Position numbers and translations under genes: made by a program
Notes under the pieces: generated by a model
Told to the model about the DNA's origin: nothing
Seen by the model: only the letters and a program-made list of their open reading frames with translations
Database searches by the model: none
In this document: positions 1-64,000 of the stretch, piece by piece
How positions within the stretch are numbered: the first letter of the stretch is position 1
Layout of the letters: every line of letters starts with the position of its first letter
Source of the DNA: Christensenellaceae bacterium
GTDB lineage: Bacteria > Bacillota > Clostridia > Christensenellales > Borkfalkiaceae
Assembly (NCBI GenBank): GCA_045603725.1
Contig: JAZUMP010000056.1
Location: 4,702 to 68,701 of the forward strand
DNA length: 64,000 nt
Reading direction: 5' to 3'

Positions 1-582
1 TTTAGTTATGCGAATTAATGCACTTGCAGAAGCGTACTTTTCAAAGCAACCTCTCCTACCACAACCGCACTTTAATCCACCTTTTCTTAACGTAACGTGC
101 CCAAGTTCGGCAACTACACCGTTTGTTCCTTCATATAACTTTTTATTTATAACAATTCCGCCACCTATACCCGTACCTATAGTTAGCATTATGACGTTTG
201 AATATTTTTTACCGGCACCAAAAACAATTTCACCAATAGTTGCAGCGTCCGCATCGTTTGCAATCCTAACTTTTATACCAGTATACTCTTCAAGTAAATC
301 TCTTAACGGAAAATCCATCCACTTCAAATTTGACGAATAATGAACTTTACCTTGATTAGAATTAATAGCGCCAGGACAACCAACGCCAATACCTAAAATT
401 TGGTCTTTAACTATATTGTTTTTATCAATTAAATCAATAATTTCATTTGCAAGTATTTTTATTTGTAATTCAGGTGCTATTTTTTCAGTAGGAATAACCG
501 AACTGAATAAAATTTCACCTTTTACCGAAACAATACCTATTTTAATTGACATACCACCAATATCAACGCCAACGTAGTACAT
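1..582 (-). CDS. ROK-family glucokinase; the C-terminal part runs off the window start. It is absent from the ORF track, and 8..340+ is its antisense shadow.
   Basis: I translated the minus strand from the ATG at 580-582. It gives MYYVGVDIGGMSIKIGIVSVKGE... (ROK/ASKHA N-terminus). At the window edge it gives ...GGLKCGCGRRGCFEKYASASAL (ROK CxCGxxGCxE zinc motif). The frame is open to position 1. Confidence 0.85.
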   Translation of the reverse strand, partial: MYYVGVDIGGMSIKIGIVSVKGEILFSSVIPTEKIAPELQIKILANEIIDLIDKNNIVKDQILGIGVGCPGAINSNQGKVHYSSNLKWMDFPLRDLLEEYTGIKVRIANDADAATIGEIVFGAGKKYSNVIMLTIGTGIGGGIVINKKLYEGTNGVVAELGHVTLRKGGLKCGCGRRGCFEKYASASALIRITK

Positions 583-592
583 AAATTTCTCC

Positions 593-1369
593 TTACAAAA
601 GTTCTGCTTTAATAAATATTTCGGTTATAGTTTTTATGTTGTTCTTAACCTTTTTAAACGGGCGCATTGCATAGTAATACGCAAGATATGAAAGTTTAAT
701 TTTATCAACGTCTCCACCGATAATCTCGTCTTCAAAAACACTTAATACGTATCTTAACTCTTCTTTCTCATCGTCAGACAATCTACTTTGTGAAATTGAA
801 AGTTTATCTAAATCAATAAGCCTTCTAATTGTAGCGTAATCTTCATTTTTATTTGTAATAATCGAATATTTTTCAGGTTTTTCTATTTTGTTAGACGAAT
901 GAGATTCATTATCAAACGACTCAACGTTTTCAATTTCTTGAGAGCCACTAATCATTTGTAAACCAATGTTTTGGGTGTAAATTTTAAATGGAAGTAAAAC
1001 TTCACTGCTAAAGTTTTGATAAGACGTTTCATAATTTTTACCACCGTCAAAAAAATCTAAAAGGTCAGCAAGTTGAAGATTTTTATAATTAATTTCTTTA
1101 AGTATCGTATAAACAAGTGCTAAAACTTCGGTTGAATCATTAGGAAGTGTAAAATATTTAACTCCGTCCTGCATATAAAAAGCGTTAGATAATGAAGTTG
1201 CAAAATCATAATCTTCCGTGAAATAATTAAAAATATCTGAAAGTAATTTTGAAGAATTAATTGCAGTTAAAACTTCAAAAATACACGGCGATGCAAGCAA
1301 ATATTTTGAAGCCATTAATTTATCTAACAAATTACAAAAATTATTTAATGATTCTTCTCTCGTTTTCAT
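593..1369 (-). CDS. Hypothetical protein, 258 aa, no recognisable motif
   Basis: Long ORF located 10 nt downstream of the glucokinase start region. I recognise no family. Confidence 0.5.
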   Translation of the reverse strand: MKTREESLNNFCNLLDKLMASKYLLASPCIFEVLTAINSSKLLSDIFNYFTEDYDFATSLSNAFYMQDGVKYFTLPNDSTEVLALVYTILKEINYKNLQLADLLDFFDGGKNYETSYQNFSSEVLLPFKIYTQNIGLQMISGSQEIENVESFDNESHSSNKIEKPEKYSIITNKNEDYATIRRLIDLDKLSISQSRLSDDEKEELRYVLSVFEDEIIGGDVDKIKLSYLAYYYAMRPFKKVKNNIKTITEIFIKAELL

Positions 1370-1537
1370 AACCCACCTACAATTTCGTGCTAAACTTGCA
1401 CGATATATTGTTTAAATTATATCACAACTTTTTTCAAGTATCAAGAATTTTGTCAGAAACTATTGATTTTTTTATTTAAATTATGTATAATTATTTAAGT
1501 GTAACCATATAGGTAACAACTACGGAGGTATTTTATT

Positions 1538-1765
1538 ATGAAATCAATGCAAATTTCACTTCAAATGGCTAGTCAAGTTAAAGATTTTGTAGGTATCGTT
1601 CAAAATTACACTTTTGACATCGAACTCCATAGTGAGAGATACGTCGTTGACGCTAAATCTTTACTTGGTATTTTCAGTTTAGACTTATCTAAACCTGTAA
1701 CGGTAGAAATTCACTCTGACGATTGCGACGATTTACTTAACGATTTAAAGCAATTTGCTATTTAA
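1538..1765 (+). CDS. Short HPr-like domain protein that lacks the His15 phosphorylation region
   Basis: SD ggagg lies upstream, and a TTGATT-N17-TGTATAAT promoter lies at about 1470-1500. The segment DAKSLLGIFSLDLSKPVTVEIHSDD aligns by eye with the HPr Ser46 region (NLKSIMGVMSLGIAKGAEITISASG). No GIHARPA-type His15 motif is present. Confidence 0.5.
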   Translation: MKSMQISLQMASQVKDFVGIVQNYTFDIELHSERYVVDAKSLLGIFSLDLSKPVTVEIHSDDCDDLLNDLKQFAI

Positions 1766-1789
1766 CAATAATTTTTACGGAGGATAACT

Positions 1790-2314
1790 ATGCTTATTAA
1801 AGGCGATGCATTTATTAACAAATTAATATTGTTGTTCGTCTTTGATAAGATGGAATGCCCACTTGCGGAAAACACCATTATAGATATGTGCTGTTCTTCT
1901 AACACTTGGCTATCTTATATGGACTGTAAACCTATTATCAATAAATTAATTGATGAAAGTTTCATTTATAATATAGCCTCATACGGTGAACCACTTTATT
2001 CTATAACCCCCGAAGGCAGATATTGTCTTGCTGAGTTTTACATAAAAATCCCCTCTTCAACGCGTGAAAGTATTTCTTATTTTATTAAGCAAAATCGCGC
2101 GCATTATAGAAGAAAGCAAGAATGCTCCGCCGATTATTACATGAATAAAGATTCAACCTACACAGTGTATTTAAAAATTAACGATTTAAGCCAACCACTT
2201 ATGGAACTTAAATTCAACGTTCCAAATCGCCAAATAGCAAAAAATATTTATAAAAAATGGGAAGAAAAGGCAGGCAACCTTTACGCCATTATTTATGAAA
2301 ATCTTGTAGATTAA
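1790..2314 (+). CDS. DUF4364-like protein (putative winged-helix protein common in Clostridia)
   Basis: 174 aa with SD ggagg upstream. The family assignment is from memory of N-terminal pattern and size. Confidence 0.4.
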   Translation: MLIKGDAFINKLILLFVFDKMECPLAENTIIDMCCSSNTWLSYMDCKPIINKLIDESFIYNIASYGEPLYSITPEGRYCLAEFYIKIPSSTRESISYFIKQNRAHYRRKQECSADYYMNKDSTYTVYLKINDLSQPLMELKFNVPNRQIAKNIYKKWEEKAGNLYAIIYENLVD

Positions 2315-2324
2315 AGGAGATTAT

Positions 2325-2576
2325 ATGCACGTATACAATACTAATGGTACTTGTAGCAGGCAAATTTTGTTTGACGTAACTAGTGATAATAAAGTTGTGA
2401 ACGTTAAATACGTTGGCGGTTGCCTTGGCAATTTACAAGGCGTTTCAAAACTTGTAAACGGGCGTGATATTGATGAAGTTATTTCCCTACTTTTGGGTAT
2501 ACAATGTAGAGGTAATACCTCTTGCCCTGACCAACTAGCAAAAGCGCTTATTAAGTATAAAGAGAATAATAAATAG
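2325..2576 (+). CDS. TSCPD-domain protein of the TIGR03905 four-Cys family
   Basis: Motifs GGCLGNLQG and CRGNTSCPDQLAKAL are present. The 83-aa size is typical of the family. Confidence 0.75.
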   Translation: MHVYNTNGTCSRQILFDVTSDNKVVNVKYVGGCLGNLQGVSKLVNGRDIDEVISLLLGIQCRGNTSCPDQLAKALIKYKENNK

Positions 2577-2594
2577 TGATAAACTAAATTAAAA

Positions 2595-2636
2595 CGCGTT
2601 ATTTTACCTTATTAAAGTAAGATAACGCGCTTTTTT
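2595..2636 (+). terminator. Rho-independent terminator of the 1538-2576 operon
   Basis: cgcgttat pairs with ataacgcg as a hairpin, followed by tttttt. Confidence 0.7.
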
Positions 2637-2640
2637 ATGC

Positions 2641-2672
2641 AAAAAATTAGCCGAGACCAAACGGTTTCGGCT
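2641..2672 (-). terminator. Rho-independent terminator after the 2683..3645 gene
   Basis: tagccgagacc pairs with ggtttcggcta as a hairpin. An A-run on the plus strand gives a T-run on the minus strand. Confidence 0.65.
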
Positions 2673-2682
2673 AATCAAATTA

Positions 2683-3645
2683 TTAAATATCTATTTTATT
2701 TAAAAGTTGCTCGTCGTTTTGCCTAAGTTCTTTAGGAATAACTATATCATCAAACGTCATATAGTATTTTTTACAAGTAAGCGTATAATAATCAACAAAT
2801 CTTAACGATTTAAATATTATGCCGGATAGCGGTACAGCAAGAACGAACGCCACGTTAAACGTAACTATACTTGAAACTATAACTACAACGTATACCACGA
2901 AAGAAGTTATTAAATAAGATAAAAACCTATTAAAACTTTCTTGTAAGCGTAAGTATTTAAAAGAAATTTTAAACGCTTCAAACGGACCTTTATTTTCACA
3001 AATCATTATCGGCAATACAAGACCTGTTACAGTAAGCCTTAGCGCAATTGCCATAAATAATACTAATACGAGAAGGGATAATGAGTATATACCCAAAAAA
3101 TCCATAAACGTAAAGAATAGTAATGACATTAACCCCGCAACAATAATGTCGTAAATAAACATTAGTAAGGTTCTAAATAACGCGTATTTAGATGCCATTT
3201 TAAAATTTTCAAACAGCGTAGTAAAAAAACCTGCGTGAAGCATACTTGACATATGCTCGTTAATATTTACACCAACAACGTAATCAAACATTGAAAATAT
3301 AAATTTAACGATTTGGAATAAAACTACGATACCAACGCCAACCCAAATAATATTTGCAAGCATTGAATGAATATAGGCAATAAACGAAGTAGTAGTATCT
3401 TTAATTAAAACGGCGTTTAAATCAGAATTAGAATCCTTAAACAAAATAAAATCGCTTACAATTTTACGAACTGCGTCGATGAGTGATTTTAGTTCTGCAC
3501 TTTTCAAAATAGGCTCAATAATAATATTAGCCATAAAATATAATGATACGATAAAAGCAATTACAACAATAGACTTTGCAAGCATAGTCTTAAGCCATAA
3601 AGACTTGTTTGAAATTGCTATTTTAACACCGTTTGTAATCTTCAT
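2683..3645 (-). CDS. Multi-pass integral membrane protein of unknown family
   Basis: 320 aa with several long hydrophobic segments. It has its own TTGCAA-N17-TATAAT promoter in the 3646-3725 gap. Confidence 0.6.
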   Translation of the reverse strand: MKITNGVKIAISNKSLWLKTMLAKSIVVIAFIVSLYFMANIIIEPILKSAELKSLIDAVRKIVSDFILFKDSNSDLNAVLIKDTTTSFIAYIHSMLANIIWVGVGIVVLFQIVKFIFSMFDYVVGVNINEHMSSMLHAGFFTTLFENFKMASKYALFRTLLMFIYDIIVAGLMSLLFFTFMDFLGIYSLSLLVLVLFMAIALRLTVTGLVLPIMICENKGPFEAFKISFKYLRLQESFNRFLSYLITSFVVYVVVIVSSIVTFNVAFVLAVPLSGIIFKSLRFVDYYTLTCKKYYMTFDDIVIPKELRQNDEQLLNKIDI

Positions 3646-3725
3646 AAAAATACCTCGATTTAATTATACAACAACGGCAACTTTTTTGCAAGTAAAATAC
3701 GCTTTTTAATGACTTTAACCCTAAA

Positions 3726-4634
3726 TTATCCTTTTACGTGCCCTTTTTTAGTTATGTACGCTCTAACAGTAGGCGCTAAATCTCCAAGAAGCCTTTGAAT
3801 TTCATAATCGCTTTCAAATTCGCTTACCGCTTTATCTTTATCCATAGAAAAATAATATTCTAAAGCGTTTTGTAAAACTTTTTTTTCAACTTCACGAAGT
3901 TCAGGAATTGGACCGTCTAAAACGTAAGTAGGAATTACTCCACTATCTATCAATTCCTTTCTCTTTAGTTCTAAATTTTCGATATTGTCTTCAATATCTT
4001 TTAACTTTTGTTCTTCTAAAAGATTTACAATTTTTTCGTGGCGAGTTTGCTCTTTAAGTACACTGTTTTCATTATTTTTTAGTTCTATATCCGTTTCAGC
4101 GTTAAGATTATCTAGTTTTGCGTTTTTAGCGTCTTCGTATTTTTTATTTTCAGAAGAAACTATACTAGAGCGCCCAACACCGTTTTTTATAGCCTTATTA
4201 GTTGCCCTATTAACGTAATCTTTAAAATCGCTATTTATTTTATTAGTTTCCATTTCGTTGTTTGCCAAAATCGACTGTTTTTTAAAGTTTAAATTGTCAA
4301 TATTCGTGTCATTTTTATGATTTTCACTAATAAGTTCTTTTTGAAAAGCAGTTTCAGCAATTTCATTTGCTTGCTTTTCAATATTTTCATCGGTATATTT
4401 ACTATCTCTGAAATTTTCTAAATCGTATTTTACTTGATTCTCAATTCTCTCAATTTCTTTATTGAATTTGAGCAAATCGCTTTTTAGGCTTTCTCTTGAA
4501 GGCTTGTCCGACTCTTTTTTAGCCACGGTATAAACGGCTACTTCTTCTCCTTTTTTACTATCGTCTTTTTTAACGACGGGTATTATCTTCTGATTTTCCA
4601 GCCATTTTTTTATTTTTTCTTCAATGTTAAACAT
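3726..4634 (-). CDS. Coiled-coil, K/E/N-rich protein; last gene of the phage-like operon; function unknown
   Basis: 302 aa, lying 11 nt downstream of the preceding ORF. The sequence is heptad-like and charged. Confidence 0.45.
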   Translation of the reverse strand: MFNIEEKIKKWLENQKIIPVVKKDDSKKGEEVAVYTVAKKESDKPSRESLKSDLLKFNKEIERIENQVKYDLENFRDSKYTDENIEKQANEIAETAFQKELISENHKNDTNIDNLNFKKQSILANNEMETNKINSDFKDYVNRATNKAIKNGVGRSSIVSSENKKYEDAKNAKLDNLNAETDIELKNNENSVLKEQTRHEKIVNLLEEQKLKDIEDNIENLELKRKELIDSGVIPTYVLDGPIPELREVEKKVLQNALEYYFSMDKDKAVSEFESDYEIQRLLGDLAPTVRAYITKKGHVKG

Positions 4635-4645
4635 GTTACTCCTTT

Positions 4646-4864
4646 TTATATAATCGTAATTAAGTCTCTTATTCTTTTTAAGGTTTTACCGTCGTATAAA
4701 ACAATTTTTTCTTCACAGTAATCAATAAGGGTTTTTTCGCCCGCTTTATCGTTTACAACGGATTGTTTATACAAACAATTACCATCAGAAAATTCCACTT
4801 CAATTACTCCGTTATTATTTTTTATATGATAATTTTTTCCGTATTTAATATTGACCATTCTCAC
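4646..4864 (-). CDS. Small hypothetical protein in the phage-like operon
   Basis: 72-aa ORF in operon context with a ggag-type SD. Confidence 0.4.
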   Translation of the reverse strand: MRMVNIKYGKNYHIKNNNGVIEVEFSDGNCLYKQSVVNDKAGEKTLIDYCEEKIVLYDGKTLKRIRDLITII

Positions 4865-4903
4865 AACCTCTTTTAGCGGTATTTTTGATTTTATTTTGGG
4901 GAA

Positions 4904-5809
4904 TCAATCGGTAACGAGTTTGGCATTAGAATACTTATCTACAACTATCATACTGCCGTTTGACGTATTATCAGTGTAAAGTTTTACTCCGGTTTTACCC
5001 GTACTAATATAATTAAAACTAAAACTTAAACTGCAACTGCCTTTATAAATTTTAGAAAGTTTTGAAAAGTAAATAATAAAATTATTTCCATTTTTATAAC
5101 CACAAGCAGAAGTTACACCTACTACGTTTAAGGAATTCTCAGTATACGTTTTATTTTCTAAATCAACCTTAATAATTTTAAGTTCATCATTAATTGTTAT
5201 TGCTAGAATATATAGAAAAATATCGTTAACCGATATAATAGAACACTCTTTTAAATCGTTGAAAGTTAAAGTATTATGCAAAATTGAAGTGTAATAGCGA
5301 TAAAGACTTGCAGTGTTATCTTTTAAATGAAGTACGTAGTCAACGTTGTTATAATAATAATGCGATAAACTATTAACGGAATTAACGTAAGAAACGTTAC
5401 CGCTAAGTTTAAAATTTAAAACTTCTAAAACGGTAATTTCACCGCTAGAAATTTCAACAACGATTTCATTTATACCCTCGTTAAACGACGCTTCAAAATT
5501 AAAAGAGTGCTTTTTAGTTAAACGGCTTTTCACAGTATAAGCAACAACTCCGTTGACGTAAACGTACATATCAACCAAAAACAAAGTGCTAAGTGAAGTT
5601 TCTAAATTTCCACTTATACTATAAACTCCATTTTTTAATGAATTTACTTTAAACGACTTTTTAAAATTTTTGTTTTTATCAACGCCACTTAAATCGTAAA
5701 ATAATTCAGAATATACTGATTGCATCGCAAAATTTTCAAGTTTTTCTATTCTCTTTTCAAGACTGTTCAGTTTTAAATAAGCACGCTTTCCATAATCTTC
5801 AGTTACCAT
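4904..5809 (-). CDS. Putative fibre or receptor-binding-like structural protein
   Basis: The N-terminus has a short coiled coil (LNSLEKRIEKLEN) followed by a long beta-rich region. It overlaps the upstream ORF by 7 nt. The call rests on architecture only. Confidence 0.3.
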   Translation of the reverse strand: MVTEDYGKRAYLKLNSLEKRIEKLENFAMQSVYSELFYDLSGVDKNKNFKKSFKVNSLKNGVYSISGNLETSLSTLFLVDMYVYVNGVVAYTVKSRLTKKHSFNFEASFNEGINEIVVEISSGEITVLEVLNFKLSGNVSYVNSVNSLSHYYYNNVDYVLHLKDNTASLYRYYTSILHNTLTFNDLKECSIISVNDIFLYILAITINDELKIIKVDLENKTYTENSLNVVGVTSACGYKNGNNFIIYFSKLSKIYKGSCSLSFSFNYISTGKTGVKLYTDNTSNGSMIVVDKYSNAKLVTD

Positions 5810-7239
5810 AAACTCTCCTTAACGTAACTAAAGAAAAACGTTGGTTTTAAAATTTCCGGCTTTTTAGAATAGGATATAATTTTAAACTTAAATGTATTAC
5901 CTTTAAAGTTGGTTTTTAAAACGCTTGTCCCACTACTTACGTTATATATATTTGTTTTACCATCCACGATTACGTGAAGAATAATATCTTCGTTTGACGT
6001 TAATCTGATTTTGTCAAGTTTCTTTTTATTAGTCTCTATTGAAAAGTCAGTCTCTCCACTTATCCATACCTTTTTTAATGGTTTAGAAAATCTTTTGCCA
6101 CTATTATCAATCAAACATATTTTCCCGTTTGATATAGCGTAAACGTTATAATCTTTTCCTAAAATCAATTCAAAATCGTCTATTTTAAGACCTTTTGCCA
6201 AATAAGCAACTTTAGAATCAATATCGTAAACTAAAATTACCTTTTCAATTTTAGATTTAAACTTCATATTAAGGCTCAAATAAAGTTTACCGTTATAAAA
6301 AACACCTTTAGCGTCGTCGTTTTCTACGCCGTTTAAAAATCTATCGTAAAAGGGTAAAATTTTTACGGCGTCAATACCGTTAAACCTATAAAGCCCAGAT
6401 GAAGTTAAAAATATAACGTAACCACCACATTCAGTAACGGTATTTGCATAAATTTTACCAATATTATTATATAAATTATCTACGGAAAACTCCGTTTGGT
6501 CGCCATATGCGTAAATTCTAGATATTCCGTAAGAGCGAAAAACGAAAACGTAATCTAAAAAACTAACTACTTTTAAAAGTTTTCCACGCTCGTCAGGAAG
6601 TTCAATATACCCTGCTTCGTCGAGAGAAACCGACCAATTAGTCGGGTTAAAATCGTCGGAAAACCAAAGCGAAGTTCCCTCACCTGAAGTCGTAGCAAAA
6701 AGTCTTTCGCTATGAATACACATAGAACTTATTTTTGGCGCTGTTTCAACTTTTTCTAGCGTAGTATTATTCAATATATATAACCCTTCCTTTTCAAAAG
6801 AAAGAATTAAAACGTCTTCATCGGAAAAGTTGTAATTAATAGCAATCGGTGGAGCCAAAAAAGTATTTGACGATATTAGTTTAAAAGTTGAGTCTAATCC
6901 TATATTAATATAATACAGTCTTTTATCACTACCGAACACTACTATTCTATCAGTATTTAGATTAAGTGAAGCGTCGTATCTTTTGTAGTAATAGAGTTTT
7001 ATAGGCGTTACGTCGCTATTAAAAGTAACGCTTTTGCCGTTTATAAGATATTCTTTAATTCCTATTCCGGATTTTAACGTTCCATCAGAACAATCAAAAT
7101 TAAAAAGTATAGAAGCATCGGTAGGATTGGAAAGCATTTCATCAGATGAAATGCTTCCTTTAGTTAAAAACGAATTTAAAGAAATTTTTCTTTTCGTTAC
7201 GCTAGGCAGTTTTAACTTTGTATCGTAAATCATTGCCAA
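5803..7239 (-). CDS. Large beta-rich structural protein; possibly a propeller or 'stabilisation'/nozzle-like podovirus tail component
   Basis: 478 aa with repetitive beta-strand-like segments. It sits after the capsid and adaptor-size genes. Assignment is by size and position only. Confidence 0.3.
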   Translation of the reverse strand: MAMIYDTKLKLPSVTKRKISLNSFLTKGSISSDEMLSNPTDASILFNFDCSDGTLKSGIGIKEYLINGKSVTFNSDVTPIKLYYYKRYDASLNLNTDRIVVFGSDKRLYYINIGLDSTFKLISSNTFLAPPIAINYNFSDEDVLILSFEKEGLYILNNTTLEKVETAPKISSMCIHSERLFATTSGEGTSLWFSDDFNPTNWSVSLDEAGYIELPDERGKLLKVVSFLDYVFVFRSYGISRIYAYGDQTEFSVDNLYNNIGKIYANTVTECGGYVIFLTSSGLYRFNGIDAVKILPFYDRFLNGVENDDAKGVFYNGKLYLSLNMKFKSKIEKVILVYDIDSKVAYLAKGLKIDDFELILGKDYNVYAISNGKICLIDNSGKRFSKPLKKVWISGETDFSIETNKKKLDKIRLTSNEDIILHVIVDGKTNIYNVSSGTSVLKTNFKGNTFKFKIISYSKKPEILKPTFFFSYVKESLW

Positions 7240-7796
7240 ACCCTACCTTTTAACCTTTTACTCTTACCCGTTAACGGCCCGTTTTTTAATGCGTTTATAT
7301 ACTTTCCATGCCATAAATTTGCTTCTTCATAGCCACCTTTAATTAAAAAGTATTCCGTTAAAACTCCGTAGCAAAGTATTCTATCAGTAATACAAGTATT
7401 ATCATAATCGCTTATATCATCTAACTTTTTATAACTAGGCACATAATAATACTCAACTAAAACTTCGCTAGCGTTAACTACAATTTCGCTTGGTAAAATT
7501 TTAGCGTTTACTTTATTGCCTTTATCGTCTTTTACCGAAATAACCGCAAGCGGATTTTTTGAAAAATCCGCCATTTTAATTATGCCACCAGATTTAGGAG
7601 AAAGCCTTTCGGTAGTTTTAAATCTATAGTATAAAGACGCAATTTCTCCCCCAACTACGTTATAGCAGTTTACGAGTAGGTTTACGTCGTCTAAAACGCT
7701 TAAATAGTTTTCGGTGGCACCCGTGTTTAAATACTCAAGAATATCTTTTCTATCTAAAAATAGTGCAACCTTTTTAACAATATCTTTTACCGTCAT
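7230..7796 (-). CDS. Putative head-completion or head-tail adaptor protein
   Basis: 188 aa, located immediately downstream of the capsid gene. Confidence 0.3.
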   Translation of the reverse strand: MTVKDIVKKVALFLDRKDILEYLNTGATENYLSVLDDVNLLVNCYNVVGGEIASLYYRFKTTERLSPKSGGIIKMADFSKNPLAVISVKDDKGNKVNAKILPSEIVVNASEVLVEYYYVPSYKKLDDISDYDNTCITDRILCYGVLTEYFLIKGGYEEANLWHGKYINALKNGPLTGKSKRLKGRVWQ

Positions 7797-7816
7797 AAAT
7801 TCTCCTTAAAATCTTT

Positions 7817-8989
7817 TTACGCTTCGGTAATACCCGTAAGCATTGCTTGACCACAAGGTCTTGAACAAATAAGGTCAGCGTATTTAACGAGCGTAGCCTT
7901 ATATACCGGTTTATCGGCAACTTGCTTTATAACCTTACCGTCTTCACCTTCAAGCCACTTCCAATCACATAATTGATGAAGTATAAAGTCGTCGGTATTA
8001 AGTAAATACATAGTACCTTCCGGACAGAAACGGTCTGAAACGATAGGAATACCGTTATAAGAAAGCGCTTTATATCCACCGTTTAAATCCATTACGTCAA
8101 TATTTCTTTTATAAGTAGATAAATGGTTTTGGAATGCTCTTTTAACACCACTTGAACAAATAATGAAGTTAACTCTAGAACCTGCGTTTTCGTCAAGATA
8201 GTCAATAGCCGTTTGAATAGCAGTTTCAGAAATTTCACCCACGTTACTTTTAATATATGGAATTAACCATTTATGAGTGCTTCTATCTAGACCGTAAATT
8301 TCGCCAGTCGTTTTAAATATTGCACCTAAACCCGTAATTTCTTGATTGTAAGAACCTTGAACAGTGATAATACTATCTTTAGGAACGTTAGTTGACGTTA
8401 ATGAAGTACCTGTAACGCTAACGGTTTTCGCGCTTCTATCAACCGAAATAATTCTTCTTTGAGTAGCGCCTGAAATTGTAGTGCCGTCTGCATTTCTAAA
8501 GTCAACAACCATACCTTCAACTAGGTTTTTAACGTTGTCAACGGTTACTACGCCGTTAGCAATAGAAACTACTTTAGAAAGAACGCCAGAGCCGTCGCCA
8601 AACAACATTCTTCCAAAATTATATGAAGATGCTCTAAGTAAGCCTTCCATTTCGGCGTTTAATAAGTTAACGAAAGCACCTGAACTATTTTCCGAAGCCC
8701 TAATTGCCTTATCGCTAATTTCAATAGTACCATAAAGGTTTTTTAACGTTAAAATAAATTGTTCGTAATTATTACCTGCGGCTTCTGGAAGAGCACCGTC
8801 TTCATCACCAGCACCAATACCACCGTTTAATCCGTATTGAGCAAGCCTTCTAATTTCTTTACCCCAAACGTCTTGAGTAGACTGTTTGATTTTAGCAAGT
8901 AAAGGATTTATAGCGGTATTGAGTTGTTCTGAAACCACCCCGAGATATGCGGATTTTAATGCTTCATCGGCTGTTTTCATTGTAATCAT
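7817..8989 (-). CDS. Phage major capsid protein (HK97-fold type, scaffold-dependent)
   Basis: 390 aa, directly after a scaffold-like gene with an ATGA overlap. The sequence style (...GLDRSTHKWLIPY..., ...GTMYLLNTDDFILHQL...) is typical of HK97-like capsid families. Confidence 0.7.
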   Translation of the reverse strand: MITMKTADEALKSAYLGVVSEQLNTAINPLLAKIKQSTQDVWGKEIRRLAQYGLNGGIGAGDEDGALPEAAGNNYEQFILTLKNLYGTIEISDKAIRASENSSGAFVNLLNAEMEGLLRASSYNFGRMLFGDGSGVLSKVVSIANGVVTVDNVKNLVEGMVVDFRNADGTTISGATQRRIISVDRSAKTVSVTGTSLTSTNVPKDSIITVQGSYNQEITGLGAIFKTTGEIYGLDRSTHKWLIPYIKSNVGEISETAIQTAIDYLDENAGSRVNFIICSSGVKRAFQNHLSTYKRNIDVMDLNGGYKALSYNGIPIVSDRFCPEGTMYLLNTDDFILHQLCDWKWLEGEDGKVIKQVADKPVYKATLVKYADLICSRPCGQAMLTGITEA

Positions 8990-9648
8990 AAATTAATATT
9001 CTCCTTAGATTTTTCAAAAATTTGCCGTGCTAAATTACCTGCATCGGCAAGGCTTTTAGGCGTTGACGGTGGCGACACGGTCGCCAATCCGTTGCCTGAA
9101 ATTAGCTTGATAGCCGGTTTAGAGTTTTCAATTTCACTTAAATACTCTTTTATTATTTGGTTTTTAAGTTCTTCGTTTGAGTTAACGGCATTTTTTACGT
9201 AGTCTATTGAATTAAAATAATTAATTTTATCTTCGTAATTTTTAGTTAACTTCTTTAAATACGCTCGACCAAGCCATCCTTTGCTATCGTCGCTATACAA
9301 GGCGGTATCGTATAGCGACTCGAAATCTTCTTCAGCATCTGGAAAAATCTCTAGAAATGCCTTTCTTTCCCACTCACGCCCGTCAAATAAAGAATCACTA
9401 AGCGATTGTTCTTTTTTAACTTGCGAATTTTCCCTTTCCAACTCCTTAACTCTCTGACAGCGTCTGGTAAATTCAGATTGCAAGGCGTTGTAAGCGTTAA
9501 GAAGGGATTTAACATCTTTAAACTTGCCTAAATCTTCAGTCGCGCCTAAATCACTTTCTGCCACTGCAGTTTGCGCCGAATCATTTTTTATAGTTTTAGC
9601 CGTTAAATTCTCCTTAATTTCTCCCGCTGCAATATTATTTGTTTCCAT
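8986..9648 (-). CDS. Putative scaffolding protein
   Basis: 220 aa, acidic and helical/coiled-coil, lying between the portal and the capsid. No prohead protease gene is present. Confidence 0.5.
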   Translation of the reverse strand: METNNIAAGEIKENLTAKTIKNDSAQTAVAESDLGATEDLGKFKDVKSLLNAYNALQSEFTRRCQRVKELERENSQVKKEQSLSDSLFDGREWERKAFLEIFPDAEEDFESLYDTALYSDDSKGWLGRAYLKKLTKNYEDKINYFNSIDYVKNAVNSNEELKNQIIKEYLSEIENSKPAIKLISGNGLATVSPPSTPKSLADAGNLARQIFEKSKENINL

Positions 9649-11533
9649 TTAACTCATCAATCCCCTTTAATATTTCCTTTTTTAAAAGGTAGTTTTTATG
9701 TTCGCCGTAATGCTTTTTAAGCCTTTTTGCAAACTCGTAATTTTTATCAATATTAACGTCTTCTTCAAGTATTTTTCTTAAATGTTCTTCTAAGTGAACT
9801 TCGTGGTTATCGTAATCGTCTACAACCACTTCACTTTCTAACATGTCAATATTTTCCTTTTCGGCTTTGCTTCTATGCATACTTGCTAAATCTTGCGCAT
9901 TGTCAAGCGAACCATAACCTAAAATTTCTAAAATTTTACCTTTAGTTCTTAAACTAATAACTCCGTTATCGTCGCCTAAAAGCCCCGTTCTTAACATTTC
10001 GAGCATAGCAGTTTTCTTTTGTGCAGGCGTTTGAGAAATTTCATTTTCAGTATCAAAAACCACGTCGTCTGAAGAAATATCACTCGCTTTAAAGTAAAAT
10101 AATTTAACTAGTTTTGCATTGCCTGCGTTTTTCATAATTCTAGTAGACGTTGCAAATTGTTTGTATATTCTTAAAATATGTTTTGCAATATCTTTAACAG
10201 CGTTTCTAACGCTATCGGCAGTTACCGATAAACGCGTTTCGTCTTGCTCGATTAAAAGTTCAAGCGCCACGCCCGACATAGTAGGGTCGCCAAGATTATA
10301 ACTTCTTGAAATTTCGCTCGTTCCAGAAATTGATACGAATTCGTTATAAAGCCTTTCTTCTTCATACGTAAAGTCTGCAGGAACGGAATTGCTATTCATT
10401 ATTTCAGGAGGTCTTGCACCCTGCCTATAAACTATAACCTTACCGGGCGACAATCCTTCGTCAATTAGTTCTTCCGTATCAACCGAGCCGTCTTCAACCT
10501 TTAAAACACCCATACTAATACGGTTCATAAACTCGTATTTTCTATTTTTTACGGCGTTATACGCTCTTTGAAGTGGAATTAATCTTTCAATAATACTTTC
10601 ACCAAAGAAATTCCCTGCTCTATTAAGAGCCGTTTGTTTTACGAACGGAAAAGTTCTTCTTAATTCAACGCCGTTTTTATACGGGAGTTCACCGTCGAAT
10701 AAAAGTGCGTCTTTAGTAACAATAATTAACCTACCGTTTGGATATTCACTATTTGGAGCAACGTATTTTTCTAAAACAAGTGCGTGATTTTTTAAGGTTG
10801 AAGAAATTTTTTTAGTAGAGTTTAAATTTAATAAATTATCTTCGGTTTTATTTAAACTAAAAACGTCTAACTCTTCACCTATAACTCTTTTACCGTACAG
10901 TTCGTAAATCGTATCAGCGTCTACTGCCCTTGCATGAATTAGACTTTTTAAATCTTCTATTTCACTTTTAAAAATAGAGTCTGGAAAAATTTCAAAGGGA
11001 GAAATTGCCGAAACTTCCACGTCGCCTTCCTTAATTTCCAACCCGTCTTTTTCGCCTAAAACTTTACCTTTTTTATCGTTCCAAGTTATCTTATAAAACG
11101 CAGTACCTAACGATTCCGACCAAACGGTAGCGTCTTTTATAACTTTATCAAGTGATATTCTTTGATAAGTAGAATTTAAAATTTCAGTTGATATTTCAGC
11201 AGTTTTTAAATCTTTATCTTCTCCACCCGACGCTCTTACCGACATACTAGGCCTAACTCTAGAAAGTTTAGCAAGCCTAGTATCTATAATCGGCGCGATG
11301 TGATTAAACACGCTTCTACTTTGCCAACCGTAATACTTTTCTTCTTCCTTAACTTCGCCCATTAAATCAACTTCGCAGTATTGATTTCCAGATAAATAAT
11401 TAAGATTTAATTTCCATTGTCTTTCAAGAAATTTTCTTTCTTCTCTTCGCCTTTCAAAATCCTCAAAAACACTCATTATTATTTGTTTTTCTAAATTGCT
11501 ATCTAATAGTTCTTTACTTAGCGTTTTCATCAT
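9635..11533 (-). CDS. Phage portal protein
   Basis: 632 aa, positioned between the terminase and the scaffold. The N-terminus carries ...ERQWKLNLNYLSGNQY..., a pattern seen in portal families. Confidence 0.7.
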   Translation of the reverse strand: MMKTLSKELLDSNLEKQIIMSVFEDFERRREERKFLERQWKLNLNYLSGNQYCEVDLMGEVKEEEKYYGWQSRSVFNHIAPIIDTRLAKLSRVRPSMSVRASGGEDKDLKTAEISTEILNSTYQRISLDKVIKDATVWSESLGTAFYKITWNDKKGKVLGEKDGLEIKEGDVEVSAISPFEIFPDSIFKSEIEDLKSLIHARAVDADTIYELYGKRVIGEELDVFSLNKTEDNLLNLNSTKKISSTLKNHALVLEKYVAPNSEYPNGRLIIVTKDALLFDGELPYKNGVELRRTFPFVKQTALNRAGNFFGESIIERLIPLQRAYNAVKNRKYEFMNRISMGVLKVEDGSVDTEELIDEGLSPGKVIVYRQGARPPEIMNSNSVPADFTYEEERLYNEFVSISGTSEISRSYNLGDPTMSGVALELLIEQDETRLSVTADSVRNAVKDIAKHILRIYKQFATSTRIMKNAGNAKLVKLFYFKASDISSDDVVFDTENEISQTPAQKKTAMLEMLRTGLLGDDNGVISLRTKGKILEILGYGSLDNAQDLASMHRSKAEKENIDMLESEVVVDDYDNHEVHLEEHLRKILEEDVNIDKNYEFAKRLKKHYGEHKNYLLKKEILKGIDELNGNK

Positions 11534-11714
11534 TTTTCTCCTTAACCTTATATACTTTAGTTAAAACTTTTAATACGCCCAAAGCACATTTGGGGCACAA
11601 TTTTAAACTGTCGTATAGTTTAGAATTTTCGCTTTTTTTAATATAGTATTCGGCTAAATTATTACACCCTACTATATCGCAAACTACGCTTGGTTTTAAA
11701 TTTTCAATTTGCAT
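11514..11714 (-). CDS. Small CxxC...CxxC zinc-ribbon protein
   Basis: Contains CDIVGC...CPKCA. 66 aa, overlapping the portal start. Confidence 0.5.
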   Translation of the reverse strand: MQIENLKPSVVCDIVGCNNLAEYYIKKSENSKLYDSLKLCPKCALGVLKVLTKVYKVKEKNDENAK

Positions 11715-11715
11715 A

Positions 11716-12000
11716 TTAAATCTCCTTATTTTCTATTTTTTTTAAAAGTTCTAGAAGTCGGATTTTCTCTTTTTCTAGTTCTTCATCAGATAAAGTTTTT
11801 AAATCTTGTTCACCGTCAAGTTCAACTAAGAGTTTTACCGCTGAAACGTCGGGTGGAACGTTTTTTGAAACAACTTTTTTCTTAACCATACGAACACCGC
11901 CTTCATCGTCTCCAACGTATTCTTCGGTTATTTCTTTGGCTTCGTAGCCAATAGCCCTTTTATAAAGAGCGTCTTTTACGTCGTTATTATCCGTAGCCAA
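11716..12000 (-). CDS. Terminase small-subunit-like fragment: C-terminal motif only, with no HTH domain
   Basis: LYKRAIGYEAKE...KKKVVSKNVPPDVSAVKLLVE resembles the conserved C-terminal A-x-GY...K-x-x-PPD-x-x-A block of Firmicute phage TerS proteins. The protein is only 94 aa and lies downstream of TerL, not upstream. Confidence 0.45.
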   Translation of the reverse strand: MATDNNDVKDALYKRAIGYEAKEITEEYVGDDEGGVRMVKKKVVSKNVPPDVSAVKLLVELDGEQDLKTLSDEELEKEKIRLLELLKKIENKEI

Positions 12001-13420
12001 TACCTCCTTTACTTCTCCTTGCTTTTCTAATTAAACGCTGTTTATCTTTTTGTACGTCAGTTAAAATTTTAGTGGGTTTATCTACGTGTGGTTTAGTCAT
12101 TATGTAATAGCGAAGTTCGTCAAGCGAATGGTCGTTGCGCTTAACCGGCATATCGTTATTACCCCATCTATAACCCTTTAATTCTTTAATCATGCTTACA
12201 CAGTTTTTAAAGATAAAAATTTTATTGTTTTTAAAAAAGCATTTAACCCTATTAATTCCAGTAAATAAATCCTTATTTACGTTTGTTGACAGATTAATTC
12301 CGTTTTCATAAAAAAGTTCGGAAACGGATTTAGAATAAGCAAGCGTTTTTTGATTTGCAGCCGAATCGATTATTCCTTTTAACTTACCCGAAAAATCCTT
12401 ATGCCAATTAAGTTCGCTCGCAATAGCCTTGATTTTATTTGCGTGAGTTTCTACATCTAGCCCCGCTTCGTAATGCTCTGCAACGACGTAAACGTTTCCA
12501 TCGTAATCAACGGCGTAAAAATGGCAAGAAAGTGGATTTTTAAGACCTGGGTCAATAGATATCATATCTTGCCAATCGCTAGGCACTGTAAAAGGCTCTA
12601 TAACGTGTACGTTTTCATCAAACTCGTAGTATACGGGCCCCGTATCTTCAAAGAACCTTCCGTATCTTCGCGATTCAAGTTCGCGCTCAGATAAACTACT
12701 TGTTAGCGCTTTTATCTCTTTTTTACTCAAATATGGATTATCTGCCCACTCTATAAATTCGTACCAAACGTCTTTAGAGTTATTTGAGTTTAAAAATATT
12801 TCGTCGTAAATAAAAGTTAAGCCTTTAAGTGGAGTCATCGTGCCGAAAATATCTCCACGCTTATCTAATACGCGCATACGGCACTCATCGTAAATATCTT
12901 TAGGTGGTTCTTCATCAAACCACACAAAGTCTAGAGAACTGCCTTGAAATTTTTCACGACCTTGGTCGCAACTTTTAAAGCCTATTACCGATACGCCACC
13001 TAGTACGTTTTTTATTTTTATTTGGTCGATAACCCCTGAGCGAGGGCTATCTTTTTTACCCGAAAGCATCGTAATATCAATAATCCAATCCGGGTTTAGA
13101 TATTTTAAAATTTTATCTTGGGCAACGTCTCGCTGAACTTGTTGCGATAGTGAAACCACCCAACCAAAAACTGATTTTTTATTTTTTCTATAAGGATGTA
13201 TTCCCCTTGCCATATATACGGCTTCGACTGCACCACACTCGGTTTTCCCACTTCTATTTCCACCAAAAACCCATCTATTTCGCTTTTTACACTTGTGAAA
13301 TTTGAGTTGCTTTTTATGCACCTTTTTACCCGTGTTATATCGTAAAAGAGTATTGTTTTCGTATCTTCTTAACTCTTCCATTTCTATTTGTTTTAACTTT
13401 TTAATAATTTTTTCTTGCAT
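11987..13420 (-). CDS. terL: Terminase large subunit
   Basis: Walker A GGNRSGKT (aa 53-60), Walker B LDFVWFDEE (aa 163-171) and a TMTP coupling motif are present. The C-terminal nuclease-like part contains ISIDPG... and ...IIDSAAN. Confidence 0.85.
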   Translation of the reverse strand: MQEKIIKKLKQIEMEELRRYENNTLLRYNTGKKVHKKQLKFHKCKKRNRWVFGGNRSGKTECGAVEAVYMARGIHPYRKNKKSVFGWVVSLSQQVQRDVAQDKILKYLNPDWIIDITMLSGKKDSPRSGVIDQIKIKNVLGGVSVIGFKSCDQGREKFQGSSLDFVWFDEEPPKDIYDECRMRVLDKRGDIFGTMTPLKGLTFIYDEIFLNSNNSKDVWYEFIEWADNPYLSKKEIKALTSSLSERELESRRYGRFFEDTGPVYYEFDENVHVIEPFTVPSDWQDMISIDPGLKNPLSCHFYAVDYDGNVYVVAEHYEAGLDVETHANKIKAIASELNWHKDFSGKLKGIIDSAANQKTLAYSKSVSELFYENGINLSTNVNKDLFTGINRVKCFFKNNKIFIFKNCVSMIKELKGYRWGNNDMPVKRNDHSLDELRYYIMTKPHVDKPTKILTDVQKDKQRLIRKARRSKGGIGYG

Positions 13421-13493
13421 ATGACTAAATACACCATAAAAGTAATTAATTTTACAAATTTTACTACGCTATAAAAGTTATAATTATTTAACT

Positions 13494-14225
13494 ATGAAAA
13501 AACTGTTAACTTTTTTATTTTCGGTTTATGCATTAGGTTTTATTTATCTAACACCTATAAATACTTATAAAGCCGAGTCGGAAATTTATATGCGCGTATT
13601 ATCAAACGGCGTATACGTTTATTCCGACAATAATTTAACTAATAAATTGTTTGAAATTCCATACGGTTACTACGTTAAAGTAGAAAACGTTAGTGGAAAC
13701 ACCGTGCGTGTTACGTACGGCAATAATAATGAAAATTACCCTGTTATTATGGGTTATTGTAAAAAAGAAGAATTAACTGAAATTACGTACACGCCCAATA
13801 AACCGTTTACAGTCATTAAAGTTTCAACTTCGCTTAGCGACGTTTTGTTTAACGACCCAAATTTATCAAAGGCGTATTTCAACGTCCCGGAAAATACCTT
13901 TATGTATTATTACGGCGAATATAAATCTATTAGTGGGAATAATATTTGCTACGTTTATTGCAATAATAAACTTGGCTATTTTGACGTTACGTGCCTAAAC
14001 CCATTTACAGTACCAGAAAGCCCTGACGTTATCGAAACTCCAAATGAAAACGAAAACAAGGAGCAGAGTCCGCAAGAAGAAAACAAAAAACCGAACTCGC
14101 TCCCTGCCGAAAGTTTACAAATTATTATAATTATAGGATTATCGGTAATATCAATATCAATAGTTTATTACCTATTTAAACCAAGTAAACAAAAAACCGA
14201 AAAGCAATTTTTTAATGAAGAATAA
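13494..14225 (+). CDS. Membrane-anchored SH3b-domain surface protein
   Basis: It has a signal peptide (..TYKA/ES) and an SH3b-like segment (YMRVLSNGVYVYSD...GYYVKVENVSGNTVRVTYG). A P/E/N-rich linker and a C-terminal TM helix (IIIIIGLSVISISIVYYLF) follow. Confidence 0.6.
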   Translation: MKKLLTFLFSVYALGFIYLTPINTYKAESEIYMRVLSNGVYVYSDNNLTNKLFEIPYGYYVKVENVSGNTVRVTYGNNNENYPVIMGYCKKEELTEITYTPNKPFTVIKVSTSLSDVLFNDPNLSKAYFNVPENTFMYYYGEYKSISGNNICYVYCNNKLGYFDVTCLNPFTVPESPDVIETPNENENKEQSPQEENKKPNSLPAESLQIIIIIGLSVISISIVYYLFKPSKQKTEKQFFNEE

Positions 14226-14696
14226 TCAATCTATAACGTGTTTTTTACCCATTTCATTTATAGTTTTTTGATAAATGCCGGCAATGTAAGAAATTTTTAA
14301 ATACTTATCTAAAAACCACTTTTCGTCGTAACCTTTAGAATTTAAAATTTTATCGAATTTCTCAATAGCGCGATTTTGTTTTCTAAAATAATTTCTAGAT
14401 TTTAAATCAAAATTTTCATCTTTAGGTAAAATGCCAAAATATTTGTAATAAATAAGCGTTCTGTCGGTTTCACTTAAAACCTCGAGCGCTTCTTTTGTTA
14501 TTTGCTTTAACTCTAATAAATCAAATTTCACTTCGTTAAGTTTAATAATCTTTTCAGCCTGAGAATACGTTGACGTATAATTAAAAAAGGAATTTTTAAC
14601 CTTGCTTTTAATTAAATTCTCAATTTGCATTACGACTTTATCTAAAGTTCGATAACAAGACAACATAGTTTTTCCGTAACAACTCATACCTTTCAC
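14226..14696 (-). CDS. Putative sigma-70 region-4 / ArpU-like late-gene transcriptional regulator
   Basis: 156 aa. The C-terminal segment LSETDRTLIYYKYFG...RNYFRKQNRAIEKF resembles region 4 of small phage sigma-like activators. The gene sits just upstream of the terminase block on the same strand. Confidence 0.35.
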   Translation of the reverse strand: MKGMSCYGKTMLSCYRTLDKVVMQIENLIKSKVKNSFFNYTSTYSQAEKIIKLNEVKFDLLELKQITKEALEVLSETDRTLIYYKYFGILPKDENFDLKSRNYFRKQNRAIEKFDKILNSKGYDEKWFLDKYLKISYIAGIYQKTINEMGKKHVID

Positions 14697-14712
14697 CTCC
14701 GTTTCTACTGAG

Positions 14713-14742
14713 ATTATATAGCCTTTTCGCTACAAATTTCAA
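14713..14742 (-). promoter_or_regulatory. Sigma-A-type promoter for the 14226..14696 regulator
   Basis: On the minus strand: TTGAAA, then 16-18 nt, then TATA(TA)AT. It lies about 20 nt upstream of the SD ggaggtg. Confidence 0.5.
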
Positions 14743-14747
14743 TCGTA

Positions 14748-14807
14748 TATGACAATTTTAAACAAAATAATTTTAATTTTTAACATTTTTGTTTAAATTA
14801 TGTCATA
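14748..14807. promoter_or_regulatory. Large imperfect inverted repeat with TATGACA half-sites; operator-like
   Basis: TATGACAATTTTAAAC (14748-14763) faces GTTTAAATTATGTCATA (14791-14807). It directly abuts the -35 of the regulator promoter. Confidence 0.4.
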
Positions 14808-14812
14808 TTCTG

Positions 14813-14840
14813 TTGATTTATAGATTTTTTGTTCGTATAA
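14813..14840 (+). promoter_or_regulatory. Sigma-A-type promoter, TTGATT-N16-TATAAT
   Basis: The hexamers are at 14813-14818 and 14835-14840. Confidence 0.5.
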
Positions 14841-14851
14841 TATTGTATTTC

Positions 14852-14865
14852 CGAACATTTGTTCG
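14852..14865. promoter_or_regulatory. LexA (Cheo/SOS) box, CGAACATTTGTTCG
   Basis: Perfect match to the Gram-positive LexA operator dyad CGAAC-N4-GTTCG. It lies about +5 to +18 relative to the 14813-14840 promoter. Confidence 0.65.
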
Positions 14866-14888
14866 TATATATAATAAAAAAATAAATA

Positions 14889-14903
14889 TGACAAGAACTG
14901 TCA
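14889..14903. promoter_or_regulatory. TGACA-N5-TGTCA palindrome; a second operator-like site
   Basis: tgacaagaactgtca uses the same half-site as the 14748-14807 repeat. Confidence 0.35.
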
Positions 14904-14951
14904 AAACTACCCTATTATGACTAAATAATTTAAAAAGTTTAAAAATTAATA

Positions 14952-14979
14952 TTGAAATTTTATAAATATATGTTATACT
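14952..14979 (+). promoter_or_regulatory. Extended -10 promoter, TTGAAA-N16-(TGt)TATACT, proximal to the 847-aa gene
   Basis: The hexamers are at 14952-14957 and 14974-14979, with TG at 14971-14972. Confidence 0.5.
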
Positions 14980-15019
14980 ACTACTAAGTATATTATTTAA
15001 TAGTTATTTTAAGGAAAAA

Positions 15020-17563
15020 ATGAAAAAAATCGGTTTATTTATTTTATCTATAATATTCTCCCTATCTTTTTTGTTAGGGATTTTTACTATTGATAAAAAA
15101 ATTGCATTTGCTGAAGAAACTGCAGTTGCCGACACTCAACTTTTTTTACCTTCAAGCCCTATTGAATTTTATGATTTAGACTCGCCTATTTCCGTTTCAT
15201 ATTCTAGTGACGGCTATATGATTATTTCGGAATATTATCAAAATAGCGAAACGGGATATACTAGAAACAGAATAAACGTGTATAATCCTGAAACAAAAAC
15301 CTACTCAATACTTCCTTCACACTCGTCTTTGTCTTCAATTTCACAAATACAAAAGTATGGTGAGTTTATTTATTACGTTAGCCAATCGCAAATTTACTAC
15401 GTGCCTGCAAATCAATTAACGGCTACGCCAAAGGTCGTTTTAGATACGTTGGGCATGCCGGTAATAGTTGCTAACTTTTTCTCTTTTTACGAAAACAAAG
15501 TAGTTGCTAACACTAACAATTTTGCTAATATTTACGAAATAACTATATCTAGTGGCGTTCCCGTTTTTAAAAAATTATACGATTTTGAAACTTTTGCAAA
15601 AGCAGGTTTCTTTGCAGAAGACGGGAATATTTATCTTCTTGATAACGGCACGTTAAAATTTTATCGCGCAAACGATAAAACCATGGTAACTTTAACAACC
15701 ATTAATAAAGACGTTATAAGTTTATTAGACGTTGGCGACTACGTTTGGTACACTGCGGTTGACGGGCTTTATAAAGTTAAAAAACAGCAAAACGCCGAGT
15801 CGGAACTCATAATTCCGGTTAGCGATACAGCAACCACTCTTGGCAATTTACGCTCACCTAAAGGTCTAAGCAAAAAAGACGGTAATTTATTAATTGCTGA
15901 CGATATTTTAAATTGCATTCAAGAAGTCAACACTAAAACTAACGATTTTACCTACTTTGCTATAACCACGGAAGCAACGGCAGATTATCGTTTAACTAAA
16001 GATGCGGAAATGGTAACACTCAGCGAAAACTACGTTTACGCTCTTGATAACGCAACGTTTAAGACCGGTGAATCCACCCCGCAAAAACGTATCGTGAAAG
16101 TTTCTAAAGATAAAGAAATTTATCCATACCGTAAAATTGATTTATCTTCTTTGTACGTTGAAAACGCCGATTTAAAAATAGAACTTTTTACTGCTTCTGA
16201 CACTCATCTTATGATTTATGACGGCGAGTTTGTAACCCTATATAAGCAAACAAATTCTAGCCCGATTACACTAGAAAAACTAGAAACCTATCAATCGTCA
16301 TCAGTAACTTCACTATTTTATTTAGACAATAGTTTTTATTTTTCCGATACTTCACGTGAAAATTACACTCACGATATTGTCAACGTTCATAAAATTACGT
16401 TGCCAAGCCCTAACGATGAACTTGAAGAAATAACTAAAACGCTCATAACTAACACCTCCAATCAAATAAAAGGTATTGCAGTTGATTTCACCGTTGATAT
16501 TTTTGGAAACGTTATAATAGCATACAAAGAAAGTGAAAATAGCACCACTTATAAAATTACCCGAATATTTGGCAATCAAATCACTTCAACAACCACCGTT
16601 AATCACCCTATTTTATCGATAGAAACGGATTTTTCTGGAAACGTTTTTATTTTAAGTGAAAATAATAAAATTTATAAATACACTGAGAAAGATAGCACGT
16701 ACGTTAAAAGTGATTATACTGTAAAACCAATATATAACGATACAATTACTTCTCTCGCTCTTAACTATCGCTCTAGCGACTGTTTCTATATGGGCGACGC
16801 GTGCATATACAAAAATAGCGATAACGTTCTCAATATTAAAAGTTTATCGAAAATATCGGCAGATAACGTTAACGAAAATAAAATTTTAAAAGACATTAAT
16901 TTTGTAACGATAAAAGAAAACGCAAAGATTTTTAAAGTGGAACTTGGAAATTATTTAGTTGATAACGGAAAAAAATATTTTAAAAATATAACGCCTATAT
17001 CTAACCCCAACACTTTAAGAGTTTACGCTGTAATTGCTGAAGTTGATAACGATTACTTACTTATTTCATACTCGCAAAATTTAACGGCGCTTATAAGAAA
17101 AACGTCTATTGGCAATGCTAATGGCGACGCTAGCATTTTAAGCCCTACAGATTATAAGAATTATAACGTTTCGCACGTAAACAATAACGGCAAACCCGTT
17201 TACTTAAGCAATAACTCACATTTATACGCTAAACCTATCGTTGATAGTAATTATAAACTTATTTCCCTTAATAAAGGTCAAAAAGTTTACGCTTATAACG
17301 AATATAAGTTTAACAAAACTAGTATGACTTTAATTTCGCTTAATGAAGGCGGTGAGCCTATTGGATATATAGTTTCAGGCTATTTAAGATTAACGATGGA
17401 ATCGTCTGGCAAAAATATTGAAAGCACTGAAACCACTATTGGAACTAACGCTTCAAAACGCACTAAAACCACTGCTTTAATGCTTATAATTTCGCTTACT
17501 ATCACGCTAGCACTTATATTTATAGAATCTAAACTCTTATTTACTGAAGAAAAAAACAAATAA
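15020..17563 (+). CDS. Large secreted, membrane-anchored beta-propeller-like (NHL/YVTN-style) protein with a C-terminal SH3b domain
   Basis: It has a signal peptide (..IAFA/EE) and about 600 aa of repetitive beta-rich sequence, e.g. LRSPKGLSKKDGNLLIADDILNCIQEV. An SH3b-like segment (HLYAKPIVDSNYKLISLNKGQKVYAY...GYIVSGYL) and a C-terminal TM helix follow. Confidence 0.6.
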   Translation: MKKIGLFILSIIFSLSFLLGIFTIDKKIAFAEETAVADTQLFLPSSPIEFYDLDSPISVSYSSDGYMIISEYYQNSETGYTRNRINVYNPETKTYSILPSHSSLSSISQIQKYGEFIYYVSQSQIYYVPANQLTATPKVVLDTLGMPVIVANFFSFYENKVVANTNNFANIYEITISSGVPVFKKLYDFETFAKAGFFAEDGNIYLLDNGTLKFYRANDKTMVTLTTINKDVISLLDVGDYVWYTAVDGLYKVKKQQNAESELIIPVSDTATTLGNLRSPKGLSKKDGNLLIADDILNCIQEVNTKTNDFTYFAITTEATADYRLTKDAEMVTLSENYVYALDNATFKTGESTPQKRIVKVSKDKEIYPYRKIDLSSLYVENADLKIELFTASDTHLMIYDGEFVTLYKQTNSSPITLEKLETYQSSSVTSLFYLDNSFYFSDTSRENYTHDIVNVHKITLPSPNDELEEITKTLITNTSNQIKGIAVDFTVDIFGNVIIAYKESENSTTYKITRIFGNQITSTTTVNHPILSIETDFSGNVFILSENNKIYKYTEKDSTYVKSDYTVKPIYNDTITSLALNYRSSDCFYMGDACIYKNSDNVLNIKSLSKISADNVNENKILKDINFVTIKENAKIFKVELGNYLVDNGKKYFKNITPISNPNTLRVYAVIAEVDNDYLLISYSQNLTALIRKTSIGNANGDASILSPTDYKNYNVSHVNNNGKPVYLSNNSHLYAKPIVDSNYKLISLNKGQKVYAYNEYKFNKTSMTLISLNEGGEPIGYIVSGYLRLTMESSGKNIESTETTIGTNASKRTKTTALMLIISLTITLALIFIESKLLFTEEKNK

Positions 17564-17564
17564 C

Positions 17565-17604
17565 AAAATCGCGTTCTTTTATTTGAGAACGCGATTTTAG
17601 TTTT
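17565..17604. terminator. Bidirectional rho-independent terminator
   Basis: aatcgcgttc pairs with gaacgcgatt as a hairpin, flanked by an A-run and a T-run, between convergent genes. Confidence 0.75.
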
Positions 17605-17619
17605 ATCAATATTATAATT

Positions 17620-18048
17620 TTATTTTCTTAAAAAAATTCTTTTAAATCCGTTGCGGATTTTTCTAAAAATTCTAAATTTAGCATAAGTATTTTTATATAT
17701 CTTGTATTTTATTGATTTATCAAAATCAATATATTTATCGTATTTATAGTAGCCTTTTACTACGCCTAAAATTTGCGACGGTTTAACGCCGTATTCAAGC
17801 GTAGTGTGATTATCACCACAAAGCACGTATTCATCGCCCTTTATAGCCATTATACGGTGTAAAACGTATAAACCTGACTCACGCTTATAAAGTATAATAT
17901 CGCCCTTTTTGAGCGAAATTTCAGGCTTGTAGGAGTATATGCAAACTTTATCGCGCCCTTCAACGAAAATTGGGAGCATACTAGTTCCCTTAAACTCCAT
18001 ACAAACAAAGCCTATTTCATTTAAGGCATTTTCTAAATTATTCATCAA
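17620..18048 (-). CDS. S24/S26-family peptidase domain protein; soluble, with no N-terminal TM segment
   Basis: GTSMLP carries the Ser nucleophile motif. ...GDIILYK...VLHRIMAIKGDEYVLCGDN is an S26-like box with His or Lys. The C-terminal tail is basic. Confidence 0.6.
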   Translation of the reverse strand: MMNNLENALNEIGFVCMEFKGTSMLPIFVEGRDKVCIYSYKPEISLKKGDIILYKRESGLYVLHRIMAIKGDEYVLCGDNHTTLEYGVKPSQILGVVKGYYKYDKYIDFDKSIKYKIYKNTYAKFRIFRKIRNGFKRIFLRK

Positions 18049-18319
18049 TAGCCCCTATTTTATTAAGAGTTTCTATAACCCAATCAACGTCTTTTGAAGC
18101 GATTTCATAACTCACATCATACTCTTGTAAAAGCGCATTTATAAGTTCTTCCCTTGTCGCCCCGTCAATTAGTTTATTCCATAAAAATTCCGAAGTTTCG
18201 TTGAGCCTAATATAACCGCTAATATTTTTAGCGTACTTTCCAACAGCGATAACTACGGTCATCTCATTTTCAGTATTTTCGTTTAATTTTTTTAAAATAA
18301 ATTGCTTTCTAATTTTCAT
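18038..18319 (-). CDS. PqqD-family (RiPP recognition element-like) protein
   Basis: 93 aa. ...YIRLNETSEFLWNKLIDGATREELINALLQEYDV... matches the PqqD/RRE pattern. Confidence 0.7.
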   Translation of the reverse strand: MKIRKQFILKKLNENTENEMTVVIAVGKYAKNISGYIRLNETSEFLWNKLIDGATREELINALLQEYDVSYEIASKDVDWVIETLNKIGAIDE

Positions 18320-18322
18320 AAT

Positions 18323-19033
18323 TTAACCTTTTAAAATATTAGAATAGGATATTTCAGCCGAAGAAATATCTTTATTACACTTAAGCAAGTAAAATTCAAC
18401 GTTACTTAACATTTTAGTTATTAACTCAAGTAAGTTAAGCGCACTATTTTCTTCGTTATAATAATATGATTGCTCTAGCAAGCAGTTTAACGCATCTTTC
18501 GAGTCTAGTTTTAAAACGCTATTAACGTCTGCACGGGCAACTTTTACTATTGCCTTAAGTGGAGCGCAAATATTTCCACCTAAACGATGTTTGCCGTTCC
18601 ACGGACTACCGTAAACGTAAAATTTATCGTCAACTAATTTAATAAACGGCTTATCGTCGTTAATATACTCAACCTTATCGCCCAAAAGTTTTTTAAGTAA
18701 AGCAGTATGCGTTGATTTACCCGTTCCACTAGGCGCAGTAAATAAATAGGCGTTGCCATTATACATAATTGACGAAGCATGAAATAAGACCGTATTATAT
18801 TTTTCAATTAAAATATTAGCAAGTTTTCTTAAAATTGAGGAATTTTCAACTACGTCTAAAATTTTAATTTCTGATTTTTCAAGTTCTTCTAAAAGTTCGT
18901 TTTGTGTTACGGAAATTTCAAAATCCGGCTTTATTTCGCCTTTTATTAAATATTCTTCTAAAAATTTAAAAGTATAATTATATTTATATTCAATTAAAAT
19001 ATTAAAATCGGCAATATTATATAAATTTTTCAT
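18323..19033 (-). CDS. HPr-kinase-like P-loop protein (HprK C-terminal domain-like, ScmC-like)
   Basis: P-loop APSGTGKSTHTA followed by ...INDDKPFIK...YGSPWNGKH. The size and pattern resemble HprK-related kinases found next to PqqD genes. Confidence 0.6.
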   Translation of the reverse strand: MKNLYNIADFNILIEYKYNYTFKFLEEYLIKGEIKPDFEISVTQNELLEELEKSEIKILDVVENSSILRKLANILIEKYNTVLFHASSIMYNGNAYLFTAPSGTGKSTHTALLKKLLGDKVEYINDDKPFIKLVDDKFYVYGSPWNGKHRLGGNICAPLKAIVKVARADVNSVLKLDSKDALNCLLEQSYYYNEENSALNLLELITKMLSNVEFYLLKCNKDISSAEISYSNILKG

Positions 19034-19042
19034 AACGATAAA

Positions 19043-19064
19043 AAGTGTGGTTTAAACCACACTT
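19043..19064 (-). terminator. Hairpin terminator after the SSB-like gene
   Basis: aagtgtgg-tttaaa-ccacactt followed, on the minus strand, by TTTTAT. Confidence 0.6.
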
Positions 19065-19093
19065 ATTATACCAATCAATAAAATCTTTGTCAA
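19065..19093 (-). promoter_or_regulatory. Consensus sigma-A promoter, TTGACA-N17-TATAAT
   Basis: On the minus strand, TTGACA is at 19093-19088 and TATAAT at 19070-19065. The terminator hairpin begins right after the -10. Confidence 0.6.
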
Positions 19094-19095
19094 TA

Positions 19096-19782
19096 TCAAA
19101 CGGTTTCTTTTTGTAAAATATCACACTCGAGTTCAAACTCTTTATTAATATCAAAAGTCTCTGCGTTATCGTACGCTGCAAGTTTAGAAATAGATACTTC
19201 GTAAGCAGTCAAAAGTTTAGTTTCCGTTTCACTAATTTTCTTTTGATATTCTCTTGACTGAATTCTACCCGATAACGATACCCTTTCGCCAACTTCTAAA
19301 TTTTTAACAAACCTTGCGTTTCTACCCCAAGCAATACAAGGAATATAATCGCTTTTATTGTACGCCCTATTAACCGCGATTAAAACGTCGGCTATTTCTC
19401 TATTAAACGGCGTCGTTCTATATATCGGTGGCTTACAAATAAATCCTGAAAGAACTATTGTATTTGGATTTTTATACTCTACACCTTCTACAACTTCTCT
19501 AACAAAAACCGTAAGCATAAGTTTAGACTTGCCGTCCACTTGCTTATTGTAACTTCTAAACTGACCGATAGCCGATAACGTTGAGCCAATTTTTAAATTT
19601 CCACTCTCAATTAACCTTTCAGATATTGTTATTGGAAGTATATCTGCTTGACCAGACAATCTTTTAACTAGAATATCCATTTCGTAAAATCCTTCGCCGT
19701 AGATTTCATGCGAGAACTTTGCTTCGGTAATAATTTCACCTTTAACGTACACTTTGTTATTTTGCTTTTCTACGTTTATCAT
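19096..19782 (-). CDS. Tandem OB-fold, SSB-like protein without the canonical acidic C-terminal tip
   Basis: Two halves are similar: ...LSAIGQFRSYNK...KLMLTVFV... and ...VSLSGRIQSREYQKK...LTAYEVSI.... The C-terminus ...ECDILQKETV does not look like a DDDIPF-type tail. Confidence 0.5.
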   Translation of the reverse strand: MINVEKQNNKVYVKGEIITEAKFSHEIYGEGFYEMDILVKRLSGQADILPITISERLIESGNLKIGSTLSAIGQFRSYNKQVDGKSKLMLTVFVREVVEGVEYKNPNTIVLSGFICKPPIYRTTPFNREIADVLIAVNRAYNKSDYIPCIAWGRNARFVKNLEVGERVSLSGRIQSREYQKKISETETKLLTAYEVSISKLAAYDNAETFDINKEFELECDILQKETV

Positions 19783-19828
19783 TTTAAGCCTCCATTGTTA
19801 TTTAAGCAAGCGCTAATTTTTAGTTATT

Positions 19829-20599
19829 TTACCTGCTCATCGCTTTGTGTTGAATTCCAAACGAATCAATAGTGTAATTTTCTTTATAAATAAGTTCGCC
19901 TATAGGCACGAACGTAAAACCTTTTTCTTTTAAGTTTGATAGAATATAAGGGAGTGCTTCATGCGTATGCAGTCCGTTATTATGACATAGTATTATAGAA
20001 CCACTTTTAGTTTTTTTAACTACCCTATTTACAATCTCTTTACTAGATATATCCTTCCAATCAATACTATCAACGTCCCATTGAATCGTATATAACCCAA
20101 GTTTTTCACTAACTTTTATTACTTGATTATCGTAGTCGCCGTATGGCGGTCTAAAAAGTTCTACTTTTTTACCTGTAATTTCGGTTATTTTTTGAGACGA
20201 AGTAGTAAGTTCGGATATTATTTGTGCTTCACTTAGTTTACTCATATTAGGGTGAGTTGAAGAATGCGTTCCTATCTCATGGCCACGATTAGATATTTCT
20301 TTTAACACGTCTGGAAATTTATCAGCCCAAAACTTTACCACAAAAAACGTGCATTTAACGTCGTATTCATCTAATATATCTAAAAGTTTTAAAGTGTAAT
20401 CGGCACCGTATGCACAATCGAAAGAAATTGATATTTTATTATCATTTCTATCAACTGAGTATATAGGAACCAACCTTGTAGTTCCGTTAAAATAAACGGC
20501 ACTTACACCACTATATTTAACCCAAAAACTTAAACCAAATATAAACGAAATGGCAAAAATCAATAAAATTGCCGACTTTTTTTTAAAATATGCTCTCAT
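19829..20599 (-). CDS. Polysaccharide deacetylase (NodB/CE4 family) with an N-terminal membrane anchor
   Basis: ISFDCAYG and HEIGTHSSTHP motifs are present, with an N-terminal hydrophobic segment. Confidence 0.8.
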   Translation of the reverse strand: MRAYFKKKSAILLIFAISFIFGLSFWVKYSGVSAVYFNGTTRLVPIYSVDRNDNKISISFDCAYGADYTLKLLDILDEYDVKCTFFVVKFWADKFPDVLKEISNRGHEIGTHSSTHPNMSKLSEAQIISELTTSSQKITEITGKKVELFRPPYGDYDNQVIKVSEKLGLYTIQWDVDSIDWKDISSKEIVNRVVKKTKSGSIILCHNNGLHTHEALPYILSNLKEKGFTFVPIGELIYKENYTIDSFGIQHKAMSR

Positions 20600-20692
20600 T
20601 TATCGCACCTCTTTATTATATTTATTAATAAAGCGCGCATTTTAAAACAAAAGATAAAAAAATTATAAATTTTGTCGAAAACACTTTAACAA

Positions 20693-20730
20693 AACAAAAA
20701 AAAACGACTTAGCGAAATCGCTAAGTCGTT
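20693..20730 (-). terminator. Rho-independent terminator of the cdaA unit
   Basis: aacgacttagcg pairs with cgctaagtcgtt as a hairpin, with a long T-run on the minus strand. Confidence 0.75.
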
Positions 20731-20742
20731 AAGTGTTTTTAA

Positions 20743-20844
20743 TTATATAACCTTTATAGTTATAAAAATCAAAACTGCTATTAAAAGGGATATAACTACG
20801 TTAATAAAAATTGATAAACCTTTAGATTTTTTCATTTTACTCAT
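20743..20844 (-). CDS. 33-aa single-TM micro-protein, translationally coupled to cdaA; not in the ORF track
   Basis: My translation is MSKMKKSKGLSIFINVVISLLIAVLIFITIKVI. Its ATG overlaps the cdaA TGA as ATGA, and a terminator follows. Confidence 0.4.
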   Translation of the reverse strand: MSKMKKSKGLSIFINVVISLLIAVLIFITIKVI

Positions 20845-21698
20845 ATAATATCTTTACCCCCTTTAGTTTCTTTATGATTTTTGTCTTTAGTATTATCTAT
20901 TAAATCTTGCCAATAGTACTCCTTTAAAGTTTTTCTTAAAGTTTCAGAATCTGCGTATCTAGTTATTTTGCCACCTTTGGCAATAGAGATAATACCCGTC
21001 TCTTCAGAAACTATTATAGCGGTAACGTTAAGCATTTCGGTAACGCCGATACCCGCCCTATGCCTAGTTCCAAGTTCTTTAGGTAAATCCGTTTCTTGCG
21101 AAAGCGGTAAAAAGCAACCTGCCGCTTGAATTTTATCATTTTGAATAATAATAGCACCGTCGTGAAGTGGTGTTTTAGGAAAGAAGATACTTTCAATGAG
21201 CGCGCTTGAAATATCAGAATCAAGTTTTACGCCACTATCAATAATAGAAGTCGGAATTTTAGTGTTTGAAAACACGAGTATCGCACCAATATCGTTTTTT
21301 GACATGTTTTGTAACGCTTTAATAATTTCGTTAATATTATGCGTAACGACTTGATGAGTATTTCTAACCGTATTTGCCATTTCAGAAGATATAATTTTAG
21401 TGTTTTTAGTGTTCCAAACGTTTCTTTTAATTTCCGTAGAAAACATAACTACAACGCATATAATAAACGATATTACTAGTAGCGCGTATAAAACGAGTGA
21501 GGTTTCTAATAAAATACATAAACAACTTACAAGAACTATATAAATAACAAAAACGCAAGAAATTTTTGAAGCGTTATTCTTAGTAAGTAAAGAAAAAAGC
21601 AAAAGTAACCCCAAAAAAATACTAACCAATAATATAATTTCAGGAAGGTTTATATTTTTAAATATCGGTATAACCTTTTCAGTAATAAATTTTATCAT
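20841..21698 (-). CDS. cdaA: Diadenylate cyclase CdaA (membrane-bound DAC domain)
   Basis: Three N-terminal TM segments are present. DAC motifs TPLHDGAIII (DGA) and GTRHRAGIG (RHR) are present. Confidence 0.9.
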   Translation of the reverse strand: MIKFITEKVIPIFKNINLPEIILLVSIFLGLLLLFSLLTKNNASKISCVFVIYIVLVSCLCILLETSLVLYALLVISFIICVVVMFSTEIKRNVWNTKNTKIISSEMANTVRNTHQVVTHNINEIIKALQNMSKNDIGAILVFSNTKIPTSIIDSGVKLDSDISSALIESIFFPKTPLHDGAIIIQNDKIQAAGCFLPLSQETDLPKELGTRHRAGIGVTEMLNVTAIIVSEETGIISIAKGGKITRYADSETLRKTLKEYYWQDLIDNTKDKNHKETKGGKDII

Positions 21699-21796
21699 AT
21701 ATTCTCCTAAAAAATTAGTAAGATACTAAACTTAATAAAAAGCAAATCTCAAAGTTGAAAGGCATTTAAAGATTAATAAATTTTAAGCGTAAAAAT

Positions 21797-22813
21797 TTAA
21801 ATTAACACGTTAAAAATCGAGTTCCAAAGCGCAGAATCAACAGAAATATCACCACGTTTAAACGCGCCGTCAAACGAAGCGAGTTTATCGCAAATAGATT
21901 TTAATTTTACCGGAGTAAACTTTTTTGCTTGCGCCCTATACTTTCTAATCGCAAACTCTTTAACACCGAGCGAAAGAGCAAGTTCATTATCGCTCAAATT
22001 AGAAATTGAAGAGTGAAGCAATCTTCTAAAATGATAATATATCGCAATAAACAAAACCTGCTTATCTTGATTCTTACTAAGCATCTCCTTAAGGGTTAAA
22101 AACGCCTTATCACGCTTTAAATCGGCAATAAAACCTGTTAATTCATAAACTTCAAAGTCTAAATCCTTAGAAATAACTAGTTCTACGTCATAAACCGTAA
22201 TTTCGTTATTTTCGCCAACAAAACTTATAAGTTTACTCACTTCACCACTTATTTTTGACATATCGCCCGAAGTGTACTCAATAATTTTGTTTAAAGCATC
22301 AGTACCTATAATCACTTTAGATTCCAGCGCTTTTTTTCTTATCCATTTAACTAAAAAAGCGTCGCTTGCTCTATCGCAATCAATAGAAGTTACGTTTTTA
22401 TGTTTAAATAAAGCCTCGCATTTTTTTTCGTTAACAATAATTATAATCGTCGTTTCTTCTACATTATTAAAAACCGATGAAAATCTTTTAGAATTAAGGT
22501 CTTTTGCCGTTGGATAATAATCGTAAACGACGACGTATCTTTTATCGCTTAAAAATGGATAACTTTTCACGGCGTTTAAAAAATCTTCAGGCTCTTTTAA
22601 AACGTCCTCCCCTTGATAGTTAGTTAAATTTAAATCAGGCTCGCTAAGAGCAACACTTTTAATCAAAGATAATGCACTTCCCCTTAAAAAAGCATCTTTG
22701 CCGTAAATTTGATATATGGGCATAATGCCATTTGTTAAACTAATTTCTAAATCGGAAAATTGCACTTTTGTAACCTCATAATATATTTTATCATTTAAAT
22801 AGATAAAAATCAA
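21797..22813 (-). CDS. holA: DNA polymerase III delta subunit
   Basis: 338 aa with ...PIYQIYGKDAFL... near the N-terminus. Its position directly after comEC matches B. subtilis. Confidence 0.7.
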   Translation of the reverse strand: MIFIYLNDKIYYEVTKVQFSDLEISLTNGIMPIYQIYGKDAFLRGSALSLIKSVALSEPDLNLTNYQGEDVLKEPEDFLNAVKSYPFLSDKRYVVVYDYYPTAKDLNSKRFSSVFNNVEETTIIIIVNEKKCEALFKHKNVTSIDCDRASDAFLVKWIRKKALESKVIIGTDALNKIIEYTSGDMSKISGEVSKLISFVGENNEITVYDVELVISKDLDFEVYELTGFIADLKRDKAFLTLKEMLSKNQDKQVLFIAIYYHFRRLLHSSISNLSDNELALSLGVKEFAIRKYRAQAKKFTPVKLKSICDKLASFDGAFKRGDISVDSALWNSIFNVLI

Positions 22814-22815
22814 GA

Positions 22816-24345
22816 TTAAACGTATAAATTTACTATAATAAAAGTTAAAATAAATATAATAAATAAAATTGAACTTAAAATAATTCTATATTTTTTAGAA
22901 ATATTTAAATAGTTTGTTAAAACTATACCTATAAAATAATACGGCAATTTAGAATAGCCAAACGTAAAATCGTCTAATAAAAATATTCTTGCATCGATAT
23001 TGTTTAAGATAGTAACAGCAATATTTAGTACGATATTGGGGAAAACTGCAATAATTCCGTAAAAATTAATAAACAAACTTAATACTGCAGTTATAAATAT
23101 AAATACGTACGCTAAACCTAAAATTGGAACTAATAAAATATTAAATAACGGCGAAAAAATTGAAGAATATCCAAAGAAGTCTATAGCAAGTGGCAACGAT
23201 GCAAAATAAGCAGAAAGATAAGGCGAAAGAAATTTTGCCACCCTATCAAAACAAAATAAAGATAAAAACTTACATATAGGCTTATTTAAAAACACTATTG
23301 CAGAATAAACTGTAAACGATAATTGAAACCCTGCCGTATAAAAATCAAAGGGATTAAGAATAAGAGTTATTATAAAAGCAGAGCACAAATTAGTTAACCT
23401 ATCCGGCTTTTCGTATAGCGACTCCGAAATAGCAATTATATAAATAATTATAAACGCTCTAATACAAGACGCTGAAAATCCACAAAACCAAACGTATATA
23501 AATAGCGTTATAAAAGTAATTATCAGCCTTGATTTATTTTTTAATTTTAAATGCTTATAAACGAATAATAACGCTCCGTAAATAAACCCTATATGTAAAC
23601 CTGAAACTGCAAAAATATGAGAAATACCAATTAACCTAAAGGACGTTAATAAGTCTTTAAAAACGTAACTGTCATCGCCCGTAAACATTGCGTACGCTAT
23701 GCCGTAATCATTAGAAAACGCAACTTTAAAATTATTTAATACTTTATATTTAATTTTATTAAATAAACCTGAAATGCTATCGTCAAGATAAATATCTTTT
23801 ACGTTTTTAGCCGAATAATAAACGCCGTTTGCTAGTGGATTGATAATAAAAGTATTATCAAAATAAACTCCCGATTTAATAAAGTTAGCCGAAAACTCAA
23901 TTTTATTGCCAACTACTATTTTATATTCAAACGGTATTTTAGCATTCGCTTTGACTTTATGCCCTTTAATACTGCCGTCAACGACTACTTCTAAATACTT
24001 ATTATCGTCTTCATCGTAAACTGCGCCGTCAATACCAATAACCGTACCGTAAAATAATTGATTACCTATTAAATTTTCACTATTATATTTATGAACGTTT
24101 ACAAGAAATATACTGCTTATCGCCACGTATACAACAAGCATTAAGCCAAGTATAATTGTTGATTTAAAACCTTTTAGACTAATAAAAACAAAAAGAAAAA
24201 TAATACCGATTATAAAAACCAATAAAGAAATAGTAAATGCAAAAACTAAATTTATAAAAATAGATAGCGTAGATATTAAAATCGCTAAAAGTGCAGATAA
24301 TGCAATAAACAAAATCGGCCTATTATTAGCGATTATGCCTTTCAT
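22816..24345 (-). CDS. comEC: ComEC/Rec2-family DNA internalisation channel: DUF4131 plus competence domain, with no C-terminal MBL domain
   Basis: Polytopic membrane protein carrying GISHIFAVSGLHIGF. It ends after the TM region at 509 aa. Confidence 0.75.
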   Translation of the reverse strand: MKGIIANNRPILFIALSALLAILISTLSIFINLVFAFTISLLVFIIGIIFLFVFISLKGFKSTIILGLMLVVYVAISSIFLVNVHKYNSENLIGNQLFYGTVIGIDGAVYDEDDNKYLEVVVDGSIKGHKVKANAKIPFEYKIVVGNKIEFSANFIKSGVYFDNTFIINPLANGVYYSAKNVKDIYLDDSISGLFNKIKYKVLNNFKVAFSNDYGIAYAMFTGDDSYVFKDLLTSFRLIGISHIFAVSGLHIGFIYGALLFVYKHLKLKNKSRLIITFITLFIYVWFCGFSASCIRAFIIIYIIAISESLYEKPDRLTNLCSAFIITLILNPFDFYTAGFQLSFTVYSAIVFLNKPICKFLSLFCFDRVAKFLSPYLSAYFASLPLAIDFFGYSSIFSPLFNILLVPILGLAYVFIFITAVLSLFINFYGIIAVFPNIVLNIAVTILNNIDARIFLLDDFTFGYSKLPYYFIGIVLTNYLNISKKYRIILSSILFIIFILTFIIVNLYV

Positions 24346-25064
24346 ACCTTATAAGTTGTGTCTTCTTTGGCAACAAAGATAAGTTTATTATTAGTAAGTT
24401 CTTTTTCAACTTCTTCATCAGTATATCTATATCCTATGTGTGTAACCAAAGTTTTAATTTTGTATTTTATAGAAAGTTCGTTTACTTGCGCTACCGACAT
24501 ATGCGGTTTCCCCTTTTTATAATCTTTTTCTGTAAACGCACCATCTGCAAGTAAAAAATCGCTACCCCTTAATAAATTTTCTAAATTGCAGTTTAACGAC
24601 GTATCTCCCGTATACGATAAAGTTCTTTCTCCATTTGAAATTTTAATTCCATGAGAAATAATCGGATGAGCCATTCTATAAATGGAAAAAGTAAAACCAC
24701 TATCAAAATAAGTTTTGTTTTCCGAGATATCTATACACTCAAATTCTTTTACGTTTTTTATAATTTTAGCATTATCGCTATCGTCGTCATAAAAATATAC
24801 TTTAAGTTTTTTATCGCTTTTTAAAAATGTAACCACGTAAGAAAGAACGCCGATATCTGAAATATGGTCAAAATGCAAATGACTTAAAAATAAAAATTTT
24901 AAATTATTAATATCAATTTTTTTAAGTAATTTTGATACAGTACCTGCACCAACGTCTAAAAGTGCATAAGCACCGTCGTTTTCTAATAGATACCCTGACG
25001 TTGCTCCGTTTATAGCAAACGGACCGTATTTACCTAGTATAGTTAAATTCATAAATCCTCTCAT
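24342..25064 (-). CDS. MBL-fold metallo-hydrolase
   Basis: HLHFDH (HxHxDH) motif is present. 240 aa. Its stop overlaps the comEC start. Confidence 0.8.
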   Translation of the reverse strand: MRGFMNLTILGKYGPFAINGATSGYLLENDGAYALLDVGAGTVSKLLKKIDINNLKFLFLSHLHFDHISDIGVLSYVVTFLKSDKKLKVYFYDDDSDNAKIIKNVKEFECIDISENKTYFDSGFTFSIYRMAHPIISHGIKISNGERTLSYTGDTSLNCNLENLLRGSDFLLADGAFTEKDYKKGKPHMSVAQVNELSIKYKIKTLVTHIGYRYTDEEVEKELTNNKLIFVAKEDTTYKV

Positions 25065-25105
25065 AATTTAGTTGACATTACATATAATAATCGTATAAAA
25101 TTTAT

Positions 25106-25338
25106 TTGCCTACTGCGTGCGAGGCGGAGATTTTTTCCCCTACGTTTTTAAAAAGGGAACTCGCGTTTTGTCGCCAATGCGTATTTCGAGGGCGTTGTTT
25201 TCACCCCTATTAAACGAAAAGTCAAAAGCGATAAATAGAGTACCCACCCTGCCTAAGGCGGGTTAAAACTTCTCTATGCACGGCGCAAGTGGGTAAAACA
25301 AAAATTCTAAACCCTATCTCATGATAGGGTTATTTTAT
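25106..25338 (+). ncRNA. Candidate structured small RNA (6S-like or raiA-motif-like; family not determined)
   Basis: A TTGACA-N16/17-TATAAA promoter lies at 25072-25099. The intergenic core is non-coding and richer in GC than other intergenic regions. A long imperfect closing helix pairs 25108-25128 with 25273-25296. A terminator hairpin accctatc/gatagggt at 25311-25330 is followed by TATTTTATT. Confidence 0.45.
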
Positions 25339-26493
25339 TATTTCACTTAAAAAACTATCGCCGTCTAAAGAATAACTTTCTATATTAAAATAATTTAAAA
25401 TAGTTTTAGCAATATCTGCAAAACTTTCTTTAACTTTAAGGTTTACGCCATTTTTTACGTTGTTGCCGTAAATTAATATTGGCGCATATTCGCGCGAGTG
25501 GTCGGTAGACGCAGTTAACGGGTCGCAACCATGGTCGGCAGTGATAATTAAAATATCGTTTTCCCTTAAATTTTCAATAATTAACGGCAATTTTTCATCA
25601 AATTCACTAAGTGCTTTAGCGTATCCGTCAACGTCGTTTCTATGCCCGTATTTACTATCAAAATCAACTAAGTTAGTAAAACAAAGGCCATTAAAATCTT
25701 CGTTTAATATATTTAGAGTTTTATTAACGCCATCTAAATTATCAACGGTTTTATAACTTTGAGTTATGCCAGAAGAAGCAAAAATATCGGTAATTTTACC
25801 AACTGCTATTACGCTATAATTATTCTCTTTTAATACGTCAAGCATAGTTTTTTTAGGTGGCTTAATTGAATAATCGTGCCTATTTGCCGTTCTTACGTAG
25901 GGATAATTACCTTTAAACGGCCTTGCAATCACTCTACCAACACCGTGCTCATTAGATAATATTTCACGCGCTATTTCGCAATATCTATATAATTCATCAA
26001 TAGGCACAATATCTTCGTGCGATGCAATTTGAAAAACGCTATCAGCCGAAGTGTAAACGATTAAATCACCCGTCTCTTCGTGTTTTTTGCCGTAATCTTT
26101 TATAACTTCCGTTCCCGAGTAAGGTTTATTACATAAAACCTTTCTACCCGTTAAATTTTCAAATTTAGAAATTATTTCCTTAGGAAATCCGTTAGGATAA
26201 GTTGGAAGCGGTTTATCAGAAACAACACCCGCTATTTCCCAATGCCCAACCGTCGTATCTTTCCCGTTTGATTTTTCTCTAAGTTTTCCATAAGAGCCAC
26301 TAGGAAAATCAACACCTTTACCTACGCCGTCAATATTAAATAGCCCTAGATTTGTTAAGTTAGGACAGTTAAAATATTCACTCGAAGATATAGATTTTAA
26401 AGTGTTACTACCTTCATCTCCGAATTTTTTAGCATCGGGAAGTTCGCCTACGCCAAGACTATCAAGAACAATTAAAAATACCCTTTTATCCAT
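25330..26493 (-). CDS. deoB: Phosphopentomutase
   Basis: The N-terminus RVFLIVLDSLGVGELPDA and ...ITADHGCDP... are typical of DeoB. Confidence 0.9.
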   Translation of the reverse strand: MDKRVFLIVLDSLGVGELPDAKKFGDEGSNTLKSISSSEYFNCPNLTNLGLFNIDGVGKGVDFPSGSYGKLREKSNGKDTTVGHWEIAGVVSDKPLPTYPNGFPKEIISKFENLTGRKVLCNKPYSGTEVIKDYGKKHEETGDLIVYTSADSVFQIASHEDIVPIDELYRYCEIAREILSNEHGVGRVIARPFKGNYPYVRTANRHDYSIKPPKKTMLDVLKENNYSVIAVGKITDIFASSGITQSYKTVDNLDGVNKTLNILNEDFNGLCFTNLVDFDSKYGHRNDVDGYAKALSEFDEKLPLIIENLRENDILIITADHGCDPLTASTDHSREYAPILIYGNNVKNGVNLKVKESFADIAKTILNYFNIESYSLDGDSFLSEIIK

Positions 26494-26496
26494 TAA

Positions 26497-27204
26497 TTAC
26501 GCCATCTCCAAAGCAATTTCCATCATGCTTGTAAACGAAGTTTGCCTTTCTTCGGCAGTAGTATTTTCTTCGGGATACACAAAAGAATCGCTAACCGTTA
26601 AAATAGTAAGTGCGCGTTTATTAAGCCTTGAAGCATTACAGTAAAGAGCGTACGACTCCATTTCTACACCCAAAACGCCAAGTTTAGAAAACTCAAATGA
26701 AGAATTGCCTTCATCGTAAAAAGTATCGGAAGATAAAATATTACCAACCTTATATTTAACGCCTAAATCTTCGCATAATTCTACTGCTTTTTTAACTAAA
26801 TTAAAGTCGGCAATAGCAGAAAACGTTCCGTTTAACTTATATTGTGAAGCGTAATTACTATTAGTACAAGCACCCATTGCAATTACTATATCTTTAACGT
26901 GTAAATCTTTTGAAAAGCCACCACAAGAGCCAATTCTAATAATATTTTCAACGCCGTAAAATTTAAAGAGTTCATAAGAGTATATTCCCATCGACGCCTG
27001 CCCCATGCCAGACGCCATAACCGATACCATTTTCCCGTTATAATAGCCAGTATAACCTTGTATTCCACGAACGTTATTTACAAGTTTAGCGTTTTCTAAA
27101 AAAGTTTCTGCGATAAATTTTGCTCTTAACGGGTCTCCTGGCATAAGCACGGTTTTTGCAAAATCCCCTTCCTTAGCAGTGATATGTGGAGTTGAAATTG
27201 ACAT
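26497..27204 (-). CDS. deoD: Purine nucleoside phosphorylase DeoD type. The start is moved to MSISTPHI; the ORF-track start is an upstream extension overlapping deoC.
   Basis: TPHITAKEGDFAKTVLMPGDPLRAKFIAETFLE is close to the E. coli DeoD N-terminus. The ATG at 27202-27204 lies 1 nt after the deoC stop. Confidence 0.9.
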   Translation of the reverse strand: MSISTPHITAKEGDFAKTVLMPGDPLRAKFIAETFLENAKLVNNVRGIQGYTGYYNGKMVSVMASGMGQASMGIYSYELFKFYGVENIIRIGSCGGFSKDLHVKDIVIAMGACTNSNYASQYKLNGTFSAIADFNLVKKAVELCEDLGVKYKVGNILSSDTFYDEGNSSFEFSKLGVLGVEMESYALYCNASRLNKRALTILTVSDSFVYPEENTTAEERQTSFTSMMEIALEMA

Positions 27205-27205
27205 A

Positions 27206-27859
27206 TTATTTACTCTCCTTAACAATTTTAACAACTTTACTCGTACCAAGTCTAGACGCTCCAAGTTCTATAAATTTTTGAGCGTCATCAATCGACGATA
27301 TTCCTCCCGCCGCTTTAACTAAAACGCTAGAGCCAACGTTTTCTTTTAATAATTTAACGTCCTCAAATGTGGCGCCGTAACTAGAAAACCCTGTTGACGT
27401 TTTTATATAGTCGGCTTTAGCGTCGGTTACAATTTTAGCCATCTTAATTTTTTCTTCACGAGTTAATAAACAAGTTTCTATAATAACTTTTAAAACGACG
27501 TTTTTACATACTTCTCTTAAAGTAGAAATTTCTTTAAAAATATAGTCATAATCGCAATTTTTAAGATAATTTATATTTATAACCATATCGATTTCATCGG
27601 CGCCGTTTTTAATCGCTTCACTCGCTTCAAACGCCTTAGAGTCAATAGTATTATATCCGTTTGGAAATCCAATAACCGTACAAATTTTAAGTTTATTATT
27701 AACGTAGTTTTTAGCGTCCTTTACAAAGCACGGCTGAATACAACAAGAAGCAACGCCGTATTTAATTCCATCGCCCAACAAACTTTTTATATCTTCAAAA
27801 GTTGCAGATTGAGATAAATTCGTATGGTCGCATTTTGATAAAATATCTTCTATTTTCAT
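27206..27859 (-). CDS. deoC: Deoxyribose-phosphate aldolase
   Basis: CDHTNL, ...DYIKTSTGF... (Schiff-base Lys region) and VKAAGGI are present. Confidence 0.9.
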   Translation of the reverse strand: MKIEDILSKCDHTNLSQSATFEDIKSLLGDGIKYGVASCCIQPCFVKDAKNYVNNKLKICTVIGFPNGYNTIDSKAFEASEAIKNGADEIDMVININYLKNCDYDYIFKEISTLREVCKNVVLKVIIETCLLTREEKIKMAKIVTDAKADYIKTSTGFSSYGATFEDVKLLKENVGSSVLVKAAGGISSIDDAQKFIELGASRLGTSKVVKIVKESK

Positions 27860-27867
27860 AAAATCTC

Positions 27868-29166
27868 CTATTCAACTCTACTCAAAACAAGTGGTTTAAG
27901 TTCGGGTTTAGTTTTAGAAATTAAAGTAGAATTTAAGAACTTCTCTTTTGCCAAATCAAAATTATTAGAATTTGAATATAAGGTTGCTATCAAATCCCCT
28001 TTATTAACCTTATCTCCCGTCTTTTTATTCAAAATAATTCCTGCAGTATAATCAATAGCGTCGTCTAAACTATTTCTACCTGCTCCGAGCATTAAACTCG
28101 CCATACCGTAACCTTCAGTATCGGTTTTAGATATATAGCCATCTTTTTCAGCGAAAACTTCAAAAGAATATTTTGCTTTATAAAAGTTGTTTGGGTTTAG
28201 TATTAAATCAACGTTTCCACCTTGATATTTAACGAGTTCAACGAATTTATTAAACGCAGTACCGTCTTTTATAGAATTTTTAACCATCGCTTCGCACTCT
28301 TTTATAGTTCCAACGCCCGAAAGATAGAGCATATTACTTGCAAGTATAATTGAAATTTCCGTTAAATCTTGAGGACCTTCGCCTTTTAGCGTTTTTATTG
28401 CCTCAATAACTTCAAGCGAATTGCCAATAGCGTTGCCAAGTGGTTTATCCATATCAGTTATAAGAGCAAGCATTTTTTTACCCGCTTTTTTACCAATATC
28501 AACCATAAGCGAAGCGAGTTTTTCACTTTCTTCAATAGTTTTACAAATAGCACCACTACCACACTTTACGTCTAACACGATAACGTCATCGTCCGCAGCG
28601 AGTTTTTTACCCATAATTGACGAAACGACTAGTGGCAAACTTTCAACCGTAGCAGTTACGTCTCTAAGCGCGTAAAGTTTTTTATCTGCAGGCGCCAAAT
28701 TAGCACTTTGACCAACGATAGCAATGCCAATTTCATTTACTTGGTTTATAAACTCGTCGTTAGATAGTTCCGTTCTATAACCTATAATTGACTCTAGTTT
28801 ATCAACCGTTCCACCCGTATAACCAAGCCCACGACCACTCATTTTAGCAACCTTAACGCCAAGACTTGCGACTATTGGCGCAACGATTAAACTAGTTTTA
28901 TCGCCAACGCCACCCGTTGAGTGCTTATCTACCCTAACGCCGTTTATTTTAGAAAAATCTAGTTTTTCACCGGAATCGCGAATAGCAAAGGTTAAATTCG
29001 CCGTTTCTTCACTATCTAATCCGTTAAAGTATATCGCCATAAGTAAACTTGACGCTTGATAATCGGGAATATTTCCTGAAACGTAGTTATTAATAAAATA
29101 ATCAATCTCAGTTTTTGTTAGTTTTAAGCCGTTACGCTTGTTTTTTATAATATCAACTATTCTCAT
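27868..29166 (-). CDS. pdp: Pyrimidine-nucleoside (thymidine) phosphorylase
   Basis: ...IPDYQASSLLMAIYFNGL... and ...DKHSTGGVGDK... are present. Confidence 0.9.
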   Translation of the reverse strand: MRIVDIIKNKRNGLKLTKTEIDYFINNYVSGNIPDYQASSLLMAIYFNGLDSEETANLTFAIRDSGEKLDFSKINGVRVDKHSTGGVGDKTSLIVAPIVASLGVKVAKMSGRGLGYTGGTVDKLESIIGYRTELSNDEFINQVNEIGIAIVGQSANLAPADKKLYALRDVTATVESLPLVVSSIMGKKLAADDDVIVLDVKCGSGAICKTIEESEKLASLMVDIGKKAGKKMLALITDMDKPLGNAIGNSLEVIEAIKTLKGEGPQDLTEISIILASNMLYLSGVGTIKECEAMVKNSIKDGTAFNKFVELVKYQGGNVDLILNPNNFYKAKYSFEVFAEKDGYISKTDTEGYGMASLMLGAGRNSLDDAIDYTAGIILNKKTGDKVNKGDLIATLYSNSNNFDLAKEKFLNSTLISKTKPELKPLVLSRVE

Positions 29167-29169
29167 AAT

Positions 29170-29988
29170 TTATATAATTTCTGAAAGTTTAATAAACTCT
29201 ATAGCACTCAATTCTTCACCACGAGCCGACAAGGGAATATTAAGTCGAGTTAAAGCGTTTTCAGCATCTTCCCTTGTAATTTTATAATCTTTTAATAAAT
29301 TATTAACCAAAGTTTTTCTTCTCATACCAAACGCGCATTTAACGAGTTTTTTATAGGCGTTTAAATCCTTAATATCATATTTATTTTTATCAATAGTTAT
29401 TTTAACTACTGCTGAATCTACGTTAGGCACAGGGAAAAACTTTTCTCTTCCAATATATTCAATTATTTCGCTATTCCCAACAGCGTTAATAGAAGCAGTT
29501 ATCGCTCCGTAATCGGAAGTTTTAGGCTCAGCGCAAATTCTAAGCGCAACTTCCTTTTGAATAGTAACTACTATTGCTTCTAAGTTTTTAGCGTCCTCAA
29601 TAAAACGCATAATAATAGGTGTGGTAATATAGTAAGGTAGGTTTGCAATAAGAGTATATTTTTCGCCTATTTTATCTTCAATTTCTTGCATTGAAAGTTT
29701 CATAATATCGTTAAATATTAATTCAATATTATTATATTCTTTTAACGTTTCGTTTAAAATAGGCTTTAGTTTAGTATCAATTTCAAATCCGTAAACTTTT
29801 TTAACTTTTTTAGCAATTTCACTAGTTAAAGTACCTGCACCAACACCAATTTCTATAACCGTAGAATCACTGTTTACGCCCGACTTATCCACTACTCTAG
29901 ATAAAAGGTCGAAATCCGTTAAAAAGTTTTGACCGTATTTTTTTTCAAAAGTGAAGTTGTTTTTTCTTAAAATATTTTTAATATCCAT
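29170..29988 (-). CDS. rsmA: 16S rRNA (adenine1518/1519-N6)-dimethyltransferase. The start is moved to MDIKNIL.
   Basis: KKYGQNFL and VIEIGVGAGTLT motifs are present. The upstream 32 codons in the ORF track have no homology-like pattern. Confidence 0.85.
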   Translation of the reverse strand: MDIKNILRKNNFTFEKKYGQNFLTDFDLLSRVVDKSGVNSDSTVIEIGVGAGTLTSEIAKKVKKVYGFEIDTKLKPILNETLKEYNNIELIFNDIMKLSMQEIEDKIGEKYTLIANLPYYITTPIIMRFIEDAKNLEAIVVTIQKEVALRICAEPKTSDYGAITASINAVGNSEIIEYIGREKFFPVPNVDSAVVKITIDKNKYDIKDLNAYKKLVKCAFGMRRKTLVNNLLKDYKITREDAENALTRLNIPLSARGEELSAIEFIKLSEII

Positions 29989-30106
29989 AATTAAAAATTT
30001 ACCTTTTAGCCATATTATCTTAGAAGGCAAAAGTACAAAAATCCTTTTGCAACTTGCCTGTTTTTTACTTTTGAGAAAAGCCAAGCTTAATTGTTTTTAA
30101 GTTTGG

Positions 30107-30886
30107 CTAAATTACTTTTTTAAATAGAGTTTTAAAATTATTTTCTACGGTTTTAGCAAGTTCTTCAAGCCCCATACCAATAAGTTCAGCAACGTATTTA
30201 TAAACGTATAAAACGTAAGACGGCTCGTTAACCTGCCCCCTAAACGGCATAGGCGTTAAAAAAGGTGCGTCAGTTTCAAATAAAACTCTATCTATTGGAA
30301 GTTTTTTTAAAACTTCACCTCTTTTAGAATTTTTAAAAGTAAGCGCACCACCAAATGAAAAATACGCCCCAAGTTTTAAAAGTTCTTTTGCCGTTTCGTA
30401 ACTTTCTGAATAACAGTGCATTAAAAACCCGTTTTTTAATAAAGGCTTATTTGCCTTTAAAATATCTACCGTATCTTTACAAGCGCTACGCGAGTGAATA
30501 ACTATAGGTAAATTTAACGCGTCTGCATTATAAATAAGTTCTTTAAAAAGTTTAATTTGTTTATCTTTATCGTAACCGCCCCAATAATAATCAAGACCAA
30601 TTTCACCTATTGCAAGGCATTTTTTATGCTTAGCAATATTGAATAGCGTAGGCAAATCACCATAATCAAAACTATCAGTTGCTTCTTGTGGGTGTACTCC
30701 TGCCGTAAAATACACTTCGTTATATTTTTCAGCGTTTTCCATACAACTTTTAGAAGTTTTAACGCTACAACCACTATCAACGACGTAATTCACGTTTGCA
30801 TTTATATATCTTTCCCTAACGCCGTCAAACTGAACGGTAATCTTTTCATCGCATAAATGCGTATGAACGTCAATAAAATTTAACAC
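30107..30886 (-). CDS. tatD: TatD-family metal-dependent hydrolase
   Basis: FIDVHTHL, ...GEIGLDY... and ...ETDAPFL... are present. Confidence 0.85.
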   Translation of the reverse strand: MLNFIDVHTHLCDEKITVQFDGVRERYINANVNYVVDSGCSVKTSKSCMENAEKYNEVYFTAGVHPQEATDSFDYGDLPTLFNIAKHKKCLAIGEIGLDYYWGGYDKDKQIKLFKELIYNADALNLPIVIHSRSACKDTVDILKANKPLLKNGFLMHCYSESYETAKELLKLGAYFSFGGALTFKNSKRGEVLKKLPIDRVLFETDAPFLTPMPFRGQVNEPSYVLYVYKYVAELIGMGLEELAKTVENNFKTLFKKVI

Positions 30887-32865
30887 ACTTCTGCTCCTGC
30901 AGGCATATCTTTTTCAGGAGAAATTAAAACGACTTTATCGTCCTTTTCAGCGCATAAAACCATACCTTGGCTAACTACACCACAAAGTTTAGCAGGCTTT
31001 AAGTTATATACTAAAATAACTTTTTTACCAACCAATTCTTCTGGTGTATAGTAATTTGCAAGCCCTGACGCTACGGTTCTTTCTTCATCGCCAACGTCTA
31101 ACGTAAGTTTTAAAAGTTTATTGGATTTTTCAACTTTTTCACACGCTTTAACAACCGCTACTCTAAGTTCGGTTTTAAAAAATTCATCAATAGATATTTC
31201 AGGTTTTTCTTCAATAACTTTATTTTCTTCCATCTTCTTAGCTTCTTCCCTTTTTGCTTTTTCTTGCGCTTTATGGCGAGCCGTCATCATCTTTTCAATT
31301 TCTTCAATTTCTTTTTTAACGTCAATTCTTGGGAAAACAGGCTCAGCCTTAATAATTTGAGTACCACCTTTTAATTCGCCAAATTTAACGCTATCAAAAT
31401 CTTTAATCTCACAACCGTTTATTGAGAAGAAACTTAAAATTTTATCAGGTGCTTTAGTAATAAACGGCTTCAAAAGTATTGCAGAAATTCTTATACATTC
31501 TGATAAAACGTACATAACGGTCGAAAGCCTATCTTTTAAACTCGGGTCTTTTCCGAGTTTCCAAGGCTCAGTTTCGTCAATATACTTATTTGCCCTTTCA
31601 ACGAGTTTGAAAATTTCGCTAAGCGCAGTTGGAACGTCTATCGCGTCAATATACTTTTTAACTTGTGGCAACACGCCGTTTGCTAAAGCAATAACTTCGT
31701 TATCAAGTTCAGTATAACCCGTAGGATTAGGTAAAACGCCACCGAAATATTGAGTTATCATAGCAGTTGTTCTTGAAACTAAATTTCCAAGCGCGTTAGA
31801 CAAATCGCCGTTAATTCTTTTAAGTAAACTTTCGTTAGTGTAAACGCCGTCGTTCCCAAAAGGAATTTCACGAAGTAAGAAATACCTTAAAGCGTCGCAC
31901 CCGTATCTATCAACGAGTTCTTTAGGGTCGGTAATTTCCGTTTTAATATTTTCACCTTTACTCTTTGAAAGTTTATCTCCACCAATTAAAAGCCAGCCGT
32001 GACCGTAAACCTTATTAGGTACGGGAATATCAAGTGCCATAAGTATTGCAGGCCAAATAATAGTATGGAATCTTACAATTTCTTTACCTACCATTTGTAA
32101 GTTTGCAGGCCAATATTTTTTATATAAACTATCGTCATCACTGCCGTATCCAAGCGCAGTTATATAGTTAGTTAACGCGTCAACCCACACGTAAACGGTG
32201 TGCTTATCGTCAAAAGTAACGGGAATACCCCACTTTATAGTCGTTCTAGAAACGCAAAGGTCTTGAAGCCCTGGTTTTATGAAGTTGTTAACCATTTCGT
32301 TTATACGTGATTTAGGTTGTAAAAACTCAGCGTTTTCTTCGTAAAGTTTTAAAATTCTATCAGCGTATTTAGAAAGGCGGAAGAAATAACTTTCTTCTTT
32401 ACCCTTTTGAACGGGTCTGCCACAGTCCGGACACTTGCCGTCAACAAGTTGAGACTCAGTCCAAAACGATTCGCAAGGCGTACAGTACCAGCCTTCGTAT
32501 TCCGACTTGTATATTTCACCTTTATCGTAAAGTTGTTTAAATATACGTTGAACGCCTTTAACGTGATAATCGTCAGTAGTTCTTATAAATTTATCGTAAG
32601 AAATATCAAGTTCCTTCCAAATATTTTTAAGCCCGTCAACGAGTGGGTTAATAAATTCTATTGGAGTAACACCCTTTTCTTGCGCTTTCTTTTCAATTTT
32701 TTGACCGTGCTCGTCAGTGCCTGTTAAAAAGAAGACGTCCTTTTTAAGCATACGGTTAAATCTAGCAATAGCATCACAAACAACGGTAGTATAACAATGA
32801 CCTATATGCCAATTACCGCTTGGATAATAAATTGGGGTTGTAATATAAAAGGTATTTTTATCCAT
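30880..32865 (-). CDS. metG: Methionyl-tRNA synthetase with a C-terminal tRNA-binding (EMAP/Trbp111-like) domain. The start is moved to MDKNTFY.
   Basis: HIGH-type motif NWHIGH, KMSKS-type motif KLSKSKG and Zn-knuckle cysteines are present. SD aggagag precedes the ATG at 32863-32865. Confidence 0.92.
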   Translation of the reverse strand: MDKNTFYITTPIYYPSGNWHIGHCYTTVVCDAIARFNRMLKKDVFFLTGTDEHGQKIEKKAQEKGVTPIEFINPLVDGLKNIWKELDISYDKFIRTTDDYHVKGVQRIFKQLYDKGEIYKSEYEGWYCTPCESFWTESQLVDGKCPDCGRPVQKGKEESYFFRLSKYADRILKLYEENAEFLQPKSRINEMVNNFIKPGLQDLCVSRTTIKWGIPVTFDDKHTVYVWVDALTNYITALGYGSDDDSLYKKYWPANLQMVGKEIVRFHTIIWPAILMALDIPVPNKVYGHGWLLIGGDKLSKSKGENIKTEITDPKELVDRYGCDALRYFLLREIPFGNDGVYTNESLLKRINGDLSNALGNLVSRTTAMITQYFGGVLPNPTGYTELDNEVIALANGVLPQVKKYIDAIDVPTALSEIFKLVERANKYIDETEPWKLGKDPSLKDRLSTVMYVLSECIRISAILLKPFITKAPDKILSFFSINGCEIKDFDSVKFGELKGGTQIIKAEPVFPRIDVKKEIEEIEKMMTARHKAQEKAKREEAKKMEENKVIEEKPEISIDEFFKTELRVAVVKACEKVEKSNKLLKLTLDVGDEERTVASGLANYYTPEELVGKKVILVYNLKPAKLCGVVSQGMVLCAEKDDKVVLISPEKDMPAGAEVC

Positions 32866-32965
32866 AACTCTCCTATAAAATCGCATTAATCGATTATAAA
32901 TTTACTATTTTTACAATTATAACACATTTAATACTAAAAAATCAATACTTTTCATACTTTAAAGT

Positions 32966-33505
32966 ATGAATGTTTTATTTTCCTTAATTACGCTAATATC
33001 TATAATTTTAATTATTTTTAAAGACCCAAACTTACTATTAACGGCATTTTCTGACGGAACTAAAAACGCTTTTGAATTATCGATTACGCTTATTTGCGTT
33101 TACGCTGTATGGCTTGGAATTAATGAAATTTTAAATCAAAGTGGGCTTAGCAAAAAACTATCTAAAATTTTAAAAACACCTATTAAAAAACTTTTTAAAT
33201 CAGATGATGAAAAAACGCTTGAACTTTTATCTTTATCTCTTTCATCAAATATGCTTGGACTTGGAGGAATTGCAACGCCTATTAGTATTGACGCAATGCA
33301 TTTACTCGACAGTAAAAACAACGAACACGCCAAAACTATGCTTTTTGTAATATCTGCAACTTCAATTCAACTTTTCCCAATTACCGTTATGCAACTTTTA
33401 ACTAAACTTGGCTCTCTAAACCCAACTAGCATTTTTTTGCCTACGCTTATTTGCACGCTTTTTTCATCAATAATAGGAGTTTTACTAGTTAAAATATTTG
33501 CATGA
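32966..33505 (+). CDS. spmA: Spore maturation protein A (nucleoside recognition domain)
   Basis: Membrane protein with the typical pairing and size relative to the following spmB-like gene, which it overlaps by 4 nt. Confidence 0.65.
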   Translation: MNVLFSLITLISIILIIFKDPNLLLTAFSDGTKNAFELSITLICVYAVWLGINEILNQSGLSKKLSKILKTPIKKLFKSDDEKTLELLSLSLSSNMLGLGGIATPISIDAMHLLDSKNNEHAKTMLFVISATSIQLFPITVMQLLTKLGSLNPTSIFLPTLICTLFSSIIGVLLVKIFA

Positions 33506-34017
33506 ATACGATAGTTTATATAATTCCAATTTTAATACTTTTTCTTTTATTTTACTCAATTATAAAAAGGAAAAACGTATACGAATTGTTTGTTTTAGGA
33601 ACTAAAGAAACTCTGCCTTTAATATTTTCACTTTTTCCGTATCTAATTGCAATTTTGGTTATGAACGAACTTATGAAAGTAAGTGGGCTTTTAGATATAA
33701 TTATTACAGTTTTATCGCCAGTATTTTGCTTTTTTGGAGTTCCTAAAGAAGTAATTGGTCTAATTATAATAAAACCCTTTTCAGGCAGTGGAAGTCTAGC
33801 CATTTTAAACGACGTTTTAGTAAATAACGGCGTTAACGGTTTTATATCGACGACTGCTTGCTGTTTATTTGGAAGTAGCGAAACGATATTCTATATTTCT
33901 GCCGTATACTACGCTAAATGCAAAAATAAACAGGCAACTAAAGCAATAATAATATCTCTAGTCGCCTGTTTTATATCAACAGTGTTTACTTGTTTTATAT
34001 GTAGGTTTTTTACTTAA
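33502..34017 (+). CDS. spmB: Spore maturation protein B
   Basis: 171-aa membrane protein containing ...KPFSGSGSLAIL.... Confidence 0.65.
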   Translation: MNTIVYIIPILILFLLFYSIIKRKNVYELFVLGTKETLPLIFSLFPYLIAILVMNELMKVSGLLDIIITVLSPVFCFFGVPKEVIGLIIIKPFSGSGSLAILNDVLVNNGVNGFISTTACCLFGSSETIFYISAVYYAKCKNKQATKAIIISLVACFISTVFTCFICRFFT

Positions 34018-34029
34018 CGATGAAATTTA

Positions 34030-35307
34030 TTAATCTTCAACGTCTAACGCTTCTAACCCCTTTTTACTTTCCGGCTTACTATCGCCGTGTTTAACAAAGA
34101 ACATAGTAATAAATGCAAGTGCAACGCAAATCGAAGCGTAAGGGAATAACGGATGCATATTGCCCGCTAAATCCATTATAATACCAGATAAAATTGGCGT
34201 TACTATTTGAGCCGACATACTTGCCGTATAATACCAGCCTGTATATTTACCTACGTCGCCTTGTTTTGCAAGTTCTACGACCATTGGGAATGAGTTAACG
34301 TTAATAGTTGCCCAGCCAATACCTGCAAAAGCAAATAAAATATACATAAATATCGGGCTTGACGTACTAGTCATAAAGATTGCAATAAAAAATGAAATTG
34401 CTAAAAGCGCAACGCCAACTAAAATAGTTTTTCGCCTACCTATTTTGCTTGCAACTATTCCTACGGGAATATAAGCAATAATCGCACCACCTTGAGCAAT
34501 CATAAGCGTCAAATCATAACTTTGATTTAAAACGTCTTTAGCATATAACGAGTATTTAGAAGTTACGGCGTTATAACCCATATACCAAAGCGCAACTGAA
34601 GCCAAAATAAGAAGTAATGAAGTAAATTGCCCTTTTGTAAGTTTTACTTTAGTAGAAACAACTTCTTCAGTATCGTTTTCAGGATAATACTTTAAAGTAT
34701 CTTCTAACATTTGTTTAGCCCACTTATTTTCTTTAACGGTTAAAATAAAAACTATTAAAGCAACGAGCATTATTCCCGAACAGCCTATAAAATACAAAAA
34801 GAAATTACTCATATGCTCTTTCCCAACCGGAATAAGAATACCTAAAACTAATATAAGTAATCCACCAGCCGTACCCATAAGGTTAATAATTGCATTACCT
34901 TTTGAGCGTAAAGGCTTACAAGTTACGTCAGGCATAAGAGCAACTGCCGGAGAACGAAAAGTTGCCATTGAAATCAACGTTAAGAGTAAAACTACAATAA
35001 ATAATACCACGTTATTGATTAATGGAATAAATATAAATGAAATTACAGCACAAATAGTACCTATAAAAATAAACGGCGTTCTTCGACCGAATTTCGTATT
35101 CGTTTTATCTGATAGCCCACCAAATAAAGGCAATAAAAATACTGCTAAAACGTTATCAAACGCCATAATAATGCCTGACTCAGTTTGACTCATACCAAAC
35201 CTATAAGTTAAAATCATAGGAATAGTTTTATCATACGCTTGCCAAAACGCACTTATTAGAAAAAATGCAAACCCAACTAAAATTACTCTTTTGTAATTTA
35301 ATTTCAT
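34030..35307 (-). CDS. MFS transporter of the GPH/SLC45-like type
   Basis: About 12 TM segments, with ...GGLSDKTNTKFGRRTPFIFIG... (the D-x-x-x-x-GRR-P motif of GPH-type symporters). Confidence 0.7.
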   Translation of the reverse strand: MKLNYKRVILVGFAFFLISAFWQAYDKTIPMILTYRFGMSQTESGIIMAFDNVLAVFLLPLFGGLSDKTNTKFGRRTPFIFIGTICAVISFIFIPLINNVVLFIVVLLLTLISMATFRSPAVALMPDVTCKPLRSKGNAIINLMGTAGGLLILVLGILIPVGKEHMSNFFLYFIGCSGIMLVALIVFILTVKENKWAKQMLEDTLKYYPENDTEEVVSTKVKLTKGQFTSLLLILASVALWYMGYNAVTSKYSLYAKDVLNQSYDLTLMIAQGGAIIAYIPVGIVASKIGRRKTILVGVALLAISFFIAIFMTSTSSPIFMYILFAFAGIGWATINVNSFPMVVELAKQGDVGKYTGWYYTASMSAQIVTPILSGIIMDLAGNMHPLFPYASICVALAFITMFFVKHGDSKPESKKGLEALDVED

Positions 35308-35330
35308 AAATTCCCCTACTAAATCATTTT

Positions 35331-36053
35331 CTATTTTTCAAGAGCATATAAAAGTTTTCTACAACTTTCACACTCTTTAATCGTGCCGTCTGCAAGTTGG
35401 TTTACAGCGTTAATCGACATGCCCGTTGCACACGCCGGACAGTATGCCGAACCTTTAGAAATATCAACTCCGTATATAATTGGGAATTTTTTATCGTTAC
35501 GCCTAACCGTATATTTTTCCATTAAATCTGCGTCGATATCCTTTTTTAATAATTCAAGTTTTTCTTTTAATTGGTTCATTTCTTGAGTTTTACTATCTTT
35601 AAGCGCTTTAAATTTTGGTCCGTATTCAGAATATTGCGCTTGCATTTGTTTAGTTGCAACTCTAAGTTTATTGAACTCTTTTAAAATATCGTCCATTTCC
35701 TTAGTTAAGGCGTTAATTTTATTTTCTAAATTAGAAATACCGTCGATTGTTGATTGAAACTTCTTTTTTAAATAATTGAGTTCGTTTTCATTTTCACAAC
35801 TATCGATATTAGATGAAGATTCTTCTGCAAGGCTATTTAATTTTTCAATTTCAGCCATTGCAAGATTATAAGAATCAACCGTAACTTTTGCTTTTGCTTC
35901 TAAAGAAGCAAGCGTATCGTTAACAGTAGACAAAAACTTTTTAGCAGTTAAGAATTTTTGTGATTCTTCACTCTTTCTTAATTCATCTTCTAAAACTTTG
36001 AGATTTTTATCAACTTCTTGATAATTAACAAGTTTTTCGATTTGTTTATTCAT
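35331..36053 (-). CDS. Coiled-coil plus C4 zinc-ribbon protein (COG1579 family)
   Basis: A long coiled coil is followed by CPACATG...CESCRKLL. It sits next to Nif3, as in many bacteria. Confidence 0.7.
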   Translation of the reverse strand: MNKQIEKLVNYQEVDKNLKVLEDELRKSEESQKFLTAKKFLSTVNDTLASLEAKAKVTVDSYNLAMAEIEKLNSLAEESSSNIDSCENENELNYLKKKFQSTIDGISNLENKINALTKEMDDILKEFNKLRVATKQMQAQYSEYGPKFKALKDSKTQEMNQLKEKLELLKKDIDADLMEKYTVRRNDKKFPIIYGVDISKGSAYCPACATGMSINAVNQLADGTIKECESCRKLLYALEK

Positions 36054-36081
36054 ATATAAATACCTCCAAGGTTTTATTCCG

Positions 36082-36849
36082 TTATAAATATTTTTCTTCT
36101 AGGTTAAGATAAGTTTTTACTTTTAAAGTTTTTGATAAATTTTCATAAACTTTACTAAAACCGTAAAACTCACTTGAATAATGCGTTACTATGAGTAATT
36201 TAATACCCATTTCAACTGCTTTTAAAATAAGGTGATGCTGAACGTCAGACGAAACTATAAGGTCAACATCTTTTGCTTGCTCAAGAGTTTTTTCCGATAA
36301 CCCTTGCCCACAAAATGAAGCAACAGTATTAATTTTTTCGTTCAAATCACCATAGGCAATAACTTTATTAGAATTAAAGTTGTTTTTATACCTTTCAATA
36401 ACGCTAGAAAAACTTTCACCGTTTAAAGTAAACTTCCTACCGTAACCGATATTATCTTCAATCGTTGAAAGAATTTTTACGTTTTTACCACCTAAGCCTT
36501 CCGATAAATAATGGTCGATGCCGTTTATTGCAACGTCTAAATTTAAGTGAAAAGATATAACTCCAATAGAATTTTTAATCGCTTGATATATAGGCGTATC
36601 GACCGAAATATTTTTTATAGGCGCATAAATTGCCGGATGATGAGTAAAAATTAAATTGCAATTATTATCGATAGCCTTTTTAACTGCTTCGCAAGTTAAA
36701 TCTAAGGTAAATAAAACGCCCGTTATATCTTTATCAGTCTCAACTATAATTCCAACGTTATCGTACGCGTCGAATTTTAAGACGTACTCGTTAGAGTAAG
36801 ACGTTGGTGCGTACTTTTCTAAAATATTTAAAATATCGTTAATCTTCAT
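36082..36849 (-). CDS. Nif3-like dinuclear metal centre protein
   Basis: ...LIFTHHPAIY... is present, and the gene shows synteny with trmK and sigA. Confidence 0.8.
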   Translation of the reverse strand: MKINDILNILEKYAPTSYSNEYVLKFDAYDNVGIIVETDKDITGVLFTLDLTCEAVKKAIDNNCNLIFTHHPAIYAPIKNISVDTPIYQAIKNSIGVISFHLNLDVAINGIDHYLSEGLGGKNVKILSTIEDNIGYGRKFTLNGESFSSVIERYKNNFNSNKVIAYGDLNEKINTVASFCGQGLSEKTLEQAKDVDLIVSSDVQHHLILKAVEMGIKLLIVTHYSSEFYGFSKVYENLSKTLKVKTYLNLEEKYL

Positions 36850-37477
36850 TTAAAATTTCCTTTATAGATTTAAGATAATTTATTAGTTCAACGTTTTCGC
36901 TAGCGCTATTATTATTTAAAATAATATTTATCTTTTTTTCTTCATTTTTAAGTTTTAATATAAAATCTTTTGGTCTTAATTTTAAATTATCTCTACCAAA
37001 TAATAGTTCTAAATCACTATAACAATCACTGCCGATTTCCGCTACGATTATATCATAGAATTTTTTATCAAAAACCGTGTAGTCATCGGAAATTTTATAA
37101 TTTTTTCTAATTAGTAATTCCCTAACTTTACTTTGGTTTTTTTGAGGAGACAATATAAGCCTTTTAGGTAAAAATTCAGCATTACTTAATATGCTACAAA
37201 TTTCTTCACCACCCATACCTGCAATAACTGCCTCGTCTGGAATTAAATGAAATTTATTAAAACCATCACTTACTAAAAAGGTAACTTTACTGCCGTATTT
37301 ATTAAGTAATTTTTTTGCTTTATCTAAACTCTTATTTGATATATCTGAAGCAATAACACTTTCAAATAATTCGTTATCTAATACGTATTTTGCTATAATA
37401 CCGTGGTCGCAACCTATATCGGCAAAAACTCTGCCTATACCGATATGCGACGCTATTATTTTTAAACGCTTAGTCAT
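36839..37477 (-). CDS. trmK: tRNA (adenine22-N1)-methyltransferase
   Basis: FADIGCDHGIIA is present, and the gene lies directly after sigA. Confidence 0.8.
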   Translation of the reverse strand: MTKRLKIIASHIGIGRVFADIGCDHGIIAKYVLDNELFESVIASDISNKSLDKAKKLLNKYGSKVTFLVSDGFNKFHLIPDEAVIAGMGGEEICSILSNAEFLPKRLILSPQKNQSKVRELLIRKNYKISDDYTVFDKKFYDIIVAEIGSDCYSDLELLFGRDNLKLRPKDFILKLKNEEKKINIILNNNSASENVELINYLKSIKEILNED

Positions 37478-38541
37478 TATTCTAAATATTCTTTTAATTT
37501 TTTAGAGCGAGATGGATGCCTTAATTTTCTAAGCGCTTTTGCTTCGATTTGACGGATTCTTTCTCTTGTTACGTTAAACTCTTTACCAACTTCTTCAAGC
37601 GTTCTTGGTTTACCATCGTCAATACCATATCTTAATCTTAAAACCTTTTCTTCTCGTGGCGTTAACGTATCAAGAATTGAAATAAGTTGTTGTTTAAGCA
37701 TACTAAACGCAACCACGTCGCTTGGGGATTGTGCGTTTTCATCTTCAATAAACGTACCTAAATTGCTATCCTCTTCTTCGCCGATTGGTGTTTCAAGTGA
37801 AACAGGGTCTTGAGCAATTTTTTGAATTTCAACTACCCTTTCAACCGTAATTCCCATATTTTCGGCAATTTCTTCAGGGGTTGGCTCTCTTCCTAATTCT
37901 TGTAATAATTGGCGAGATACTTTTACTACCTTATTTATGGTTTCAACCATATGTACTGGGATACGAATAGTTCTTGCTTGGTCTGCTATCGCACGGGTAA
38001 TTGCTTGACGTATCCACCAAGTTGCGTAAGTTGAAAATTTAAAACCTTTTGTATAGTCAAACTTCTCAACTGCTTTCATTAAACCTAAATTACCTTCTTG
38101 TATAAGGTCGAGAAGATGCATACCACGCCCTACGTATCTTTTCGCAATAGAAACGACGAGCCTTAAGTTCGCTTCAGACAATCTACGCTTTGCTTGTTCA
38201 TCACCGTTCATCATTTTTTCGGCAAGTTCAGTTTCTTCTTCCGTTGATAAAAGCGCTATTTTACCTATATCTTTCAAATACACTTTTACAGGGTCGTCCA
38301 TTGAAATTTCTTTTTCAAGTTGAAGTAAAAGGTCTTTATTCTTTTCATTTTCTTGAAAACTGTCAACAATTTCAATGCCTGAAACTCTAAACGCTTCGTA
38401 TACGCTTTCAATTTCTTCAGGCGTAATTTTGAACTTTTCGAGTTTATCGATAAGTTCATCACTAGAAATTTTACCTGCTTTACTATATTCTTCAATTAAT
38501 TTGTTTTGAATTTCTTGTAATTGTAATTTTGATACGCTCAT
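37477..38541 (-). CDS. rpoD: Primary RNA polymerase sigma factor
   Basis: [16 protein letters not shown] and [28 protein letters not shown] are present, along with region 4 ([19 protein letters not shown]). Confidence 0.95.
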
Positions 38542-38553
38542 ATTTATCCTCCG

Positions 38554-40329
38554 TTAAATATCCATGAGTTTAGACGTTTCTTTAGTTATTAAATTTGCAA
38601 TTTGCCGTCTTTTTTCAATATCTTCTTCTTTTTTATATTCTTCGTTTAATAGTTTTATTTTATTTTCAATATTGCTCTTTTTTATTTGAATAACGCAATC
38701 GTTAAAATATTTTTCTTCAAAAGAAGTGTCAAAAATATTTTCACCTGCAGTTAATACTGCATTTAACTCTTCTAAATTTTCATCTCCGATAGCGCTAGCC
38801 AGATTTTCCACCCTAAAGTAAGGATTATCAATAATCTCTTCTGCAATTTTATTTCTTATAGGATTTGTAAAAAAGAGTTCTTCAATAATAAACCCATTAG
38901 TATACGGTCTATTCTCAATTATAGCGCTTAATATAAACCTTTCGGCACGCTCTAAATTATTCCCGCTTTTTTGTGGGTTTACCCAAATTTCTTGAATCGG
39001 CTCTTCGTTTAATATCTTTCCACCTTCCAAGTCGCGCTTTAGCGATTCGTAGGTTATACCCGACTTGTCCCTCAACTTTTTAAGAAGTTCTTCTCTAATA
39101 AAGGCGTCTTTAACGGTCTTTATTAGCAGTAAACTCTCGGAAACGTATTTTCTCCTATCGGACGCGTCTTTAAGGTTTTTACCAAACGCTACGGCCCTTA
39201 ATTTAAAATCAATAAGTGGTTCAGCATCGTCAATCAACTTTTTATAAGCGTTAACACCATACTCTTGTATAACTTCATCGGGGTCTTTCCCGTTTGGAAG
39301 ATTAACTACTCTAACTTCAAAGCCTTCGTCTTCAAAAATAGTTAAACTTCTAATCGTAGCCTTCTGCCCTGCGGCATCGCCATCAAACGATACTACGACT
39401 TTATTCGTATAACGCTTCAAAAGTTTTGCTTGTTCAAGGGTTAAAGAGGTACCCATAGACGCTACTACGTTTTTAAATCCCGCTTGATATAAAGATATTG
39501 CATCCATATATCCTTCAACCATAATAACGTAAGAAAAATCCGTTTGTTTTTTAAGTGCTTTAAGGTTGTTTATTGCGTATAAGTTGCGCTTTTTTGAAAA
39601 AATTTGAGTATCTTGCGTGTTTTTATACTTGCCGAAACTCTCTTCGCTCTTTTCTAGAACCCTACCGCCAAACGCTATAACTTTACCCATCGAATTAATG
39701 ATTGGAACGATAAGCCTATTAGCGTACGCATCAAATAAATTACCTTTATTACTCTTTTGGCAAACCCCACTATCTAAAATGTCTTCTTCACTATAGCCTT
39801 TAGACTTTAAATAATCAACTACTTCGTTATAACCAACCGAAACACCTAATCCAAAAGCCGTTGCAGTTTGGTTTGAAATTCCACGTTTTGCCAAATATTT
39901 TTTTGCTTTTTCACCTTTAGGTGTTTTTAAGTTGGAAACGTAATATAAAGCAGTTTCTCTTAAAATTTCGTGTAACCTTTCTCTTTTCTCTTTTAATTTT
40001 TTAGAGTTTTCATCGCTAGAATTTTCATTTTCCGGCAAAGGCATTTTGGCATTTTCGGCTAAAAATTTAATCGATTCATAAAAATCTAAACTTTCAACTT
40101 CTTCGATAAATTTTATAACGTCGCCCCCTTTACCACAACCGAAACAATGATAAAACTGCCCGTTTTCATTAACCGAGAAAGAAGGCGTTTTTTCATTGTG
40201 CCCGTCAAGTGGGCAACAAGCCCAATAGTTAGAGCCTTTGCGCTTTAATACGCAATATCTACCAACTATATCGACGATATTATTTTTACTTTTAAGTTCG
40301 CTTATGAACTTTTCATCAATTTGAGCCAT
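38554..40329 (-). CDS. dnaG: DNA primase
   Basis: Zinc finger CPLDGHNEKTPSF...YHCFGCGKGGDVIKF and TOPRIM motifs VEGYMD...FDGDAAG are present. Confidence 0.95.
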   Translation of the reverse strand: MAQIDEKFISELKSKNNIVDIVGRYCVLKRKGSNYWACCPLDGHNEKTPSFSVNENGQFYHCFGCGKGGDVIKFIEEVESLDFYESIKFLAENAKMPLPENENSSDENSKKLKEKRERLHEILRETALYYVSNLKTPKGEKAKKYLAKRGISNQTATAFGLGVSVGYNEVVDYLKSKGYSEEDILDSGVCQKSNKGNLFDAYANRLIVPIINSMGKVIAFGGRVLEKSEESFGKYKNTQDTQIFSKKRNLYAINNLKALKKQTDFSYVIMVEGYMDAISLYQAGFKNVVASMGTSLTLEQAKLLKRYTNKVVVSFDGDAAGQKATIRSLTIFEDEGFEVRVVNLPNGKDPDEVIQEYGVNAYKKLIDDAEPLIDFKLRAVAFGKNLKDASDRRKYVSESLLLIKTVKDAFIREELLKKLRDKSGITYESLKRDLEGGKILNEEPIQEIWVNPQKSGNNLERAERFILSAIIENRPYTNGFIIEELFFTNPIRNKIAEEIIDNPYFRVENLASAIGDENLEELNAVLTAGENIFDTSFEEKYFNDCVIQIKKSNIENKIKLLNEEYKKEEDIEKRRQIANLITKETSKLMDI

Positions 40330-40342
40330 AAACTCTCCAAAA

Positions 40343-41350
40343 TTAAAAATTTTCAGGAATAAATAGCGATTTCATAATCGAAACGGCGTATCTATCCGTC
40401 ATACCCGATATATAATCGCAAATAACTTGTTCTTTAGTGTAACTATCTAATAATTTTTTGTACGGTGCTGGAAGTTTTTCAGGAAATTTCATAAAATGCT
40501 CGTAAATTGCAGTTAACATACCGTACGCTTTTTCTTCTTCGCCACGCGCTGCATCGGTATTATAAACTTTTTCAAACATAAATTCCCTAAATATAGCCAT
40601 TGCTTTTTCAACTTCGCTATTGACCATTATTTTATTTTTATTATAACTTTCGCTATAAACGGCGTTTATTAAAGAATTAATCCTTTGTGTTGACGACTTG
40701 CCTAATACTTTAAGTACGATTTCAGGCATTGAGTTTACACTTATAAGACCTGCCCTTATCGCATCTTCAACGTCGTGATTTAAGTAAGCAATTCTATCGG
40801 AAAGTGAGACAACCTCGCCTTCTAACGTTTTAGGATTACCACTAAGTTTATGATTTAAAATACCGTCTCTAACTTCAAAGGTTAAATTAAGACCTTTACC
40901 GTCGTTTTCCAAAACGTCAACAACTCTTAAAGATTGTTCGTTGTGTTTAAAACCGTTTGGCGAAAGCATATTTAAAAGCCTTTCACCCGAATGACCAAAC
41001 GGCGTATGCCCAAGGTCGTGCCCAAGTGCGATTGCCTCGGTTAAATCCTCGTTTAAGTTTAGAACGCGCGCTATTGACCTTGCGATTTGAGTAACTTCTA
41101 AAGTATGAGTAAGCCTCGTCATATAATGGTCGCCCTCTGGCGAGAAAAATACTTGAGTTTTGTTTTTTAAGCGCAAAAAGGCTTTAGAGTATATAATTCT
41201 ATCTCTATCTCTTTGAAAAGGCGTACGCATATTGCACGGCTCTTCTTCCTTTAATCTACCTAAAGTAGAATCCGAAAAGCACGCGTACTTAGAAAAATAT
41301 TGCCTTTCCCTTTTATAAATATCTTCTTTAATCTTTAAATCAGCGCACAT
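40343..41350 (-). CDS. dgt: dGTPase-like HD-domain triphosphohydrolase
   Basis: RLTHTLEVTQIARSIA and GHDLGHTPFGH are present. Confidence 0.85.
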   Translation of the reverse strand: MCADLKIKEDIYKRERQYFSKYACFSDSTLGRLKEEEPCNMRTPFQRDRDRIIYSKAFLRLKNKTQVFFSPEGDHYMTRLTHTLEVTQIARSIARVLNLNEDLTEAIALGHDLGHTPFGHSGERLLNMLSPNGFKHNEQSLRVVDVLENDGKGLNLTFEVRDGILNHKLSGNPKTLEGEVVSLSDRIAYLNHDVEDAIRAGLISVNSMPEIVLKVLGKSSTQRINSLINAVYSESYNKNKIMVNSEVEKAMAIFREFMFEKVYNTDAARGEEEKAYGMLTAIYEHFMKFPEKLPAPYKKLLDSYTKEQVICDYISGMTDRYAVSIMKSLFIPENF

Positions 41351-41402
41351 TATATTATCCTATCACTTAATATATACTATAAATAATTTAAAAACCCTTT
41401 TT

Positions 41403-42107
41403 TTACAAAAAATTTCCTACAAAAAGTTTGTAAATTTTACCGTTATCGCCTATTTTAGATGAAATTTTAAATATTTTATTGGCTACTTCACTAGGCCTTG
41501 CTAACTTTTTAAGCCCACAAGATTTAACAAACTCCAATTTTTCTTCGTAAGATAAATGCTCGTTCATATCGGTATCAACAATACCTAAAACTATACTACA
41601 AACTGATAAATTAGAACTGCTAAGTTCTTCTGCAACAGCCCTTGAAAATGCTAATACTCCCGCCTTAGAAGCCGAGTAAACCGACTCACAACTGCCACCT
41701 TTTAAAGCAAAGATAGAAGAAATATTTATAATTTTACCACCATTTGACAACATATGGTTAACTGCGAGTTTAGTTGAGTTAAAAACGCCTTTTAAATTAA
41801 CGTTTATAACCTTATTAAACTCTTCTTCAGATACGTCTAAAATAAATTTTTGCGAAAGAGCAACTCCAGCGTTATTTACAACTATATCCACTTTTTTATA
41901 TTTATTTATAGCATAAGAATAAACCGACTCAATTTCACTAAAACTACAAACGTCGGATTTTATCATATCAATATTTAATTTTTTAAGATGGGATATTTCG
42001 CTATTAAGATAAGTTCCTACTACGTTGTGGCCACTATTTTTAAACTTTTTAGCAAGTTCTAAACCAATACCACGCGAAGCACCCGTTATTATTACCGTTT
42101 TATTCAT
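41403..42107 (-). CDS. Short-chain dehydrogenase/reductase (FabG-like)
   Basis: TGASRGIG, NNAG and the YSASKAG catalytic motif are present. Confidence 0.8.
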   Translation of the reverse strand: MNKTVIITGASRGIGLELAKKFKNSGHNVVGTYLNSEISHLKKLNIDMIKSDVCSFSEIESVYSYAINKYKKVDIVVNNAGVALSQKFILDVSEEEFNKVINVNLKGVFNSTKLAVNHMLSNGGKIINISSIFALKGGSCESVYSASKAGVLAFSRAVAEELSSSNLSVCSIVLGIVDTDMNEHLSYEEKLEFVKSCGLKKLARPSEVANKIFKISSKIGDNGKIYKLFVGNFL

Positions 42108-42149
42108 AAATGCAAAAAACCCAACAGTTAAACTGTTGGGTAAATTATA

Positions 42150-42710
42150 TTATTTCTTAACTCTTTCCATATATTCGCCTGACCTAGTGTCAATACGAAT
42201 TACGTCGCCTTCATTAACGAACATTGGAACTTGCATATTAATACCTGTTTCAAGCTTAACGATTTTAGTTGCGTTAGTCGCAGTATTGCCTGCAACGCTT
42301 GGCTCTGCTTCAGTTACTAAAAGTTCAACGAAGTTTTCACAATCAACTGAGAACGCTTTACCCTTATAGAATTTAACAGTAACAGTATCGTTTTCTTTAA
42401 CGTATTTTAACGCATCTTCAACTTGGTCGTAGTTGAGTGGTTCCATATTAAATTCTTCATCCATAAAATAGTAAAGTTCGCCGTCAGAATATGAATAAGT
42501 CATCTTCTTAGTTTCAATAATAGCGTTTTCAAACTTTTCTGTTGGGTTAAAAGTGATTTGTAAAACTTTACCGTCAACAACGTTTTTAAGCGTTGTTCTT
42601 ACAAACGCTGCACCTTTACCTGGTTTAACGTGTAAAAAGTCAACAACTGTAAATATTTTTCCATCATACTCGATAGTAACGCCTTTTCTTAAATCGCCTG
42701 CTAATACCAT
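42150..42710 (-). CDS. efp: Elongation factor P
   Basis: ...[20 protein letters not shown]... is present. 186 aa. Confidence 0.95.
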
Positions 42711-42739
42711 ATTAAAAATTTCTCCTAAAAAATAAATAT

Positions 42740-43789
42740 CTATTTTTGCGCGGGGATAAATTCCACCACGTCTTTAACTAAAGTAAAAAAACTTTTGCAT
42801 TTGCCGTTATTTATATAAACGCTATCTTCAATGCGAATACCAAACTTACCGTCAAAATAAACGCCAGGTTCTATTGAAAAAACGTTATTTTCTTTTAAAA
42901 TCGACGTTGATTTAGGCGAAAGCCTTGGAAATTCGTGAACTTTAACTCCTATTCCGTGACCTAAAGAGTGAGTAAAATACTCGCCGTAGCCTAAACTTGC
43001 TAAATAATCTCTTGAAATACCGTCTGCCTCTTTGCCGGAAATTCCCGAAGAAATTTCACTAAACGCTTTGTTGTGAGCATTTAAAACGGCGTTAAACGCT
43101 TCTTTATATTCGCTCGGCGCTTTGCCAAAGTAAAACGACCTTGTTATATCGGAATTATAGCCGTTGACCGTAACCCCACAATCAATCAAAACAGGCATAT
43201 TCTTTTTAAGTTTAATATCGCCGGTTTTATAATGTGGAATACTCGTACCTTCGCCAAACGCAACTATTGTTTCAAATGCGGGTTTATCTCCACCGTTCAA
43301 CTTAAAATTGTACTCTATAAGACCTGCAAACTCCCTTTCGCTAACCCCTTCTTTTAAGTTAGTAAAAGCACTTTTTAAAGAAGATTGTAAAATCTCGCAA
43401 GAGTTTTTTATAAGTTCAATCTCAAAATCAGTCTTAACGGAAGTTTCTAAAAAAACGCCTTGGCTTGCATCGAACAACTCGATATTAAGCGCAAGCAATT
43501 TTTTATACCAATCTACGCTTGTTAAAGAATCAACTATCCCTACCGAAGATATGGCGTTACTTATAATAAAGTCATTTAACGAATTATCTTCAATTAGAAT
43601 AACGCTTGCCTTTGCCAAACTTTTAGCCGAAGCATAATACCGTTTATCAGTAAACAAGTATTTTTGATTGTTACATAAAATCAAAAAACCGTCTTCAATT
43701 AAAAATGAAGTATAATATACTATTAAATCATTATCAAAAATTACGATTGCTGTATTTTTTTTAAGCATATTTTTAAATTTAATAACCAA
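42740..43789 (-). CDS. M24-family Xaa-Pro aminopeptidase/dipeptidase
   Basis: ...[15 protein letters not shown]..., ...SIEPGVY... and ...IRIEDSV... are present. It lies upstream of efp, as B. subtilis yqhT does. Confidence 0.85.
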
Positions 43790-43938
43790 ACTTTGACTTA
43801 ATTATTTTACCATATATTGTGTGTCAAGTCAACACTTTTAACAATTTACGACATATATATTATTTATTTATAAATAAAATTTTATAACGCTTTAAGAAAT
43901 AACTTGAAAATTTTAACGCTTTAATGTATAATAAGTAT

Positions 43939-44544
43939 ATGACTCAAGAAGAATTTAACAAAAGCGTTGGCGAAAATCTTGCCAAGTATAGAAAATTTAA
44001 TAATTACACGCAAATTGCTTTAGCCGAAAAAATTAATTATTCGGATAAAGCGGTTTCTAAGTGGGAAAACGGCGAATGCTTGCCTGACGTTTACGTATTA
44101 AAGCAACTTGCAGACCTTTATGGCGTTACTGTTAACGACTTAATTACTAAACGAAATAAACCACGCGCTTCGTTTAGTAAAACTAACAGTTTTTTTGCCC
44201 CACTACTTTCTTGTTGTATCGTTTGGGTTGTTGCTTTACTTGCCTTTTTTATTATAATGGTGGCATTTAAAACTTACGATAAACCTTGGATTGTTTTTAT
44301 CGTGTCTATACCCGTTTCGGCAATAATAACGTTAGTATTTTCTTGTATATATAGAAATAGATGTATTCAATTTATATCAATTTCAACTATTATTTGGACG
44401 TTTATTTTAACACTACACTTAGCGCTCGTTGATTTGTTTAGCGAAATAGTTTTTCTTTACTTAGTTGGAATTCCCGTTGAAGTTATGGCAATCATTTGGT
44501 ATATTTATCGCTTAATTATTAGAAAAAAACGAAAACACGCCTAG
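43939..44544 (+). CDS. XRE-family HTH regulator fused to four predicted TM helices. The start is placed at MTQEEF; the ORF-track ATG at 43924 lies inside the -10 region.
   Basis: The HTH is ...YTQIALAEKINYSDKAVSKWENGECLPD.... The C-terminal half is hydrophobic. The promoter is TTGAAA-N17-(TG)TATAAT, with the -10 at 43927-43932. Confidence 0.7.
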   Translation: MTQEEFNKSVGENLAKYRKFNNYTQIALAEKINYSDKAVSKWENGECLPDVYVLKQLADLYGVTVNDLITKRNKPRASFSKTNSFFAPLLSCCIVWVVALLAFFIIMVAFKTYDKPWIVFIVSIPVSAIITLVFSCIYRNRCIQFISISTIIWTFILTLHLALVDLFSEIVFLYLVGIPVEVMAIIWYIYRLIIRKKRKHA

Positions 44545-44589
44545 AATAAATTGTATTTTAAAAGCACACTTAAAGTGTGCTTTATTTTT

Positions 44590-45435
44590 TTAAATCGAAT
44601 TATAAATATTCTTCATTATAACCGAGTCCTCGGCTTGAGTACCTGCAGATTCACATATAATATGTGGCTCTAATTTTAAATTTTTAAGAGCAACTGCAAG
44701 TGGTTCAAATTCTGGGCCGTAAACGTTATCATCAAAAGTTAAATGCTTAACTTCGCCTTTACTACTATACATAATTTTAGAAAAATGTACGTGGAAGTGA
44801 AGCATTTTTTTATACCCAAGTTCGCTTATCATATAACTTAATCTATCTTCGTAATCTTTTACGGTTTTTAAACTGCCTTGTTCCCTTGAATTTATATGCC
44901 CAAAATCTACGGTTGGAATATAAAATGGCGCAATTTTACAAAACTCCACTATTTCTTCAACGGTCCCAATTTGAGCCGATTTACCCATTGTTTCAGGGCA
45001 AAACAACATATCGTCATAGCCGTTATCTACGATTAAGCCAGCCAAAACTTCTAAACGCTTTTTAGTTAAATCAACGGCTTCTTCTCGCAATAGTTTACCT
45101 TGCGCTGACGGGTGAAAAATAACCCTCTCCCCAAACATTTCCTTACACTTTTTAGCACTATCTAAAACGTAGCCGTAAGATTTTTTAACCATATCGTCAT
45201 CAGTGTTAGCAAAATTTATAAAGTACGGAGCGTGAACGGAAATTTCAACGTTTTCACGTTTAAACGCTTCGCCTATTGAATTTGCTTTTGCGCTCGTCAT
45301 TATAACGCCTCTTCCGAAAGAATACTCAAACAAATCAAGACCTTTATTTTTTACCCAATTTGCCGCTTCTTCGGTATGAGAGTAACCTTCAAGCCTAAAA
45401 CTTTCACTATTGCCACTTGGACCGAATTTTATCAT
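44590..45435 (-). CDS. Endonuclease IV-like / AP endonuclease family 2 TIM-barrel protein
   Basis: ...ISVHAPYFINFAN..., ...VIFHPS... and ...DFGHIN... form a metal-ligand pattern. Confidence 0.7.
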   Translation of the reverse strand: MIKFGPSGNSESFRLEGYSHTEEAANWVKNKGLDLFEYSFGRGVIMTSAKANSIGEAFKRENVEISVHAPYFINFANTDDDMVKKSYGYVLDSAKKCKEMFGERVIFHPSAQGKLLREEAVDLTKKRLEVLAGLIVDNGYDDMLFCPETMGKSAQIGTVEEIVEFCKIAPFYIPTVDFGHINSREQGSLKTVKDYEDRLSYMISELGYKKMLHFHVHFSKIMYSSKGEVKHLTFDDNVYGPEFEPLAVALKNLKLEPHIICESAGTQAEDSVIMKNIYNSI

Positions 45436-46313
45436 TTTAAATACTCCATATCTTTAGTGATTTGTTCTTTTAATTCTTCTAAGGAATTAAATTTATAAAT
45501 ATCGCGAATTCTTTCAACAAAATAAACGGAAATTATTTTGCCGTATAAATCACCCGAAAAATTATGAATATAAGTTTCAATAACGCTATCGTTTCCGTTA
45601 ACGGTTGGTTGAGCACCCACGTTCGTTAGCGAAGAATATAGTTTACCGTTTATTATAGTACAAGTTAGATAAACACCGTCTTTTAAAAGTAGTTTATTAT
45701 CTTTACAAATTATATTTGCAGTTGGAAAATTGAGTTTACGCCCTAAATTTTTACCCTTTACAACTTCGCTCCTTATAAAATAATTGCTACCTAAATTCGC
45801 GTTAGCGTTTATAATATCGCCATTAATAAGCAAATTTTTTATGGTTTTTGAAGAGATTTTATTTCCGTTTTCGTCAACTACTTTATCGCAAACACTAAGT
45901 TCTATATTATTTTTTGCGCAAAAATCTTTTAAATCACTAACGTTTCCTTTAGCAAACTTTCCATAAGTAAAGTCTTCGCCAACTACGATTGATTTTACGT
46001 TGTAGTACGAATTAATTTCAAACAAAAACTCATCTTTACTTTTTGACATAAACTCTTCGCTTAATTCTTGATAAATTACGTTATCTACACCAAGAGATTT
46101 AAGTTTAATAAGCCTTTCGTTAAAAGTAAAAATATCAGGACTATCGTTTTTCCCACCTGTAAATATTAAAACACTTAACTCTAGCCCTTTATTTTCAGCA
46201 ATTTCTTTTGCTAAATTTATTATTTTTATATGACCCAAATGTATAGCGTCAAAATACCCTAAGCATATACAAGTTGGGTTTTTGTTAATTTCGCCGTATT
46301 TTAAAATATCCAT
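45432..46313 (-). CDS. ribF: Bifunctional riboflavin kinase / FAD synthetase
   Basis: GYFDAIHLGH is present. The C-terminal kinase domain carries ...GRKLNFPTANI... and ...IETYIHNFSGDLYG.... Confidence 0.9.
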   Translation of the reverse strand: MDILKYGEINKNPTCICLGYFDAIHLGHIKIINLAKEIAENKGLELSVLIFTGGKNDSPDIFTFNERLIKLKSLGVDNVIYQELSEEFMSKSKDEFLFEINSYYNVKSIVVGEDFTYGKFAKGNVSDLKDFCAKNNIELSVCDKVVDENGNKISSKTIKNLLINGDIINANANLGSNYFIRSEVVKGKNLGRKLNFPTANIICKDNKLLLKDGVYLTCTIINGKLYSSLTNVGAQPTVNGNDSVIETYIHNFSGDLYGKIISVYFVERIRDIYKFNSLEELKEQITKDMEYLK

Positions 46314-46323
46314 ACTATTCTTT

Positions 46324-46497
46324 TAGGTGTTGGCGCAAAATTAGTTGATTAGTAATTTATTGCGATTTAACACAATAGATACAAGCAAGTCTAGGCAAAA
46401 CCAGAAGATAAGAGTTTACATCTTTTCAATGGTTTTAACAAAGAATTGCGTAGTATATATTGCGTTAAAAATCAACTAGGGATTGCAAGAACACCTA
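46324..46497. repeat. 174-nt element closed by imperfect 26-27-nt inverted repeats: a structured RNA or a MITE-like insert
   Basis: taggtgtt..gcaa..tagttgatt (46324-46350) faces aatcaacta..ttgc..aacaccta (46470-46497). An inner hairpin pairs aaaacca(gaagat) with (atcttt..)tggtttt at 46397-46436. The right end overlaps the truB stop codon. Confidence 0.4.
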
Positions 46498-47346
46498 CCT
46501 AATAAAAGCCTTAATTTTTAAGTTGTTATCGACAATTTTACCTATTCCTATAAATTGATTTTCGCCGTAAACTTTATAAAAACCATCGGCTAAATCTAAT
46601 AAACATAATCTACCGTTAATAACGTCACTAAACTTCTTTTTAGATAAGTTTACAGTTTCTAAATTAACTACGGTATCCGGTAAAATAAGCATTTTATCTT
46701 TATCAAAATTATTAATAATTTCTTCTAAAGTAAAAGAATTTTCTTTAGTAAAAATACCACTTTCAAGCCTTTCTAGCGCCGTCATCGTTGCATAAGTATT
46801 TAGTGCGAACGCCATATCGCGACAAATAGAGCGAATATAAGTTCCACCTTTACATTCTATAACAAACTCGTACGTATCACAACTAACTTGCCTAGTAAGT
46901 TTTATATCTTTTATAAAAACCGTTTTAGGTTTTAACTCTACTTCAATACCCTTTCTTGCTAGTTCGTAACTTCTTTTGCCGTTTACGTTTTTAGCACTAT
47001 ATATAGGTGGCAACTGTTCAATACTACCTATAAGATTAGGTAAAACGCTTTCAATCTCTTTTAGAGTGGGAATAACTCCGTTTTCTTTAACGATTTTTCC
47101 ACCCCTATCCAAAGTATCGGTTTCGTAACCAAAAGTAAATAGCGCTTTATAAATTTTGTTTTTTTCAAGCAAGAAGTCAAAAAGCCTCGTACTTTTGCCA
47201 AAGGCAATAGGAAGCACCCCTGAAGCAAGTGGGTCTAGCGTTCCCATATGCCCCATTTTTTCGCCTTTAAATTTCTTTTTTATTAAACTTAACGCATACG
47301 CCGACGACATTCCACTCGGCTTATACAAATTTATAAAACCATTCAT
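46495..47346 (-). CDS. truB: tRNA pseudouridine(55) synthase
   Basis: GHMGTLDPLASGVLPI is present. Confidence 0.92.
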   Translation of the reverse strand: MNGFINLYKPSGMSSAYALSLIKKKFKGEKMGHMGTLDPLASGVLPIAFGKSTRLFDFLLEKNKIYKALFTFGYETDTLDRGGKIVKENGVIPTLKEIESVLPNLIGSIEQLPPIYSAKNVNGKRSYELARKGIEVELKPKTVFIKDIKLTRQVSCDTYEFVIECKGGTYIRSICRDMAFALNTYATMTALERLESGIFTKENSFTLEEIINNFDKDKMLILPDTVVNLETVNLSKKKFSDVINGRLCLLDLADGFYKVYGENQFIGIGKIVDNNLKIKAFIR

Positions 47347-48311
47347 TACAACCTTTGACTTACGTTATATACAAGTTTATCAATAATATCTTCTTTATAG
47401 CCGTTAAGCATAGCGCCACTTGCTAAAATATGCCCACCGCCACCGTATAACGATGCAATTTCGTTAACGTTGACTTTACCTTTACTTCTAAAACTGATTT
47501 TATATCTTTTATCGCCAACTTCAAGGAGCGATATAGCAACTTCTATTCCCCTTATTGACATTGGAAAATCAATAAAACCTTCCGTCATACTTTCAACGGC
47601 GTTACATTCTTCTAAATCGCATTTATTTACAACTAAAACAGCAACTTGGTCATCTAAATAAAAACTTAATTTAGAAATAACTTTAGCATAAAGTTTGGCG
47701 CGTTCTTTAGTTTGGTCTTTAAACATTTTATAGATAATATAATTAAGATTTGCATCTTTAGAAAGCAATTCAGATGCGCATTTTAAAGTTTTTTCAGTAG
47801 TATTCGAGTGCGCAAAATTACCCGTATCAGTAACAACCCCAAGCAATATTGAATTAGCAATATCTTCATTAATATCAACTTTAAGTTCATTAATTAATTC
47901 GTAAATATTTTCCGAGTTTGAAGAATTATCGCAAATGTAATTATATTTTGCGTATTTAGTATTTGAAACGTGATGGTCAATATTAAAAGTGTTTTTATTT
48001 TTCGCAAATAAACCGTAAGCCCCTGCAATCATTGAAGGAACTGAACAGTCAACTGCAATATATCCATCGTATTCCTTAGTAATTTTATCGGGAGTAAGAT
48101 AATACTCAACACCATCAATAAAAGAAAACTTTTCAGGAATAGGACTATCGCAAACAAGGTCTGCATTAATCCCTAACAAAATAAGAGCGTTCCTAAGTGC
48201 CGTTGCCGAGCCAATAGTATCTCCGTCAGGTCTAGCGTGGCTAAAGATTAGCGCTGATTTTAAACTTTTAATTTTTGTTGCTATTTCAGTTATCGTCATT
48301 AGTATCTCCAT
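47346..48311 (-). CDS. nrnA: DHH/DHHA1 phosphoesterase (NrnA-type oligoribonuclease / pAp phosphatase). An alternative start lies at 48299.
   Basis: HARPDGDTIGS, DHH (IDHHVSN) and GGGH motifs are present. Confidence 0.85.
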   Translation of the reverse strand: MEILMTITEIATKIKSLKSALIFSHARPDGDTIGSATALRNALILLGINADLVCDSPIPEKFSFIDGVEYYLTPDKITKEYDGYIAVDCSVPSMIAGAYGLFAKNKNTFNIDHHVSNTKYAKYNYICDNSSNSENIYELINELKVDINEDIANSILLGVVTDTGNFAHSNTTEKTLKCASELLSKDANLNYIIYKMFKDQTKERAKLYAKVISKLSFYLDDQVAVLVVNKCDLEECNAVESMTEGFIDFPMSIRGIEVAISLLEVGDKRYKISFRSKGKVNVNEIASLYGGGGHILASGAMLNGYKEDIIDKLVYNVSQRL

Positions 48312-48654
48312 AAGTAATGGTACTTAATATTTTATCAATTTTGTTTCCATATTCTAACGCATCGTCTATATAAAAACGAAGTTCAGGAACGTATTTTATT
48401 CTAAGTTTATTTGATAAAACCTTTCTAATTTTAGATGCGCTATCTTTAATTCCGTCAAAAGTTGCTTGCTTTTTACTAGGGTCGGTAGAATAAACGCTAA
48501 CGTAAACTTTAGCACTTTTAAGGTCGGGAGCAACGTCCACGTCAGTAATACTAAACATTTCCGTAACCGACGGAATATTTAGTTCATATTTAATTGCTTC
48601 GTAAATAATTTTACGAAATTCACTACTTAGTTTTTCAGTTCTAGTCGATTTCAT
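48286..48654 (-). CDS. rbfA: Ribosome-binding factor A
   Basis: Size, position after infB, and the ...VPELRFYID... pattern support the call. Confidence 0.85.
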   Translation of the reverse strand: MKSTRTEKLSSEFRKIIYEAIKYELNIPSVTEMFSITDVDVAPDLKSAKVYVSVYSTDPSKKQATFDGIKDSASKIRKVLSNKLRIKYVPELRFYIDDALEYGNKIDKILSTITYGDTNDDN

Positions 48655-48730
48655 ATTTTCCTTTTAATTATAAAGTAAATGGCTGAAATTTATTTCAACC
48701 ATTTTCTTTAAAGGCAATATCTCTATAGCC

Positions 48731-51406
48731 TTATTTATTTTTGATTTCTTCAATGGTATAACATTCGATAAAGTCGCCAACTTTTATATCGTTAAAGTTT
48801 TCAATCGACATACCGCATTCATAACCTTGTTGAACTTCCTTAACGTCGTCTTTAAAGCGTTTAAGTTGTAACACGTTGCCTTCACAAATCATTATATCGT
48901 TACGGTAAATTCTAAGTTTGCCAGAGCGAACGATTTTACCTTCAACAACGTAGCAACCTGCAACCGTACCAACGTTAGAAATTTTAAACGTTTCTCTAAC
49001 TTCGGCTTTACCAAGATATACTTCGTTAAATTTAGGCTTAAGCATGCCTTTAAGAGCCTTTTTAATATCTTCAATCGCTTCGTAGATAACTCTATAAAGT
49101 TTAACGTCAATTTTACTTTGCTCTGCAAGCGCTTTAGCCTTACTATCAGGTCTTACGTTAAAGCCGATAATAATCGAGTTAGAAGAATCTGCTAAACTTA
49201 CGTCCGTTTCTGAAATCGCTCCAACGGCTGCGTGAATAACGTTAACTTTAACTTCTTCGTTAGAAAGTTCTAAAAGCGATTGTTTAACTGCTTCAACCGA
49301 GCCTTGAACGTCTGCTTTAACGATAAGATTAAGGTTTTTAAGGTCGCCTGAAGATACTTTTGAGAATAAATCGTCAAGAGAAACTTTTTGTTGTTCTCTT
49401 ATCATATCTTCTCTTTCTTTATTCTTTCTTTCAGCGGCAACTAACGTTGAAAGTTTTGCTTCTTCAACGGCAAAGATAGAATCTCCCGCGTTTGGAACGG
49501 ATTCTAAACCAAGAACAGATACAGGAATTGATGGACCTGCGGTTTTAACGTTTCTACCCTTATCGTCAATCATTGCTCTAACTTTACCGGTAATAGTACC
49601 TGCTACGAGATAATCGCCGACTTTTAACGTACCACTTTGAACGAGAACGGTAGCAACGGGACCTTTACCCTTGTCAAGTTTTGCTTCAACGATAATACCC
49701 CTTGCCATACGGTCGGGATTTGCTTTTAATTCTTTAATTTCTGCAGATAAAATAATAGTTTCAAGTAAAGAATCAATACCTACGCCTGTTTTAGCGGAAA
49801 CGGGAACGAGAGCAACGTCTCCACCCCATTCTTCTACTAAAATTTCTTGGTCGGCAAGACCTTTTTTAACCCTTTCTAAATCAGCAGTTTGTTTATCAAT
49901 CTTATTTGCAGCAATAATAATAGTAACGCCGGCAGCCTTAGCGTGGTTAATCGCTTCTATAGTTTGTGGCATAATGCCGTCGTCGGCAGCAACTACTATT
50001 ACGGCAATATCGGTAAGACCTGCACCACGAGCACGCATTGCAGTAAACGCAGCGTGGCCCGGAGTATCAAGGAAAGTAATTTGTTCGCCGTTTATACTTA
50101 CAGTATAAGCACCTATGTGTTGAGTTATACCACCTGCTTCACCAGCAGTTACGTTCGCATTTCTAATTCTATCAAGAAGCGAAGTTTTGCCATGGTCAAC
50201 GTGCCCCATAACCGTAACGATTGGTGGACGCTTTTGAAGTTTAGACTCGTCTTCTTGTTCTTCTTTAAAGCCTTCAGAGAGCACGTCTTCAGCAGTTTTG
50301 TCAAGTTTAAGTTCAAGTTCTATGCCAAGACCTGCAGCGATAAAGCCTGCCGTATCGTAATCAATAGAATCGTTAATGGTTTTTAAAATGCCTTCTTTAA
50401 ATAAAATTTTAGTAATTTCTATTGCTTGAACGCCGATAAGTTCAGATAATTCTTTAATTTGAAGAATTTCTTTATTAATAACTGCTTTTTCAATCTTAAC
50501 GGTGTTTTGCGTTGCTTCTTGGCGTTTATCTTTCGCTTTACGAAGTTTTCTGTAACCCGTTTTATTCTCATCAAAGTCCTCAAGAGAAACTTGACCTTTT
50601 ATAAGCGACTTTTTATTAATAGCCTTCTTATCTTCGTAATTATTCCTTTCGTTCGATTTCTTTTTATTGTTAAGTTTGGAGTTTTCCTTTGGAATAAATA
50701 CTTGTGGAGCGTCTTTTATAGCACTAAACTTTTTATCTCCTTGAACTTTAGGCTGGAATTCTCTCTTTTTATCACCGTCAAAAGGTTTTTTATCACCTGT
50801 TTTATTGAACGGCTTTTTATCTCCTTGAAGTTTTGGCTTTTTATCATTATCTTTATTAACAAATTCCCTTTGTTTTTGTGGAATAAATACCCTTTTACCG
50901 TCAACAATAAAGATATTGGGATTGCTAGTCTTTTCAATAGTAGGAGTTTTAGGTTGCTCTTCTTTTTGCTTTTCCTCAACCTTTTGTTCAACCTTTTCTT
51001 CCTTAACCGACTTAATTTCTCCTACTTTTTCTTCTGAAACAGGTTTAACTTCCTCTATTTTTTCGATTTCTTCTTTTTTAGGCTCAACTACCGTTTCAAC
51101 GCTTTCAGTTAAAGTAGCAGTTTCATTTTTGCGCTTAGATTTTTTCTCTTCCACTTTAATTTCAGGAGTTTCTTCTACCACCGCTTCAATAACTTCTTCT
51201 ACTTCTACAACCGATTGCGCTTCTTGTTTAAGTAATTCTTCCTTTTTCGCAGTCGCTAAAAGGCGGGCCTTATCTCCTATCTTTTTAGACACTCCCTTAA
51301 TAACAGCCTTAGCATCGTTTAACTTAACTAAATGCGCGCCTTCTTTATATAACGTATTTATTATTTTAATGTTCTCAAAAACGTCTTTCTTTTCTTCTAT
51401 TCCCAT
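48731..51406 (-). CDS. infB: Translation initiation factor IF-2
   Basis: G-domain motifs [17 protein letters not shown] and NKID are present. The N-terminal region is a long K/E-rich segment with GDKKPF-type repeats. Confidence 0.97.
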
Positions 51407-51729
51407 TATAATAAACCTCCAAAATATTCCGATAAACGAGAGTCGTTACTATCAATTATTGCCTTTGATAACGCCTTATCTAATATAGCAATAAGTTTAC
51501 AATTCTCTTTAAAAACGACTTCTTCAAGTTTTACTTCATTTAAAACAAGCAGTTTTGAATTTAACTTTTTAGATAAACTTACCGATTCTTTTAAAGTGTT
51601 TTCGGTAGCAGTTGAACAAACTATTAAAAGTTCTGCCTTTTTTAAGGTTTTAACGGCGTTTACGCCCATTTTAACCTTTCTTGCCTTTATTGCAAAACCT
51701 ATAAAAGTAAACGCCTTAGTCTTTTCCAA
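51406..51729 (-). CDS. ylxQ: L7Ae-family RNA-binding protein (YlxQ)
   Basis: 107 aa, lying between ylxR and infB. Confidence 0.75.
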
Positions 51730-51985
51730 AAAATTCCTCCTCGATGGCTTTATAGACGCTTAAATCAATTTCCATTTGAAAAGCGTGATTTAAAAGCTTT
51801 TTCTTAAGTAACTTTTGAGCGCACGCCTTATCATCGCAAATGTATGCTCCGCGTCCTGAAAGTTTGCCGGTTTTATCAACGGCAAACGCGCCTTCTTTAT
51901 TCTTTACTATTCTAATTAGTTCTTTTTTTGGTTTTTCAATTCTGCATGCAATGCAAGTACGCATCGGAATTTTCTTTTCCGCCAT
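51716..51985 (-). CDS. ylxR: YlxR (DUF448) RNA-binding protein
   Basis: RTCIACR...GRGAYIC motif is present, directly after nusA. Confidence 0.85.
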   Translation of the reverse strand: MAEKKIPMRTCIACRIEKPKKELIRIVKNKEGAFAVDKTGKLSGRGAYICDDKACAQKLLKKKLLNHAFQMEIDLSVYKAIEEEFFGKD

Positions 51986-52004
51986 TATTATCTCCTACAA
52001 AAAA

Positions 52005-53138
52005 TTATTCTGTAATTTCTCCTACCGAGTCAAAATCAGCAACGTCGCCTAAATCACCAAGGTTATCAATATCTTCTAAATTTTCAAAAGACATTTCTTC
52101 CATCGCTTTAGATTCGCTCTTAACGTCAATCTTCCAACCCGTAAGTTTAGCGGCAAGCCTTGCGTTTTGACCGTCTTTACCGATAGCGAGGGAAAGTTTA
52201 TCGTCTGGAACAATAACTCTAGCAGACTTTTCATCAGTCGCCATAACTCTTAAAACTTTAGCAGGAGCCAACGCTCTTGCTATAAATTCAAGTGGATTGT
52301 CAGACCAAGGAATAATATCGATTTTTTCACCACCAAGTTGCTCTATAACCGCGTTAACGCGCATACCTTTATTACCAACACAAGCGCCAACTGCATCAAT
52401 TTGTGGGTCTTCACTATAAATTGCGATTTTACTTCTTTGACCTGCTTCACGAGATACTGCTTTAATAACTACGATACCTTGCCTAATTTCAGGAACTTCG
52501 TTTTCAAAAAACCTAGTTACAAGGCCGATTGCCGTACGTGAAACCATAACTTGAGTAGTTCTACCCATATTCCTAACTTTTTTAACGTACACGGTAATTT
52601 TATCATTAATTTCGTATTTTTCACCAACAATTTGGTCTTGTGGAAGCATAACGCCTTCAAGCCCACCACCTGCAAGTTCAACGTAAACGTTGCCGTTTTC
52701 AACTCTTCTTACGATAGCGGTATGGATTTCATTTTCTTTATCTTCAAATTCTTGAATTGTATTAACTCTTTCTGCTTCCCTTATTTTTTGCATAACCACT
52801 TGTTTTGCAGTTTGAGCGGCTATTCTACCAAATTCCTTTGGCACGAATTCCTTTTCAAAAGTATCGCCAAGTTTATAACTTTTTTTATAAGTTTTAGCCT
52901 CTTCTAAGGTAATTTCTTTACTAGGGTCCTCAACCACTTCAACTATTTGCTTACAAGCGTAGAATTTTAAAGAACACTTTTCTTCATTGTACTTAATAAC
53001 TACGTCGCTAGCGTCTCCAGCATACTTTTTGTAAGCAGAAGTAAGTGCGTTTTGTAATGTGTCTAAAAATGATTGTCTATCAATTCCCTTTGAAAGACAG
53101 AGCTCGTTAAGAGCGGCAAAAAAATCTTTATTTACCAT
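52005..53138 (-). CDS. nusA: Transcription termination/antitermination factor NusA
   Basis: S1 and KH domains are recognisable, with ...ACVGNKGMRVNAV... and ...LAIGKDGQNARLAAKLTGWKIDV.... Confidence 0.95.
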   Translation of the reverse strand: MVNKDFFAALNELCLSKGIDRQSFLDTLQNALTSAYKKYAGDASDVVIKYNEEKCSLKFYACKQIVEVVEDPSKEITLEEAKTYKKSYKLGDTFEKEFVPKEFGRIAAQTAKQVVMQKIREAERVNTIQEFEDKENEIHTAIVRRVENGNVYVELAGGGLEGVMLPQDQIVGEKYEINDKITVYVKKVRNMGRTTQVMVSRTAIGLVTRFFENEVPEIRQGIVVIKAVSREAGQRSKIAIYSEDPQIDAVGACVGNKGMRVNAVIEQLGGEKIDIIPWSDNPLEFIARALAPAKVLRVMATDEKSARVIVPDDKLSLAIGKDGQNARLAAKLTGWKIDVKSESKAMEEMSFENLEDIDNLGDLGDVADFDSVGEITE

Positions 53139-53170
53139 AATTTCTCCTTAAAATATAGAAATTTAATTTC

Positions 53171-53626
53171 CTAAAAAATAATTGCTTCGTTTATTTTAGC
53201 GATTTGTGGCATTGAAATTTTAATTTCTTTACCATTTACCGCAATAGTTATACTGCCACCGTCATACTCTTTTAAAACGCCTTCAAAATACTTTTGCCCG
53301 TTCATTGGCGCGTAAAGTTTAACTTCTACCATTTTGCCAATGCGCTTTAAAAAATCCCTTTCAGTTTTAAGCGGTCTATCAAGACCCGGACTTGAAACAT
53401 TTAAGGTGTATGGATTAGGATATGGGTCAAACTCGTCAAGCGGGTCGGAAATAAGATTGTGAAAAGCCTCGCAACTATCTAAATCTACGCCACCTTCTTT
53501 ATCGATATAAATAGTAAGTTGCGGGTTTTTAGACATTTTAAAAGAAACCTCAACAATCTCTAAATTTAAACTTTCAGCATACGGCGTTAAAAACGCTTCA
53601 ATTTCATTAACTGGTTTTGCTTTCAT
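53171..53626 (-). CDS. rimP: Ribosome maturation factor RimP
   Basis: ...LNVSSPGLDRPLK... is present, and the gene lies upstream of nusA. Confidence 0.9.
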   Translation of the reverse strand: MKAKPVNEIEAFLTPYAESLNLEIVEVSFKMSKNPQLTIYIDKEGGVDLDSCEAFHNLISDPLDEFDPYPNPYTLNVSSPGLDRPLKTERDFLKRIGKMVEVKLYAPMNGQKYFEGVLKEYDGGSITIAVNGKEIKISMPQIAKINEAIIF

Positions 53627-53654
53627 ATTTTCACCTTATTAAATTAATGCCTAC

Positions 53655-53689
53655 ATAAAGAAATTTGAGAGTGGCTAACCACTCTCAAA
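53655..53689 (-). terminator. Intrinsic-terminator-like hairpin in the rimP-nusA leader; a possible attenuator
   Basis: tttgagagtgg-ttag-ccactctcaaa followed by TTTCTTTAT on the minus strand. It lies downstream of the 53717-53745 promoter. Confidence 0.55.
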
Positions 53690-53716
53690 CTACAAGTAAC
53701 ATCTTATAACGATAAT

Positions 53717-53745
53717 ATTTTAACATATAATGTTAAATATATCAA
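53717..53745 (-). promoter_or_regulatory. Promoter TTGATA-N17-TAAAAT for the rimP-nusA-infB operon
   Basis: On the minus strand the hexamers are at 53745-53740 and 53722-53717. Confidence 0.5.
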
Positions 53746-53761
53746 GCGTTTTTTACTAATT

Positions 53762-55300
53762 TTAAATATCTTTTAAACTTTTTTTACCTTTAACTAGTTC
53801 TAAAAGCATTTCTGCAGTTGCTAAAGAGTCGGATAACGCCCTATGGTGATTAAAGGTAATACCAAAATAATCGCAAACGTTATTAAGTTTATGATGCTTT
53901 AGCGACGGCAATATTTTTCTAGACAAATAAAGAGTATCTACAACTTCGTTTTTTAAAAGGTATCCTAAGTTTTTACCAGCGTTTTTTAAAAACCTAAAGT
54001 CAAATTCCGCATTGTGTGCAACGAAAACTGTATTTTCTATAAATTTAAAAAAGTCTGGATAAACCATATCTATAGTCGGACTATCTTTTACAAGTTCATC
54101 ACTAATACCCGTCAATTCTACTATTCTTTCGGGAATAGAAACTTCAGGGTTGACTAGCGTTTGGAAACTTTCAGTAATTACACCATTTACAATTTTAACA
54201 ACGGCAATTTCAGTAATTTTATCATACTGAGCGTCAGTTCCCGTAGTTTCAATATCAACGACTGAAAAAGTCCTATCTGTAAATTCAATAGGAAGTCCTT
54301 TATCAACGTTAAAGAAATCTTCCTGTTTAGTGCTAGTAATATTTTCCGGAAAAACCAAAGAGTATTTTTCAGGCGCCTTTTTAGAAGGTTTTTCTTTAGG
54401 CGTAAAATTTTTAGGGAATTCACATAAATGATAGCCTTTTATTGTCAAACTTGGAGCGCCGTTAAACAGTTCGTTCTCACAGCGCATAATAATTTGGCTT
54501 CCAACCGAAATTTTCTCAAGTTTTTTAAGTTTTTGCTTATCGCTAGTAAAAAATCTACCCGTAATTTTACCGGTTTTATCGTCTATAGTTATAAGGTTAT
54601 AAGGCTTGCCGTTTTTAGAAATTTTATTTTCTATTTGATTAACGACTCCGGCAAAATATATAGGACCTATTCTATCCTGACCGTCGGATATGTAAATTGC
54701 CGTATCGTATAAAGCGTCGTCGCAAAACTTTAATACGTTAGTTACTTTTATATATCTTAACGTAGAGTCTTCAAGTTCCCCAAAATTCATACTTTCAACG
54801 TCGTACGTAGGGCTTTCGGTTTCGTCGCTAACAATCTTTATCGAGCCTACGAAATCATGAGCGTAAGACCTAGATAAATAGTTACACATTTTATCAAGTT
54901 CTGAAGTTCTTAAAAAGTAATCGCTTAAACTATCTATTAAGTTAAGTTCAAAAACTATTTTTTTATTTACTGATAAAATTTTAATATTTTCATCACTAAT
55001 TAAATGCGAAATATGAAAACATTTCTCTTTTATATAATCTATAATTACACGGCTTGCAAGTTCTTTATCGCATATAGATTTTTTTATTAAAAGATTAATT
55101 TTGGTTAAACCTTCTAGCCTTTCGTTTAAAGATTTTATAATAAAATTTTTACCTTCGATACTAACTGCAACGTCGCTTATCGCTTCAACTTCTAAAATAT
55201 TAGAATCTTCAAAAAAGACTGCACTTTTAAGGCGCAAATCTCCTAAATTATTATCAAACGATTTTAAAGTATCAAACAGTAAATCACAAGCGTTTTTCAA
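53762..55300 (-). CDS. PolC-related protein containing only the PolC N-terminal domain, OB fold and DEDDh 3'-5' exonuclease; no PHP or polymerase core
   Basis: The exonuclease motifs are FSVVDIETTG, VAHNAEFDFRFL and HHRALSDSLATAE. The OB-like segment is IYFAGVVNQIENKISKNGKPYNLITIDDKTGKITGRFF. By eye, both align closely to the corresponding B. subtilis PolC segments. The protein is 512 aa. Confidence 0.75.
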   Translation of the reverse strand: MKNACDLLFDTLKSFDNNLGDLRLKSAVFFEDSNILEVEAISDVAVSIEGKNFIIKSLNERLEGLTKINLLIKKSICDKELASRVIIDYIKEKCFHISHLISDENIKILSVNKKIVFELNLIDSLSDYFLRTSELDKMCNYLSRSYAHDFVGSIKIVSDETESPTYDVESMNFGELEDSTLRYIKVTNVLKFCDDALYDTAIYISDGQDRIGPIYFAGVVNQIENKISKNGKPYNLITIDDKTGKITGRFFTSDKQKLKKLEKISVGSQIIMRCENELFNGAPSLTIKGYHLCEFPKNFTPKEKPSKKAPEKYSLVFPENITSTKQEDFFNVDKGLPIEFTDRTFSVVDIETTGTDAQYDKITEIAVVKIVNGVITESFQTLVNPEVSIPERIVELTGISDELVKDSPTIDMVYPDFFKFIENTVFVAHNAEFDFRFLKNAGKNLGYLLKNEVVDTLYLSRKILPSLKHHKLNNVCDYFGITFNHHRALSDSLATAEMLLELVKGKKSLKDI

Positions 55301-56330
55301 TTTCTTTTATTTCCTTAACAAATTCTTCTTCTGCTAAATTAAAAGGCACTTTTTTATACACTTCACCCTTTTTAAATATAACGCAAAAATCTTTAGACCC
55401 TGCTATTCCAAGGTCGCAGTCTTTCGCTTCGCCAGGACCGTTAACAACGCAACCCATAACGGCTATTTTGAGTGGTTTTTTTATATCTTTTGTAAGATTT
55501 TCTATTCTCTCGGCAAGACCGATTGAATCGTATTCCGTTCTACCACAAGTGGGGCAAGAAATAATTTCAACGTAGTCTTTTTCAAGCCCAACCGAGCGCA
55601 ATATCTTTTTTGCAACGATAGGCTCTTTAATTGGGTCTGCAGTTAAACTTACCCTTATGGTATCGCCTATTCCCTTTAATAAAAGCGAGCCTATTGCAAC
55701 GCTACTTTTTATAATTCCATTTTCATAAGTGCCCGCTTCTGTAACTCCTATATGAAGTGGATAATTAGTCTTTTTAGATAAATACTCATACGCTTTTATA
55801 GTTAAATTAACGTCGCTCGCTTTAGTTGAAATAACTATATTTTCAACACCGTATTTTTCAAGCGCGTAAACGTTTTTTAAGGCGCTTTCAACGAGTGAAA
55901 TTTCATTTTTGCCGTACTTAGATAAAAATTCCTTTTCAATACTACCCGTGTTCGAGCCAACTCTAACAGGAACTTTGTACTGCTTTAAACAGTCCGCCAC
56001 CCTTTTAATGTTTTCTTCACTTCCAATATTACCGGGGTTAATTCTAACCTTATCAATACCGTTTTCAATAGACTTTATTGCTAAGCGATAATCAAAATGT
56101 ATATCGGCAACGAGTGGAACGCTAGTTTTAGATTTTATAATTTTTATTGCTTCAGCGTCTTTTTCATCTTTAACGGCAAGTCGAACGATATCGCAACCGT
56201 TTAATGCTAAAGCATTAATTTGCGATACTACTTCGTCTATTTTTTCGGTTTTAACGTTAGTCATCGACTGAACTAATACCCTTTCGCCACCACCGATATA
56301 TAAATTACCGATTTTAACTTTTTTCGTCAA
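55284..56330 (-). CDS. ispG: 4-hydroxy-3-methylbut-2-en-1-yl diphosphate synthase
   Basis: ...VRINPGNIG... is present, with the C-terminal cluster CPTCGR...GCVVNGPGE. Confidence 0.93.
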   Translation of the reverse strand: MTKKVKIGNLYIGGGERVLVQSMTNVKTEKIDEVVSQINALALNGCDIVRLAVKDEKDAEAIKIIKSKTSVPLVADIHFDYRLAIKSIENGIDKVRINPGNIGSEENIKRVADCLKQYKVPVRVGSNTGSIEKEFLSKYGKNEISLVESALKNVYALEKYGVENIVISTKASDVNLTIKAYEYLSKKTNYPLHIGVTEAGTYENGIIKSSVAIGSLLLKGIGDTIRVSLTADPIKEPIVAKKILRSVGLEKDYVEIISCPTCGRTEYDSIGLAERIENLTKDIKKPLKIAVMGCVVNGPGEAKDCDLGIAGSKDFCVIFKKGEVYKKVPFNLAEEEFVKEIKEIEKRL

Positions 56331-57115
56331 GATTTATTACCGCCTTTATTCATTTCATATATAAGCCTTAACCCTTCGAGCGTAAGCATTCTATCAATTT
56401 TTGTAATACAAGATACTTCTTTAGCAATGATTTCGCCCATACCACCCGTTGCGATAACGCTAATATCGTCTACGTTAAGTTCTTCTTTAATCTTTTTAAT
56501 AATATTTTCAACGAGCCCTGCAAAGCCGAAAATAACACCTGCTTGCATACAAGAAACGGTATTTTTACCAATAACCGACTTTGGCGCTTCAAGTTCAATC
56601 ATAGGTAGTTGCGCAGTATTAGAAACCAAGCCTTCAAGAGCAGTTTTTATACCCGGAGCAATTACAACGCCAAGTAGTTCGCCGTTTCCTGAAATTATAT
56701 CAAAAGTCGTAGCCGTGCCAAAGTCGATAACAACCATAGGATTACCATCACCGTAACGCTTATACGCGCTTACGCTATTAACGATAATATCTGCGCCTAC
56801 TTCTTTAGGATTATCCGCCTTAATGTTAAGCCCTGTTTTAATACCTGCACCAATCATAAACGGAGAAATGCCAAAGAAATATTCGCACATATGGCTTATA
56901 GTATAGTTAAGCGACGGAATAACCGACGACATAATAATCCCATCTATATCACTTCTACTAATATTAGAACTTGATAGTAAGTTTATAAGCGTTGCACCGT
57001 ACTCGTCGGCAGTACGTGAGTGGCGTGAAGACACCCTATAAGACGCCTTTAACGTTTTACCGTCAAACACTGCATATTTAATATTCGTATTACCTACGTC
57101 GATACATAAAATCAT
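56327..57115 (-). CDS. coaX: Type III pantothenate kinase
   Basis: MILCIDVGNTNIKYAVF, ...VVIDFGTATTFD... and ...IATGG... are present. Confidence 0.9.
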   Translation of the reverse strand: MILCIDVGNTNIKYAVFDGKTLKASYRVSSRHSRTADEYGATLINLLSSSNISRSDIDGIIMSSVIPSLNYTISHMCEYFFGISPFMIGAGIKTGLNIKADNPKEVGADIIVNSVSAYKRYGDGNPMVVIDFGTATTFDIISGNGELLGVVIAPGIKTALEGLVSNTAQLPMIELEAPKSVIGKNTVSCMQAGVIFGFAGLVENIIKKIKEELNVDDISVIATGGMGEIIAKEVSCITKIDRMLTLEGLRLIYEMNKGGNKS

Positions 57116-57657
57116 AAACTTTTATTTACCTTCTTTAAAATTTTTATATAAATAGGAACTAAAATTATCGCCCCTATAAGTTCGCCTACAAAGTTAATCG
57201 ACATAATAGTTGTAAAAACTGCCGCTAACGAACTATAATTAAACACCCAAAGCATAAAAATAGTTAAAACAGTATTAGCAAGTATACCAAATGCCCCACC
57301 AATAGAATAAGCAACCGTCTCTTTCTTAAAAAGTTTATTTGCTAATAAAAAAGCAAAATAAGCAACGACGCCAATAAAAATTCTTGGCAAAATTGAAATT
57401 AGTGGATTAATAAATACAGGATTTGCAATTATCACTGCAAGAAAGAAAGAACAACAACCAAATATTATTCCACCAACAAACATTCCTCTTTTACCTAAAA
57501 AAAGCGATAGCGAAACGGCAAGTGGCAACGTTAATATTGCAGGAGTTAAAGCGCCGAACGCAATCGTTAAAAGATAAGTTTCTATCAGCAAGAACACAAA
57601 CATCATTGCCGACAATACGCCGTAATAAGCGATTTTTTTAGCAGTAAATTTTTCCAT
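57112..57657 (-). CDS. ECF-transporter S component; possibly pantothenate-specific given coupling to coaX. The start is moved to the ATG preceded by GGAGG.
   Basis: About 6 TM helices and about 181 aa. It overlaps the coaX start by 4 nt. The ORF-track start is a TTG lying inside the SD. Confidence 0.65.
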   Translation of the reverse strand: MEKFTAKKIAYYGVLSAMMFVFLLIETYLLTIAFGALTPAILTLPLAVSLSLFLGKRGMFVGGIIFGCCSFFLAVIIANPVFINPLISILPRIFIGVVAYFAFLLANKLFKKETVAYSIGGAFGILANTVLTIFMLWVFNYSSLAAVFTTIMSINFVGELIGAIILVPIYIKILKKVNKSL

Positions 57658-57855
57658 ATTAGCCTCCAATCGAATCCCGTAAAGGGTATCCGTAAGAAAA
57701 AATAAAAAATATATAAGTATCGAACCCTAAAAGGTGTTCGTATAATATATTTTAATATATTTATTTTTAAAAATCAACTACTGATTCACATTTTTTGCTA
57801 ATTTTGAGTATTATATAGTGATAGCAATATCAAAAATTATTTAGGAGAAATTTAT

Positions 57856-58074
57856 ATGATGAACTATTTTGGTTTTAACAATGACAACTGCTGTTTGTAC
57901 ATACTTATCATTTTATTAGTTTTATGCCTTTGTGGTAACGGCTGTTTAAACGGAATAATTGATAAAATTTGTGGCTGTTCGGCTATTCTTCCTATCATAC
58001 TTCTTCTTTTATGTTGTTGTAATAAGGGCGGAAACCAAAAGCCTTTTAGCATAGGCGGTTGCGGTTGCAAGTAA
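57856..58074 (+). CDS. Cys-rich hydrophobic micro-protein (12 Cys in 72 aa)
   Basis: Strong SD aggag sits 7 nt upstream, and a terminator follows directly. Two repeats each consist of a Leu/Ile-rich segment plus a Cys cluster (LCLCGNGC, LCCCNKGG), and the protein ends in GGCGCK. Confidence 0.65.
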   Translation: MMNYFGFNNDNCCLYILIILLVLCLCGNGCLNGIIDKICGCSAILPIILLLLCCCNKGGNQKPFSIGGCGCK

Positions 58075-58082
58075 CAAATGAC

Positions 58083-58114
58083 AAACGGCGCTAACTAGCG
58101 CCGTTTAATTTTTT
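58083..58114. terminator. Bidirectional terminator between the Cys-rich gene and arsR
   Basis: aaacggcgct pairs with agcgccgttt as a hairpin, followed by aatttttt. Confidence 0.75.
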
Positions 58115-58457
58115 AATAACCTAAAAACTCTACGCCTTTTAAAAGCACGTCGTTTATAAGTTCGTTTTTAAGAGAGTAGAAAACTATTTTACCCTGCCTT
58201 TTGTATCTTACTGCTCCTAGGTCTTTTAGGAGCCTTAACTGATGTGATACAGTCGTTTGATTTAAACTAAGCATAACTGATATATCCGTTACGCACATTT
58301 CGGAAATTGCAAGCGCAGATAATATTCTAAGCCTAGTTATATCTGCAAAAATACCGAAAAATCCTACAAGTTCAGATAGTATATCGTCGGACGGAACGTA
58401 ATCACTAATTAGCCCTTGTGTCCTTTTGTCAAGTAGTAAAACGCATTGATTATCCAT
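58113..58457 (-). CDS. ArsR/SmtB-family transcriptional regulator
   Basis: ...FFGIFADITRLRILSALAISEMCVTDISVMLSLNQTTVSHQLRLLKDLGAV... is a canonical ArsR wHTH. Only one Cys occupies the position of the ELCVCDL metal site. Confidence 0.85.
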   Translation of the reverse strand: MDNQCVLLLDKRTQGLISDYVPSDDILSELVGFFGIFADITRLRILSALAISEMCVTDISVMLSLNQTTVSHQLRLLKDLGAVRYKRQGKIVFYSLKNELINDVLLKGVEFLGY

Positions 58458-58602
58458 AAAATCACCGCCTTTTATAACTTTACTATAAGATTTAACCTTA
58501 CACTCATATCATAATAAACAAAGGTAAATATGTCAACTTATTCATTTTTAGAAAAATGTCGCATATTGTAATATAAATAATGATATTGTAAAAAGGAGAA
58601 TT

Positions 58603-58758
58603 ATGAATACTATTAATATTGCTTTAATTGGTTTATTACTACTTTTAAGCGCAAATGGAACTATAACTACTACTCAACTTTTATTACTTCTTGCGCTACT
58701 ATCTACCACTGCGTGCTTATGTGGGAATTCATGCAATAATTCATCTACTACAATTTAA
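58603..58758 (+). CDS. 51-aa hydrophobic peptide with a C-terminal CLCGNSC motif; not in the ORF track
   Basis: My translation is MNTINIALIGLLLLLSANGTITTTQLLLLLALLSTTACLCGNSCNNSSTTI. SD aaaggag sits 7 nt upstream and a terminator follows immediately. It shares the C-L-C-G-N-x-C motif with 57856..58074. Confidence 0.5.
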   Translation: MNTINIALIGLLLLLSANGTITTTQLLLLLALLSTTACLCGNSCNNSSTTI

Positions 58759-58787
58759 AAAATTCGTGCTTTTGCACGAATTTTTTA
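58757..58787. terminator. Bidirectional terminator
   Basis: aattcgtgc-tttt-gcacgaatt is flanked by an A-run and a T-run. Confidence 0.75.
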
Positions 58788-60023
58788 TACTTTTAAAGGC
58801 TTAACGTTTCTTCCTACTATTGCCGTAGCCATATCGAATTTATTAAACTCTTTTATCGCTTCTTCAACGTCTTTTTTAGTTACTTCGTCTACTTTTTTAA
58901 TTCTTTCTTCATAATTATAAAGTTTACCCGTCATTAAATAATACCTAGAAAAAAGTTGCACCTTTGAAGTAGGCTTTTCAAGTGAAAACACAGTAGACGC
59001 TTTTAACGTATTTTTAACTTTTAAAAATTCTTCATCGGTTATGCCGTTTTTTACCATATCTTGAACAGTTTCAAGCACGGCATTAAATCCTAAATCTACC
59101 TTTTCACTATTAAGTGCAGTATAAATATTAGCAACGCCCACGTCTTTAAATCTTGACGCGTAACTATAAACGGAATACGCAAGCCCGAGTTCTTCCCTTA
59201 CCTTTCTAAAAAGCCTACTCGACATACTTCCCCCAAGTATCGATAACGCCATTTCGCTTTTGATTCTATCGTCGTTAACGTAAGATATTGATGGAAATTT
59301 TAAGCAAAAATGCACTTGCTCTATGTCCTTATTTTTTGCTAAATTTTGCCTTTTATTTTGAATATTGTGTTCGGGAATTTTTTTAGGTTTCCCTTCCTTT
59401 ATTAGTGGCATTACGTATTTTTCAACGAGTTTTTCGCATCCACTTAAAGTAACGTTTCCTGCAAAAGTTATAACGACGTTTTCAGAAACGTAATTATCGC
59501 TTAAATATTTTTTTACGTCATCTTTTGTAAAAGACGCAACGTTTTTAGGACTACCTAAAATAGTTCTACCATATCCGTCGCTCCCAAAAAACGCAGTGCA
59601 CGATAAATCCGAGCAAACGTCTTCAGGGCTATCTTCACTCATATTTATTTCTTCTATTATAACGTCTTTTTCTCTTTTTGCTTCTTCATCGTCATAAATA
59701 GATGAAAACACCATTTCACTCATTATTTTAAAAGTGCTTTCTAAATTATCTACGATAGTTTGAGCGTGAAAGCAGGTAGTTTCAGTAGACGTGTAAGCGT
59801 TGTAATTAGCGCCGTTTAAGTCCATTAAATTTGAAATATCAAAGGAAGAATAATCTTTAGTGCCTTTAAAATTCATATGCTCTATATAATGGGAAATACC
59901 GTTATTGTCTTCCCTTTCGTTAATTGAGCCTGCGCCTATCATTATAGCAAAAGATGATGAAAGCGCACCTCCCTCACTCACAATTAACGTTAATCCATTT
60001 TTAAATTTTTTTATACTGTCCAT
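58785..60023 (-). CDS. M16-family (pitrilysin-like) zinc peptidase
   Basis: The HxxEH motif occurs in HYIEHMNFKGT. Pairing with a ylxY-like deacetylase matches B. subtilis ylxY-mlpA. Confidence 0.85.
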   Translation of the reverse strand: MDSIKKFKNGLTLIVSEGGALSSSFAIMIGAGSINEREDNNGISHYIEHMNFKGTKDYSSFDISNLMDLNGANYNAYTSTETTCFHAQTIVDNLESTFKIMSEMVFSSIYDDEEAKREKDVIIEEINMSEDSPEDVCSDLSCTAFFGSDGYGRTILGSPKNVASFTKDDVKKYLSDNYVSENVVITFAGNVTLSGCEKLVEKYVMPLIKEGKPKKIPEHNIQNKRQNLAKNKDIEQVHFCLKFPSISYVNDDRIKSEMALSILGGSMSSRLFRKVREELGLAYSVYSYASRFKDVGVANIYTALNSEKVDLGFNAVLETVQDMVKNGITDEEFLKVKNTLKASTVFSLEKPTSKVQLFSRYYLMTGKLYNYEERIKKVDEVTKKDVEEAIKEFNKFDMATAIVGRNVKPLKV

Positions 60024-60051
60024 AATCCTTAAATTTAATATTAGTAGTTTT

Positions 60052-60786
60052 TTACAAATTATTATTCAAACACTCTGTAACCGTTACTAAATTATATCCT
60101 TTTTCTTTTATCGTATCAATTATTTTTGGTAGAGCGTTTAGCGTATGAGTTTTAGGGTGCATTAAAATAAAATCGCCGTTTTTTAAATTTTTAGTCGCTC
60201 TAGTATATATCAAACTTTCATCGCTATCGCGCCAATCAATAGTATCTTTAGACCACATTATAGTTTTATAATTAAGACTCTTACTAGCCTTTAGCGTGTT
60301 TTTTGAAAAAGCGCCAGACGGTGGTGCAAACAACGTCATTTTATAACCAGTTAACGCATAAACGATTTTATCACAATTATTTATTTCGTTATAATTACCA
60401 CTTTCGCTAAGTTTTTTATGGTCCTTATGAAAATAACCGTGATTTCCTAGTTCGTGACCTTGAGATATTATCTCTTTAAGAATTGCGCCATTATCATCTG
60501 CCCAACAGCCACCAACAAAAAACGTCGCTTTTACCTCTTTTTCTTTAAACAGTTCTAGCATTTTTGTTACGACTTCGGTATTTTCGTATACGTTTATCAT
60601 TATTGAAACGTTGTTAAGTTCTTGGCTTCCGTTATAAATGGCGTTATAACTGCCTTCACTAGAAATGGTAACGCTTTTTTCAGGTAAAAACCCCACTAAA
60701 AAAACGCCGATTATTACTATAGCGATAATCAAATTTGATATTAATTTTACTTTTTTATTATTCAAAACCTTCTCCAAATAATACAT
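60052..60786 (-). CDS. Polysaccharide deacetylase (YlxY-like) with an N-terminal anchor
   Basis: ATFFVGGCWADDNG and HELGNHGYFH are present. Confidence 0.8.
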   Translation of the reverse strand: MYYLEKVLNNKKVKLISNLIIAIVIIGVFLVGFLPEKSVTISSEGSYNAIYNGSQELNNVSIMINVYENTEVVTKMLELFKEKEVKATFFVGGCWADDNGAILKEIISQGHELGNHGYFHKDHKKLSESGNYNEINNCDKIVYALTGYKMTLFAPPSGAFSKNTLKASKSLNYKTIMWSKDTIDWRDSDESLIYTRATKNLKNGDFILMHPKTHTLNALPKIIDTIKEKGYNLVTVTECLNNNL

Positions 60787-60817
60787 TTTATTAATGAAGA
60801 AGGTTAAAAATGATTAA

Positions 60818-61342
60818 TTATTTAATTTGCACCTTACTGCGCGCAAATAAAGATATTAATTTTTCTCTACTGCCCTCAATAAAATCGTCGTTAGATATAT
60901 AATACATATCGCCGTTTTGAACGTAAATGGCAATGCCGTTTTTATCAGTTCTAACCTTATCAACGTTTTTCATCATTAAAGTATCTAATTTAGTAACACC
61001 GTCTTGAGTTAAACTAATTTCAATACGCTTTTCTTTAAATTCGTAGTTAATAACTACGGGGCTATTTTGCACGTTCATATCGTAAACGGCCTTTTCTACG
61101 CTACCTTTATTGGTTTTTATAACGCTAATTATTGGATAAAACGCAAATAAACTAACGATAATGCCAACTATAAGCGAAAACACGTTAATTTTTTCACTAG
61201 TTACGGCAGTTACAATATTTAGAACGCCCATAGCGAGCATAACTAGCGATAATATAAGCGATGAAATTATCGCTTTTAATTGAACCTTTTTAGACATTTT
61301 AACTATTTTTTCTTTATCGTAATAACTTTCTGCTCTTATCAT
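60818..61342 (-). CDS. YcxB-like membrane protein (two TM segments plus a PH-like C-terminal domain). The start is moved to MIRAESYY.
   Basis: SD gaaagga precedes the ATG at 61340-61342, which is 2 nt after the mtnN stop. The longer ORF-track version overlaps mtnN by 49 nt. Confidence 0.5.
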   Translation of the reverse strand: MIRAESYYDKEKIVKMSKKVQLKAIISSLILSLVMLAMGVLNIVTAVTSEKINVFSLIVGIIVSLFAFYPIISVIKTNKGSVEKAVYDMNVQNSPVVINYEFKEKRIEISLTQDGVTKLDTLMMKNVDKVRTDKNGIAIYVQNGDMYYISNDDFIEGSREKLISLFARSKVQIK

Positions 61343-61344
61343 TT

Positions 61345-62037
61345 TTAAATCCTTTCTAAAATTGCTTTTATAGTATCTAAATAAACTTTGCACGCTTCGT
61401 TAACTCTACGGTTAAACTCTTCTGCTCCCCCAGTTCCGTCAGAAACTGCTTTAATAATAAGCGTAGGAATCTTTGCGTTTAACGAAGTTAATAAAACTCC
61501 TGCACATTCCATATCGCAAACGTCAGCATTAAAATCGCTAACTAATTTTTCTTTAATTTCTTTTTTAGAAACAAACTTGTCCGCCGAAGCACAAACGGCA
61601 GTTTTAACGTTATTATTTACACTTAAAGCCAAGTTAACGAGTTCTTCGCTAGGTTTTAAAATAACGTCGTAATTAGGATATTCGCCGACCTTTACGTCGT
61701 CAATATCAGATAGGTCAAAATCATAGTGAACTACACCGTTAACTATTACCGTTTCGCACACCGAAATACTATCTTTTAAACTACCACACACACCGAAATT
61801 AACTATTAATTCACAGTTAAACACGCTAATTAAAATTTCCGTTGCCGCCGACGCGTAAATCTCGCCGATTCCACTTTTAATAAGGTATACTTTTTTATTT
61901 TCTATTGAGCACTCAAAAACGTTATAGCCACCTACGGTTTTTTCTACGACGTTTTCGCCAAATTTTAAAAAAAACGGTTTTATCTCTTTATCCATAGCAA
62001 CGACCATTCCTATGGTATTAAATTTTTTGTAAGTCAT
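61345..62037 (-). CDS. mtnN: 5'-methylthioadenosine / S-adenosylhomocysteine nucleosidase
   Basis: IGMVVAMDKE, ...SGIGEIYAS... and ...DMECAGV... are present. Confidence 0.85.
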   Translation of the reverse strand: MTYKKFNTIGMVVAMDKEIKPFFLKFGENVVEKTVGGYNVFECSIENKKVYLIKSGIGEIYASAATEILISVFNCELIVNFGVCGSLKDSISVCETVIVNGVVHYDFDLSDIDDVKVGEYPNYDVILKPSEELVNLALSVNNNVKTAVCASADKFVSKKEIKEKLVSDFNADVCDMECAGVLLTSLNAKIPTLIIKAVSDGTGGAEEFNRRVNEACKVYLDTIKAILERI

Positions 62038-62073
62038 ATTAACCCCTTTTTATTAATTGTAATAAAATATATT

Positions 62074-62667
62074 ATGAAAGTATTTATTTATGATAACGGA
62101 TATATATTATCAAGTTACGTTAAAGCCGTTTTATCGGTTAATTCCACACCGATTTTAACTAAAGATTTATCTAAATTTAACGAGTGCGACGCACTGCTTT
62201 TAACCGGTGGCGGTAACATTTGCCCTGCATTTTATGGAGAAGCGTTAAAACCTTACGATAATTGCGATTATTTAACGGATATTTCCGAAATGTATCTACT
62301 TAAAGAATGTATTAAAAACAACAAACAAGTAGTCGGCATATGTAAAGGTATGCAAGTAATAAACGTGTTTTTTAACGGAAGTTTAGAAAGCATACCAAAT
62401 AGCGCAATAAACACTCACTATACTTTTAGTAAAGATATTTTACATAAAATAACTTTAAAAAACGGCGAATCGGTTACAGTTAATTCAATGCACAAGCAAA
62501 GAATTAAAGTTTTAGGTAACGGCTTGCAAATAGAAGCGTACTCTAAAGATGGAACTATTGAAGCAATTTCTCACAAACACCATAAAGTTTTTGGCGTACA
62601 ATTTCACCCCGAAAGAATGAATATAGAAATTTGTAAAAAATTTTACTCTAAGTTCTTCAAACCTTAA
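62074..62667 (+). CDS. Class-I glutamine amidotransferase / peptidase C26-like protein
   Basis: GICKGMQ carries the nucleophile Cys, and GVQFHPE is present. Confidence 0.75.
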   Translation: MKVFIYDNGYILSSYVKAVLSVNSTPILTKDLSKFNECDALLLTGGGNICPAFYGEALKPYDNCDYLTDISEMYLLKECIKNNKQVVGICKGMQVINVFFNGSLESIPNSAINTHYTFSKDILHKITLKNGESVTVNSMHKQRIKVLGNGLQIEAYSKDGTIEAISHKHHKVFGVQFHPERMNIEICKKFYSKFFKP

Positions 62668-62668
62668 A

Positions 62669-64000
62669 TTAGTCGCTCATCATTTTACACCAAATAGGTG
62701 CTTTTTCAACGAACTCACTATTAGATTTAGTTCTTTTAAGCATATCAATTAGGTTTTGCGAAGCGTTTAAATCCCTATCTAAATATCTTCTTACCGAATA
62801 ACTTGCTTCGTATTCCTTTTCAGTTAAAAGAAGGTCTTCTCTTCTCGTTCCCGAACGATAAAGGTCAATAGCAGGGAAAATACGCCTTTCGGAAAGTTCG
62901 CGCGATAATATAATTTCCATATTGCCCGTGCCTTTAAATTCTTCGTAAATAACGTCGTCCATTTTAGAGCCCGTATCAATTAGCGCAGTAGATAAAATGG
63001 TTAAACTACCACCGTTTTCAATGTTTCTTGCCGCACCGAAGAATTTTTTAGGCGCAAGTAAAGCAATCGGGTCAATACCACCTGATAACGTTTTGCCACT
63101 TGGAGGAACTAAAGTATTATAAGCCCTAGTGAGTTTAGTTATTGAGTCTAATAAAACTACTACGTCTTGCCCTTCTTCAACTAAACGTTTTGCTCTATTT
63201 AAAACTAGTTCTGCAGCCCTAATATGATGGTCGGGAGACTCGTCGAACGTAGAATATATTACTTCACTTTTTACCGAGCGTTTAAAATCCGTTACTTCTT
63301 CGGGGCGCTCGTCAATAAGAAGTATAATGAGTTTGATATTTTTATGCTTTTCTTCAATAGAGTTAGCAATCTTTTTAAGTAAGGTGGTCTTACCCGCCTT
63401 TGGTGGAGCAACTATAAGCCCACGTTGACCTTTGCCTATTGGACTTAAAATATCAATCGCTCTTATTGAAATATCATCACTATGCCCGTCAAGTTCTAAA
63501 GTAATTCTTTCGTTAGGATAACAAGGCATTAAATCGTCAAAATACGGCCTTTTTGCGTTTTGGTCGTATTCCTTACCGTTAAGTTTTATTATGCTTTTAA
63601 GCGACGGAGAACTATTATCTTTGGACTTTTCAGCAACGCCTTCAACAAAATCGCCCCTTCTTAAATGAAAATACTTTATAGTGTTTTTAGATACGTAAAC
63701 GTCGGTTGATAAATTTGCTTCATAGTTATCCCCACGCAAAAAAGCATAGCCTTGCTCGTGAAATTCCATAATTCCCGATACTTTACCACCTTGAAATTCA
63801 GTAAATTCATAGCTGCTAGACTCTTCACTCTCGCTAACCAAAACGTCTAAATTTTCATCTTTTACGTAAAAGATTTCTTTATTTGAATCCTTTTCTTTTC
63901 TTGGTTTTCTTCCCAAATTGCGCTTATCGGGTTGTTTTTCCCCCGTTTGCAACAATAAAATATTTTCAATTAAACTCTTTTTGTTTATAAGCCTTGGCGT
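62669..64000 (-). CDS. rho: Transcription termination factor Rho; the N-terminus runs off the window end. The ORF-track TTG start at 63955 is internal.
   Basis: Walker A APPKAGKTT, ...LLIDERPEEVT... and ...ALIDTGSKMDDVIYEEFKGTGNME... are present. The frame stays open from 63956 to 64000 (...TPRLINKKSLIENILLQTG...). Confidence 0.93.
   Translation of the reverse strand, partial: TPRLINKKSLIENILLLQTGEKQPDKRNLGRKPRKEKDSNKEIFYVKDENLDVLVSESEESSSYEFTEFQGGKVSGIMEFHEQGYAFLRGDNYEANLSTDVYVSKNTIKYFHLRRGDFVEGVAEKSKDNSSPSLKSIIKLNGKEYDQNAKRPYFDDLMPCYPNERITLELDGHSDDISIRAIDILSPIGKGQRGLIVAPPKAGKTTLLKKIANSIEEKHKNIKLIILLIDERPEEVTDFKRSVKSEVIYSTFDESPDHHIRAAELVLNRAKRLVEEGQDVVVLLDSITKLTRAYNTLVPPSGKTLSGGIDPIALLAPKKFFGAARNIENGGSLTILSTALIDTGSKMDDVIYEEFKGTGNMEIILSRELSERRIFPAIDLYRSGTRREDLLLTEKEYEASYSVRRYLDRDLNASQNLIDMLKRTKSNSEFVEKAPIWCKMMSD

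Follow-up and report, generated by a model that had tools for sequence, protein, structure and literature searches.

Gene organisation of the locus

Eleven open reading frames (ORFs) lie on the minus strand at positions 3726-13420 of the window, the whole 64-kb stretch of DNA that was analysed. The ORF calls give a tightly packed operon, in which adjoining frames either overlap by 4-20 nt or are separated by 1-39 nt, with no exceptions. The original prediction had described eleven close-set frames here, and all of them are present where it placed them. It had also likened their composition to that of the neighbouring housekeeping genes, which agrees with a GC content of 34.6% for the module and 33.0% for the remaining window.

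The ORFs at 0.6-18 kb and 24-64 kb were scanned against Pfam and those at 18-24 kb were inspected by eye. The scan gave no match to an integrase, a repressor pair or replication genes, nor to a protease, tape-measure, tube, sheath, holin or lysin. As had been predicted, integrase, replication, lysis and long-tail genes are absent from the locus as far as the scanned ORFs go, and no such module was found contiguous with the block. Outside the module, the scanned stretches carry housekeeping genes (eg MetRS, RpoD, DnaG, EF-P, IF2, NusA and Rho), and beyond the short side of the window the syntenic relative L087 runs on into a ROK kinase, Dtd and similar genes. No att repeats were found around the block, and genes for mobility, replication or lysis were likewise missing from the related loci inspected. 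The module could be assigned neither a holin nor an endolysin, nor a clear receptor-binding protein.

The first gene (11987-13420) encodes the large terminase, TerL, with ATPase and nuclease domains (Terminase_6N, 3e-10; Terminase_6C, 5e-5; phrog_2, 1e-33). The motifs GGNRSGKT, LDFVWFDEE and TMTP are all legible in its translation, as had been reported. TerL is 62-82% identical across loci, is intact in all 63 complete copies and has a dN/dS of 0.045 against L087. The next gene (11716-12000) encodes a small-terminase-like (TerS-like) protein of 94 aa that matches phrog_309 (3e-7, confined to positions 197-240 of the 319-position profile) and phrog_23444 (8e-5). It had been taken for a fragment, a description that does not survive comparison; most of 62 loci keep the short length, at approximately 86-108 aa, and an alignment of 44 orthologues shows that length and sequence are both conserved. 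The protein has no recognisable DNA-binding domain and no PDB relative. Few genes of the module are as constrained as those for TerL and the short TerS, and packaging itself therefore appears to be selected.

A Cys4 Zn-ribbon protein of 66 aa (11514-11714) shows 35-48% identity within the near clade, and elsewhere an ORF of 60-67 aa occupies the same position. It is followed by a 632-aa portal of the P22/SU10 type (9635-11533; P22_portal, 3.5e-19; phrog_156, 1.9e-38), intact in 79 of 80 complete copies and with a dN/dS of 0.10 against L087. The acidic protein encoded at 8986-9648 has no match among Pfam or PHROG profiles and differs in length between lineages. It lies between portal and capsid, as do the scaffolds of P22 and phage Shocker, and from this position we infer that it is the scaffold. 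The major capsid protein (7817-8989) has the HK97 fold and is of the podovirus type, scoring 282 bits against the NCBIfam model NF033394 (capsid_maj_Podo, cutoff 80) and matching phrog_14242 (E = 1e-66) and SU10_MCP (1e-5). It has more than 6791 homologues, the best 120 of which are 76-100% identical to it. The gene is intact in 91 of 91 copies; its dN/dS is 0.056 against L087 and 0.01-0.07 in unsaturated pairs. The order terminase, two small proteins, portal, scaffold and capsid is that of the podophage Shocker.

The 188-aa protein encoded at 7230-7796 is probably the head-to-tail adaptor. This assignment follows from its size and position, which are like those of P22 gp4 between coat and gp10; one of 29 orthologues matches phrog_442 'head-tail adaptor' (E = 0.006), and the gene is intact in 75 of 75 copies. 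For the 478-aa protein (5803-7239), structure prediction identifies the nozzle or hub of a short, podovirus tail, like P22 gp10. Its AlphaFold2 model (pLDDT 88, pTM 0.87) was matched by Foldseek to the Pa223 tail (9nwi_Y, E = 5e-19, TM 0.73) and to P22 gp10 (8eap_D, 1e-13), with further matches to VP1 (8zkk_O), GP4 (8jov_A), SU10 (7z47_G) and T7 gp12. The protein also matches phrog_3287 'virion structural protein' (1e-9), and its gene is intact in 66 of 66 copies. Tail genes are thus not wholly absent: the claim that they were lacking stands for long-tail modules and fails for the short tail. Likewise the label 'capsid operon' was right about the capsid genes and too narrow for the particle, which would carry a podovirus nozzle.

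The 301-aa product of the following gene (4904-5809) is lectin-like. In its model (pLDDT 84) an N-terminal helix is followed by a beta-sandwich and a propeller-like domain; carbohydrate-binding modules, fucose lectins and phage fibre or virion proteins match it, but only partially and with low TM. The gene is among the fastest-evolving of the module, its slot varies in size, and it is missing from the eight-gene core of deep lineages; the protein is a candidate receptor-binding protein. A 72-aa protein without a family match (4646-4864; 30-62% identity in nearer clades) precedes the last gene (3726-4634), which encodes a Lys/Glu-rich coiled-coil protein of 302 aa belonging to DUF7934 (2.6e-11). 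This is the last universal gene of the module, kept even in deep lineages, where capsid identity is 46-57%, and its product has no PDB relative. By position it may be compared with RCH50844.1, the abundant 'TolA-like' particle protein of the Faecalibacterium element FpGTA, purely as an analogy.

Regulator and companion genes

The conserved unit is larger than 3726-13420, for it also includes a regulator and a divergent gene of 243 aa and, in many lineages, a 320-aa membrane protein and an 847-aa protein. The regulator (156 aa; 14226-14696, minus strand) resembles phage-type late transcriptional activators through the PHROG matches of its orthologues: 14 of 30 match phrog_36 'transcriptional regulator' (best 3e-7), seven match phrog_248 'transcriptional activator' and two match phrog_351 'sigma factor'. 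The protein has no Pfam or PDB match. In related loci its gene keeps both position and orientation, and its dN/dS against L087 is 0.11.

The 243-aa gene (13494-14225, plus strand) is divergent from TerL, with which it shares a promoter region of 73 bp; the topology of its product, read from the sequence, consists of a signal peptide and a C-terminal membrane anchor. Homologues (22-54% identity) lie on the opposite strand between regulator and TerL in 51 loci. The 320-aa polytopic membrane protein is encoded directly downstream of the module (2683-3645, minus strand), and homologues with 22-67% identity (67% in L087) hold this position in 19 loci, among them those of high-GC Borkfalkia-like genomes; it is absent in the loci L001-L006. 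The 847-aa protein (15020-17563, plus strand), secreted, membrane-anchored and beta-rich, is encoded divergently from the regulator and has homologues (23-67% identity, 67% in L087) at the same position in 15 loci, though not in all lineages. None of these three proteins has a family match.

An SOS box had been predicted at 14.2-14.9 kb. It is real: a LexA-type (Cheo) box, CGAACATTTGTTCG, can be read directly at 14852-14865, upstream of the regulator, and is the sole GAAC-N4-GTTC site in the 64 kb. A -10-like hexamer on the minus strand (TATTAT, 14871-14876) lies 5 nt upstream of it, so that the box would cover the transcription start of a distal regulator promoter. Of 34 non-redundant related loci, 21 have an exact box in the 350 nt before the regulator and 31 have one with at most one mismatch; the background rates per 380 bp are 0.006 and 0.13, respectively. 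The box is invariant in alignment A8 (11 loci). LexA would be expected to bind at this site, and the module is apparently under a DNA-damage (SOS) switch.

Just upstream of the -10-like hexamer, conserved columns in A8 mark a palindrome, TGACA-N5-TGTCA (14889-14903, minus strand). Related copies of TTGTCATAT occur at 14747-14755 (minus strand) and, with one mismatch, at 14800-14808 (plus strand); the exact TTGTCATAT occurs twice in the 64 kb, both times in the control region of the regulator. The palindrome is a candidate operator, possibly for the regulator itself. A proximal, sigma-70-like regulator promoter, TTGAAA-18-TATAAT (14713-14742, minus strand), is proposed from its consensus match, the best between 2.4 and 15.1 kb (11/12); its hexamers are conserved in A8.

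Distribution and inheritance

At least 579 species-representative genomes, most of them Christensenellales, have a relative of the capsid; the related genomes are mostly metagenome bins. Module gene order is identical in the 86 chromosomal loci fetched, and the module measures 9.7-11 kb. The loci span 30-65% GC, and module GC follows flank GC with r = 0.985, keeping step with the host over a range of 0.30 to 0.61. Synonymous divergence from L087 is equal in the module (0.5-2.1) and the flanking genes (0.9-2.1). Among complete copies the core genes are all single intact ORFs, the sole exception being one portal.

Shared flanks are lost gradually as capsids diverge: they occur in 100% of pairs whose capsids are at least 90% identical, in about 60% at 80-90% and in at most 3% below 75%. 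Even where capsids are no more than 46-57% identical, ispG-rimP-nusA-infB surround the core. Copies in close relatives always share flanks, flank proteins diverge faster than the capsid, and near-identical copies of the module did not turn up in different contexts. Among deposited phages, even the closest stay below 30% identity, and no complete phage with a close capsid was found in INPHARED or the inspected IMG/VR loci. In the four longest IMG/VR loci with a complete module, the module is followed by no more than a few unassigned ORFs before the contig ends; two further loci have TerL to capsid only, with defence genes downstream and the distal genes not found. In one clade of nine loci TerL does not adjoin the operon. 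With TerL detached in these nine and distal genes missing in those two, the system is not uniformly complete.

Taken across genomes, these patterns indicate that the module is inherited vertically under purifying selection and is neither a recent prophage nor a satellite. Close relatives carry the block at the same position, and selection on the related copies is not relaxed.

Discussion

The locus, which lies on the chromosome of a gut bacterium of the Clostridia, is probably an old, domesticated and vertically inherited remnant of a P22/SU10-like short-tailed phage, a gene-transfer-agent (GTA)-like 'viriform' of the order Christensenellales. The original prediction had proposed a domesticated, regulated and minimal podovirus-like or GTA-like packaging system, and the comparative evidence (gene order, GC, intactness, flanks and the LexA-type box) favours it; its other options, a satellite that had lost its mobility and a decaying remnant, are disfavoured. 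A possible route can be proposed. DNA damage would inactivate LexA and free the promoter whose start site lies under the box at 14852-14865. The 156-aa late activator would then be made and would switch on the 11-gene operon, presumably from the 73 bp that precede TerL. As in P22, no protease would be needed for portal, scaffold and capsid protein to assemble into a procapsid. The short TerS and TerL would fill the heads with whatever DNA was available, and as there is no phage genome at the locus this cargo would be the host chromosome. Published Christensenellaceae particles filled with host DNA lend indirect support to this step. The adaptor and the nozzle would finish the head by adding a short tail, binding to recipient cells would fall to the variable 301-aa protein, and release of the particles would need lysis functions located outside the window. 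The module would package and transfer DNA.

PBSX of Bacillus subtilis is under SOS control with a phage-type activator, and the predicted control of the module resembles it. The module might accordingly be a domesticated, SOS-induced particle that packages DNA incidentally, with delivery absent or irrelevant and with competitor killing, altruistic lysis or DNA release, or some other population-level effect as its selected role. The evidence of domestication serves this reading equally, and the receptor-binding protein is not firmly identified; a non-transfer role is also left open for FpGTA by its own authors (PMC12946183, Discussion). We nevertheless consider it unlikely, since packaging itself appears selected, a podovirus nozzle is a DNA-ejection device and not a contractile killing tail, and the module has no linked toxin or lysin. 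There is a small chance that the genes belong to a widespread temperate phage, or a fragment of one, moving horizontally among gut Clostridia with the remainder of its genome elsewhere or missed. Chromosomal neighbours do differ in deep lineages and capsid conservation is very high, but the constancy of flanks among close copies, the faster divergence of flank proteins, the agreement of module and host GC, and the lack of both displaced near-identical copies and a complete phage in the collections searched all speak against it.

Phage satellites are patchy and mobile. A capsid-forming satellite (cf-PICI-like) or other helper-dependent element, now immobile, would account for a compact head and packaging module without replication or lysis genes, and some IMG/VR pipelines call the locus viral. 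Its probability is nonetheless very low: integrase, primase or replicase, att sites and helper-interference genes are absent from every inspected locus, the module encodes its own nozzle, and it is inherited vertically across hundreds of species, with GC tracking the host and flanks co-diverging. That it is a decaying prophage of merely intact appearance is hardly credible. Lysogeny, replication and lysis modules are indeed lacking, and neighbouring TerL or distal genes are missing in some lineages; against this, core genes are intact in 63/63 to 91/91 complete copies (the portal in all but one) across genomes with saturated synonymous sites, capsid and TerL have a dN/dS of 0.01-0.1, and the regulatory DNA is conserved, a combination that requires selection.

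As a probable domesticated GTA-like element, the module is analogous to FpGTA of Faecalibacterium, a recently characterised podovirus-like operon of 10.5 kb (PMC12946183), from which it differs in capsid family. GTA-like packaging of host fragments of 4-7 kb has been described for Christensenellaceae metagenome-assembled genomes (HGM11616 and QANA01), in which the genes were not found (PMC12946183). Linked to them by taxon only, the module is a candidate source of these host-DNA particles of Christensenellaceae.

Composition of the operon

The eleven minus-strand ORFs of the phage-type module (window 3726-13420) all lie where the original prediction had placed them, and they adjoin each other by overlaps of 4-20 nt or gaps of 1-39 nt. 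Family searches named five of the eleven, ie TerL, a TerS-like protein, the portal, the capsid and a DUF7934 protein. TerL matched Terminase_6N/6C and phrog_2 (E=1e-33), and the Walker A, Walker B and TMTP motifs ascribed to it are legible in the translation. The 94-aa TerS-like protein (phrog_309, E=3e-7) had been described as a fragment, which it is not: most of its 62 orthologues are 86-108 aa long, and the 44 that were aligned are well conserved. It has no recognisable DNA-binding domain, since the TerS profile was matched in its internal part only. The portal is of the P22 type (PF16510, E=3.5e-19; phrog_156, E=2e-38); a Pfam match of this protein to 'mCpol' was discarded as spurious. The major capsid protein is of the podovirus type (phrog_14242, E=1e-66; NCBIfam NF033394, capsid_maj_Podo, 282 bits against a cutoff of 80). 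The DUF7934 protein (3726-4634, minus strand) closes the operon and is kept in every lineage, and a search of PDB sequences found no relative of solved structure for it. Family searches gave no prohead protease match among the module ORFs.

The 478-aa protein (5803-7239) was modelled with AlphaFold2 using 63 homologues as input (pLDDT 88, pTM 0.87). The best match to the model was the tail nozzle/hub of Pa223 (E=5e-19, TM 0.73), and VP1, GP4, P22 gp10 (8eap_D, E=1e-13), SU10, crAss001 and T7 gp12 were matched as well. Judged by its modelled fold, the protein is a podovirus tail nozzle/hub, and the element thus codes for a short tail as well as a capsid. The earlier picture of a capsid operon without long-tail genes holds, and has to be amended for the short-tail nozzle. 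A weak PHROG match of the same ORF to 'amidase' was discarded as spurious. The 188-aa gene (7230-7796, minus strand) sits between the capsid and nozzle genes, the place of the gp4 adaptor in P22, and its position suggests a head-to-tail adaptor; a PHROG scan of 29 orthologues gave one weak adaptor match. Profile searches of PDB sequences with alignments of the 188-aa, 478-aa, DUF7934, TerS and regulator proteins returned nothing usable, and hhalign comparison of the 188-aa and 478-aa profiles with P22 gp4, P22 gp10 and a protein of phage Shocker produced no match. As even the nozzle was missed, methods based on sequence lack the power needed here, and the assignment of the adaptor stays positional.

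The model of the 301-aa protein (4904-5809; pLDDT 84) places a beta-sandwich and a propeller-like domain after an N-terminal helix, and gave partial matches only, to carbohydrate-binding modules, fucose lectins and phage fibre/virion proteins. Its gene is among the fastest-evolving of the module and the size of its slot differs by lineage, both of which fit a putative receptor-binding protein. The product of this slot falls into size classes of about 155-160 aa (in a high-GC Borkfalkia-like group), 290-317 aa and 373-411 aa. The eight-gene core of deep lineages has no gene of this kind. In two related loci (L101 and L105) the slot is filled by proteins of about 800 and 680 aa. The module as a whole combines a P22-type portal, an HK97-fold capsid, a protease-free scaffold and a gp10-like hub, as in a P22-like head with a short tail.

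Surroundings in the window

Among the window ORFs scanned outside the module no integrase, repressor, replication, protease, long-tail or lysis match was found, in agreement with the reading by eye; the ORFs at 18-24 kb were judged by eye only. The integrase/recombinase, repressor switch, replication genes, lysis genes and att repeats of an intact temperate prophage are not contiguous with the module. The block is flanked by neither a tRNA gene nor an att-like repeat, the att search giving AT-rich chance repeats only. Its base composition is close to that of its neighbours, as had been noticed (34.6% GC in the module vs 33.0% in the rest of the window). On one side the window reaches no further than 3.7 kb past the operon; there L087, a fully syntenic near relative, runs into ordinary metabolic genes. 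On the other side, 24-64 kb holds the genes for MetRS, KsgA, TatD, RpoD, DnaG, EF-P, IF2, NusA, RimP, RbfA, TruB, IspG and Rho.

Three genes at 17620-19033 (minus strand), beside an 847-aa gene, code for a 142-aa S24-type-peptidase-like ORF, a PqqD-family protein and a weak ScmC-like protein; the set is syntenic in L087 and resembles a peptide-maturation cluster. A 6S RNA gene at 25104-25299 (plus strand; RF00013, 58 bits against a gathering score of 46.4) is the sole Rfam match in the window.

Regulation

The 156-aa regulator (14226-14696, minus strand) had no Pfam or PDB match. Among 30 of its orthologues, 14 match phrog_36 'transcriptional regulator', seven match phrog_248 'transcriptional activator' and two match a phage sigma-factor family, and we read the protein as a probable phage late-gene activator. 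A perfect CGAACATTTGTTCG lies at 14852-14865, 156 nt 5' of the regulator start codon; this LexA-type box is the sole GAAC-N4-GTTC site of the window. In a set of 34 non-redundant relatives with a regulator and enough upstream DNA, a box was found within 350 nt upstream of the regulator in 21 loci as an exact copy and in 31 with at most one mismatch, compared with a background per 380 bp of 0.006 for exact sites and 0.13 for sites with at most one mismatch. The distance between box and regulator is mostly 164-196 nt. The box belongs to the regulator because it is kept in L001-L003, related loci in which the upstream neighbour is a different gene. The linkage of the module to a dedicated regulator and an SOS box is thus borne out by the uniqueness of the site and by comparison; binding of LexA to it, and activation of the operon by the regulator, would be the predicted consequence.

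The layout of the region is conserved in eleven aligned upstream regions, which share the palindrome TGACA-N5-TGTCA, a -10-like hexamer that precedes the box by 5 nt, more copies of TTGTCATAT, and a second promoter (TTGAAA-18-TATAAT) adjoining the regulator gene. A canonical -35 element could not be assigned to the SOS-controlled promoter, the candidates TTGTCA and TTGACA being 12 and 22 nt from the -10-like hexamer; this pair is read instead as a putative palindromic operator. Copies of TTGTCATAT in the regulator upstream region lie at 14747-14755 (-), 14886-14894 (-) and 14800-14808 (+). The two exact copies in 64 kb are both in this region, which has one-mismatch copies too. Other one-mismatch copies are found over the TerL start codon (13419-13427, -) and upstream of a 258-aa gene (1419-1427, -). 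The window total of 25 one-mismatch copies vs 21 expected is no enrichment; the copies are nonetheless conserved across loci, many of which have (T)TTGTC(A/G) motifs ahead of the TerL start. TTGTCATAT may be a candidate operator of the activator or of another factor. Rfam detected no structured RNA in the regulator leader.

The 258-aa gene (593-1369, minus strand) has no family match and is kept downstream of the module in the near clade, with 45-64% protein identity (64% in L087). Its upstream region (1370-1537) has AT-rich likenesses of 17-29 nt to the regulator upstream region; the gene could belong to the same regulon, or the likeness could be chance.

Distribution and gene order

A word-indexed database returned more than 6791 capsid homologues, the best 120 of which are 76-100% identical, many on contigs of 100-675 kb; an exhaustive search gave 3382 clusters at 50% identity. 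Counting one genome per species, a capsid relative occurs in at least 579 species, and the best 80 of these are nearly all bins of Christensenellaceae, 'Clostridia bacterium' or Candidatus Borkfalkia, recovered from the gut of humans, ruminants and chickens. The related genomes are mostly metagenome bins. All 86 loci compared have the same order: regulator (+), a divergent gene (-), TerL, TerS, (Zn-ribbon), portal, scaffold, capsid, a protein of about 187 aa and a nozzle of about 400-480 aa. Measured against the window proteins, identity declines from the capsid (67-87%) towards the tail, with 62-82% for TerL, 41-73% for the portal and 20-57% for the distal proteins. Close lineages share their neighbouring genes; deep lineages differ in them, having yqfD-phoH-ybeY-era, thrS or ispG-rimP-nusA-infB.

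In deep lineages (loci L050, L067, L080, L085, L090 and L091; capsids 46-70% identical) an eight-gene core of TerL, TerS, portal, scaffold, capsid, the protein of about 187 aa, nozzle and DUF7934 is followed directly by ispG, an RNase_T/OB exonuclease gene, rimP, nusA, ylxR and infB. The same ispG to infB string is present in the window at 48731-56330, about 40 kb off the module, and the site beside ispG-rimP-nusA-infB may be the ancestral one. In a further clade (L054, L056, L061, L066, L068, L070, L073, L075 and L083), with capsids 68-71% identical to that of the window, the operon begins at TerS. A TerL profile derived from 59 orthologues fits no ORF in these loci of 7-21 kb; the gene has either been lost or lies at another place in the genome.

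IMG/VR holds 37 relatives, mainly on short contigs. Inspection of the seven longest loci revealed no surrounding phage genome in any of them. In four the module is complete and the contig breaks off there or no more than a few unassigned ORFs later, and in one the operon begins at TerS. The remaining two (L110, 6600-15300; L125, 5700-14600) have TerL to capsid only, followed by defence genes that replace adaptor and nozzle. One of these sets includes type I restriction-modification (HsdM, HsdR), and the other a WYL regulator, a C5 methylase, a GHKL ATPase and an Mrr-helicase.

Evolution and selection

Flanks are shared by all pairs of loci with a capsid identity of at least 90%, by about 60% at 80-90% and by at most 3% below 75%, and where flanks are shared their proteins diverge more than the capsid. 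The loci range from 30 to 65% GC, and the GC of the module follows that of its flanks (r=0.985). Compared with L087, dS is the same for the module (0.5-2.1) and the flanking genes (0.9-2.1), and dN/dS is 0.045 for TerL, 0.056 for the capsid, 0.10 for the portal, 0.12 for the nozzle, 0.14 for TerS and 0.23-0.32 for the other operon genes. For capsid pairs with unsaturated synonymous sites it is 0.01-0.07. High-GC pairs give inflated values because their dS is underestimated, and low-divergence pairs were therefore relied on and used for dN/dS. Complete copies are single intact ORFs in 91/91 capsids, 63/63 TerL, 79/80 portals, 75/75 of the 188-aa genes and 66/66 nozzles. Relaxed selection or, the one portal apart, inactivating mutations in related copies, which the original prediction would have counted against itself, were not found. 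The module is vertically inherited and has been under strong purifying selection for a long time. The same genes in genomes of 30-65% GC are a data set well suited to dating and analysing the domestication of a phage.

Relationship to known systems

The definition of a viriform asks for caudovirus-derived head, packaging and tail genes in a cell genome without replication, integration or lysogeny functions (PMC9662315). The module has such genes, and those functions are absent from the scanned ORFs of the 64-kb window and of the related loci; GC, dS, dN/dS and the decay of synteny point to a long shared vertical history of module and host lineage under purifying selection. Co-evolution of phage-derived structural and packaging genes with the host under such selection is shared with the alphaproteobacterial GTAs (RcGTA type) and with other recognised viriforms, among them BaGTA of Bartonella and VSH-1 of Brachyspira (definition of PMC9662315), as are host regulation (predicted here from the LexA-type box), the lack of replication and integration functions and a short TerS. 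RcGTA-type and BaGTA are siphovirus-like and VSH-1 is myovirus-like, with unrelated genes, whereas the module is podovirus-like. Control in those GTAs is of the CtrA/GafA type or other; the module is a single compact locus with an activator that is predicted to be controlled by an SOS box.

Among Gram-positive anaerobes, packaging of short host fragments in the manner of a GTA proved common when intact DNA from faecal virus-like particles was sequenced (PMC12946183, 2026). The same work describes FpGTA of Faecalibacterium prausnitzii, a 10.5-kb chromosomal operon of ten ORFs (PMC12946183; Nat Commun 2026;17:2046). Its products include TerL, a TerS that has no DNA-binding domain, portal, scaffold and capsid, together with a nozzle whose match is PDB 8eap and a 'TolA-like' protein present in abundance; fibre and lysis genes sit in a second locus 125 kb away. 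The particles measure about 40 nm, carry 8.4-8.9 kb of DNA each and were characterised by proteomics (PMC12946183). The module resembles FpGTA in being a chromosomal operon, about 10 kb long, of a Gram-positive anaerobe from the gut, in its TerS without evident DNA-binding domain, TerL, portal, scaffold-position protein, capsid and small or unknown proteins, in a P22-gp10-like nozzle that matches the same PDB entry (8eap, E=1e-13 here), in a Lys/Glu-rich 'TolA-like' protein at the end, in having no mobility or replication genes, and in being probably near-ubiquitous in its own clade (at least 579 carrier species counted for the module). The capsid of FpGTA is 'N4-gp56 family' by its NCBI name, whereas that of the module matches NF033394 only and not N4-gp56; the differing names argue against close relatedness of the two systems (FpGTA proteins RCH50849.1, RCH50851.1 and RCH50852.1). 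In FpGTA the portal follows TerL directly and two genes lie between capsid and nozzle; in the module TerS and a Zn-ribbon gene stand between TerL and portal, and a single gene between capsid and nozzle. The hosts belong to Oscillospirales and Christensenellales, respectively, and a linked LexA box and activator are described for the module but not in the FpGTA paper. FpGTA is known from particles, proteomics and cargo, the module from its genes. On family names and gene order we file the module as a new GTA-like/viriform system outside the FpGTA family; no description of its cluster was found in the literature searched.

The faecal data also include GTA-like events in Christensenellaceae (HGM11616 and QANA01), with read-length peaks of about 4.1, 6.3 and 7.1 kb; the genes behind them were neither sought nor reported, and LexA is unmentioned (PMC12946183). 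The module is a candidate gene set for these host-DNA particles, linked to those MAGs by taxon only, and its locus measures 9.7-11 kb vs the published peaks of about 4.1-7.1 kb.

Alternative explanations

The P22-type portal, podovirus capsid family, protease-free scaffold and (putative) adaptor-then-nozzle arrangement of the module are those of P22-like and SU10-like podophages and of Microbacterium phage Shocker, which has the same terminase-small-small-portal-scaffold-capsid order. These phages are complete, at 40-46 kb, with replication, lysis and fibre genes, and the closest deposited ones, ie actinobacterial podophages (Shocker and Arthrobacter phages), have capsids only 24-29% identical. 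Capsid-forming satellites (cf-PICIs) are, like the module, small islands with their own capsid, portal and terminase and no long tail. They have an integrase, att sites and a replication module, depend on a helper and use helper tails; searches for an integrase, for replication genes and for att sites came back empty for the module, which has a nozzle gene. Vertical inheritance under purifying selection strongly disfavours a prophage of recent origin, and equally a mobile satellite or a remnant in decay. That the module is a domesticated, selected particle-forming system is, in our judgement, highly probable.

The main rival of the GTA-like reading is a domesticated particle with another selected role, as in PBSX. 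PBSX of Bacillus subtilis is an SOS-inducible chromosomal defective-phage particle that has a small phage-type positive factor and packages fragments of host DNA. It differs in being a narrowly distributed, myovirus-like tailocin, contractile-tailed and equipped with lysis genes and a repressor of its own; the module has a short tail and no linked repressor or lysis genes, and is found across an order. PBSX served as a control in the faecal particle work (PMC12946183). The full GTA-like reading is favoured with fair confidence, less firmly than domestication as such. Under this GTA-like reading SOS induction would act through the activator, host DNA would be packaged headful by a sequence-unspecific terminase, adaptor and nozzle would close the filled head, the variable 301-aa protein would bind the receptor, and lysis genes located elsewhere would give release.

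Significance

To our knowledge, descriptions of GTA gene clusters from groups other than Alphaproteobacteria are few, and the only GTA-like clusters from Gram-positive bacteria that we know of are PBSX and, since 2026, FpGTA. We give an even chance to a joint reading in which an ancient podovirus was independently domesticated across Christensenellales and related Clostridia as a new viriform family, was linked directly to the host SOS response by its LexA box and by a late activator taken over from a phage, is the missing cluster behind the host-DNA particles of Christensenellaceae in human faeces, and, being induced by damage, provides one of the most heritable gut taxa with a major way of exchanging genes. 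The module is a concrete, testable candidate for the genes behind those particles, carried by hundreds of gut species from humans, ruminants and birds, and it comes with an unusually clear regulatory hypothesis, in which the LexA box would control the late activator and the activator the structural operon. If the system is functional, DNA-damaging drugs and inflammation could increase gene flow in the commensals that carry it.

Follow-up and report, generated by a model that had tools for sequence, protein, structure and literature searches.

A predicted LexA operator upstream of the regulator gene of a conserved phage-like particle cluster in the Christensenellaceae

In the tectivirus GIL01 of Bacillus thuringiensis, the host LexA protein binds at dinBox1 and silences promoter P1 (PMC4551915). 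In Caulobacter crescentus, the LexA-like protein RogA represses gafYZ, the activator genes of the GTA (PMC9632790). LexA was reported to be required for RcGTA of Rhodobacter capsulatus, apparently acting indirectly via cckA (Kuchinski 2016, as cited in PMC9638019). For PBSX of Bacillus subtilis, xkdA appears in a listing of the LexA/SOS regulon (PMC3896406). Finally, the FpGTA paper described GTA-like packaging in gut Ruminococcaceae, Oscillospiraceae and Christensenellaceae, found host DNA in capsid fractions and called GTAs likely SOS-inducible; it reports no LexA site or regulator, and the term LexA is absent from its text (PMC12946183). A literature search for papers on LexA in the Christensenellaceae group found none.

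We analysed a stretch of 64,000 nucleotides from a Christensenellaceae bacterium (assembly GCA_045603725.1; 1.55 Mb in 76 contigs, 33.7% G+C, 93% complete), hereafter called the window, in which a sequence-only reading had pointed out a perfect LexA box and had proposed that it places a phage-like gene cluster under SOS control. Our analysis supports this proposal, to the extent that genome comparison can, through the presence in the genome of a lexA gene with its own box, through conservation of the site in the family and through co-loss of the box and lexA. The reading that we favor, with a probability of about 0.72, is that the dyad is a high-affinity operator for the host LexA and gates the regulator of the particle cluster. 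The genes of the locus are as follows.

3726-13420, minus strand: phage-derived packaging, head and short-tail operon, the presumed downstream target of the regulator
7817-8989, minus strand: major capsid protein, SU10-type, within the particle operon
9635-11533, minus strand: portal, P22-type, within the particle operon
11987-13420, minus strand: TerL, within the particle operon
13494-14225, plus strand: 243-aa protein gene, antisense, embedded between the regulator gene and terL
14226-14696, minus strand: regulator gene, 156 aa, shortened to 153 aa if translation begins, as is likely, at the ATG at 14687
15020-17563, plus strand: 847-aa protein gene, transcribed away from the regulator gene; both ends of the protein contain hydrophobic segments

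As judged from its genes, the cluster would encode a domesticated, GTA-like, short-tailed phage particle. A TerL orthologue is present as a single copy in 198 of 201 family genomes (63-80% identical among the matches listed), the gene order terL, 243-aa gene, regulator gene and box is the same throughout the family loci examined, and the 847-aa gene comes next after the box wherever it is detectable. The cluster, the only conserved particle cluster, had been taken for an accessory island; its single-copy, near-universal occurrence in the family instead marks it as a vertically inherited host locus. The regulator had likewise been called divergent; its gene shares the strand of the capsid operon and diverges from the 847-aa gene alone.

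The 14-bp box, CGAACATTTGTTCG, was confirmed at positions 14852-14865 of the window as a perfect match to CGAAC-N4-GTTCG. On the minus strand, in the direction of the regulator gene, it reads CGAACAAATGTTCG. The box equals the Gram-positive LexA consensus known from Bacillus, CGAAC-N4-GTTCG (PMC4551915), and also fits the clostridial LexA motif, GAAC-N4-GTTC/T (PMC4234289). It is the only perfect CGAAC-N4-GTTCG site in the entire 1.55-Mb assembly. The earlier estimate that well under one such match is expected by chance in the window proved right, as dinucleotide shuffles of the window gave a mean of 0.03 matches and at least one match in 3 of 100 shuffles, though a base-composition calculation predicts approximately 0.4 perfect boxes per genome of 1.55 Mb. 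When perfect matches were counted in 38 genomes of the genus, no excess was seen over the reversed control pattern; the count was equal to or below that of the control, and we rejected enrichment of perfect matches as evidence. Given the genome-wide expectation and the lack of excess over the control, a perfect match alone is weak evidence.

Such numbers are what would be expected if the box were a chance palindrome in AT-rich intergenic DNA, without a regulatory role. The actual evidence for a role lies elsewhere, in the fact that nearly all relatives carry this same 14-mer at the corresponding locus. In the genus, the box was found at 15 of the 15 loci with enough sequence to be assessed, 143-207 nt upstream of the regulator gene and in the form C/T/A-GAACAAATGTTC-G/T. 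An alignment of 16 intergenic regions identified it as the longest stretch of conservation within the 323 bp between the two genes, with 13 consecutive columns at 85% or more and a mean majority fraction of 0.99, compared to 0.65 elsewhere. The exact 14-mer occurs in at least 29 of the 38 genus genomes among the matches listed, usually once, where a calculation gives approximately 0.01 expected by chance, and two further genus genomes carry it at this locus.

Conservation extends well beyond the genus. At 51 of 59 family loci (21 genera), the 450 nt ahead of the regulator orthologue contain a LexA-type box. It reads exactly CGAACAAATGTTCG in regulator orientation at 23 of these 51 loci, with the opposite spacer orientation in only one, while the regulator proteins of the same loci share only 22-59% identity. 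Among 35 loci fetched through TerL from MAGs, 29 had the box, and three of the six that did not are interrupted by contig ends; these loci partly overlap the 59-locus sample, so the two counts are not independent. The MAGs belong to Christensenellaceae or Clostridia from the guts of human, sheep, goat, yak and deer. Because the identical 14-mer is found at the orthologous position in dozens of species, despite strongly diverged flanks and neighbor proteins, the chance explanation is in effect refuted. The site is almost certainly functional, as judged by this conservation, and very probably a LexA operator. In one further genus, the box lies beyond an insertion. In genus g12, in which lexA is present, only a half-decayed copy of the box was seen at the same position.

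For the genome to use such an operator it must encode LexA, and the lack of lexA had been named in advance as an outcome that would speak against the proposal. A full-length lexA gene was found on contig C49 (8512-9105; 205 bits against TIGR00498). It encodes a LexA of the cleavable type, with an N-terminal DNA-binding domain and S24 self-cleavage motifs; the Ala-Gly cleavage motif (VTAGTP), the GDSM serine and the VKRF lysine are all visible. The lexA promoter itself carries TAAACAAATGTTTG, which overlaps the -35 element, and in 27 further genus genomes lexA is likewise preceded by an equivalent site, of the form y-r-AAC-N4-GTTTG. These lexA sites fit the clostridial motif and the Bacillus consensus. 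We built a weight matrix solely from lexA-upstream windows of the other genus members (28 windows, of which 27 are lexA-upstream and one, L059, is a coding-region artefact), and with this matrix the box ranked 7th of approximately 1.55 million positions. Two LexA-type boxes, AGAACATTTGTTCA and CAAACATTTGTTTG, were also found upstream of an rSAM gene (TIGR03916, "DNA modification/repair radical SAM"). Sites of the form rAACAWWTGTTy lie between ORFs in 6 of 6 cases in this genome, in which ORF coverage is 87%.

The sequence-only reading had suggested a search for boxes at recA, lexA and uvrAB. Of these, lexA has a related box, but neither inspection by eye nor the weight matrix revealed a LexA-type box upstream of recA or of uvrBA. 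The recA gene is the last of a pgsA-cinA-recA gene string (C20:45373-48010), and uvrBA forms its own operon (C41:4953-9747). Since recA and uvrBA lack boxes, the SOS regulon would be small and atypical, and the calibration of the motif is weakened. As predicted here, the regulon is reduced to lexA, the rSAM repair gene, the particle regulator and mobile elements. Thus, it would be an unusually small SOS regulon without recA and uvrBA boxes, in which the box studied here is the best match to the consensus.

The lack of boxes at these core SOS genes could also mean that the dyad serves a different repressor whose specificity is LexA-like, either a LexA paralogue or an element-encoded repressor. 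The genome does encode a second LexA-like gene (C64:10025-10657; 131 bits against TIGR00498) and an S24-type repressor, and more than one regulator clearly acts on the region. However, a second LexA-like match was found in only 3 of 38 genus genomes, this genome included, whereas the box is near-universal; the paralogue is therefore probably borne by a mobile element. It is also preceded by a different palindrome, GCAACAAAGTGTTGC, whereas the promoter of the housekeeping lexA shares the AACAAATGTT core with the box. The paralogue gene is located just upstream of a giant ORF of approximately 4,000 aa.

The distribution of lexA in the family bears on the same question. We found lexA in 187 of 201 family genomes and in 164 of the 169 of good quality. 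Three good-quality genomes in which lexA was not found, G003, G004 and G028, are also without the box, which argues against another repressor acting at this site. G003 and G004 are the only sampled genomes of genera g4 and g5, respectively, and G028 belongs to genus g8, of which three other examined members have a perfect box. G004 retains the upstream palindrome and the -10 element, while G028 retains only the proximal promoter. A counter-example is G062 (94% complete, fragmented), in which the box is present and lexA was not detected. Taken with the evidence on the paralogue, this makes operation of the box by a repressor other than the housekeeping LexA improbable, and a host LexA operator remains our reading of the site.

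Which promoter the bound LexA would control depends on the arrangement of the elements around the box, which is as follows.

14713-14742, minus strand: proximal sigma-A-type promoter of the regulator gene, TTGAAA-18-TATAAT, 11 of 12 matches
14747-14808: inverted half-sites ATATGACA (14801-14808) and TGTCATAT (14747-14754), both read on the minus strand
14813-14841, plus strand: promoter TTGATT-17-TATAAT, which reads through the box toward the 847-aa gene
14852-14865, no strand assigned: putative LexA operator CGAACATTTGTTCG, identified by its sequence, the intergenic alignment and its genus and family conservation
14871-14876, minus strand: TATTAT hexamer, the -10 element of the distal regulator promoter; 5 nt separate it from the box downstream
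14889-14903, no strand assigned: palindrome TGACA-N5-TGTCA, located where the distal regulator promoter has its -35 region

At nearly all 51 boxed loci, a TAnnAT hexamer, often with TGn before it, precedes the box by 5-14 nt in the direction of the regulator gene. Across genera the box thus comes after a -10 element directed at the regulator gene, which therefore appears to be the gene under control. In the window, the TATTAT element is only 5 nt away from the box, and the start site of this distal promoter is therefore predicted to lie inside the box. The distal promoter has no canonical -35 element at the proper distance: TTGACA and TTGTCA are 22 and 12 nt from the -10 element, and TGTCAT is only 11-12 nt from it. 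The TGACA-N5-TGTCA palindrome that occupies the -35 region is probably the operator of a second regulator.

The same arrangement, ATGACA-N5-TGTCATA followed 10-12 nt later by a (TGn)TAnnAT -10 element, was seen at no fewer than eight other promoters in the genome. The sites of the palindrome include C11:2736, C11:9908, C11:23466, C44:1426, C72:3174, C66:25115 and C27:20688, and genes for a serine recombinase and for TnpB-like proteins are among those with palindrome-bearing promoters.

The sequence-only reading had drawn attention to a plus-strand promoter that faces the box. The promoter exists, although its spacer is 17 nt rather than 16 and its last position is 14841 rather than 14840. It is possible that LexA binds the box and that this is the relevant promoter, in which case the SOS response would induce the 847-aa protein and the particle genes would be controlled otherwise. 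The promoter has canonical -35 and -10 elements with 17-nt spacing, and the box covers approximately +4 to +17 from its predicted start. Conserved -10 elements flank the box, at 5 nt on the minus strand and at 10 nt on the plus strand, and the TTGA-17/18-TAnAAT arrangement is conserved in this genus (g1) and in six others (g14, g15, g16, g20, g21 and g22). In addition, the regulator gene has a proximal promoter beyond the reach of the box, approximately 110 nt downstream of it. The TATAAT of this proximal promoter is invariant in the genus, and transcription from it could bypass LexA.

On the other hand, loci at which the box adjoins the regulator's ribosome-binding site have no facing promoter. 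These are the loci of g7, g9, g11, g13 and g18, in which the box lies directly between the -10 element and that ribosome-binding site and the start of the 847-aa homologue is more than 200 nt away. The features shared family-wide are the AAAT spacer, as read toward the regulator gene, and the -10 element on the regulator side. We thus regard SOS control of the 847-aa gene in place of the particle regulator as unlikely, though a less distant prospect than a different repressor at the box. In this genus the two readings are compatible with each other. Since there is one box between two facing -10 elements, one LexA dimer could block both promoters here, and direct control of the 847-aa gene is possible because the plus-strand promoter is conserved, though only in this genus and some others. 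Of the two alternative targets originally put forward, the 847-aa gene and the regulator, the regulator is therefore the better supported. Most likely, LexA at the box represses the promoter of the particle-cluster regulator, and in this genus it perhaps also blocks the promoter that faces the 847-aa gene. The latter gene is served by a separate proximal promoter at 14952-14979 and is followed by a strong terminator (17565-17598), and it is syntenic in the genus, with 32-41% identity over the aligned N-terminal part of the protein.

Two further features near the box were considered as candidates and rejected. An extra GTTCG half-site, as reported earlier, is present at 14831-14835; it is not conserved in other members of the genus, is probably there by chance and was rejected as a second LexA site. 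A structured RNA in the long leader of the regulator gene was also rejected. The leader folds well in this genome (z = -5.1), but 15 relatives keep only 6 terminal pairs, the consensus structure has an energy of -1.65 kcal/mol and there is no covariation; a search of the region against Rfam gave no match. The inverted half-sites at 14747-14808, of which TGTCATAT adjoins the -35 element of the proximal promoter, are thus best read as DNA half-sites and not as an RNA stem.

From this arrangement, the following course of events can be proposed for the preferred reading, LexA control of the regulator. In the undamaged cell, a LexA dimer on the box would cover the start-site region of the distal regulator promoter (-10 element at 14871-14876). 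Upon DNA damage, activated RecA would cause LexA to cleave itself, the distal promoter would fire and the regulator would be made. The regulator would then turn on the terminase, portal and capsid operon, or its own transcript would read through into the operon. In this genus, bound LexA would in addition block the plus-strand promoter at 14813-14841, toward the gene for the 847-aa membrane protein. A second regulator probably binds the TGACA/TGTCA palindromes and would gate both regulator promoters. Thus, DNA damage probably switches on the production of virus-like particles. We infer LexA binding, the start sites, damage inducibility and activation of the particle genes by the regulator from the features described above.

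The regulator gene was found in 172 of 201 family genomes. The regulator and 43 homologues matched no Pfam, NCBIfam or PHROG family of the ArpU, RinA, DUF1492 or Xpf kind. An AlphaFold2 model built with the 43 homologues is all-helical (pLDDT 93.9). Its best structural matches in BFVD are small phage proteins named sigma-70 region 4, ECF sigma, DUF1492 and transcriptional activator; these matches are modest (TM-scores 0.35-0.64, E from 0.006 to 0.1). Searched against the PDB, the family profile gave a weak match to sigma region 4 of 8x6g_H (E = 0.07), and a Foldseek search of the model gave no match. The regulator may thus be a phage-type protein that resembles sigma-70 region 4, a resemblance that is weak by sequence and modest by predicted structure. 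In genus g10, a TerL orthologue was detected in 15 of 16 genomes and the 156-aa regulator in 0 of 16; the g10 regulator may have been replaced or may be too diverged for detection.

Two routes from the regulator to the particle operon are conceivable. A search for terminator-like sites on the minus strand from 15785 to 10276 gave none, and the 243-aa gene, which is syntenic in all loci examined, is antisense to the operon, with a stop codon that abuts the stop codon of the regulator gene. Transcription from the regulator promoters would therefore cross the 243-aa gene in antisense and continue into terL. We found no convincing motif common to the region upstream of terL and the regulator promoters. 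Because the regulator gene and the operon lie on the same strand with no terminator-like site between them, the regulator could act by activation, by read-through or by both. We infer the link from the regulator to the particle operon from its position and fold. The 243-aa protein has hydrophobic segments at both ends, as judged from the translation without a predictor. Its gene appears to be leaderless, with a TATAAT 9 nt before the ATG that is conserved in the family.

Compared to the described systems, the locus shares its control logic with several of them and its full arrangement with none. As in GIL01, the host LexA rather than a phage CI protein would act directly on a phage promoter, as predicted here from sequence, at a near-consensus CGAAC-N4-GTTCG box just downstream of the start site, where the SOS response lifts the block in GIL01. 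In contrast to this locus, GIL01 is a replicating temperate phage and needs the cofactor gp7 and a second half-site, dinBox1b; the cluster described here is chromosomal and vertically inherited, and the half-site near its box is unconserved. As in the Caulobacter GTA, a repressor of LexA architecture would hold off the element through dedicated activator gene(s). However, RogA is a dedicated paralogue without cleavage residues and without an SOS response, whereas the operator described here matches the housekeeping, cleavable LexA. The activators are also unrelated, being GafYZ in Caulobacter and a sigma-region-4-like protein of 156 aa here. RcGTA is similar in that the SOS master regulator influences a domesticated phage particle, but LexA is required there and acts indirectly, whereas here LexA is predicted to be a direct repressor at the regulator promoter.

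PBSX offers a parallel from another Firmicute, as a defective phage-like particle that is fixed in the chromosome and responds to DNA damage with induction. The PBSX late genes need a small sigma-like factor, Xpf. PBSX is long-tailed, while the particle genes here are podovirus-like, and it has an Xre repressor between the SOS response and the late genes, where LexA is predicted to act directly on the promoter of the sigma-like regulator in the present case. With the elements of the FpGTA paper, the cluster has in common the habitat and, in the case of the Christensenellaceae, the bacterial group. The GTA-like packaging reported there for Christensenellaceae MAGs would be indirect support for host-DNA packaging by particles of the present cluster. 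The locus would differ from the known cases in the use of the housekeeping, cleavable LexA and in direct control of the element's own sigma-like regulator. It would further differ in its podovirus-like particle cluster and in having an operator fixed throughout a whole family of gut Clostridia that are uncultured.

A more far-reaching interpretation, which we hold only tentatively and at somewhat less than even odds, is that throughout the family the housekeeping LexA replaced the phage repressor as the direct master switch of a domesticated, GTA-like system, by means of one maximal-affinity operator between two facing promoters. If true, LexA would be bound more tightly at the box than at any other site in the genome, and the box would therefore open only under severe damage. 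Drugs that damage DNA, or inflammation, would in that case be direct triggers for an abundant and heritable gut taxon to package and release host DNA. Under the reading that we favor, LexA would directly gate the activator of a GTA-like element, in contrast to the indirect or paralogue-based control in alphaproteobacteria. The presence of a predicted LexA operator family-wide on the regulator of the conserved cluster also provides a concrete candidate trigger for host-DNA packaging in the Christensenellaceae, namely the SOS response, caused for example by fluoroquinolones or oxidative stress. In addition, CGAACAAATGTTCG upstream of the regulator gene can serve as a simple sequence marker for such loci in metagenomes.

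Two observations were made outside of the typical arrangement of the locus. In a distant, high-G+C relative from a sheep rumen MAG (JAFXQO010000079; locus L146, 2760-3001), the TerL of which is 49% identical, CGAACAAATGTTCT is found 236 nt upstream of terL itself and immediately after an ECF sigma/anti-sigma gene pair. This arrangement may represent a different wiring of the same control. In the genome under study, two copies of a relaxase-bearing mobilisable element carry the LexA-type boxes TAAACATATGTTCG and TAAACATATGTTTG, at C39:10569-10582 and C53:43572-43585, respectively. These boxes are situated 1 nt after a CATAAT hexamer and approximately 50-60 nt before a GC-rich hairpin that is followed by a T-run; the arrangement could yield a short RNA under SOS induction. 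Beside the box of the mobilisable element is a conserved stretch of approximately 300 nt that is non-coding.

Follow-up and report, generated by a model that had tools for sequence, protein, structure and literature searches.

The window analysed here, a stretch of 64,000 nt from a Christensenellaceae bacterium, carries on its minus strand the genes for an ECF S-component, coaX, ispG, a polymerase-less remnant of polC, rimP, nusA, ylxR, ylxQ, infB, rbfA and nrnA, in this order (Table 1). The remnant, which we call mini-PolC, occupies the polC slot between ispG and rimP-nusA. Its reading frame of 512 codons, noticed already in a first-pass annotation of the sequence, is intact: it begins with a TTG codon that is preceded, at a distance of about 11 nt, by the ribosome-binding site AAGGA, and the start is overlapped by 17 nt by the end of ispG, whose TGA stop codon is found at 55286–55284. 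All sequence motifs cited in that annotation are present in the translation.

Table 1. Features of the mini-PolC locus (positions refer to the window, residues to the mini-PolC protein)
Feature	Position	Strand	Basis
mini-PolC, polymerase-less PolC remnant gene, 512 aa, TTG start	53762..55300	-	ORF listing; family of homologues of ~500–515 aa
ispG, upstream neighbour	55284..56330	-	ORF listing; gene order in relatives
rimP, downstream neighbour, heads rimP-nusA-ylxR-ylxQ-infB	53171..53626	-	
mini-PolC/rimP intergenic region	53662..53745	-	promoter-like site 53745–53717 and terminator-like hairpin 53691–53662, both pattern matches of a consensus scan only
N-terminal domain, residues 1–160, two tandem alpha/beta (KH-like) subdomains, homologue of the PolC N-domain	54821..55300	-	
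OB fold, residues 199–293, homologue of the PolC OB fold	54422..54706	-	hhalign; Pfam PF01336
Linker, residues 294–343, in place of the first PHP segment; motifs C-EFP, Y-x-x-V-x-P and Q-x-x-[LF]-F	54272..54421	-	cross-family alignment
Candidate beta-clamp-binding motif QEDFF, residues 326–330 (consensus QxxLF)	54311..54325	-	translation
DEDDh 3'-5' exonuclease domain, PolC type, residues 344–505; D349, E351, D434, H486, D491	53786..54271	-	

The best-conserved part of the protein is the exonuclease domain, with mean pairwise identities of 45–62% versus 18–31% for the N-domain. Its residues 347–498 match Pfam RNase_T with an E-value of 1.2e-38, and the top match among solved structures is the exonuclease of T. 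maritima PolC (2p1j, E 1.6e-34). All five DEDDh residues are invariant, both in 117 of 117 family members and in the 25 of 25 cross-family members that represent 16 families. PolC is also the top match among the NCBIfam models (NF001688, 180 bits); this score stays far below the cut-off of 873 bits because the match covers the exonuclease part only. A further PolC model, TIGR01405, gave 164 bits and did not reach its cut-off of 1043. Models for non-replicative DEDD exonucleases and DinG-type proteins scored 178 and 167 bits, close to the value for PolC. The dnaq domain model TIGR00573 was passed (114.7 bits, cut-off 71.5), and the epsilon equivalog models remained below their cut-offs (for instance TIGR01406, 108.8 vs. 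222.7 bits).

For the two domains in front of the exonuclease the relation to PolC was established by comparison of profiles. When aligned to the PolC alignment by hhalign, residues 13–148 fall on PolC 20–158 (probability 94.2%, E 1.1e-7) and residues 199–296 on PolC 232–331 (97.8%, E 9.1e-13). Both matches are colinear with PolC and the next-best ones have E-values of about 0.25; hence, the homology proposed by eye for N-domain and OB fold stands, and the similarity exceeds that of a generic DnaQ domain. The OB fold was also found by Pfam PF01336 at residues 216–289 (E 1.3e-5), with 25.5 bits slightly below the gathering score of 27, and in a HMMER search against the PDB the OB region of the family profile aligned to residues 264–330 of E. 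faecium PolC (9qpc), with 9 bits only. The Pfam models for the PolC N-terminus gave no match to mini-PolC at E <= 1. A single-sequence search with residues 1–300 found exclusively remnants and never PolC in the genomes of relatives. The same residues retrieved 55 matches from 1.84 billion representative proteins, nearly all of 480–527 aa and none of them a convincing PolC. As the single-sequence and Pfam searches missed the PolC N-domain, its homology is deduced solely from the profile-profile comparison.

The AlphaFold2 model of mini-PolC has a pLDDT of 88.7 (about 84–93 within the N-domain), and its top Foldseek match is full-length PolC (9qpc_A, E 9.6e-19, 362 columns), which is the outcome of the structural comparison suggested in the first-pass annotation. 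A likeness of the PolC N-domain to domain V of tau has been published. When the N-domain alone was modelled (pLDDT 84) and searched against the PDB, tandem BON, KH (NusA) and ring-building folds were found, all with weak E-values of 1e-4 to 1e-2, and no tau protein was among these matches. The parts of PolC reported missing are indeed missing according to Pfam, NCBIfam and hhalign: neither Pfam nor NCBIfam detects a PHP domain, and the core of the Pol III alpha subunit (palm, fingers and thumb) is absent from the protein together with the C-terminal clamp motif of PolC. The chain ends about seven residues past the exonuclease domain. Translation and cross-family alignment show no sequence beyond the nuclease which could correspond to the polymerase-binding tail at the C-terminus of epsilon.

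OB fold and exonuclease are joined by a linker for which local hhalign (residues 290–345) found no similarity to PolC. A possible descent of the linker from the first PHP segment was considered, with 'LVFPE' placed on 'VQAFPEA' of PolC, an arrangement that appears only when a global alignment is forced; we make no such claim. Of the 117 family members, 108 show the pattern Q..[LFMIVA][FLY] in the linker, as do 24 of the 25 sequences that represent the 16 families. At residues 326–329 the predicted structure has a pLDDT below 50, flanked by confidently modelled domains, as in a flexible and exposed segment. The consensus of clamp-binding motifs is QxxLF, and epsilon possesses such a motif (PMC12309361). 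The conserved clamp-binding-like motif of the linker supports the earlier suggestion of a clamp-associated or stand-alone proofreading subunit.

The gene is widespread among relatives. In eight genomes of the same order we found a full-length polC of about 1400–1450 aa between ispG and rimP, while the remnant holds this position in four other families (and, with f25 and f38 counted as well, in 4 + 3 + 1 remnant-bearing genomes of the order). Altogether, the order (Christensenellales at NCBI) includes at least 16 GTDB families with the 512 aa architecture for which a survey of relatives had been proposed, and PolC is absent from every one of them. Proteins of this kind, about 500–515 aa in length, fall into more than 100 clusters with identities down to 36%, and a frame of this type is present in at least 149 of 401 genomes of the order. 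PolC was found in 185 of these 401 genomes and the families divide cleanly into those with and those without it, about half of the sampled families being without the PolC polymerase. All 24 genomes of the same genus lack it, and outside the order it occurs in 283 of 289 genomes from the class. The other PolC-less genomes of the class contained no remnants; they showed exonuclease-less forms of PolC or, probably, assembly gaps instead. In none of the surveyed genomes do remnant and PolC occur together, which fits a replacement better than a separate function. In the literature searched we found no description of this protein.

The remnants group together in the gene tree (SH-aLRT 100, stem length 0.91), and with 14 PolCs of other orders taken as the root, their clade is nested inside the PolCs of the order (96). 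A tree of ispG and nusA agrees: within the order (98), the genomes with a remnant are united in a single clade (93). Mini-PolC is a direct and vertically inherited descendant of polC: a single ancestor inside the Christensenellales lost both PHP segments and the polymerase, and N-domain, OB fold and DEDDh exonuclease were kept and are now connected through a short new linker. With more than 100 clusters, at least 149 of 401 genomes and invariant catalytic residues, the initial impression that the gene is not a recent truncation is confirmed. A pseudogenised polymerase next to the gene in relatives had been named as a possible sign of recent decay; no polymerase remnant adjoins mini-PolC in any of the loci read.

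The lack of a polymerase domain had raised the question which enzyme replicates this genome, and a search of the whole genome gives the answer. The remainder of the assembly (1.55 Mb, 76 contigs, 93% complete) yielded no full-length polC. Instead, contig C53 carries a clostridial-type DnaE1 with 1430 bits, passing the equivalog cut-off of NF005298 (1260). Apart from DnaE1, only a phage DnaE-like gene matches the Pol III core. The latter (contigs C50 and C38) was considered as a hidden replicase and rejected, as it matches phage families and belongs to a phage replication module, beside genes for a DnaB-like helicase, a primase and a RecJ-like protein. DnaE1 is the single cellular C-family polymerase found, with a complete metal-site signature of its PHP domain (HHDHEHCDH), which is shared by all 19 DnaE1 sequences compared. 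Judged by gene content, it must be the replicase. A comparison of DnaE1 between remnant-bearing and PolC-bearing genomes, aimed at compensating changes, showed the PHP site and the internal clamp motif to be conserved on both sides. The same comparison revealed one clade-specific insertion, which may be a mere lineage marker. Among further replisome genes, dnaX is present in the source assembly and dnaN is missing from it. Three of four genus-mates checked have dnaN, and at 93% completeness its absence is probably a gap.

Two families deviate from the common architecture. In f25 (three genomes from two genera examined) the slot is taken by an orthologue of 485–500 aa, homologous to mini-PolC along the entire chain (hhalign 100%, E 1.5e-48), which has all DEDDh residues replaced and does not match Pfam RNase_T; a recognisable exonuclease match is missing in 19 of 20 sampled f25 members. 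The ispG and nusA tree nests f25 inside the remnant clade. As this family keeps the protein without its catalytic residues, at least one lineage can do without catalysis, and what is conserved there must be a different role. In f38, judged by sequence, the OB fold seems to be lost and an active-looking exonuclease kept.

Taken as a whole, we regard as moderately probable an explanation in which mini-PolC is a polC descendant, DnaE1 is the replicase, and the remnant, tethered to the clamp, serves the DnaE1 replisome as an accessory and proofreading subunit. Acting at the replication fork, mini-PolC would be hooked to the beta sliding clamp through the Q-x-x-[L/F]-F motif of its linker, by analogy with the motif beside the exonuclease domain of E. 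coli epsilon. The OB fold may hold the single-stranded template and the N-terminal domain may contact another protein of the replisome. The exonuclease would trim mismatched 3' ends passed on by DnaE1; a model for this is B. subtilis PolC, which binds DnaE and whose exonuclease corrects DnaE errors in trans (PMC5627055). Several points speak against this functional model: the loss of catalytic residues in f25, the absence of an epsilon-like tail, the likeness to tau domain V that was not recovered, and the missing dnaN in the assembly. Furthermore, the PHP proofreading site of DnaE1 itself looks intact, so that the need for an extra proofreader is not obvious.

The latter observation, made in every genome compared, and the f25 orthologue, which lies within the remnant clade and retains its slot and full length without DEDDh residues or RNase_T match, would both be accounted for if mini-PolC were mainly a structural factor of the replisome. 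In that case N-domain and OB fold would have been kept for instance to couple DnaE1 to the clamp loader or to hold single-stranded template, and the exonuclease would be an optional extra that does not explain the retention of the gene. We consider this rather unlikely. None of the five catalytic residues varies across the other 16 families, which indicates selection on catalysis, the exonuclease and not the N-domain is the best-conserved part, and f38 seems to have given up the OB fold but not the exonuclease.

Another reading takes mini-PolC as a 3'-5' exonuclease of DNA repair or RNA processing, detached from the replication fork. DEDDh domains serve many roles, members of the family are named "3'-5' exoribonuclease" at NCBI, where the source names are generic, and the scores of the DEDD exonuclease and DinG-type models are nearly those of PolC. 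However, by position and phylogeny the gene descends from polC, it retains the replisome-specific front end of PolC as well as a clamp-binding-like motif, and it never accompanies PolC in the surveyed genomes. Such a detached role therefore appears quite improbable. That the protein might represent an ancestral exonuclease subunit, older than PolC and not a product of loss, could be thought of as Timinskas et al. (2014, PMC3919608) noted DnaE1-only Clostridia and speculated that Clostridia have a place close to the root in the evolution of C-family polymerases. This is already disfavoured and very improbable: the remnants are nested within the PolCs of their own order with those of other orders outside, the ispG and nusA tree agrees, and nearly all other genomes of the class have PolC. 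Finally, recent truncation, pseudogenisation and errors of assembly or binning, conceivable for an incomplete assembly in 76 contigs, are for practical purposes refuted by the recurrence of the same architecture across genomes and families, the intact frame with invariant catalytic residues, the loci free of adjoining polymerase remnants and the high-confidence structural model.

PolC, the target of the drug ibezapolstat, is regarded as essential and nearly universal as the replicase of low-GC Gram-positive bacteria. About half of the sampled families in this gut-associated order dropped its polymerase and kept N-domain, OB fold and proofreader for a long time as a separate protein. These commensals would presumably be without the target site of PolC inhibitors. 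The enigmatic N-terminal domain of PolC is not seen even in the cryo-EM structures of 2025; its retention here in the absence of the polymerase, and in one family also of nuclease catalysis, offers a handle on its role. As a tentative and rather doubtful idea, the module of N-domain and OB fold may have an essential function of its own in the replisome, independent of polymerase and exonuclease. If so, the clade would amount to a naturally occurring 'polymerase knockout' of PolC, with f25 as a double knockout, and a PolC-type replisome could be rebuilt around DnaE1, with the PolC front end still needed as organiser. A link between PolC and a strong bias of genes for one strand has been proposed, for which the remnant clade constitutes a natural test. 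By a crude measure, the source genome still looks strongly strand-biased.

Compared to its parent gene, mini-PolC has the same place between ispG and rimP, N-domain and OB fold in the same order and an exonuclease of the PolC type, but it lacks both PHP halves, palm, fingers, thumb and the helix-hairpin-helix motifs. The clamp motif of PolC, QLSLF, is C-terminal, whereas in the remnant a QxxLF-like motif lies in the new linker between OB fold and exonuclease. With epsilon (DnaQ) of the E. coli-type Pol III it shares the stand-alone DEDDh exonuclease, a genome replicated by DnaE1 and a clamp-type motif beside the nuclease. In contrast to epsilon, it is of independent origin, cut out of PolC, carries an N-terminal extension of 340 residues with N-domain and OB fold, and has no C-terminal tail for binding alpha; its clamp-type motif is located N-terminally of the nuclease and not C-terminally. 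If the functional reading holds, this would be an independent evolutionary path to an epsilon-like stand-alone proofreader. A natural dismantling of the modular PolC is also known in the complementary sense: PolC without exonuclease occurs in some Clostridia and Negativicutes (Timinskas et al. 2014, PMC3919608), and we found it here in genome G477 and genus g238. These cases belong to the same class, yet there the polymerase was kept and the exonuclease lost, the reverse of the remnant. In Bacteroidetes, an exonuclease is fused to the N-terminus of DnaE1 (Timinskas et al. 2014). This example illustrates the repeated joining and separation of DnaQ-type proofreaders and C-family polymerases, although it is a fusion instead of a separation and is unrelated in lineage and linker.

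The 512-aa PolC derivative without polymerase, here called the remnant, is encoded by an intact reading frame which overlaps the TGA stop of ispG (55286-55284) by 17 nt at its start. This had been stated in the first-pass annotation and is confirmed by our reading of the frame and of its start context; all motifs quoted there were also found in the translation. An AAGGA ribosome-binding site lies about 11 nt 5' of the start codon, which is credible because homologues begin at the same residue. The minus-strand order is ECF S-component, coaX, ispG and remnant, with successive overlaps of 4, 4 and 17 nt. At the 3' side a 135-nt spacer is followed by rimP-nusA-ylxR-ylxQ-infB-rbfA-nrnA on the same strand.

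Features of the remnant, its surroundings and the phage-type module
Feature	Location	Strand	Remarks
Remnant ORF	window 53762..55300	-	512 aa, TTG start
Promoter-like site TTGATA-17-TAAAAT and 13-bp terminator-like hairpin with T-rich tail	within window 53662-53745	-	spacer from remnant stop to rimP
Match to PolC 20-158	remnant residues 13-148		profile-profile, probability 94.2%, E 1.1e-7
Match to PolC 232-331	remnant residues 199-296		profile-profile, probability 97.8%, E 9.1e-13
OB fold	remnant residues 216-289		Pfam E 1.3e-5, slightly below gathering score
DEDDh exonuclease (RNase_T)	remnant residues 347-498		Pfam E 1.2e-38
Phage-type replication module	contigs C50:1424-7139 and C38:1-3677 (loci L010, L011)		outside the window

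The top NCBIfam model for the remnant is PolC (NF001688, 180 bits, exonuclease region only). Generic DEDD-exonuclease models score nearly as high (178 and 167 bits), therefore the exonuclease alone is no proof of PolC ancestry. The nearest solved structure is the T. maritima PolC exonuclease 2p1j (E 1.6e-34), followed by full-length E. faecium PolC 9qpc (E 4.7e-25). For the N-terminal 300 residues, PolC was not reached by single-sequence or HMMER-profile searches. When an alignment of 30 remnants was compared with one of eight same-order PolCs, the N-domain and the OB fold gave colinear matches, the next-best across the 1440-column PolC profile having an E of about 0.25, and the linker (residues 290-345) found no match in PolC. 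Thus, the homology of both domains, first judged by eye, is upheld. An AlphaFold2 model built with 117 family members (mean pLDDT 88.7, low confidence being limited to residues 160-178 and 326-329) shows a pair of alpha/beta subdomains in tandem, then the OB barrel and the nuclease. Its top PDB match in Foldseek is full-length PolC (9qpc_A, E 9.6e-19, 362 columns). Modelled alone, the N-domain gave weak matches to tandem BON, KH (NusA) and ring-building folds, among which tau domain V was not recovered. These predicted similarities are compatible with a published account in which the PolC N-domain comprises two KH-like subdomains (Timinskas & Venclovas 2011, as cited in PMC3919608 and PMC12926913).

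Conservation of the chromosomal slot points in the same direction. In eight genomes of the order Christensenellales with full-length PolC (1397-1455 aa), polC is found directly 3' of ispG, and rimP-nusA directly downstream is visible in the fetched stretch for five of them. In four other families of the order the same ispG-rimP slot holds a 508-534-aa protein instead of PolC.

Public data contain at least 120 full-length protein clusters of about 480-516 aa, down to 36% identity, some of which come from gut samples, sheep colon among them, and are labelled as Clostridia or Christensenellaceae MAGs. All 24 same-genus genomes have the remnant and lack PolC. Among 401 genomes drawn evenly from the order (42 GTDB families), PolC scored above the curated cut-off in 185, with a clean split by family: 24 families have PolC, and 16 have a remnant-length frame without PolC (f1, f10, f12, f15, f16, f18, f20, f22, f23, f28, f30, f32, f34, f36, f40, f42). 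The remaining two, f25 and f38, are special cases. Among the remnant matches listed, 149 of 150 belong to frames 266-714 aa long, with nearly all at 500-560. PolC and the remnant never occurred together in the genomes surveyed. Of 289 genomes sampled from other orders of the class, 283 have PolC. The other six, which all lack the remnant, have an exonuclease-less form of PolC, a fragment at a contig end or what is probably a gap. PolC-like proteins without the exonuclease insertion were seen in other orders (L163/L168 of G477:C22; G707:C38:10243-12132; G497:C15), at about 1090 aa in genus g238. This complementary deletion has been catalogued by Timinskas et al. 2014 (PMC3919608).

The remnant gene descends from PolC through loss of the PHP and polymerase parts. 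A gene tree was built from the 494 columns that N-domain, OB fold and exonuclease have in common in 25 remnants (16 families), 24 PolCs of the order and, as root, 14 from other orders. It unites all remnants in a single clade (SH-aLRT 100), which has a long stem (0.91) and is nested within the PolCs of the order (96). In a separate ispG+nusA tree the remnant-bearing genomes, including f25, likewise form one clade (93) within the order (98). Both were quick searches, and long-branch attraction could inflate monophyly in the gene tree. Domain boundaries and linker motifs are common to all remnants, and these linker motifs have no counterpart in PolC. Taken together, trees, boundaries and motifs argue for what would be a single deletion followed by vertical descent, and they disfavour an ancestral unfused form. 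The loss is old and happened once, and the protein is under purifying selection. A recent truncation, already doubted in the first-pass annotation, does not agree with this, and no pseudogenised polymerase adjoins the gene in any locus read.

Which polymerase replicates this genome had been raised as a question. No PolC was found in the assembly (1.55 Mb, 76 contigs, 93% complete). One DnaE of 1195 aa (contig C53:16068-19652) exceeds the cut-off of the clostridial DnaE1 equivalog (1430 versus 1260 bits). A second DnaE-like gene of about 1250 aa, broken across two contigs (end of C50, start of C38), matches phage polymerase families (phrog_405, phrog_12219, phrog_7513) and adjoins genes for a DnaB-like helicase, a primase and a RecJ-like exonuclease. 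On these matches and neighbours it was rejected as a hidden replicase and belongs to a module for phage replication, probably from a phage or prophage whose contigs were binned with this genome. DnaE1 is the sole cellular C-family polymerase in the remnant clade, which lacks the PolC polymerase. Some Clostridia with only DnaE1 were reported previously (Timinskas et al. 2014, PMC3919608); the remnant is not described there, in a 2026 survey (PMC12926913) or in the full-text literature searched. The assembly contains dnaX. For dnaN (TIGR00663) no match was obtained in it even at E 0.01; since three of four genus-mates checked have the gene, its absence probably reflects a gap in the assembly close to the origin.

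We compared DnaE1 from 11 remnant-bearing and eight PolC-bearing genomes. The PHP signature HHDHEHCDH, in full the "active" criterion of PMC12926913, is complete in all 19, and an internal GQxSLF clamp motif occurs in nearly all. All 11 from remnant-bearing genomes share an insertion of about 3-25 residues after "KxIP" (about residues 487-503 in the C53 protein), rich in acidic residues and lysine and shortest in f16, as well as a 4-residue deletion near the C-terminus; both are absent from the other eight (L190-L199 versus L182-L189). These two features may mark the lineage or reflect co-adaptation. Two more small DEDDh exonuclease genes, C11:22608-23192(+) (191 aa) and C46:16186-17283(-) (353 aa), remain under every NCBIfam cut-off.

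Gene-strand bias looks strong in this genome, which has no PolC. In the window, the minus strand carries 57 of 64 greedily called ORFs, and GC skew is negative throughout; genome-wide, on contigs over 20 kb, the orientation of about 82% of ORFs agrees with local GC skew, a crude and partly circular measure. This bears on the link between PolC and strand bias reported in PMC11040001.

All 117 family members and all 25 cross-family members have the five DEDDh residues unchanged. A pentapeptide, QEDFF in the remnant and Q-x-x-[LFM]-[FL] in general form, lies 10-15 residues N-terminal of the nuclease (108/117 and 24/25, respectively). It falls in the one part of the linker that was modelled with low confidence. 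In PolC itself the clamp motif is C-terminal, in the part lost here, so the clamp-like motif of the linker is a new acquisition. The pentapeptide is consistent with the beta-clamp-binding consensus QxxLF (PMC12309361). A precedent comes from B. subtilis, where errors made by DnaE are corrected in trans by the exonuclease of PolC and the two polymerases bind each other physically (PMC5627055). On balance we favour a model in which the remnant would be tethered to the sliding clamp via this motif and would act in the DnaE1 replisome as a proofreading and accessory subunit, analogous to epsilon but derived from PolC.

A mainly structural role appears rather unlikely, and two observations speak for it: the intact PHP site of DnaE1, and family f25. 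There the slot holds orthologues of 485-500 aa, homologous along their whole length (hhalign 100%, E 1.5e-48) (L178:3110-4567(-), L179:3120-4583(-), L180:2887-4389(-)) which keep the N-domain and OB fold, have every DEDDh residue replaced and give no Pfam RNase_T match at E <= 1. A recognisable exonuclease match is absent in 19 of 20 sampled f25 genomes. Since f25 is nested in the remnant clade, the inactivation is secondary. Together with the intact PHP site, f25 shows that there is more to the protein than nuclease catalysis, and a separate, conserved role is probable for the module formed by N-domain and OB fold. In the one f38 genome read, the form of the gene in the ispG-rimP slot (G062, L169:1492-2838(-), 448 aa) combines the N-domain and an active-looking nuclease with a low-complexity proline- and glutamine-rich stretch in place of the OB fold. 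A nuclease acting outside replication is improbable.

Compared with known families, the remnant falls outside curated PolC, because it has neither PHP domain nor polymerase core and scores far under the cut-off. Nor is it an epsilon orthologue, as it lacks the polymerase-binding tail and arose independently. The most fitting category is that of a stand-alone exonuclease subunit of DnaQ type whose front end comes from PolC.

Follow-up and report, generated by a model that had tools for sequence, protein, structure and literature searches.

In the smtB-smtA system of Synechococcus PCC 7942, an ArsR/SmtB-family repressor gene lies divergent from a small Cys-bearing gene, with a control region common to both, and the partner of the repressor is a soluble Cys9 metallothionein. 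An ArsR-family regulator is paired with a membrane protein in SdpR-SdpI of Bacillus subtilis, in which the autorepressor, not known to sense metal, is sequestered by its partner. Several groups of very small Cys-bearing or hydrophobic proteins have also been described. MerF, MerE, and MerT are small membrane proteins that carry Cys pairs at their helix ends and relay Hg(II); the FeoB-associated Cys-rich membrane proteins and the eukaryotic CYSTM module combine a single helix with Cys clusters and are linked to metal or stress handling; and the YjcZ family of sporulation proteins (tiny_TM_bacill, TIGR01732) comprises tiny Firmicutes proteins whose short polar N-terminus leads into a helix rich in Ile, Leu, and Val. 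Here, we describe a locus with the smtB-smtA layout, in which an ArsR/SmtB regulator gene is divergent from a small Cys-bearing gene, as the earlier note on this DNA had recognized; we find that the pairing is kept across an order.

The locus lies in a 64,000-nucleotide stretch of DNA (the window) from a Christensenellaceae bacterium of the family Borkfalkiaceae, order Christensenellales (contig JAZUMP010000056.1 of assembly GCA_045603725.1). Its first gene, cys72 (57856-58074, forward strand), is an open reading frame (ORF) for a 72-aa micro-protein with 12 Cys, the translation of which contains the strings LCLCGNGC and LCCCNKGG and ends in GGCGCK. Convergent with cys72 is arsR (58113-58457, reverse strand), encoding a 114-aa winged-helix repressor that its HTH_5 and NF033788 scores place in the ArsR/SmtB family. 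Divergent from arsR is orf51 (58603-58758, forward strand), for which translation, conservation, and AlphaFold2 predict a 51-aa uncharged helical-hairpin micro-protein, with ACLCGNSC... as its C-terminal stretch. Both small genes have an AGGAG ribosome-binding site, that of cys72 being 8 nt 5' of the start. Hairpins with T runs mark a bidirectional intrinsic terminator common to the convergent cys72 and arsR (58083-58106, both strands) and an intrinsic terminator of orf51 (58756-58787, forward strand). When the sequence was re-read, the three ORFs, the ribosome-binding sites, and the terminators were all found where the earlier note had placed them.

Both small ORFs are conserved and are real genes. 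A protein database search with cys72 returned 17 protein homologues, in Clostridia metagenome-assembled genomes, and their alignment has 19 invariant columns, several of them Cys; a profile search found the gene, in single copy, in 76 of 101 Borkfalkiaceae genomes (20/23 genera). Some of these homologues carry the NCBI name ‘chorion class high-cysteine HCB protein 13’, which is misleading and uninformative on function. As a single query against the protein database, orf51 gave no match; tblastn and a profile search located it in 62 of the 101 Borkfalkiaceae genomes. The gene is usually overlooked by gene callers or labelled hypothetical, and a profile search of the protein database recovered a few gene-called homologues, all of them ‘hypothetical protein’. 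The relatives of orf51 keep the frame, an ATG or TTG start, and the ribosome-binding site, and the dN/dS of the conserved core is 0.20 in frame versus 0.70 and 3.4 in the two shifted frames, a pattern of substitution by which orf51 is judged to be subject to purifying selection. Because of the homologues and single-copy spread in one case, and the kept frame, start, ribosome-binding site, and dN/dS in the other, both ORFs go beyond what chance would produce. Neither peptide matches any family in Pfam, NCBIfam, or alignment-wide Pfam scans (Pfam E <= 1), and class-level genome searches with both profiles returned essentially nothing outside Borkfalkiaceae. No functional study was found in the literature on the NCBI name of the cys72 homologues and on the family.

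Conservation extends to the arrangement of arsR and orf51. An ArsR homologue is divergent from orf51, at a spacing of about 120-180 bp, in 30 of the 30 Borkfalkiaceae loci fetched via orf51, 12 of which are nowhere near cys72. Among 80 further Borkfalkiaceae loci, ArsR is accompanied by the peptide gene in about 62, by a P-type ATPase gene directly upstream without the peptide gene in 15, by both (the ATPase gene being convergent with the peptide gene) in 2, and by neither in about 4. The co-occurrence of orf51 with ArsR, on which the earlier proposal depended, thus holds in this family. The ArsR orthologue (45-82% identity) is also found in many Christensenellales families and, in the other-family loci inspected, is divergent from an ORF of 45-92 aa with its own ribosome-binding site. 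These diverged peptides are missed by profile searches and were located solely via the ArsR gene; they have the build of orf51, with a short polar stretch at the N-terminus, two hydrophobic helices joined by a polar loop, and finally a tail that carries Cys. Some are Cys-rich (loci L068, L079, and L086), and that of L086 (...LLIVLCCGCGDNGGFCNNQCLALLLIMLCCGGGC...) is cys72-like. Since one peptide gene is always back-to-back with ArsR across the whole order, we regard the pair as a real regulator-and-target cassette. Members of the Christensenellales are widespread in the guts of humans, ruminants, and poultry, and hardly any have been cultured; the cassette is among the most conserved lineage-specific features of the order.

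The ATPase that adjoins the cassette in one clade only (Borkfalkia/Gallimonas) is of the copper P1B type (TIGR01511, 562 bits; motifs CPC, YN, and MxxSS) and forms a separate transcription unit. It has metal-binding domains at both its N- and C-termini (L162:143-2647 and 15 other Borkfalkiaceae loci). Co-transcription of arsR with this ATPase gene is ruled out in L162 and L171, in which the peptide gene lies in between, convergent with the ATPase gene. Directly beside the cassette of some relatives is another pair of genes, encoding a protein of ~200 aa whose N-terminus is J-domain-like and whose C-terminus is a Cys-rich hydrophobic tail (e.g. ...SNCCTTYLCCQALSCFCR), followed by a 169-aa membrane protein (L138:1522-2133, L091, and L092; in the genome studied here, G000, contig C34:6319-6894).

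The regulator belongs, by its profile scores, to the winged helix-turn-helix ArsR/SmtB family: it matches Pfam HTH_5 (PF01022) at 52.9 bits (cut-off 22) and NF033788, the ArsR/SmtB metalloregulator subfamily, at 76 bits (cut-off 55). The family assignment made earlier was therefore correct, as was the observation that the ELCVCDL site reads EMCVTDI, with one Cys. Its closest solved relatives are SmtB (1r1t, 64 bits) and CzrA. In the alignment, the alpha-5 ligands of SmtB (D104, H106, H117, and E120) are replaced by N, L, F, and Y, and the C-terminal helix has no conserved His, Cys, or Asp pattern. The N-terminal Cys/His arm of an alpha-3N site is likewise absent, Cys5 not being conserved. Helix alpha-3 reads E-M-C-V-x-D, without a second Cys, and in this helix Cys55, Val56, and Asp58 are invariant in 111/111 orthologues and Met54 is kept in 104/111. 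Cys55 and Asp58 correspond to Cys61 and Asp64 of the alpha-3N site of SmtB. Given this invariant Cys/Asp pair, selection seems to maintain a sensing site at alpha-3, albeit one that matches no known complete site.

Conserved elements are also found between arsR and orf51. The promoter of arsR is near-consensus sigma-A (TTGACA-17-TATGAT; 58508-58536, reverse strand; 11/12 matches) and is conserved in relatives. Overlapping its -35 element is a candidate ArsR operator, O1 (58528-58547), an imperfect inverted repeat of the form ATATGTCAA-N4-TTCAT(AT). The arms of O1 vary with genomic G+C while the palindrome stays (G+C-richer relatives have, e.g. GTGCGCA-N2-TGCGCAC), and a palindrome that persists despite sequence change is what is expected of an ArsR operator. 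A further block, TGTCGCATATTGTAATATAA (58557-58576, forward strand), identified by order-wide conservation and a weight matrix, lies over the -10 region of orf51 and could serve as a second operator, as a CATA-type -10 element, or in both roles. With the weight matrix of this block, the locus reaches 37 bits, whereas no other place in the genome exceeds 14 bits. The second block, as TTTTGTCGCATATTGTA, is kept across families at about 35-45 nt upstream of the peptide start codon, and a shorter TTTTGTC(G) directly precedes the ribosome-binding site of the peptide gene. The sequence TTTGTCG[ACG]A occurs in 28 of 111 loci versus about 1.7 in shuffles; a strict reading of it as a Spo0A box was rejected, the sequence being enriched but not universal, and we leave it as a resemblance.

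The core of orf51 follows the pattern LLFLL-xxNxTIxxTQ-LLLLALLxTT, after which comes the Cys-bearing tail. In this family, one Cys, located after helix 2, is nearly invariant, and some members have one Cys in total; CLCGNxC, thought earlier to be a motif common to a family comprising both peptides, proved peculiar to the orf51 of this genome. AlphaFold2 models orf51 as a helical hairpin (pLDDT 76.5; helices 3-17 and 23-42), and Foldseek returned no meaningful match to this model. In the cys72 peptide, Cys clusters flank two hydrophobic helices and the tail reads GCGCK; the AlphaFold2 model of cys72 is poor (pLDDT 49), with helices at 12-25, 32-39, and 44-53. The peptides are thus hydrophobic and helical, as described before, with the reservation that attaches to the cys72 model. 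Elsewhere in G000, two small ORFs with one hydrophobic helix and a Lys/Cys-rich tail (contigs C25:11043-11198, reverse strand, and C35:6001-6198, forward strand) resemble, by eye, FeoB-associated Cys-rich membrane proteins as annotated elsewhere.

The place of cys72 in the locus is different from that proposed in the earlier note, which had tied it to ArsR. The gene is syntenic with coaX and a gene for a membrane protein of 170-185 aa, and in many genera it has no ArsR gene as a neighbour. It has a sigma-A-like promoter (TTCACA-18-TATTAT; 57785-57814, forward strand; 10/12 matches), within an upstream block that is conserved in 30 loci; in relatives, the -35 element is GTAACA. Aligned upstream regions, read by eye, reveal a stem-loop at the start of the 5' UTR (GTGATA-gcaa-TATCA; 57818-57833, forward strand), the pairing of which is kept in relatives while the stem sequence varies. 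When the matrix of the ArsR-region block was run over the whole genome, no copy appeared in the cys72 promoter, and because of the steep fall in score away from the cassette, cys72 shows no sign of ArsR-region control. It is a unit separate from arsR-orf51 and would be transcribed alone from its sigma-A-like promoter, with the 5' stem-loop. A short TACATA motif recurs near cys72 (57815-57855; L009-L030), in the 5' UTR in some species and between the stop codon and the terminator in others. In the window, the membrane protein encoded upstream of coaX, by a gene that overlaps coaX, is a 185-aa polytopic protein (57112-57669, reverse strand) with no Pfam/NCBIfam match; it may contribute to vitamin uptake together with pantothenate kinase. 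Similar proteins of 168-172 aa adjoin the ArsR orthologue in other families (L075, L077, L087, L091, and L092).

Whether the two small ORFs are paralogous, as the earlier note held, receives a divided answer. A profile of 75 ArsR-linked peptides aligns collinearly over the full length of cys72-family members (best score 24.4 bits); 7 of 18 real members outscore every one of 1800 shuffled decoys (maximum 9.5 bits), and the maximum for reversed sequences is 1.8 bits. However, hhalign of the cys72 family against the orf51 family gives a probability of 0.5%, and in a genome-wide search of small frames, the ArsR-linked profile finds cys72 at E = 0.75 only. Common ancestry is therefore suggested: the sequence comparisons weakly indicate that cys72 is a possible distant relative of the ArsR-linked peptides, with a similar architecture. 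The genome-wide small-frame search found no further paralogues of the peptides. In other Clostridia families, there are shorter, single-helix look-alikes of cys72 (L062:1316-1632 and L061:1540-1647, e.g. MGCDRGFFGFGNDNSCLWIILIIALFVFCGCGCND), two of which stand in tandem in L062.

We tentatively favour, at a probability of roughly 0.35, the explanation that arsR-orf51 is a cassette for a thiol- or soft-metal-gated membrane micro-protein. An SmtB/CzrA-like ArsR repressor, transcribed from a sigma-A promoter, would bind the palindrome over its own -35 element and the second block over the orf51 -10 region, and would thereby repress both itself and the divergent micro-protein of 45-90 aa. The micro-protein, which has no charged residues and a predicted helix-turn-helix hairpin, would sit in the membrane with its Cys tail at the interface. 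A thiol-reactive agent or soft metal acting at Cys55/Asp58 of alpha-3 would release the repressor, and the micro-protein then made could serve as a membrane-located thiol or metal buffer, amounting to smtB-smtA logic moved into the membrane. Five points speak for this explanation: the family of the regulator and its invariant Cys/Asp pair, the Cys that the peptide conserves, the occurrence of Cys-rich variants in other families, and, in one clade, the adjacent copper ATPase. Counted against it are the lack of alpha-5 ligands and of an N-terminal Cys/His arm, the single nearly invariant Cys of the orf51 family, the status of the ATPase gene as a separate unit confined to one clade, and the failure to detect a sigma-A promoter for orf51, the -10 region of which resembles CATA-type sporulation promoters.

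The last of these points bears on a rival that we consider possible, if somewhat less so, and that is not mutually exclusive with the thiol- or metal-gated cassette. According to this rival, orf51 would be transcribed from a mother-cell promoter (sigma-E/sigma-K type) and silenced by ArsR during growth, and the hairpin would enter the spore membrane or coat, with its Cys cross-linking. No sigma-A promoter was detected upstream of orf51, whereas arsR and cys72 each have one. Instead, the upstream region reads TCAT(A/T)TT-N13-CATATTGTA, which matches a loose sigma-E-like pattern and resembles the promoters of spoIVA (TCATAAT-N14-CATATACAT) and spoIIID (TATAATT-N13-CATAAGTT) of the same genome. 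However, the -35-like element in this region is also an arm of the candidate operator palindrome; the motif of the promoter region, unlike one recognized by a sigma factor, occurs nowhere else in the genome; and the conserved second block is still found upstream of arsR where a species has lost the peptide gene. The promoter of cys72, being sigma-A-like, also speaks against a sporulation role. In a sample of the order, the ArsR orthologue (E <= 1e-28) is present in 41 of the 103 genomes that have SpoIVA and in none of the 18 that lack it, a correlation that is confounded by phylogeny. Spo0A, SpoIVA, SpoIIID, and SpoIIIAA are retained in the family and present in G000 (contigs C5, C54, C60, and C74), but this genome, which is 93% complete, gave no match for alpha/beta-type SASP, SpoIID, DpaA, Coat_F, or YabG, so classical sporulation is doubtful. 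In one paper, Borkfalkiaceae metagenome-assembled genomes are treated only as ‘potentially sporulating’ (PMC11536998). On balance, we favour the stress-related explanation over the sporulation-related one.

An unlikely alternative is that the membrane micro-protein itself senses a metal or an oxidant through its Cys tail and captures or releases ArsR, following SdpR/SdpI or MgrB logic. The strict one-to-one pairing of ArsR and peptide across the order and the lack of a canonical (complete) sensing site in the regulator would suit such a loop, and the second-best NCBIfam match of the regulator is the SdpR autorepressor family (NF033789). This match, however, reaches 47.5 bits against a cut-off of 100, and in about 20 of the 80 further loci, the ArsR gene is kept without the peptide gene, so the regulator works without the peptide; the invariance of Cys55 and Asp58 points, moreover, to a site in the regulator itself. 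If the alternative were true, ArsR sensing in an order of gut Clostridia would have been handed over to a membrane partner of roughly 50 residues.

It is improbable that orf51 encodes a small membrane toxin held off by its repressor in a toxin-antitoxin-like or addiction module: the peptide is short, hydrophobic, and, on this reading, under tight transcriptional control, but its gene is single-copy, vertically inherited, and syntenic across the order, was not found on mobile DNA, and has no evident antisense RNA or antitoxin partner. Largely refuted, and the least probable of all, is the suggestion in the earlier note that the peptides are precursors of Cys-modified RiPPs, possibly matured by the orphan kinase-like/PqqD/peptidase trio at 17.6-19.0 kb, since the conserved N-terminal 37 residues and variable Cys-bearing tail of orf51 do recall a leader-and-core organization but the tails are N/T-rich and of low complexity, which is what sequence free of constraint would look like in an A+T-rich genome, none of the loci examined has a neighbouring gene for a maturase or exporter, and the trio, 40 kb away, occurs in 10 of 23 genera with a distribution unlike that of the peptides (genus g6 has the trio in 6/6 genomes and no peptide; g18, g19, g22, and g23 have peptides and no trio).

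Returning to the thiol- or soft-metal-gated cassette, working it out would provide a function for a new micro-protein family and reveal what an ArsR/SmtB regulator senses with an alpha-3 Cys/Asp pair alone. Compared with known systems, both peptides share with the FeoB-associated proteins and the CYSTM module their very small size, predicted membrane anchoring, and Cys clusters beside a hydrophobic helix; they differ in having no Pfam match at E <= 1, and the known proteins have one helix each and lie in another gene context. The likeness to YjcZ lies in the single-unit look-alikes of cys72 in other Clostridia (L061 and L062), but TIGR01732 is matched neither by cys72, orf51, or these look-alikes nor by anything in the genome, and the proteins of this locus have two helices and Cys clusters. 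SdpR-SdpI is comparable in the pairing of the regulator with a membrane protein, although SdpI is multi-span and the partner here a hairpin of ~50 aa, with no sdpABC and no SdpI-like gene. The Mer proteins resemble cys72 in their two short hydrophobic helices and vicinal Cys clusters (CC, CLC, CGC, and CCC), with an ArsR-type gene nearby; the likeness is architectural only, there being no NCBIfam/Pfam match, no mer genes, and few Cys in orf51. Where smtB-smtA has a metallothionein as partner, Pfam and NCBIfam scans identify none here and both peptides are hydrophobic; since Pfam returned no family for either small ORF at E <= 1, no metallothionein family is represented, and the partner is instead a hydrophobic hairpin in which the number of Cys can be as low as one. 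The regulator lacks the alpha-5 zinc site and N-terminal ligands of SmtB, but SmtB remains its nearest solved relative, with the alpha-3 residues C61 and D64 kept.
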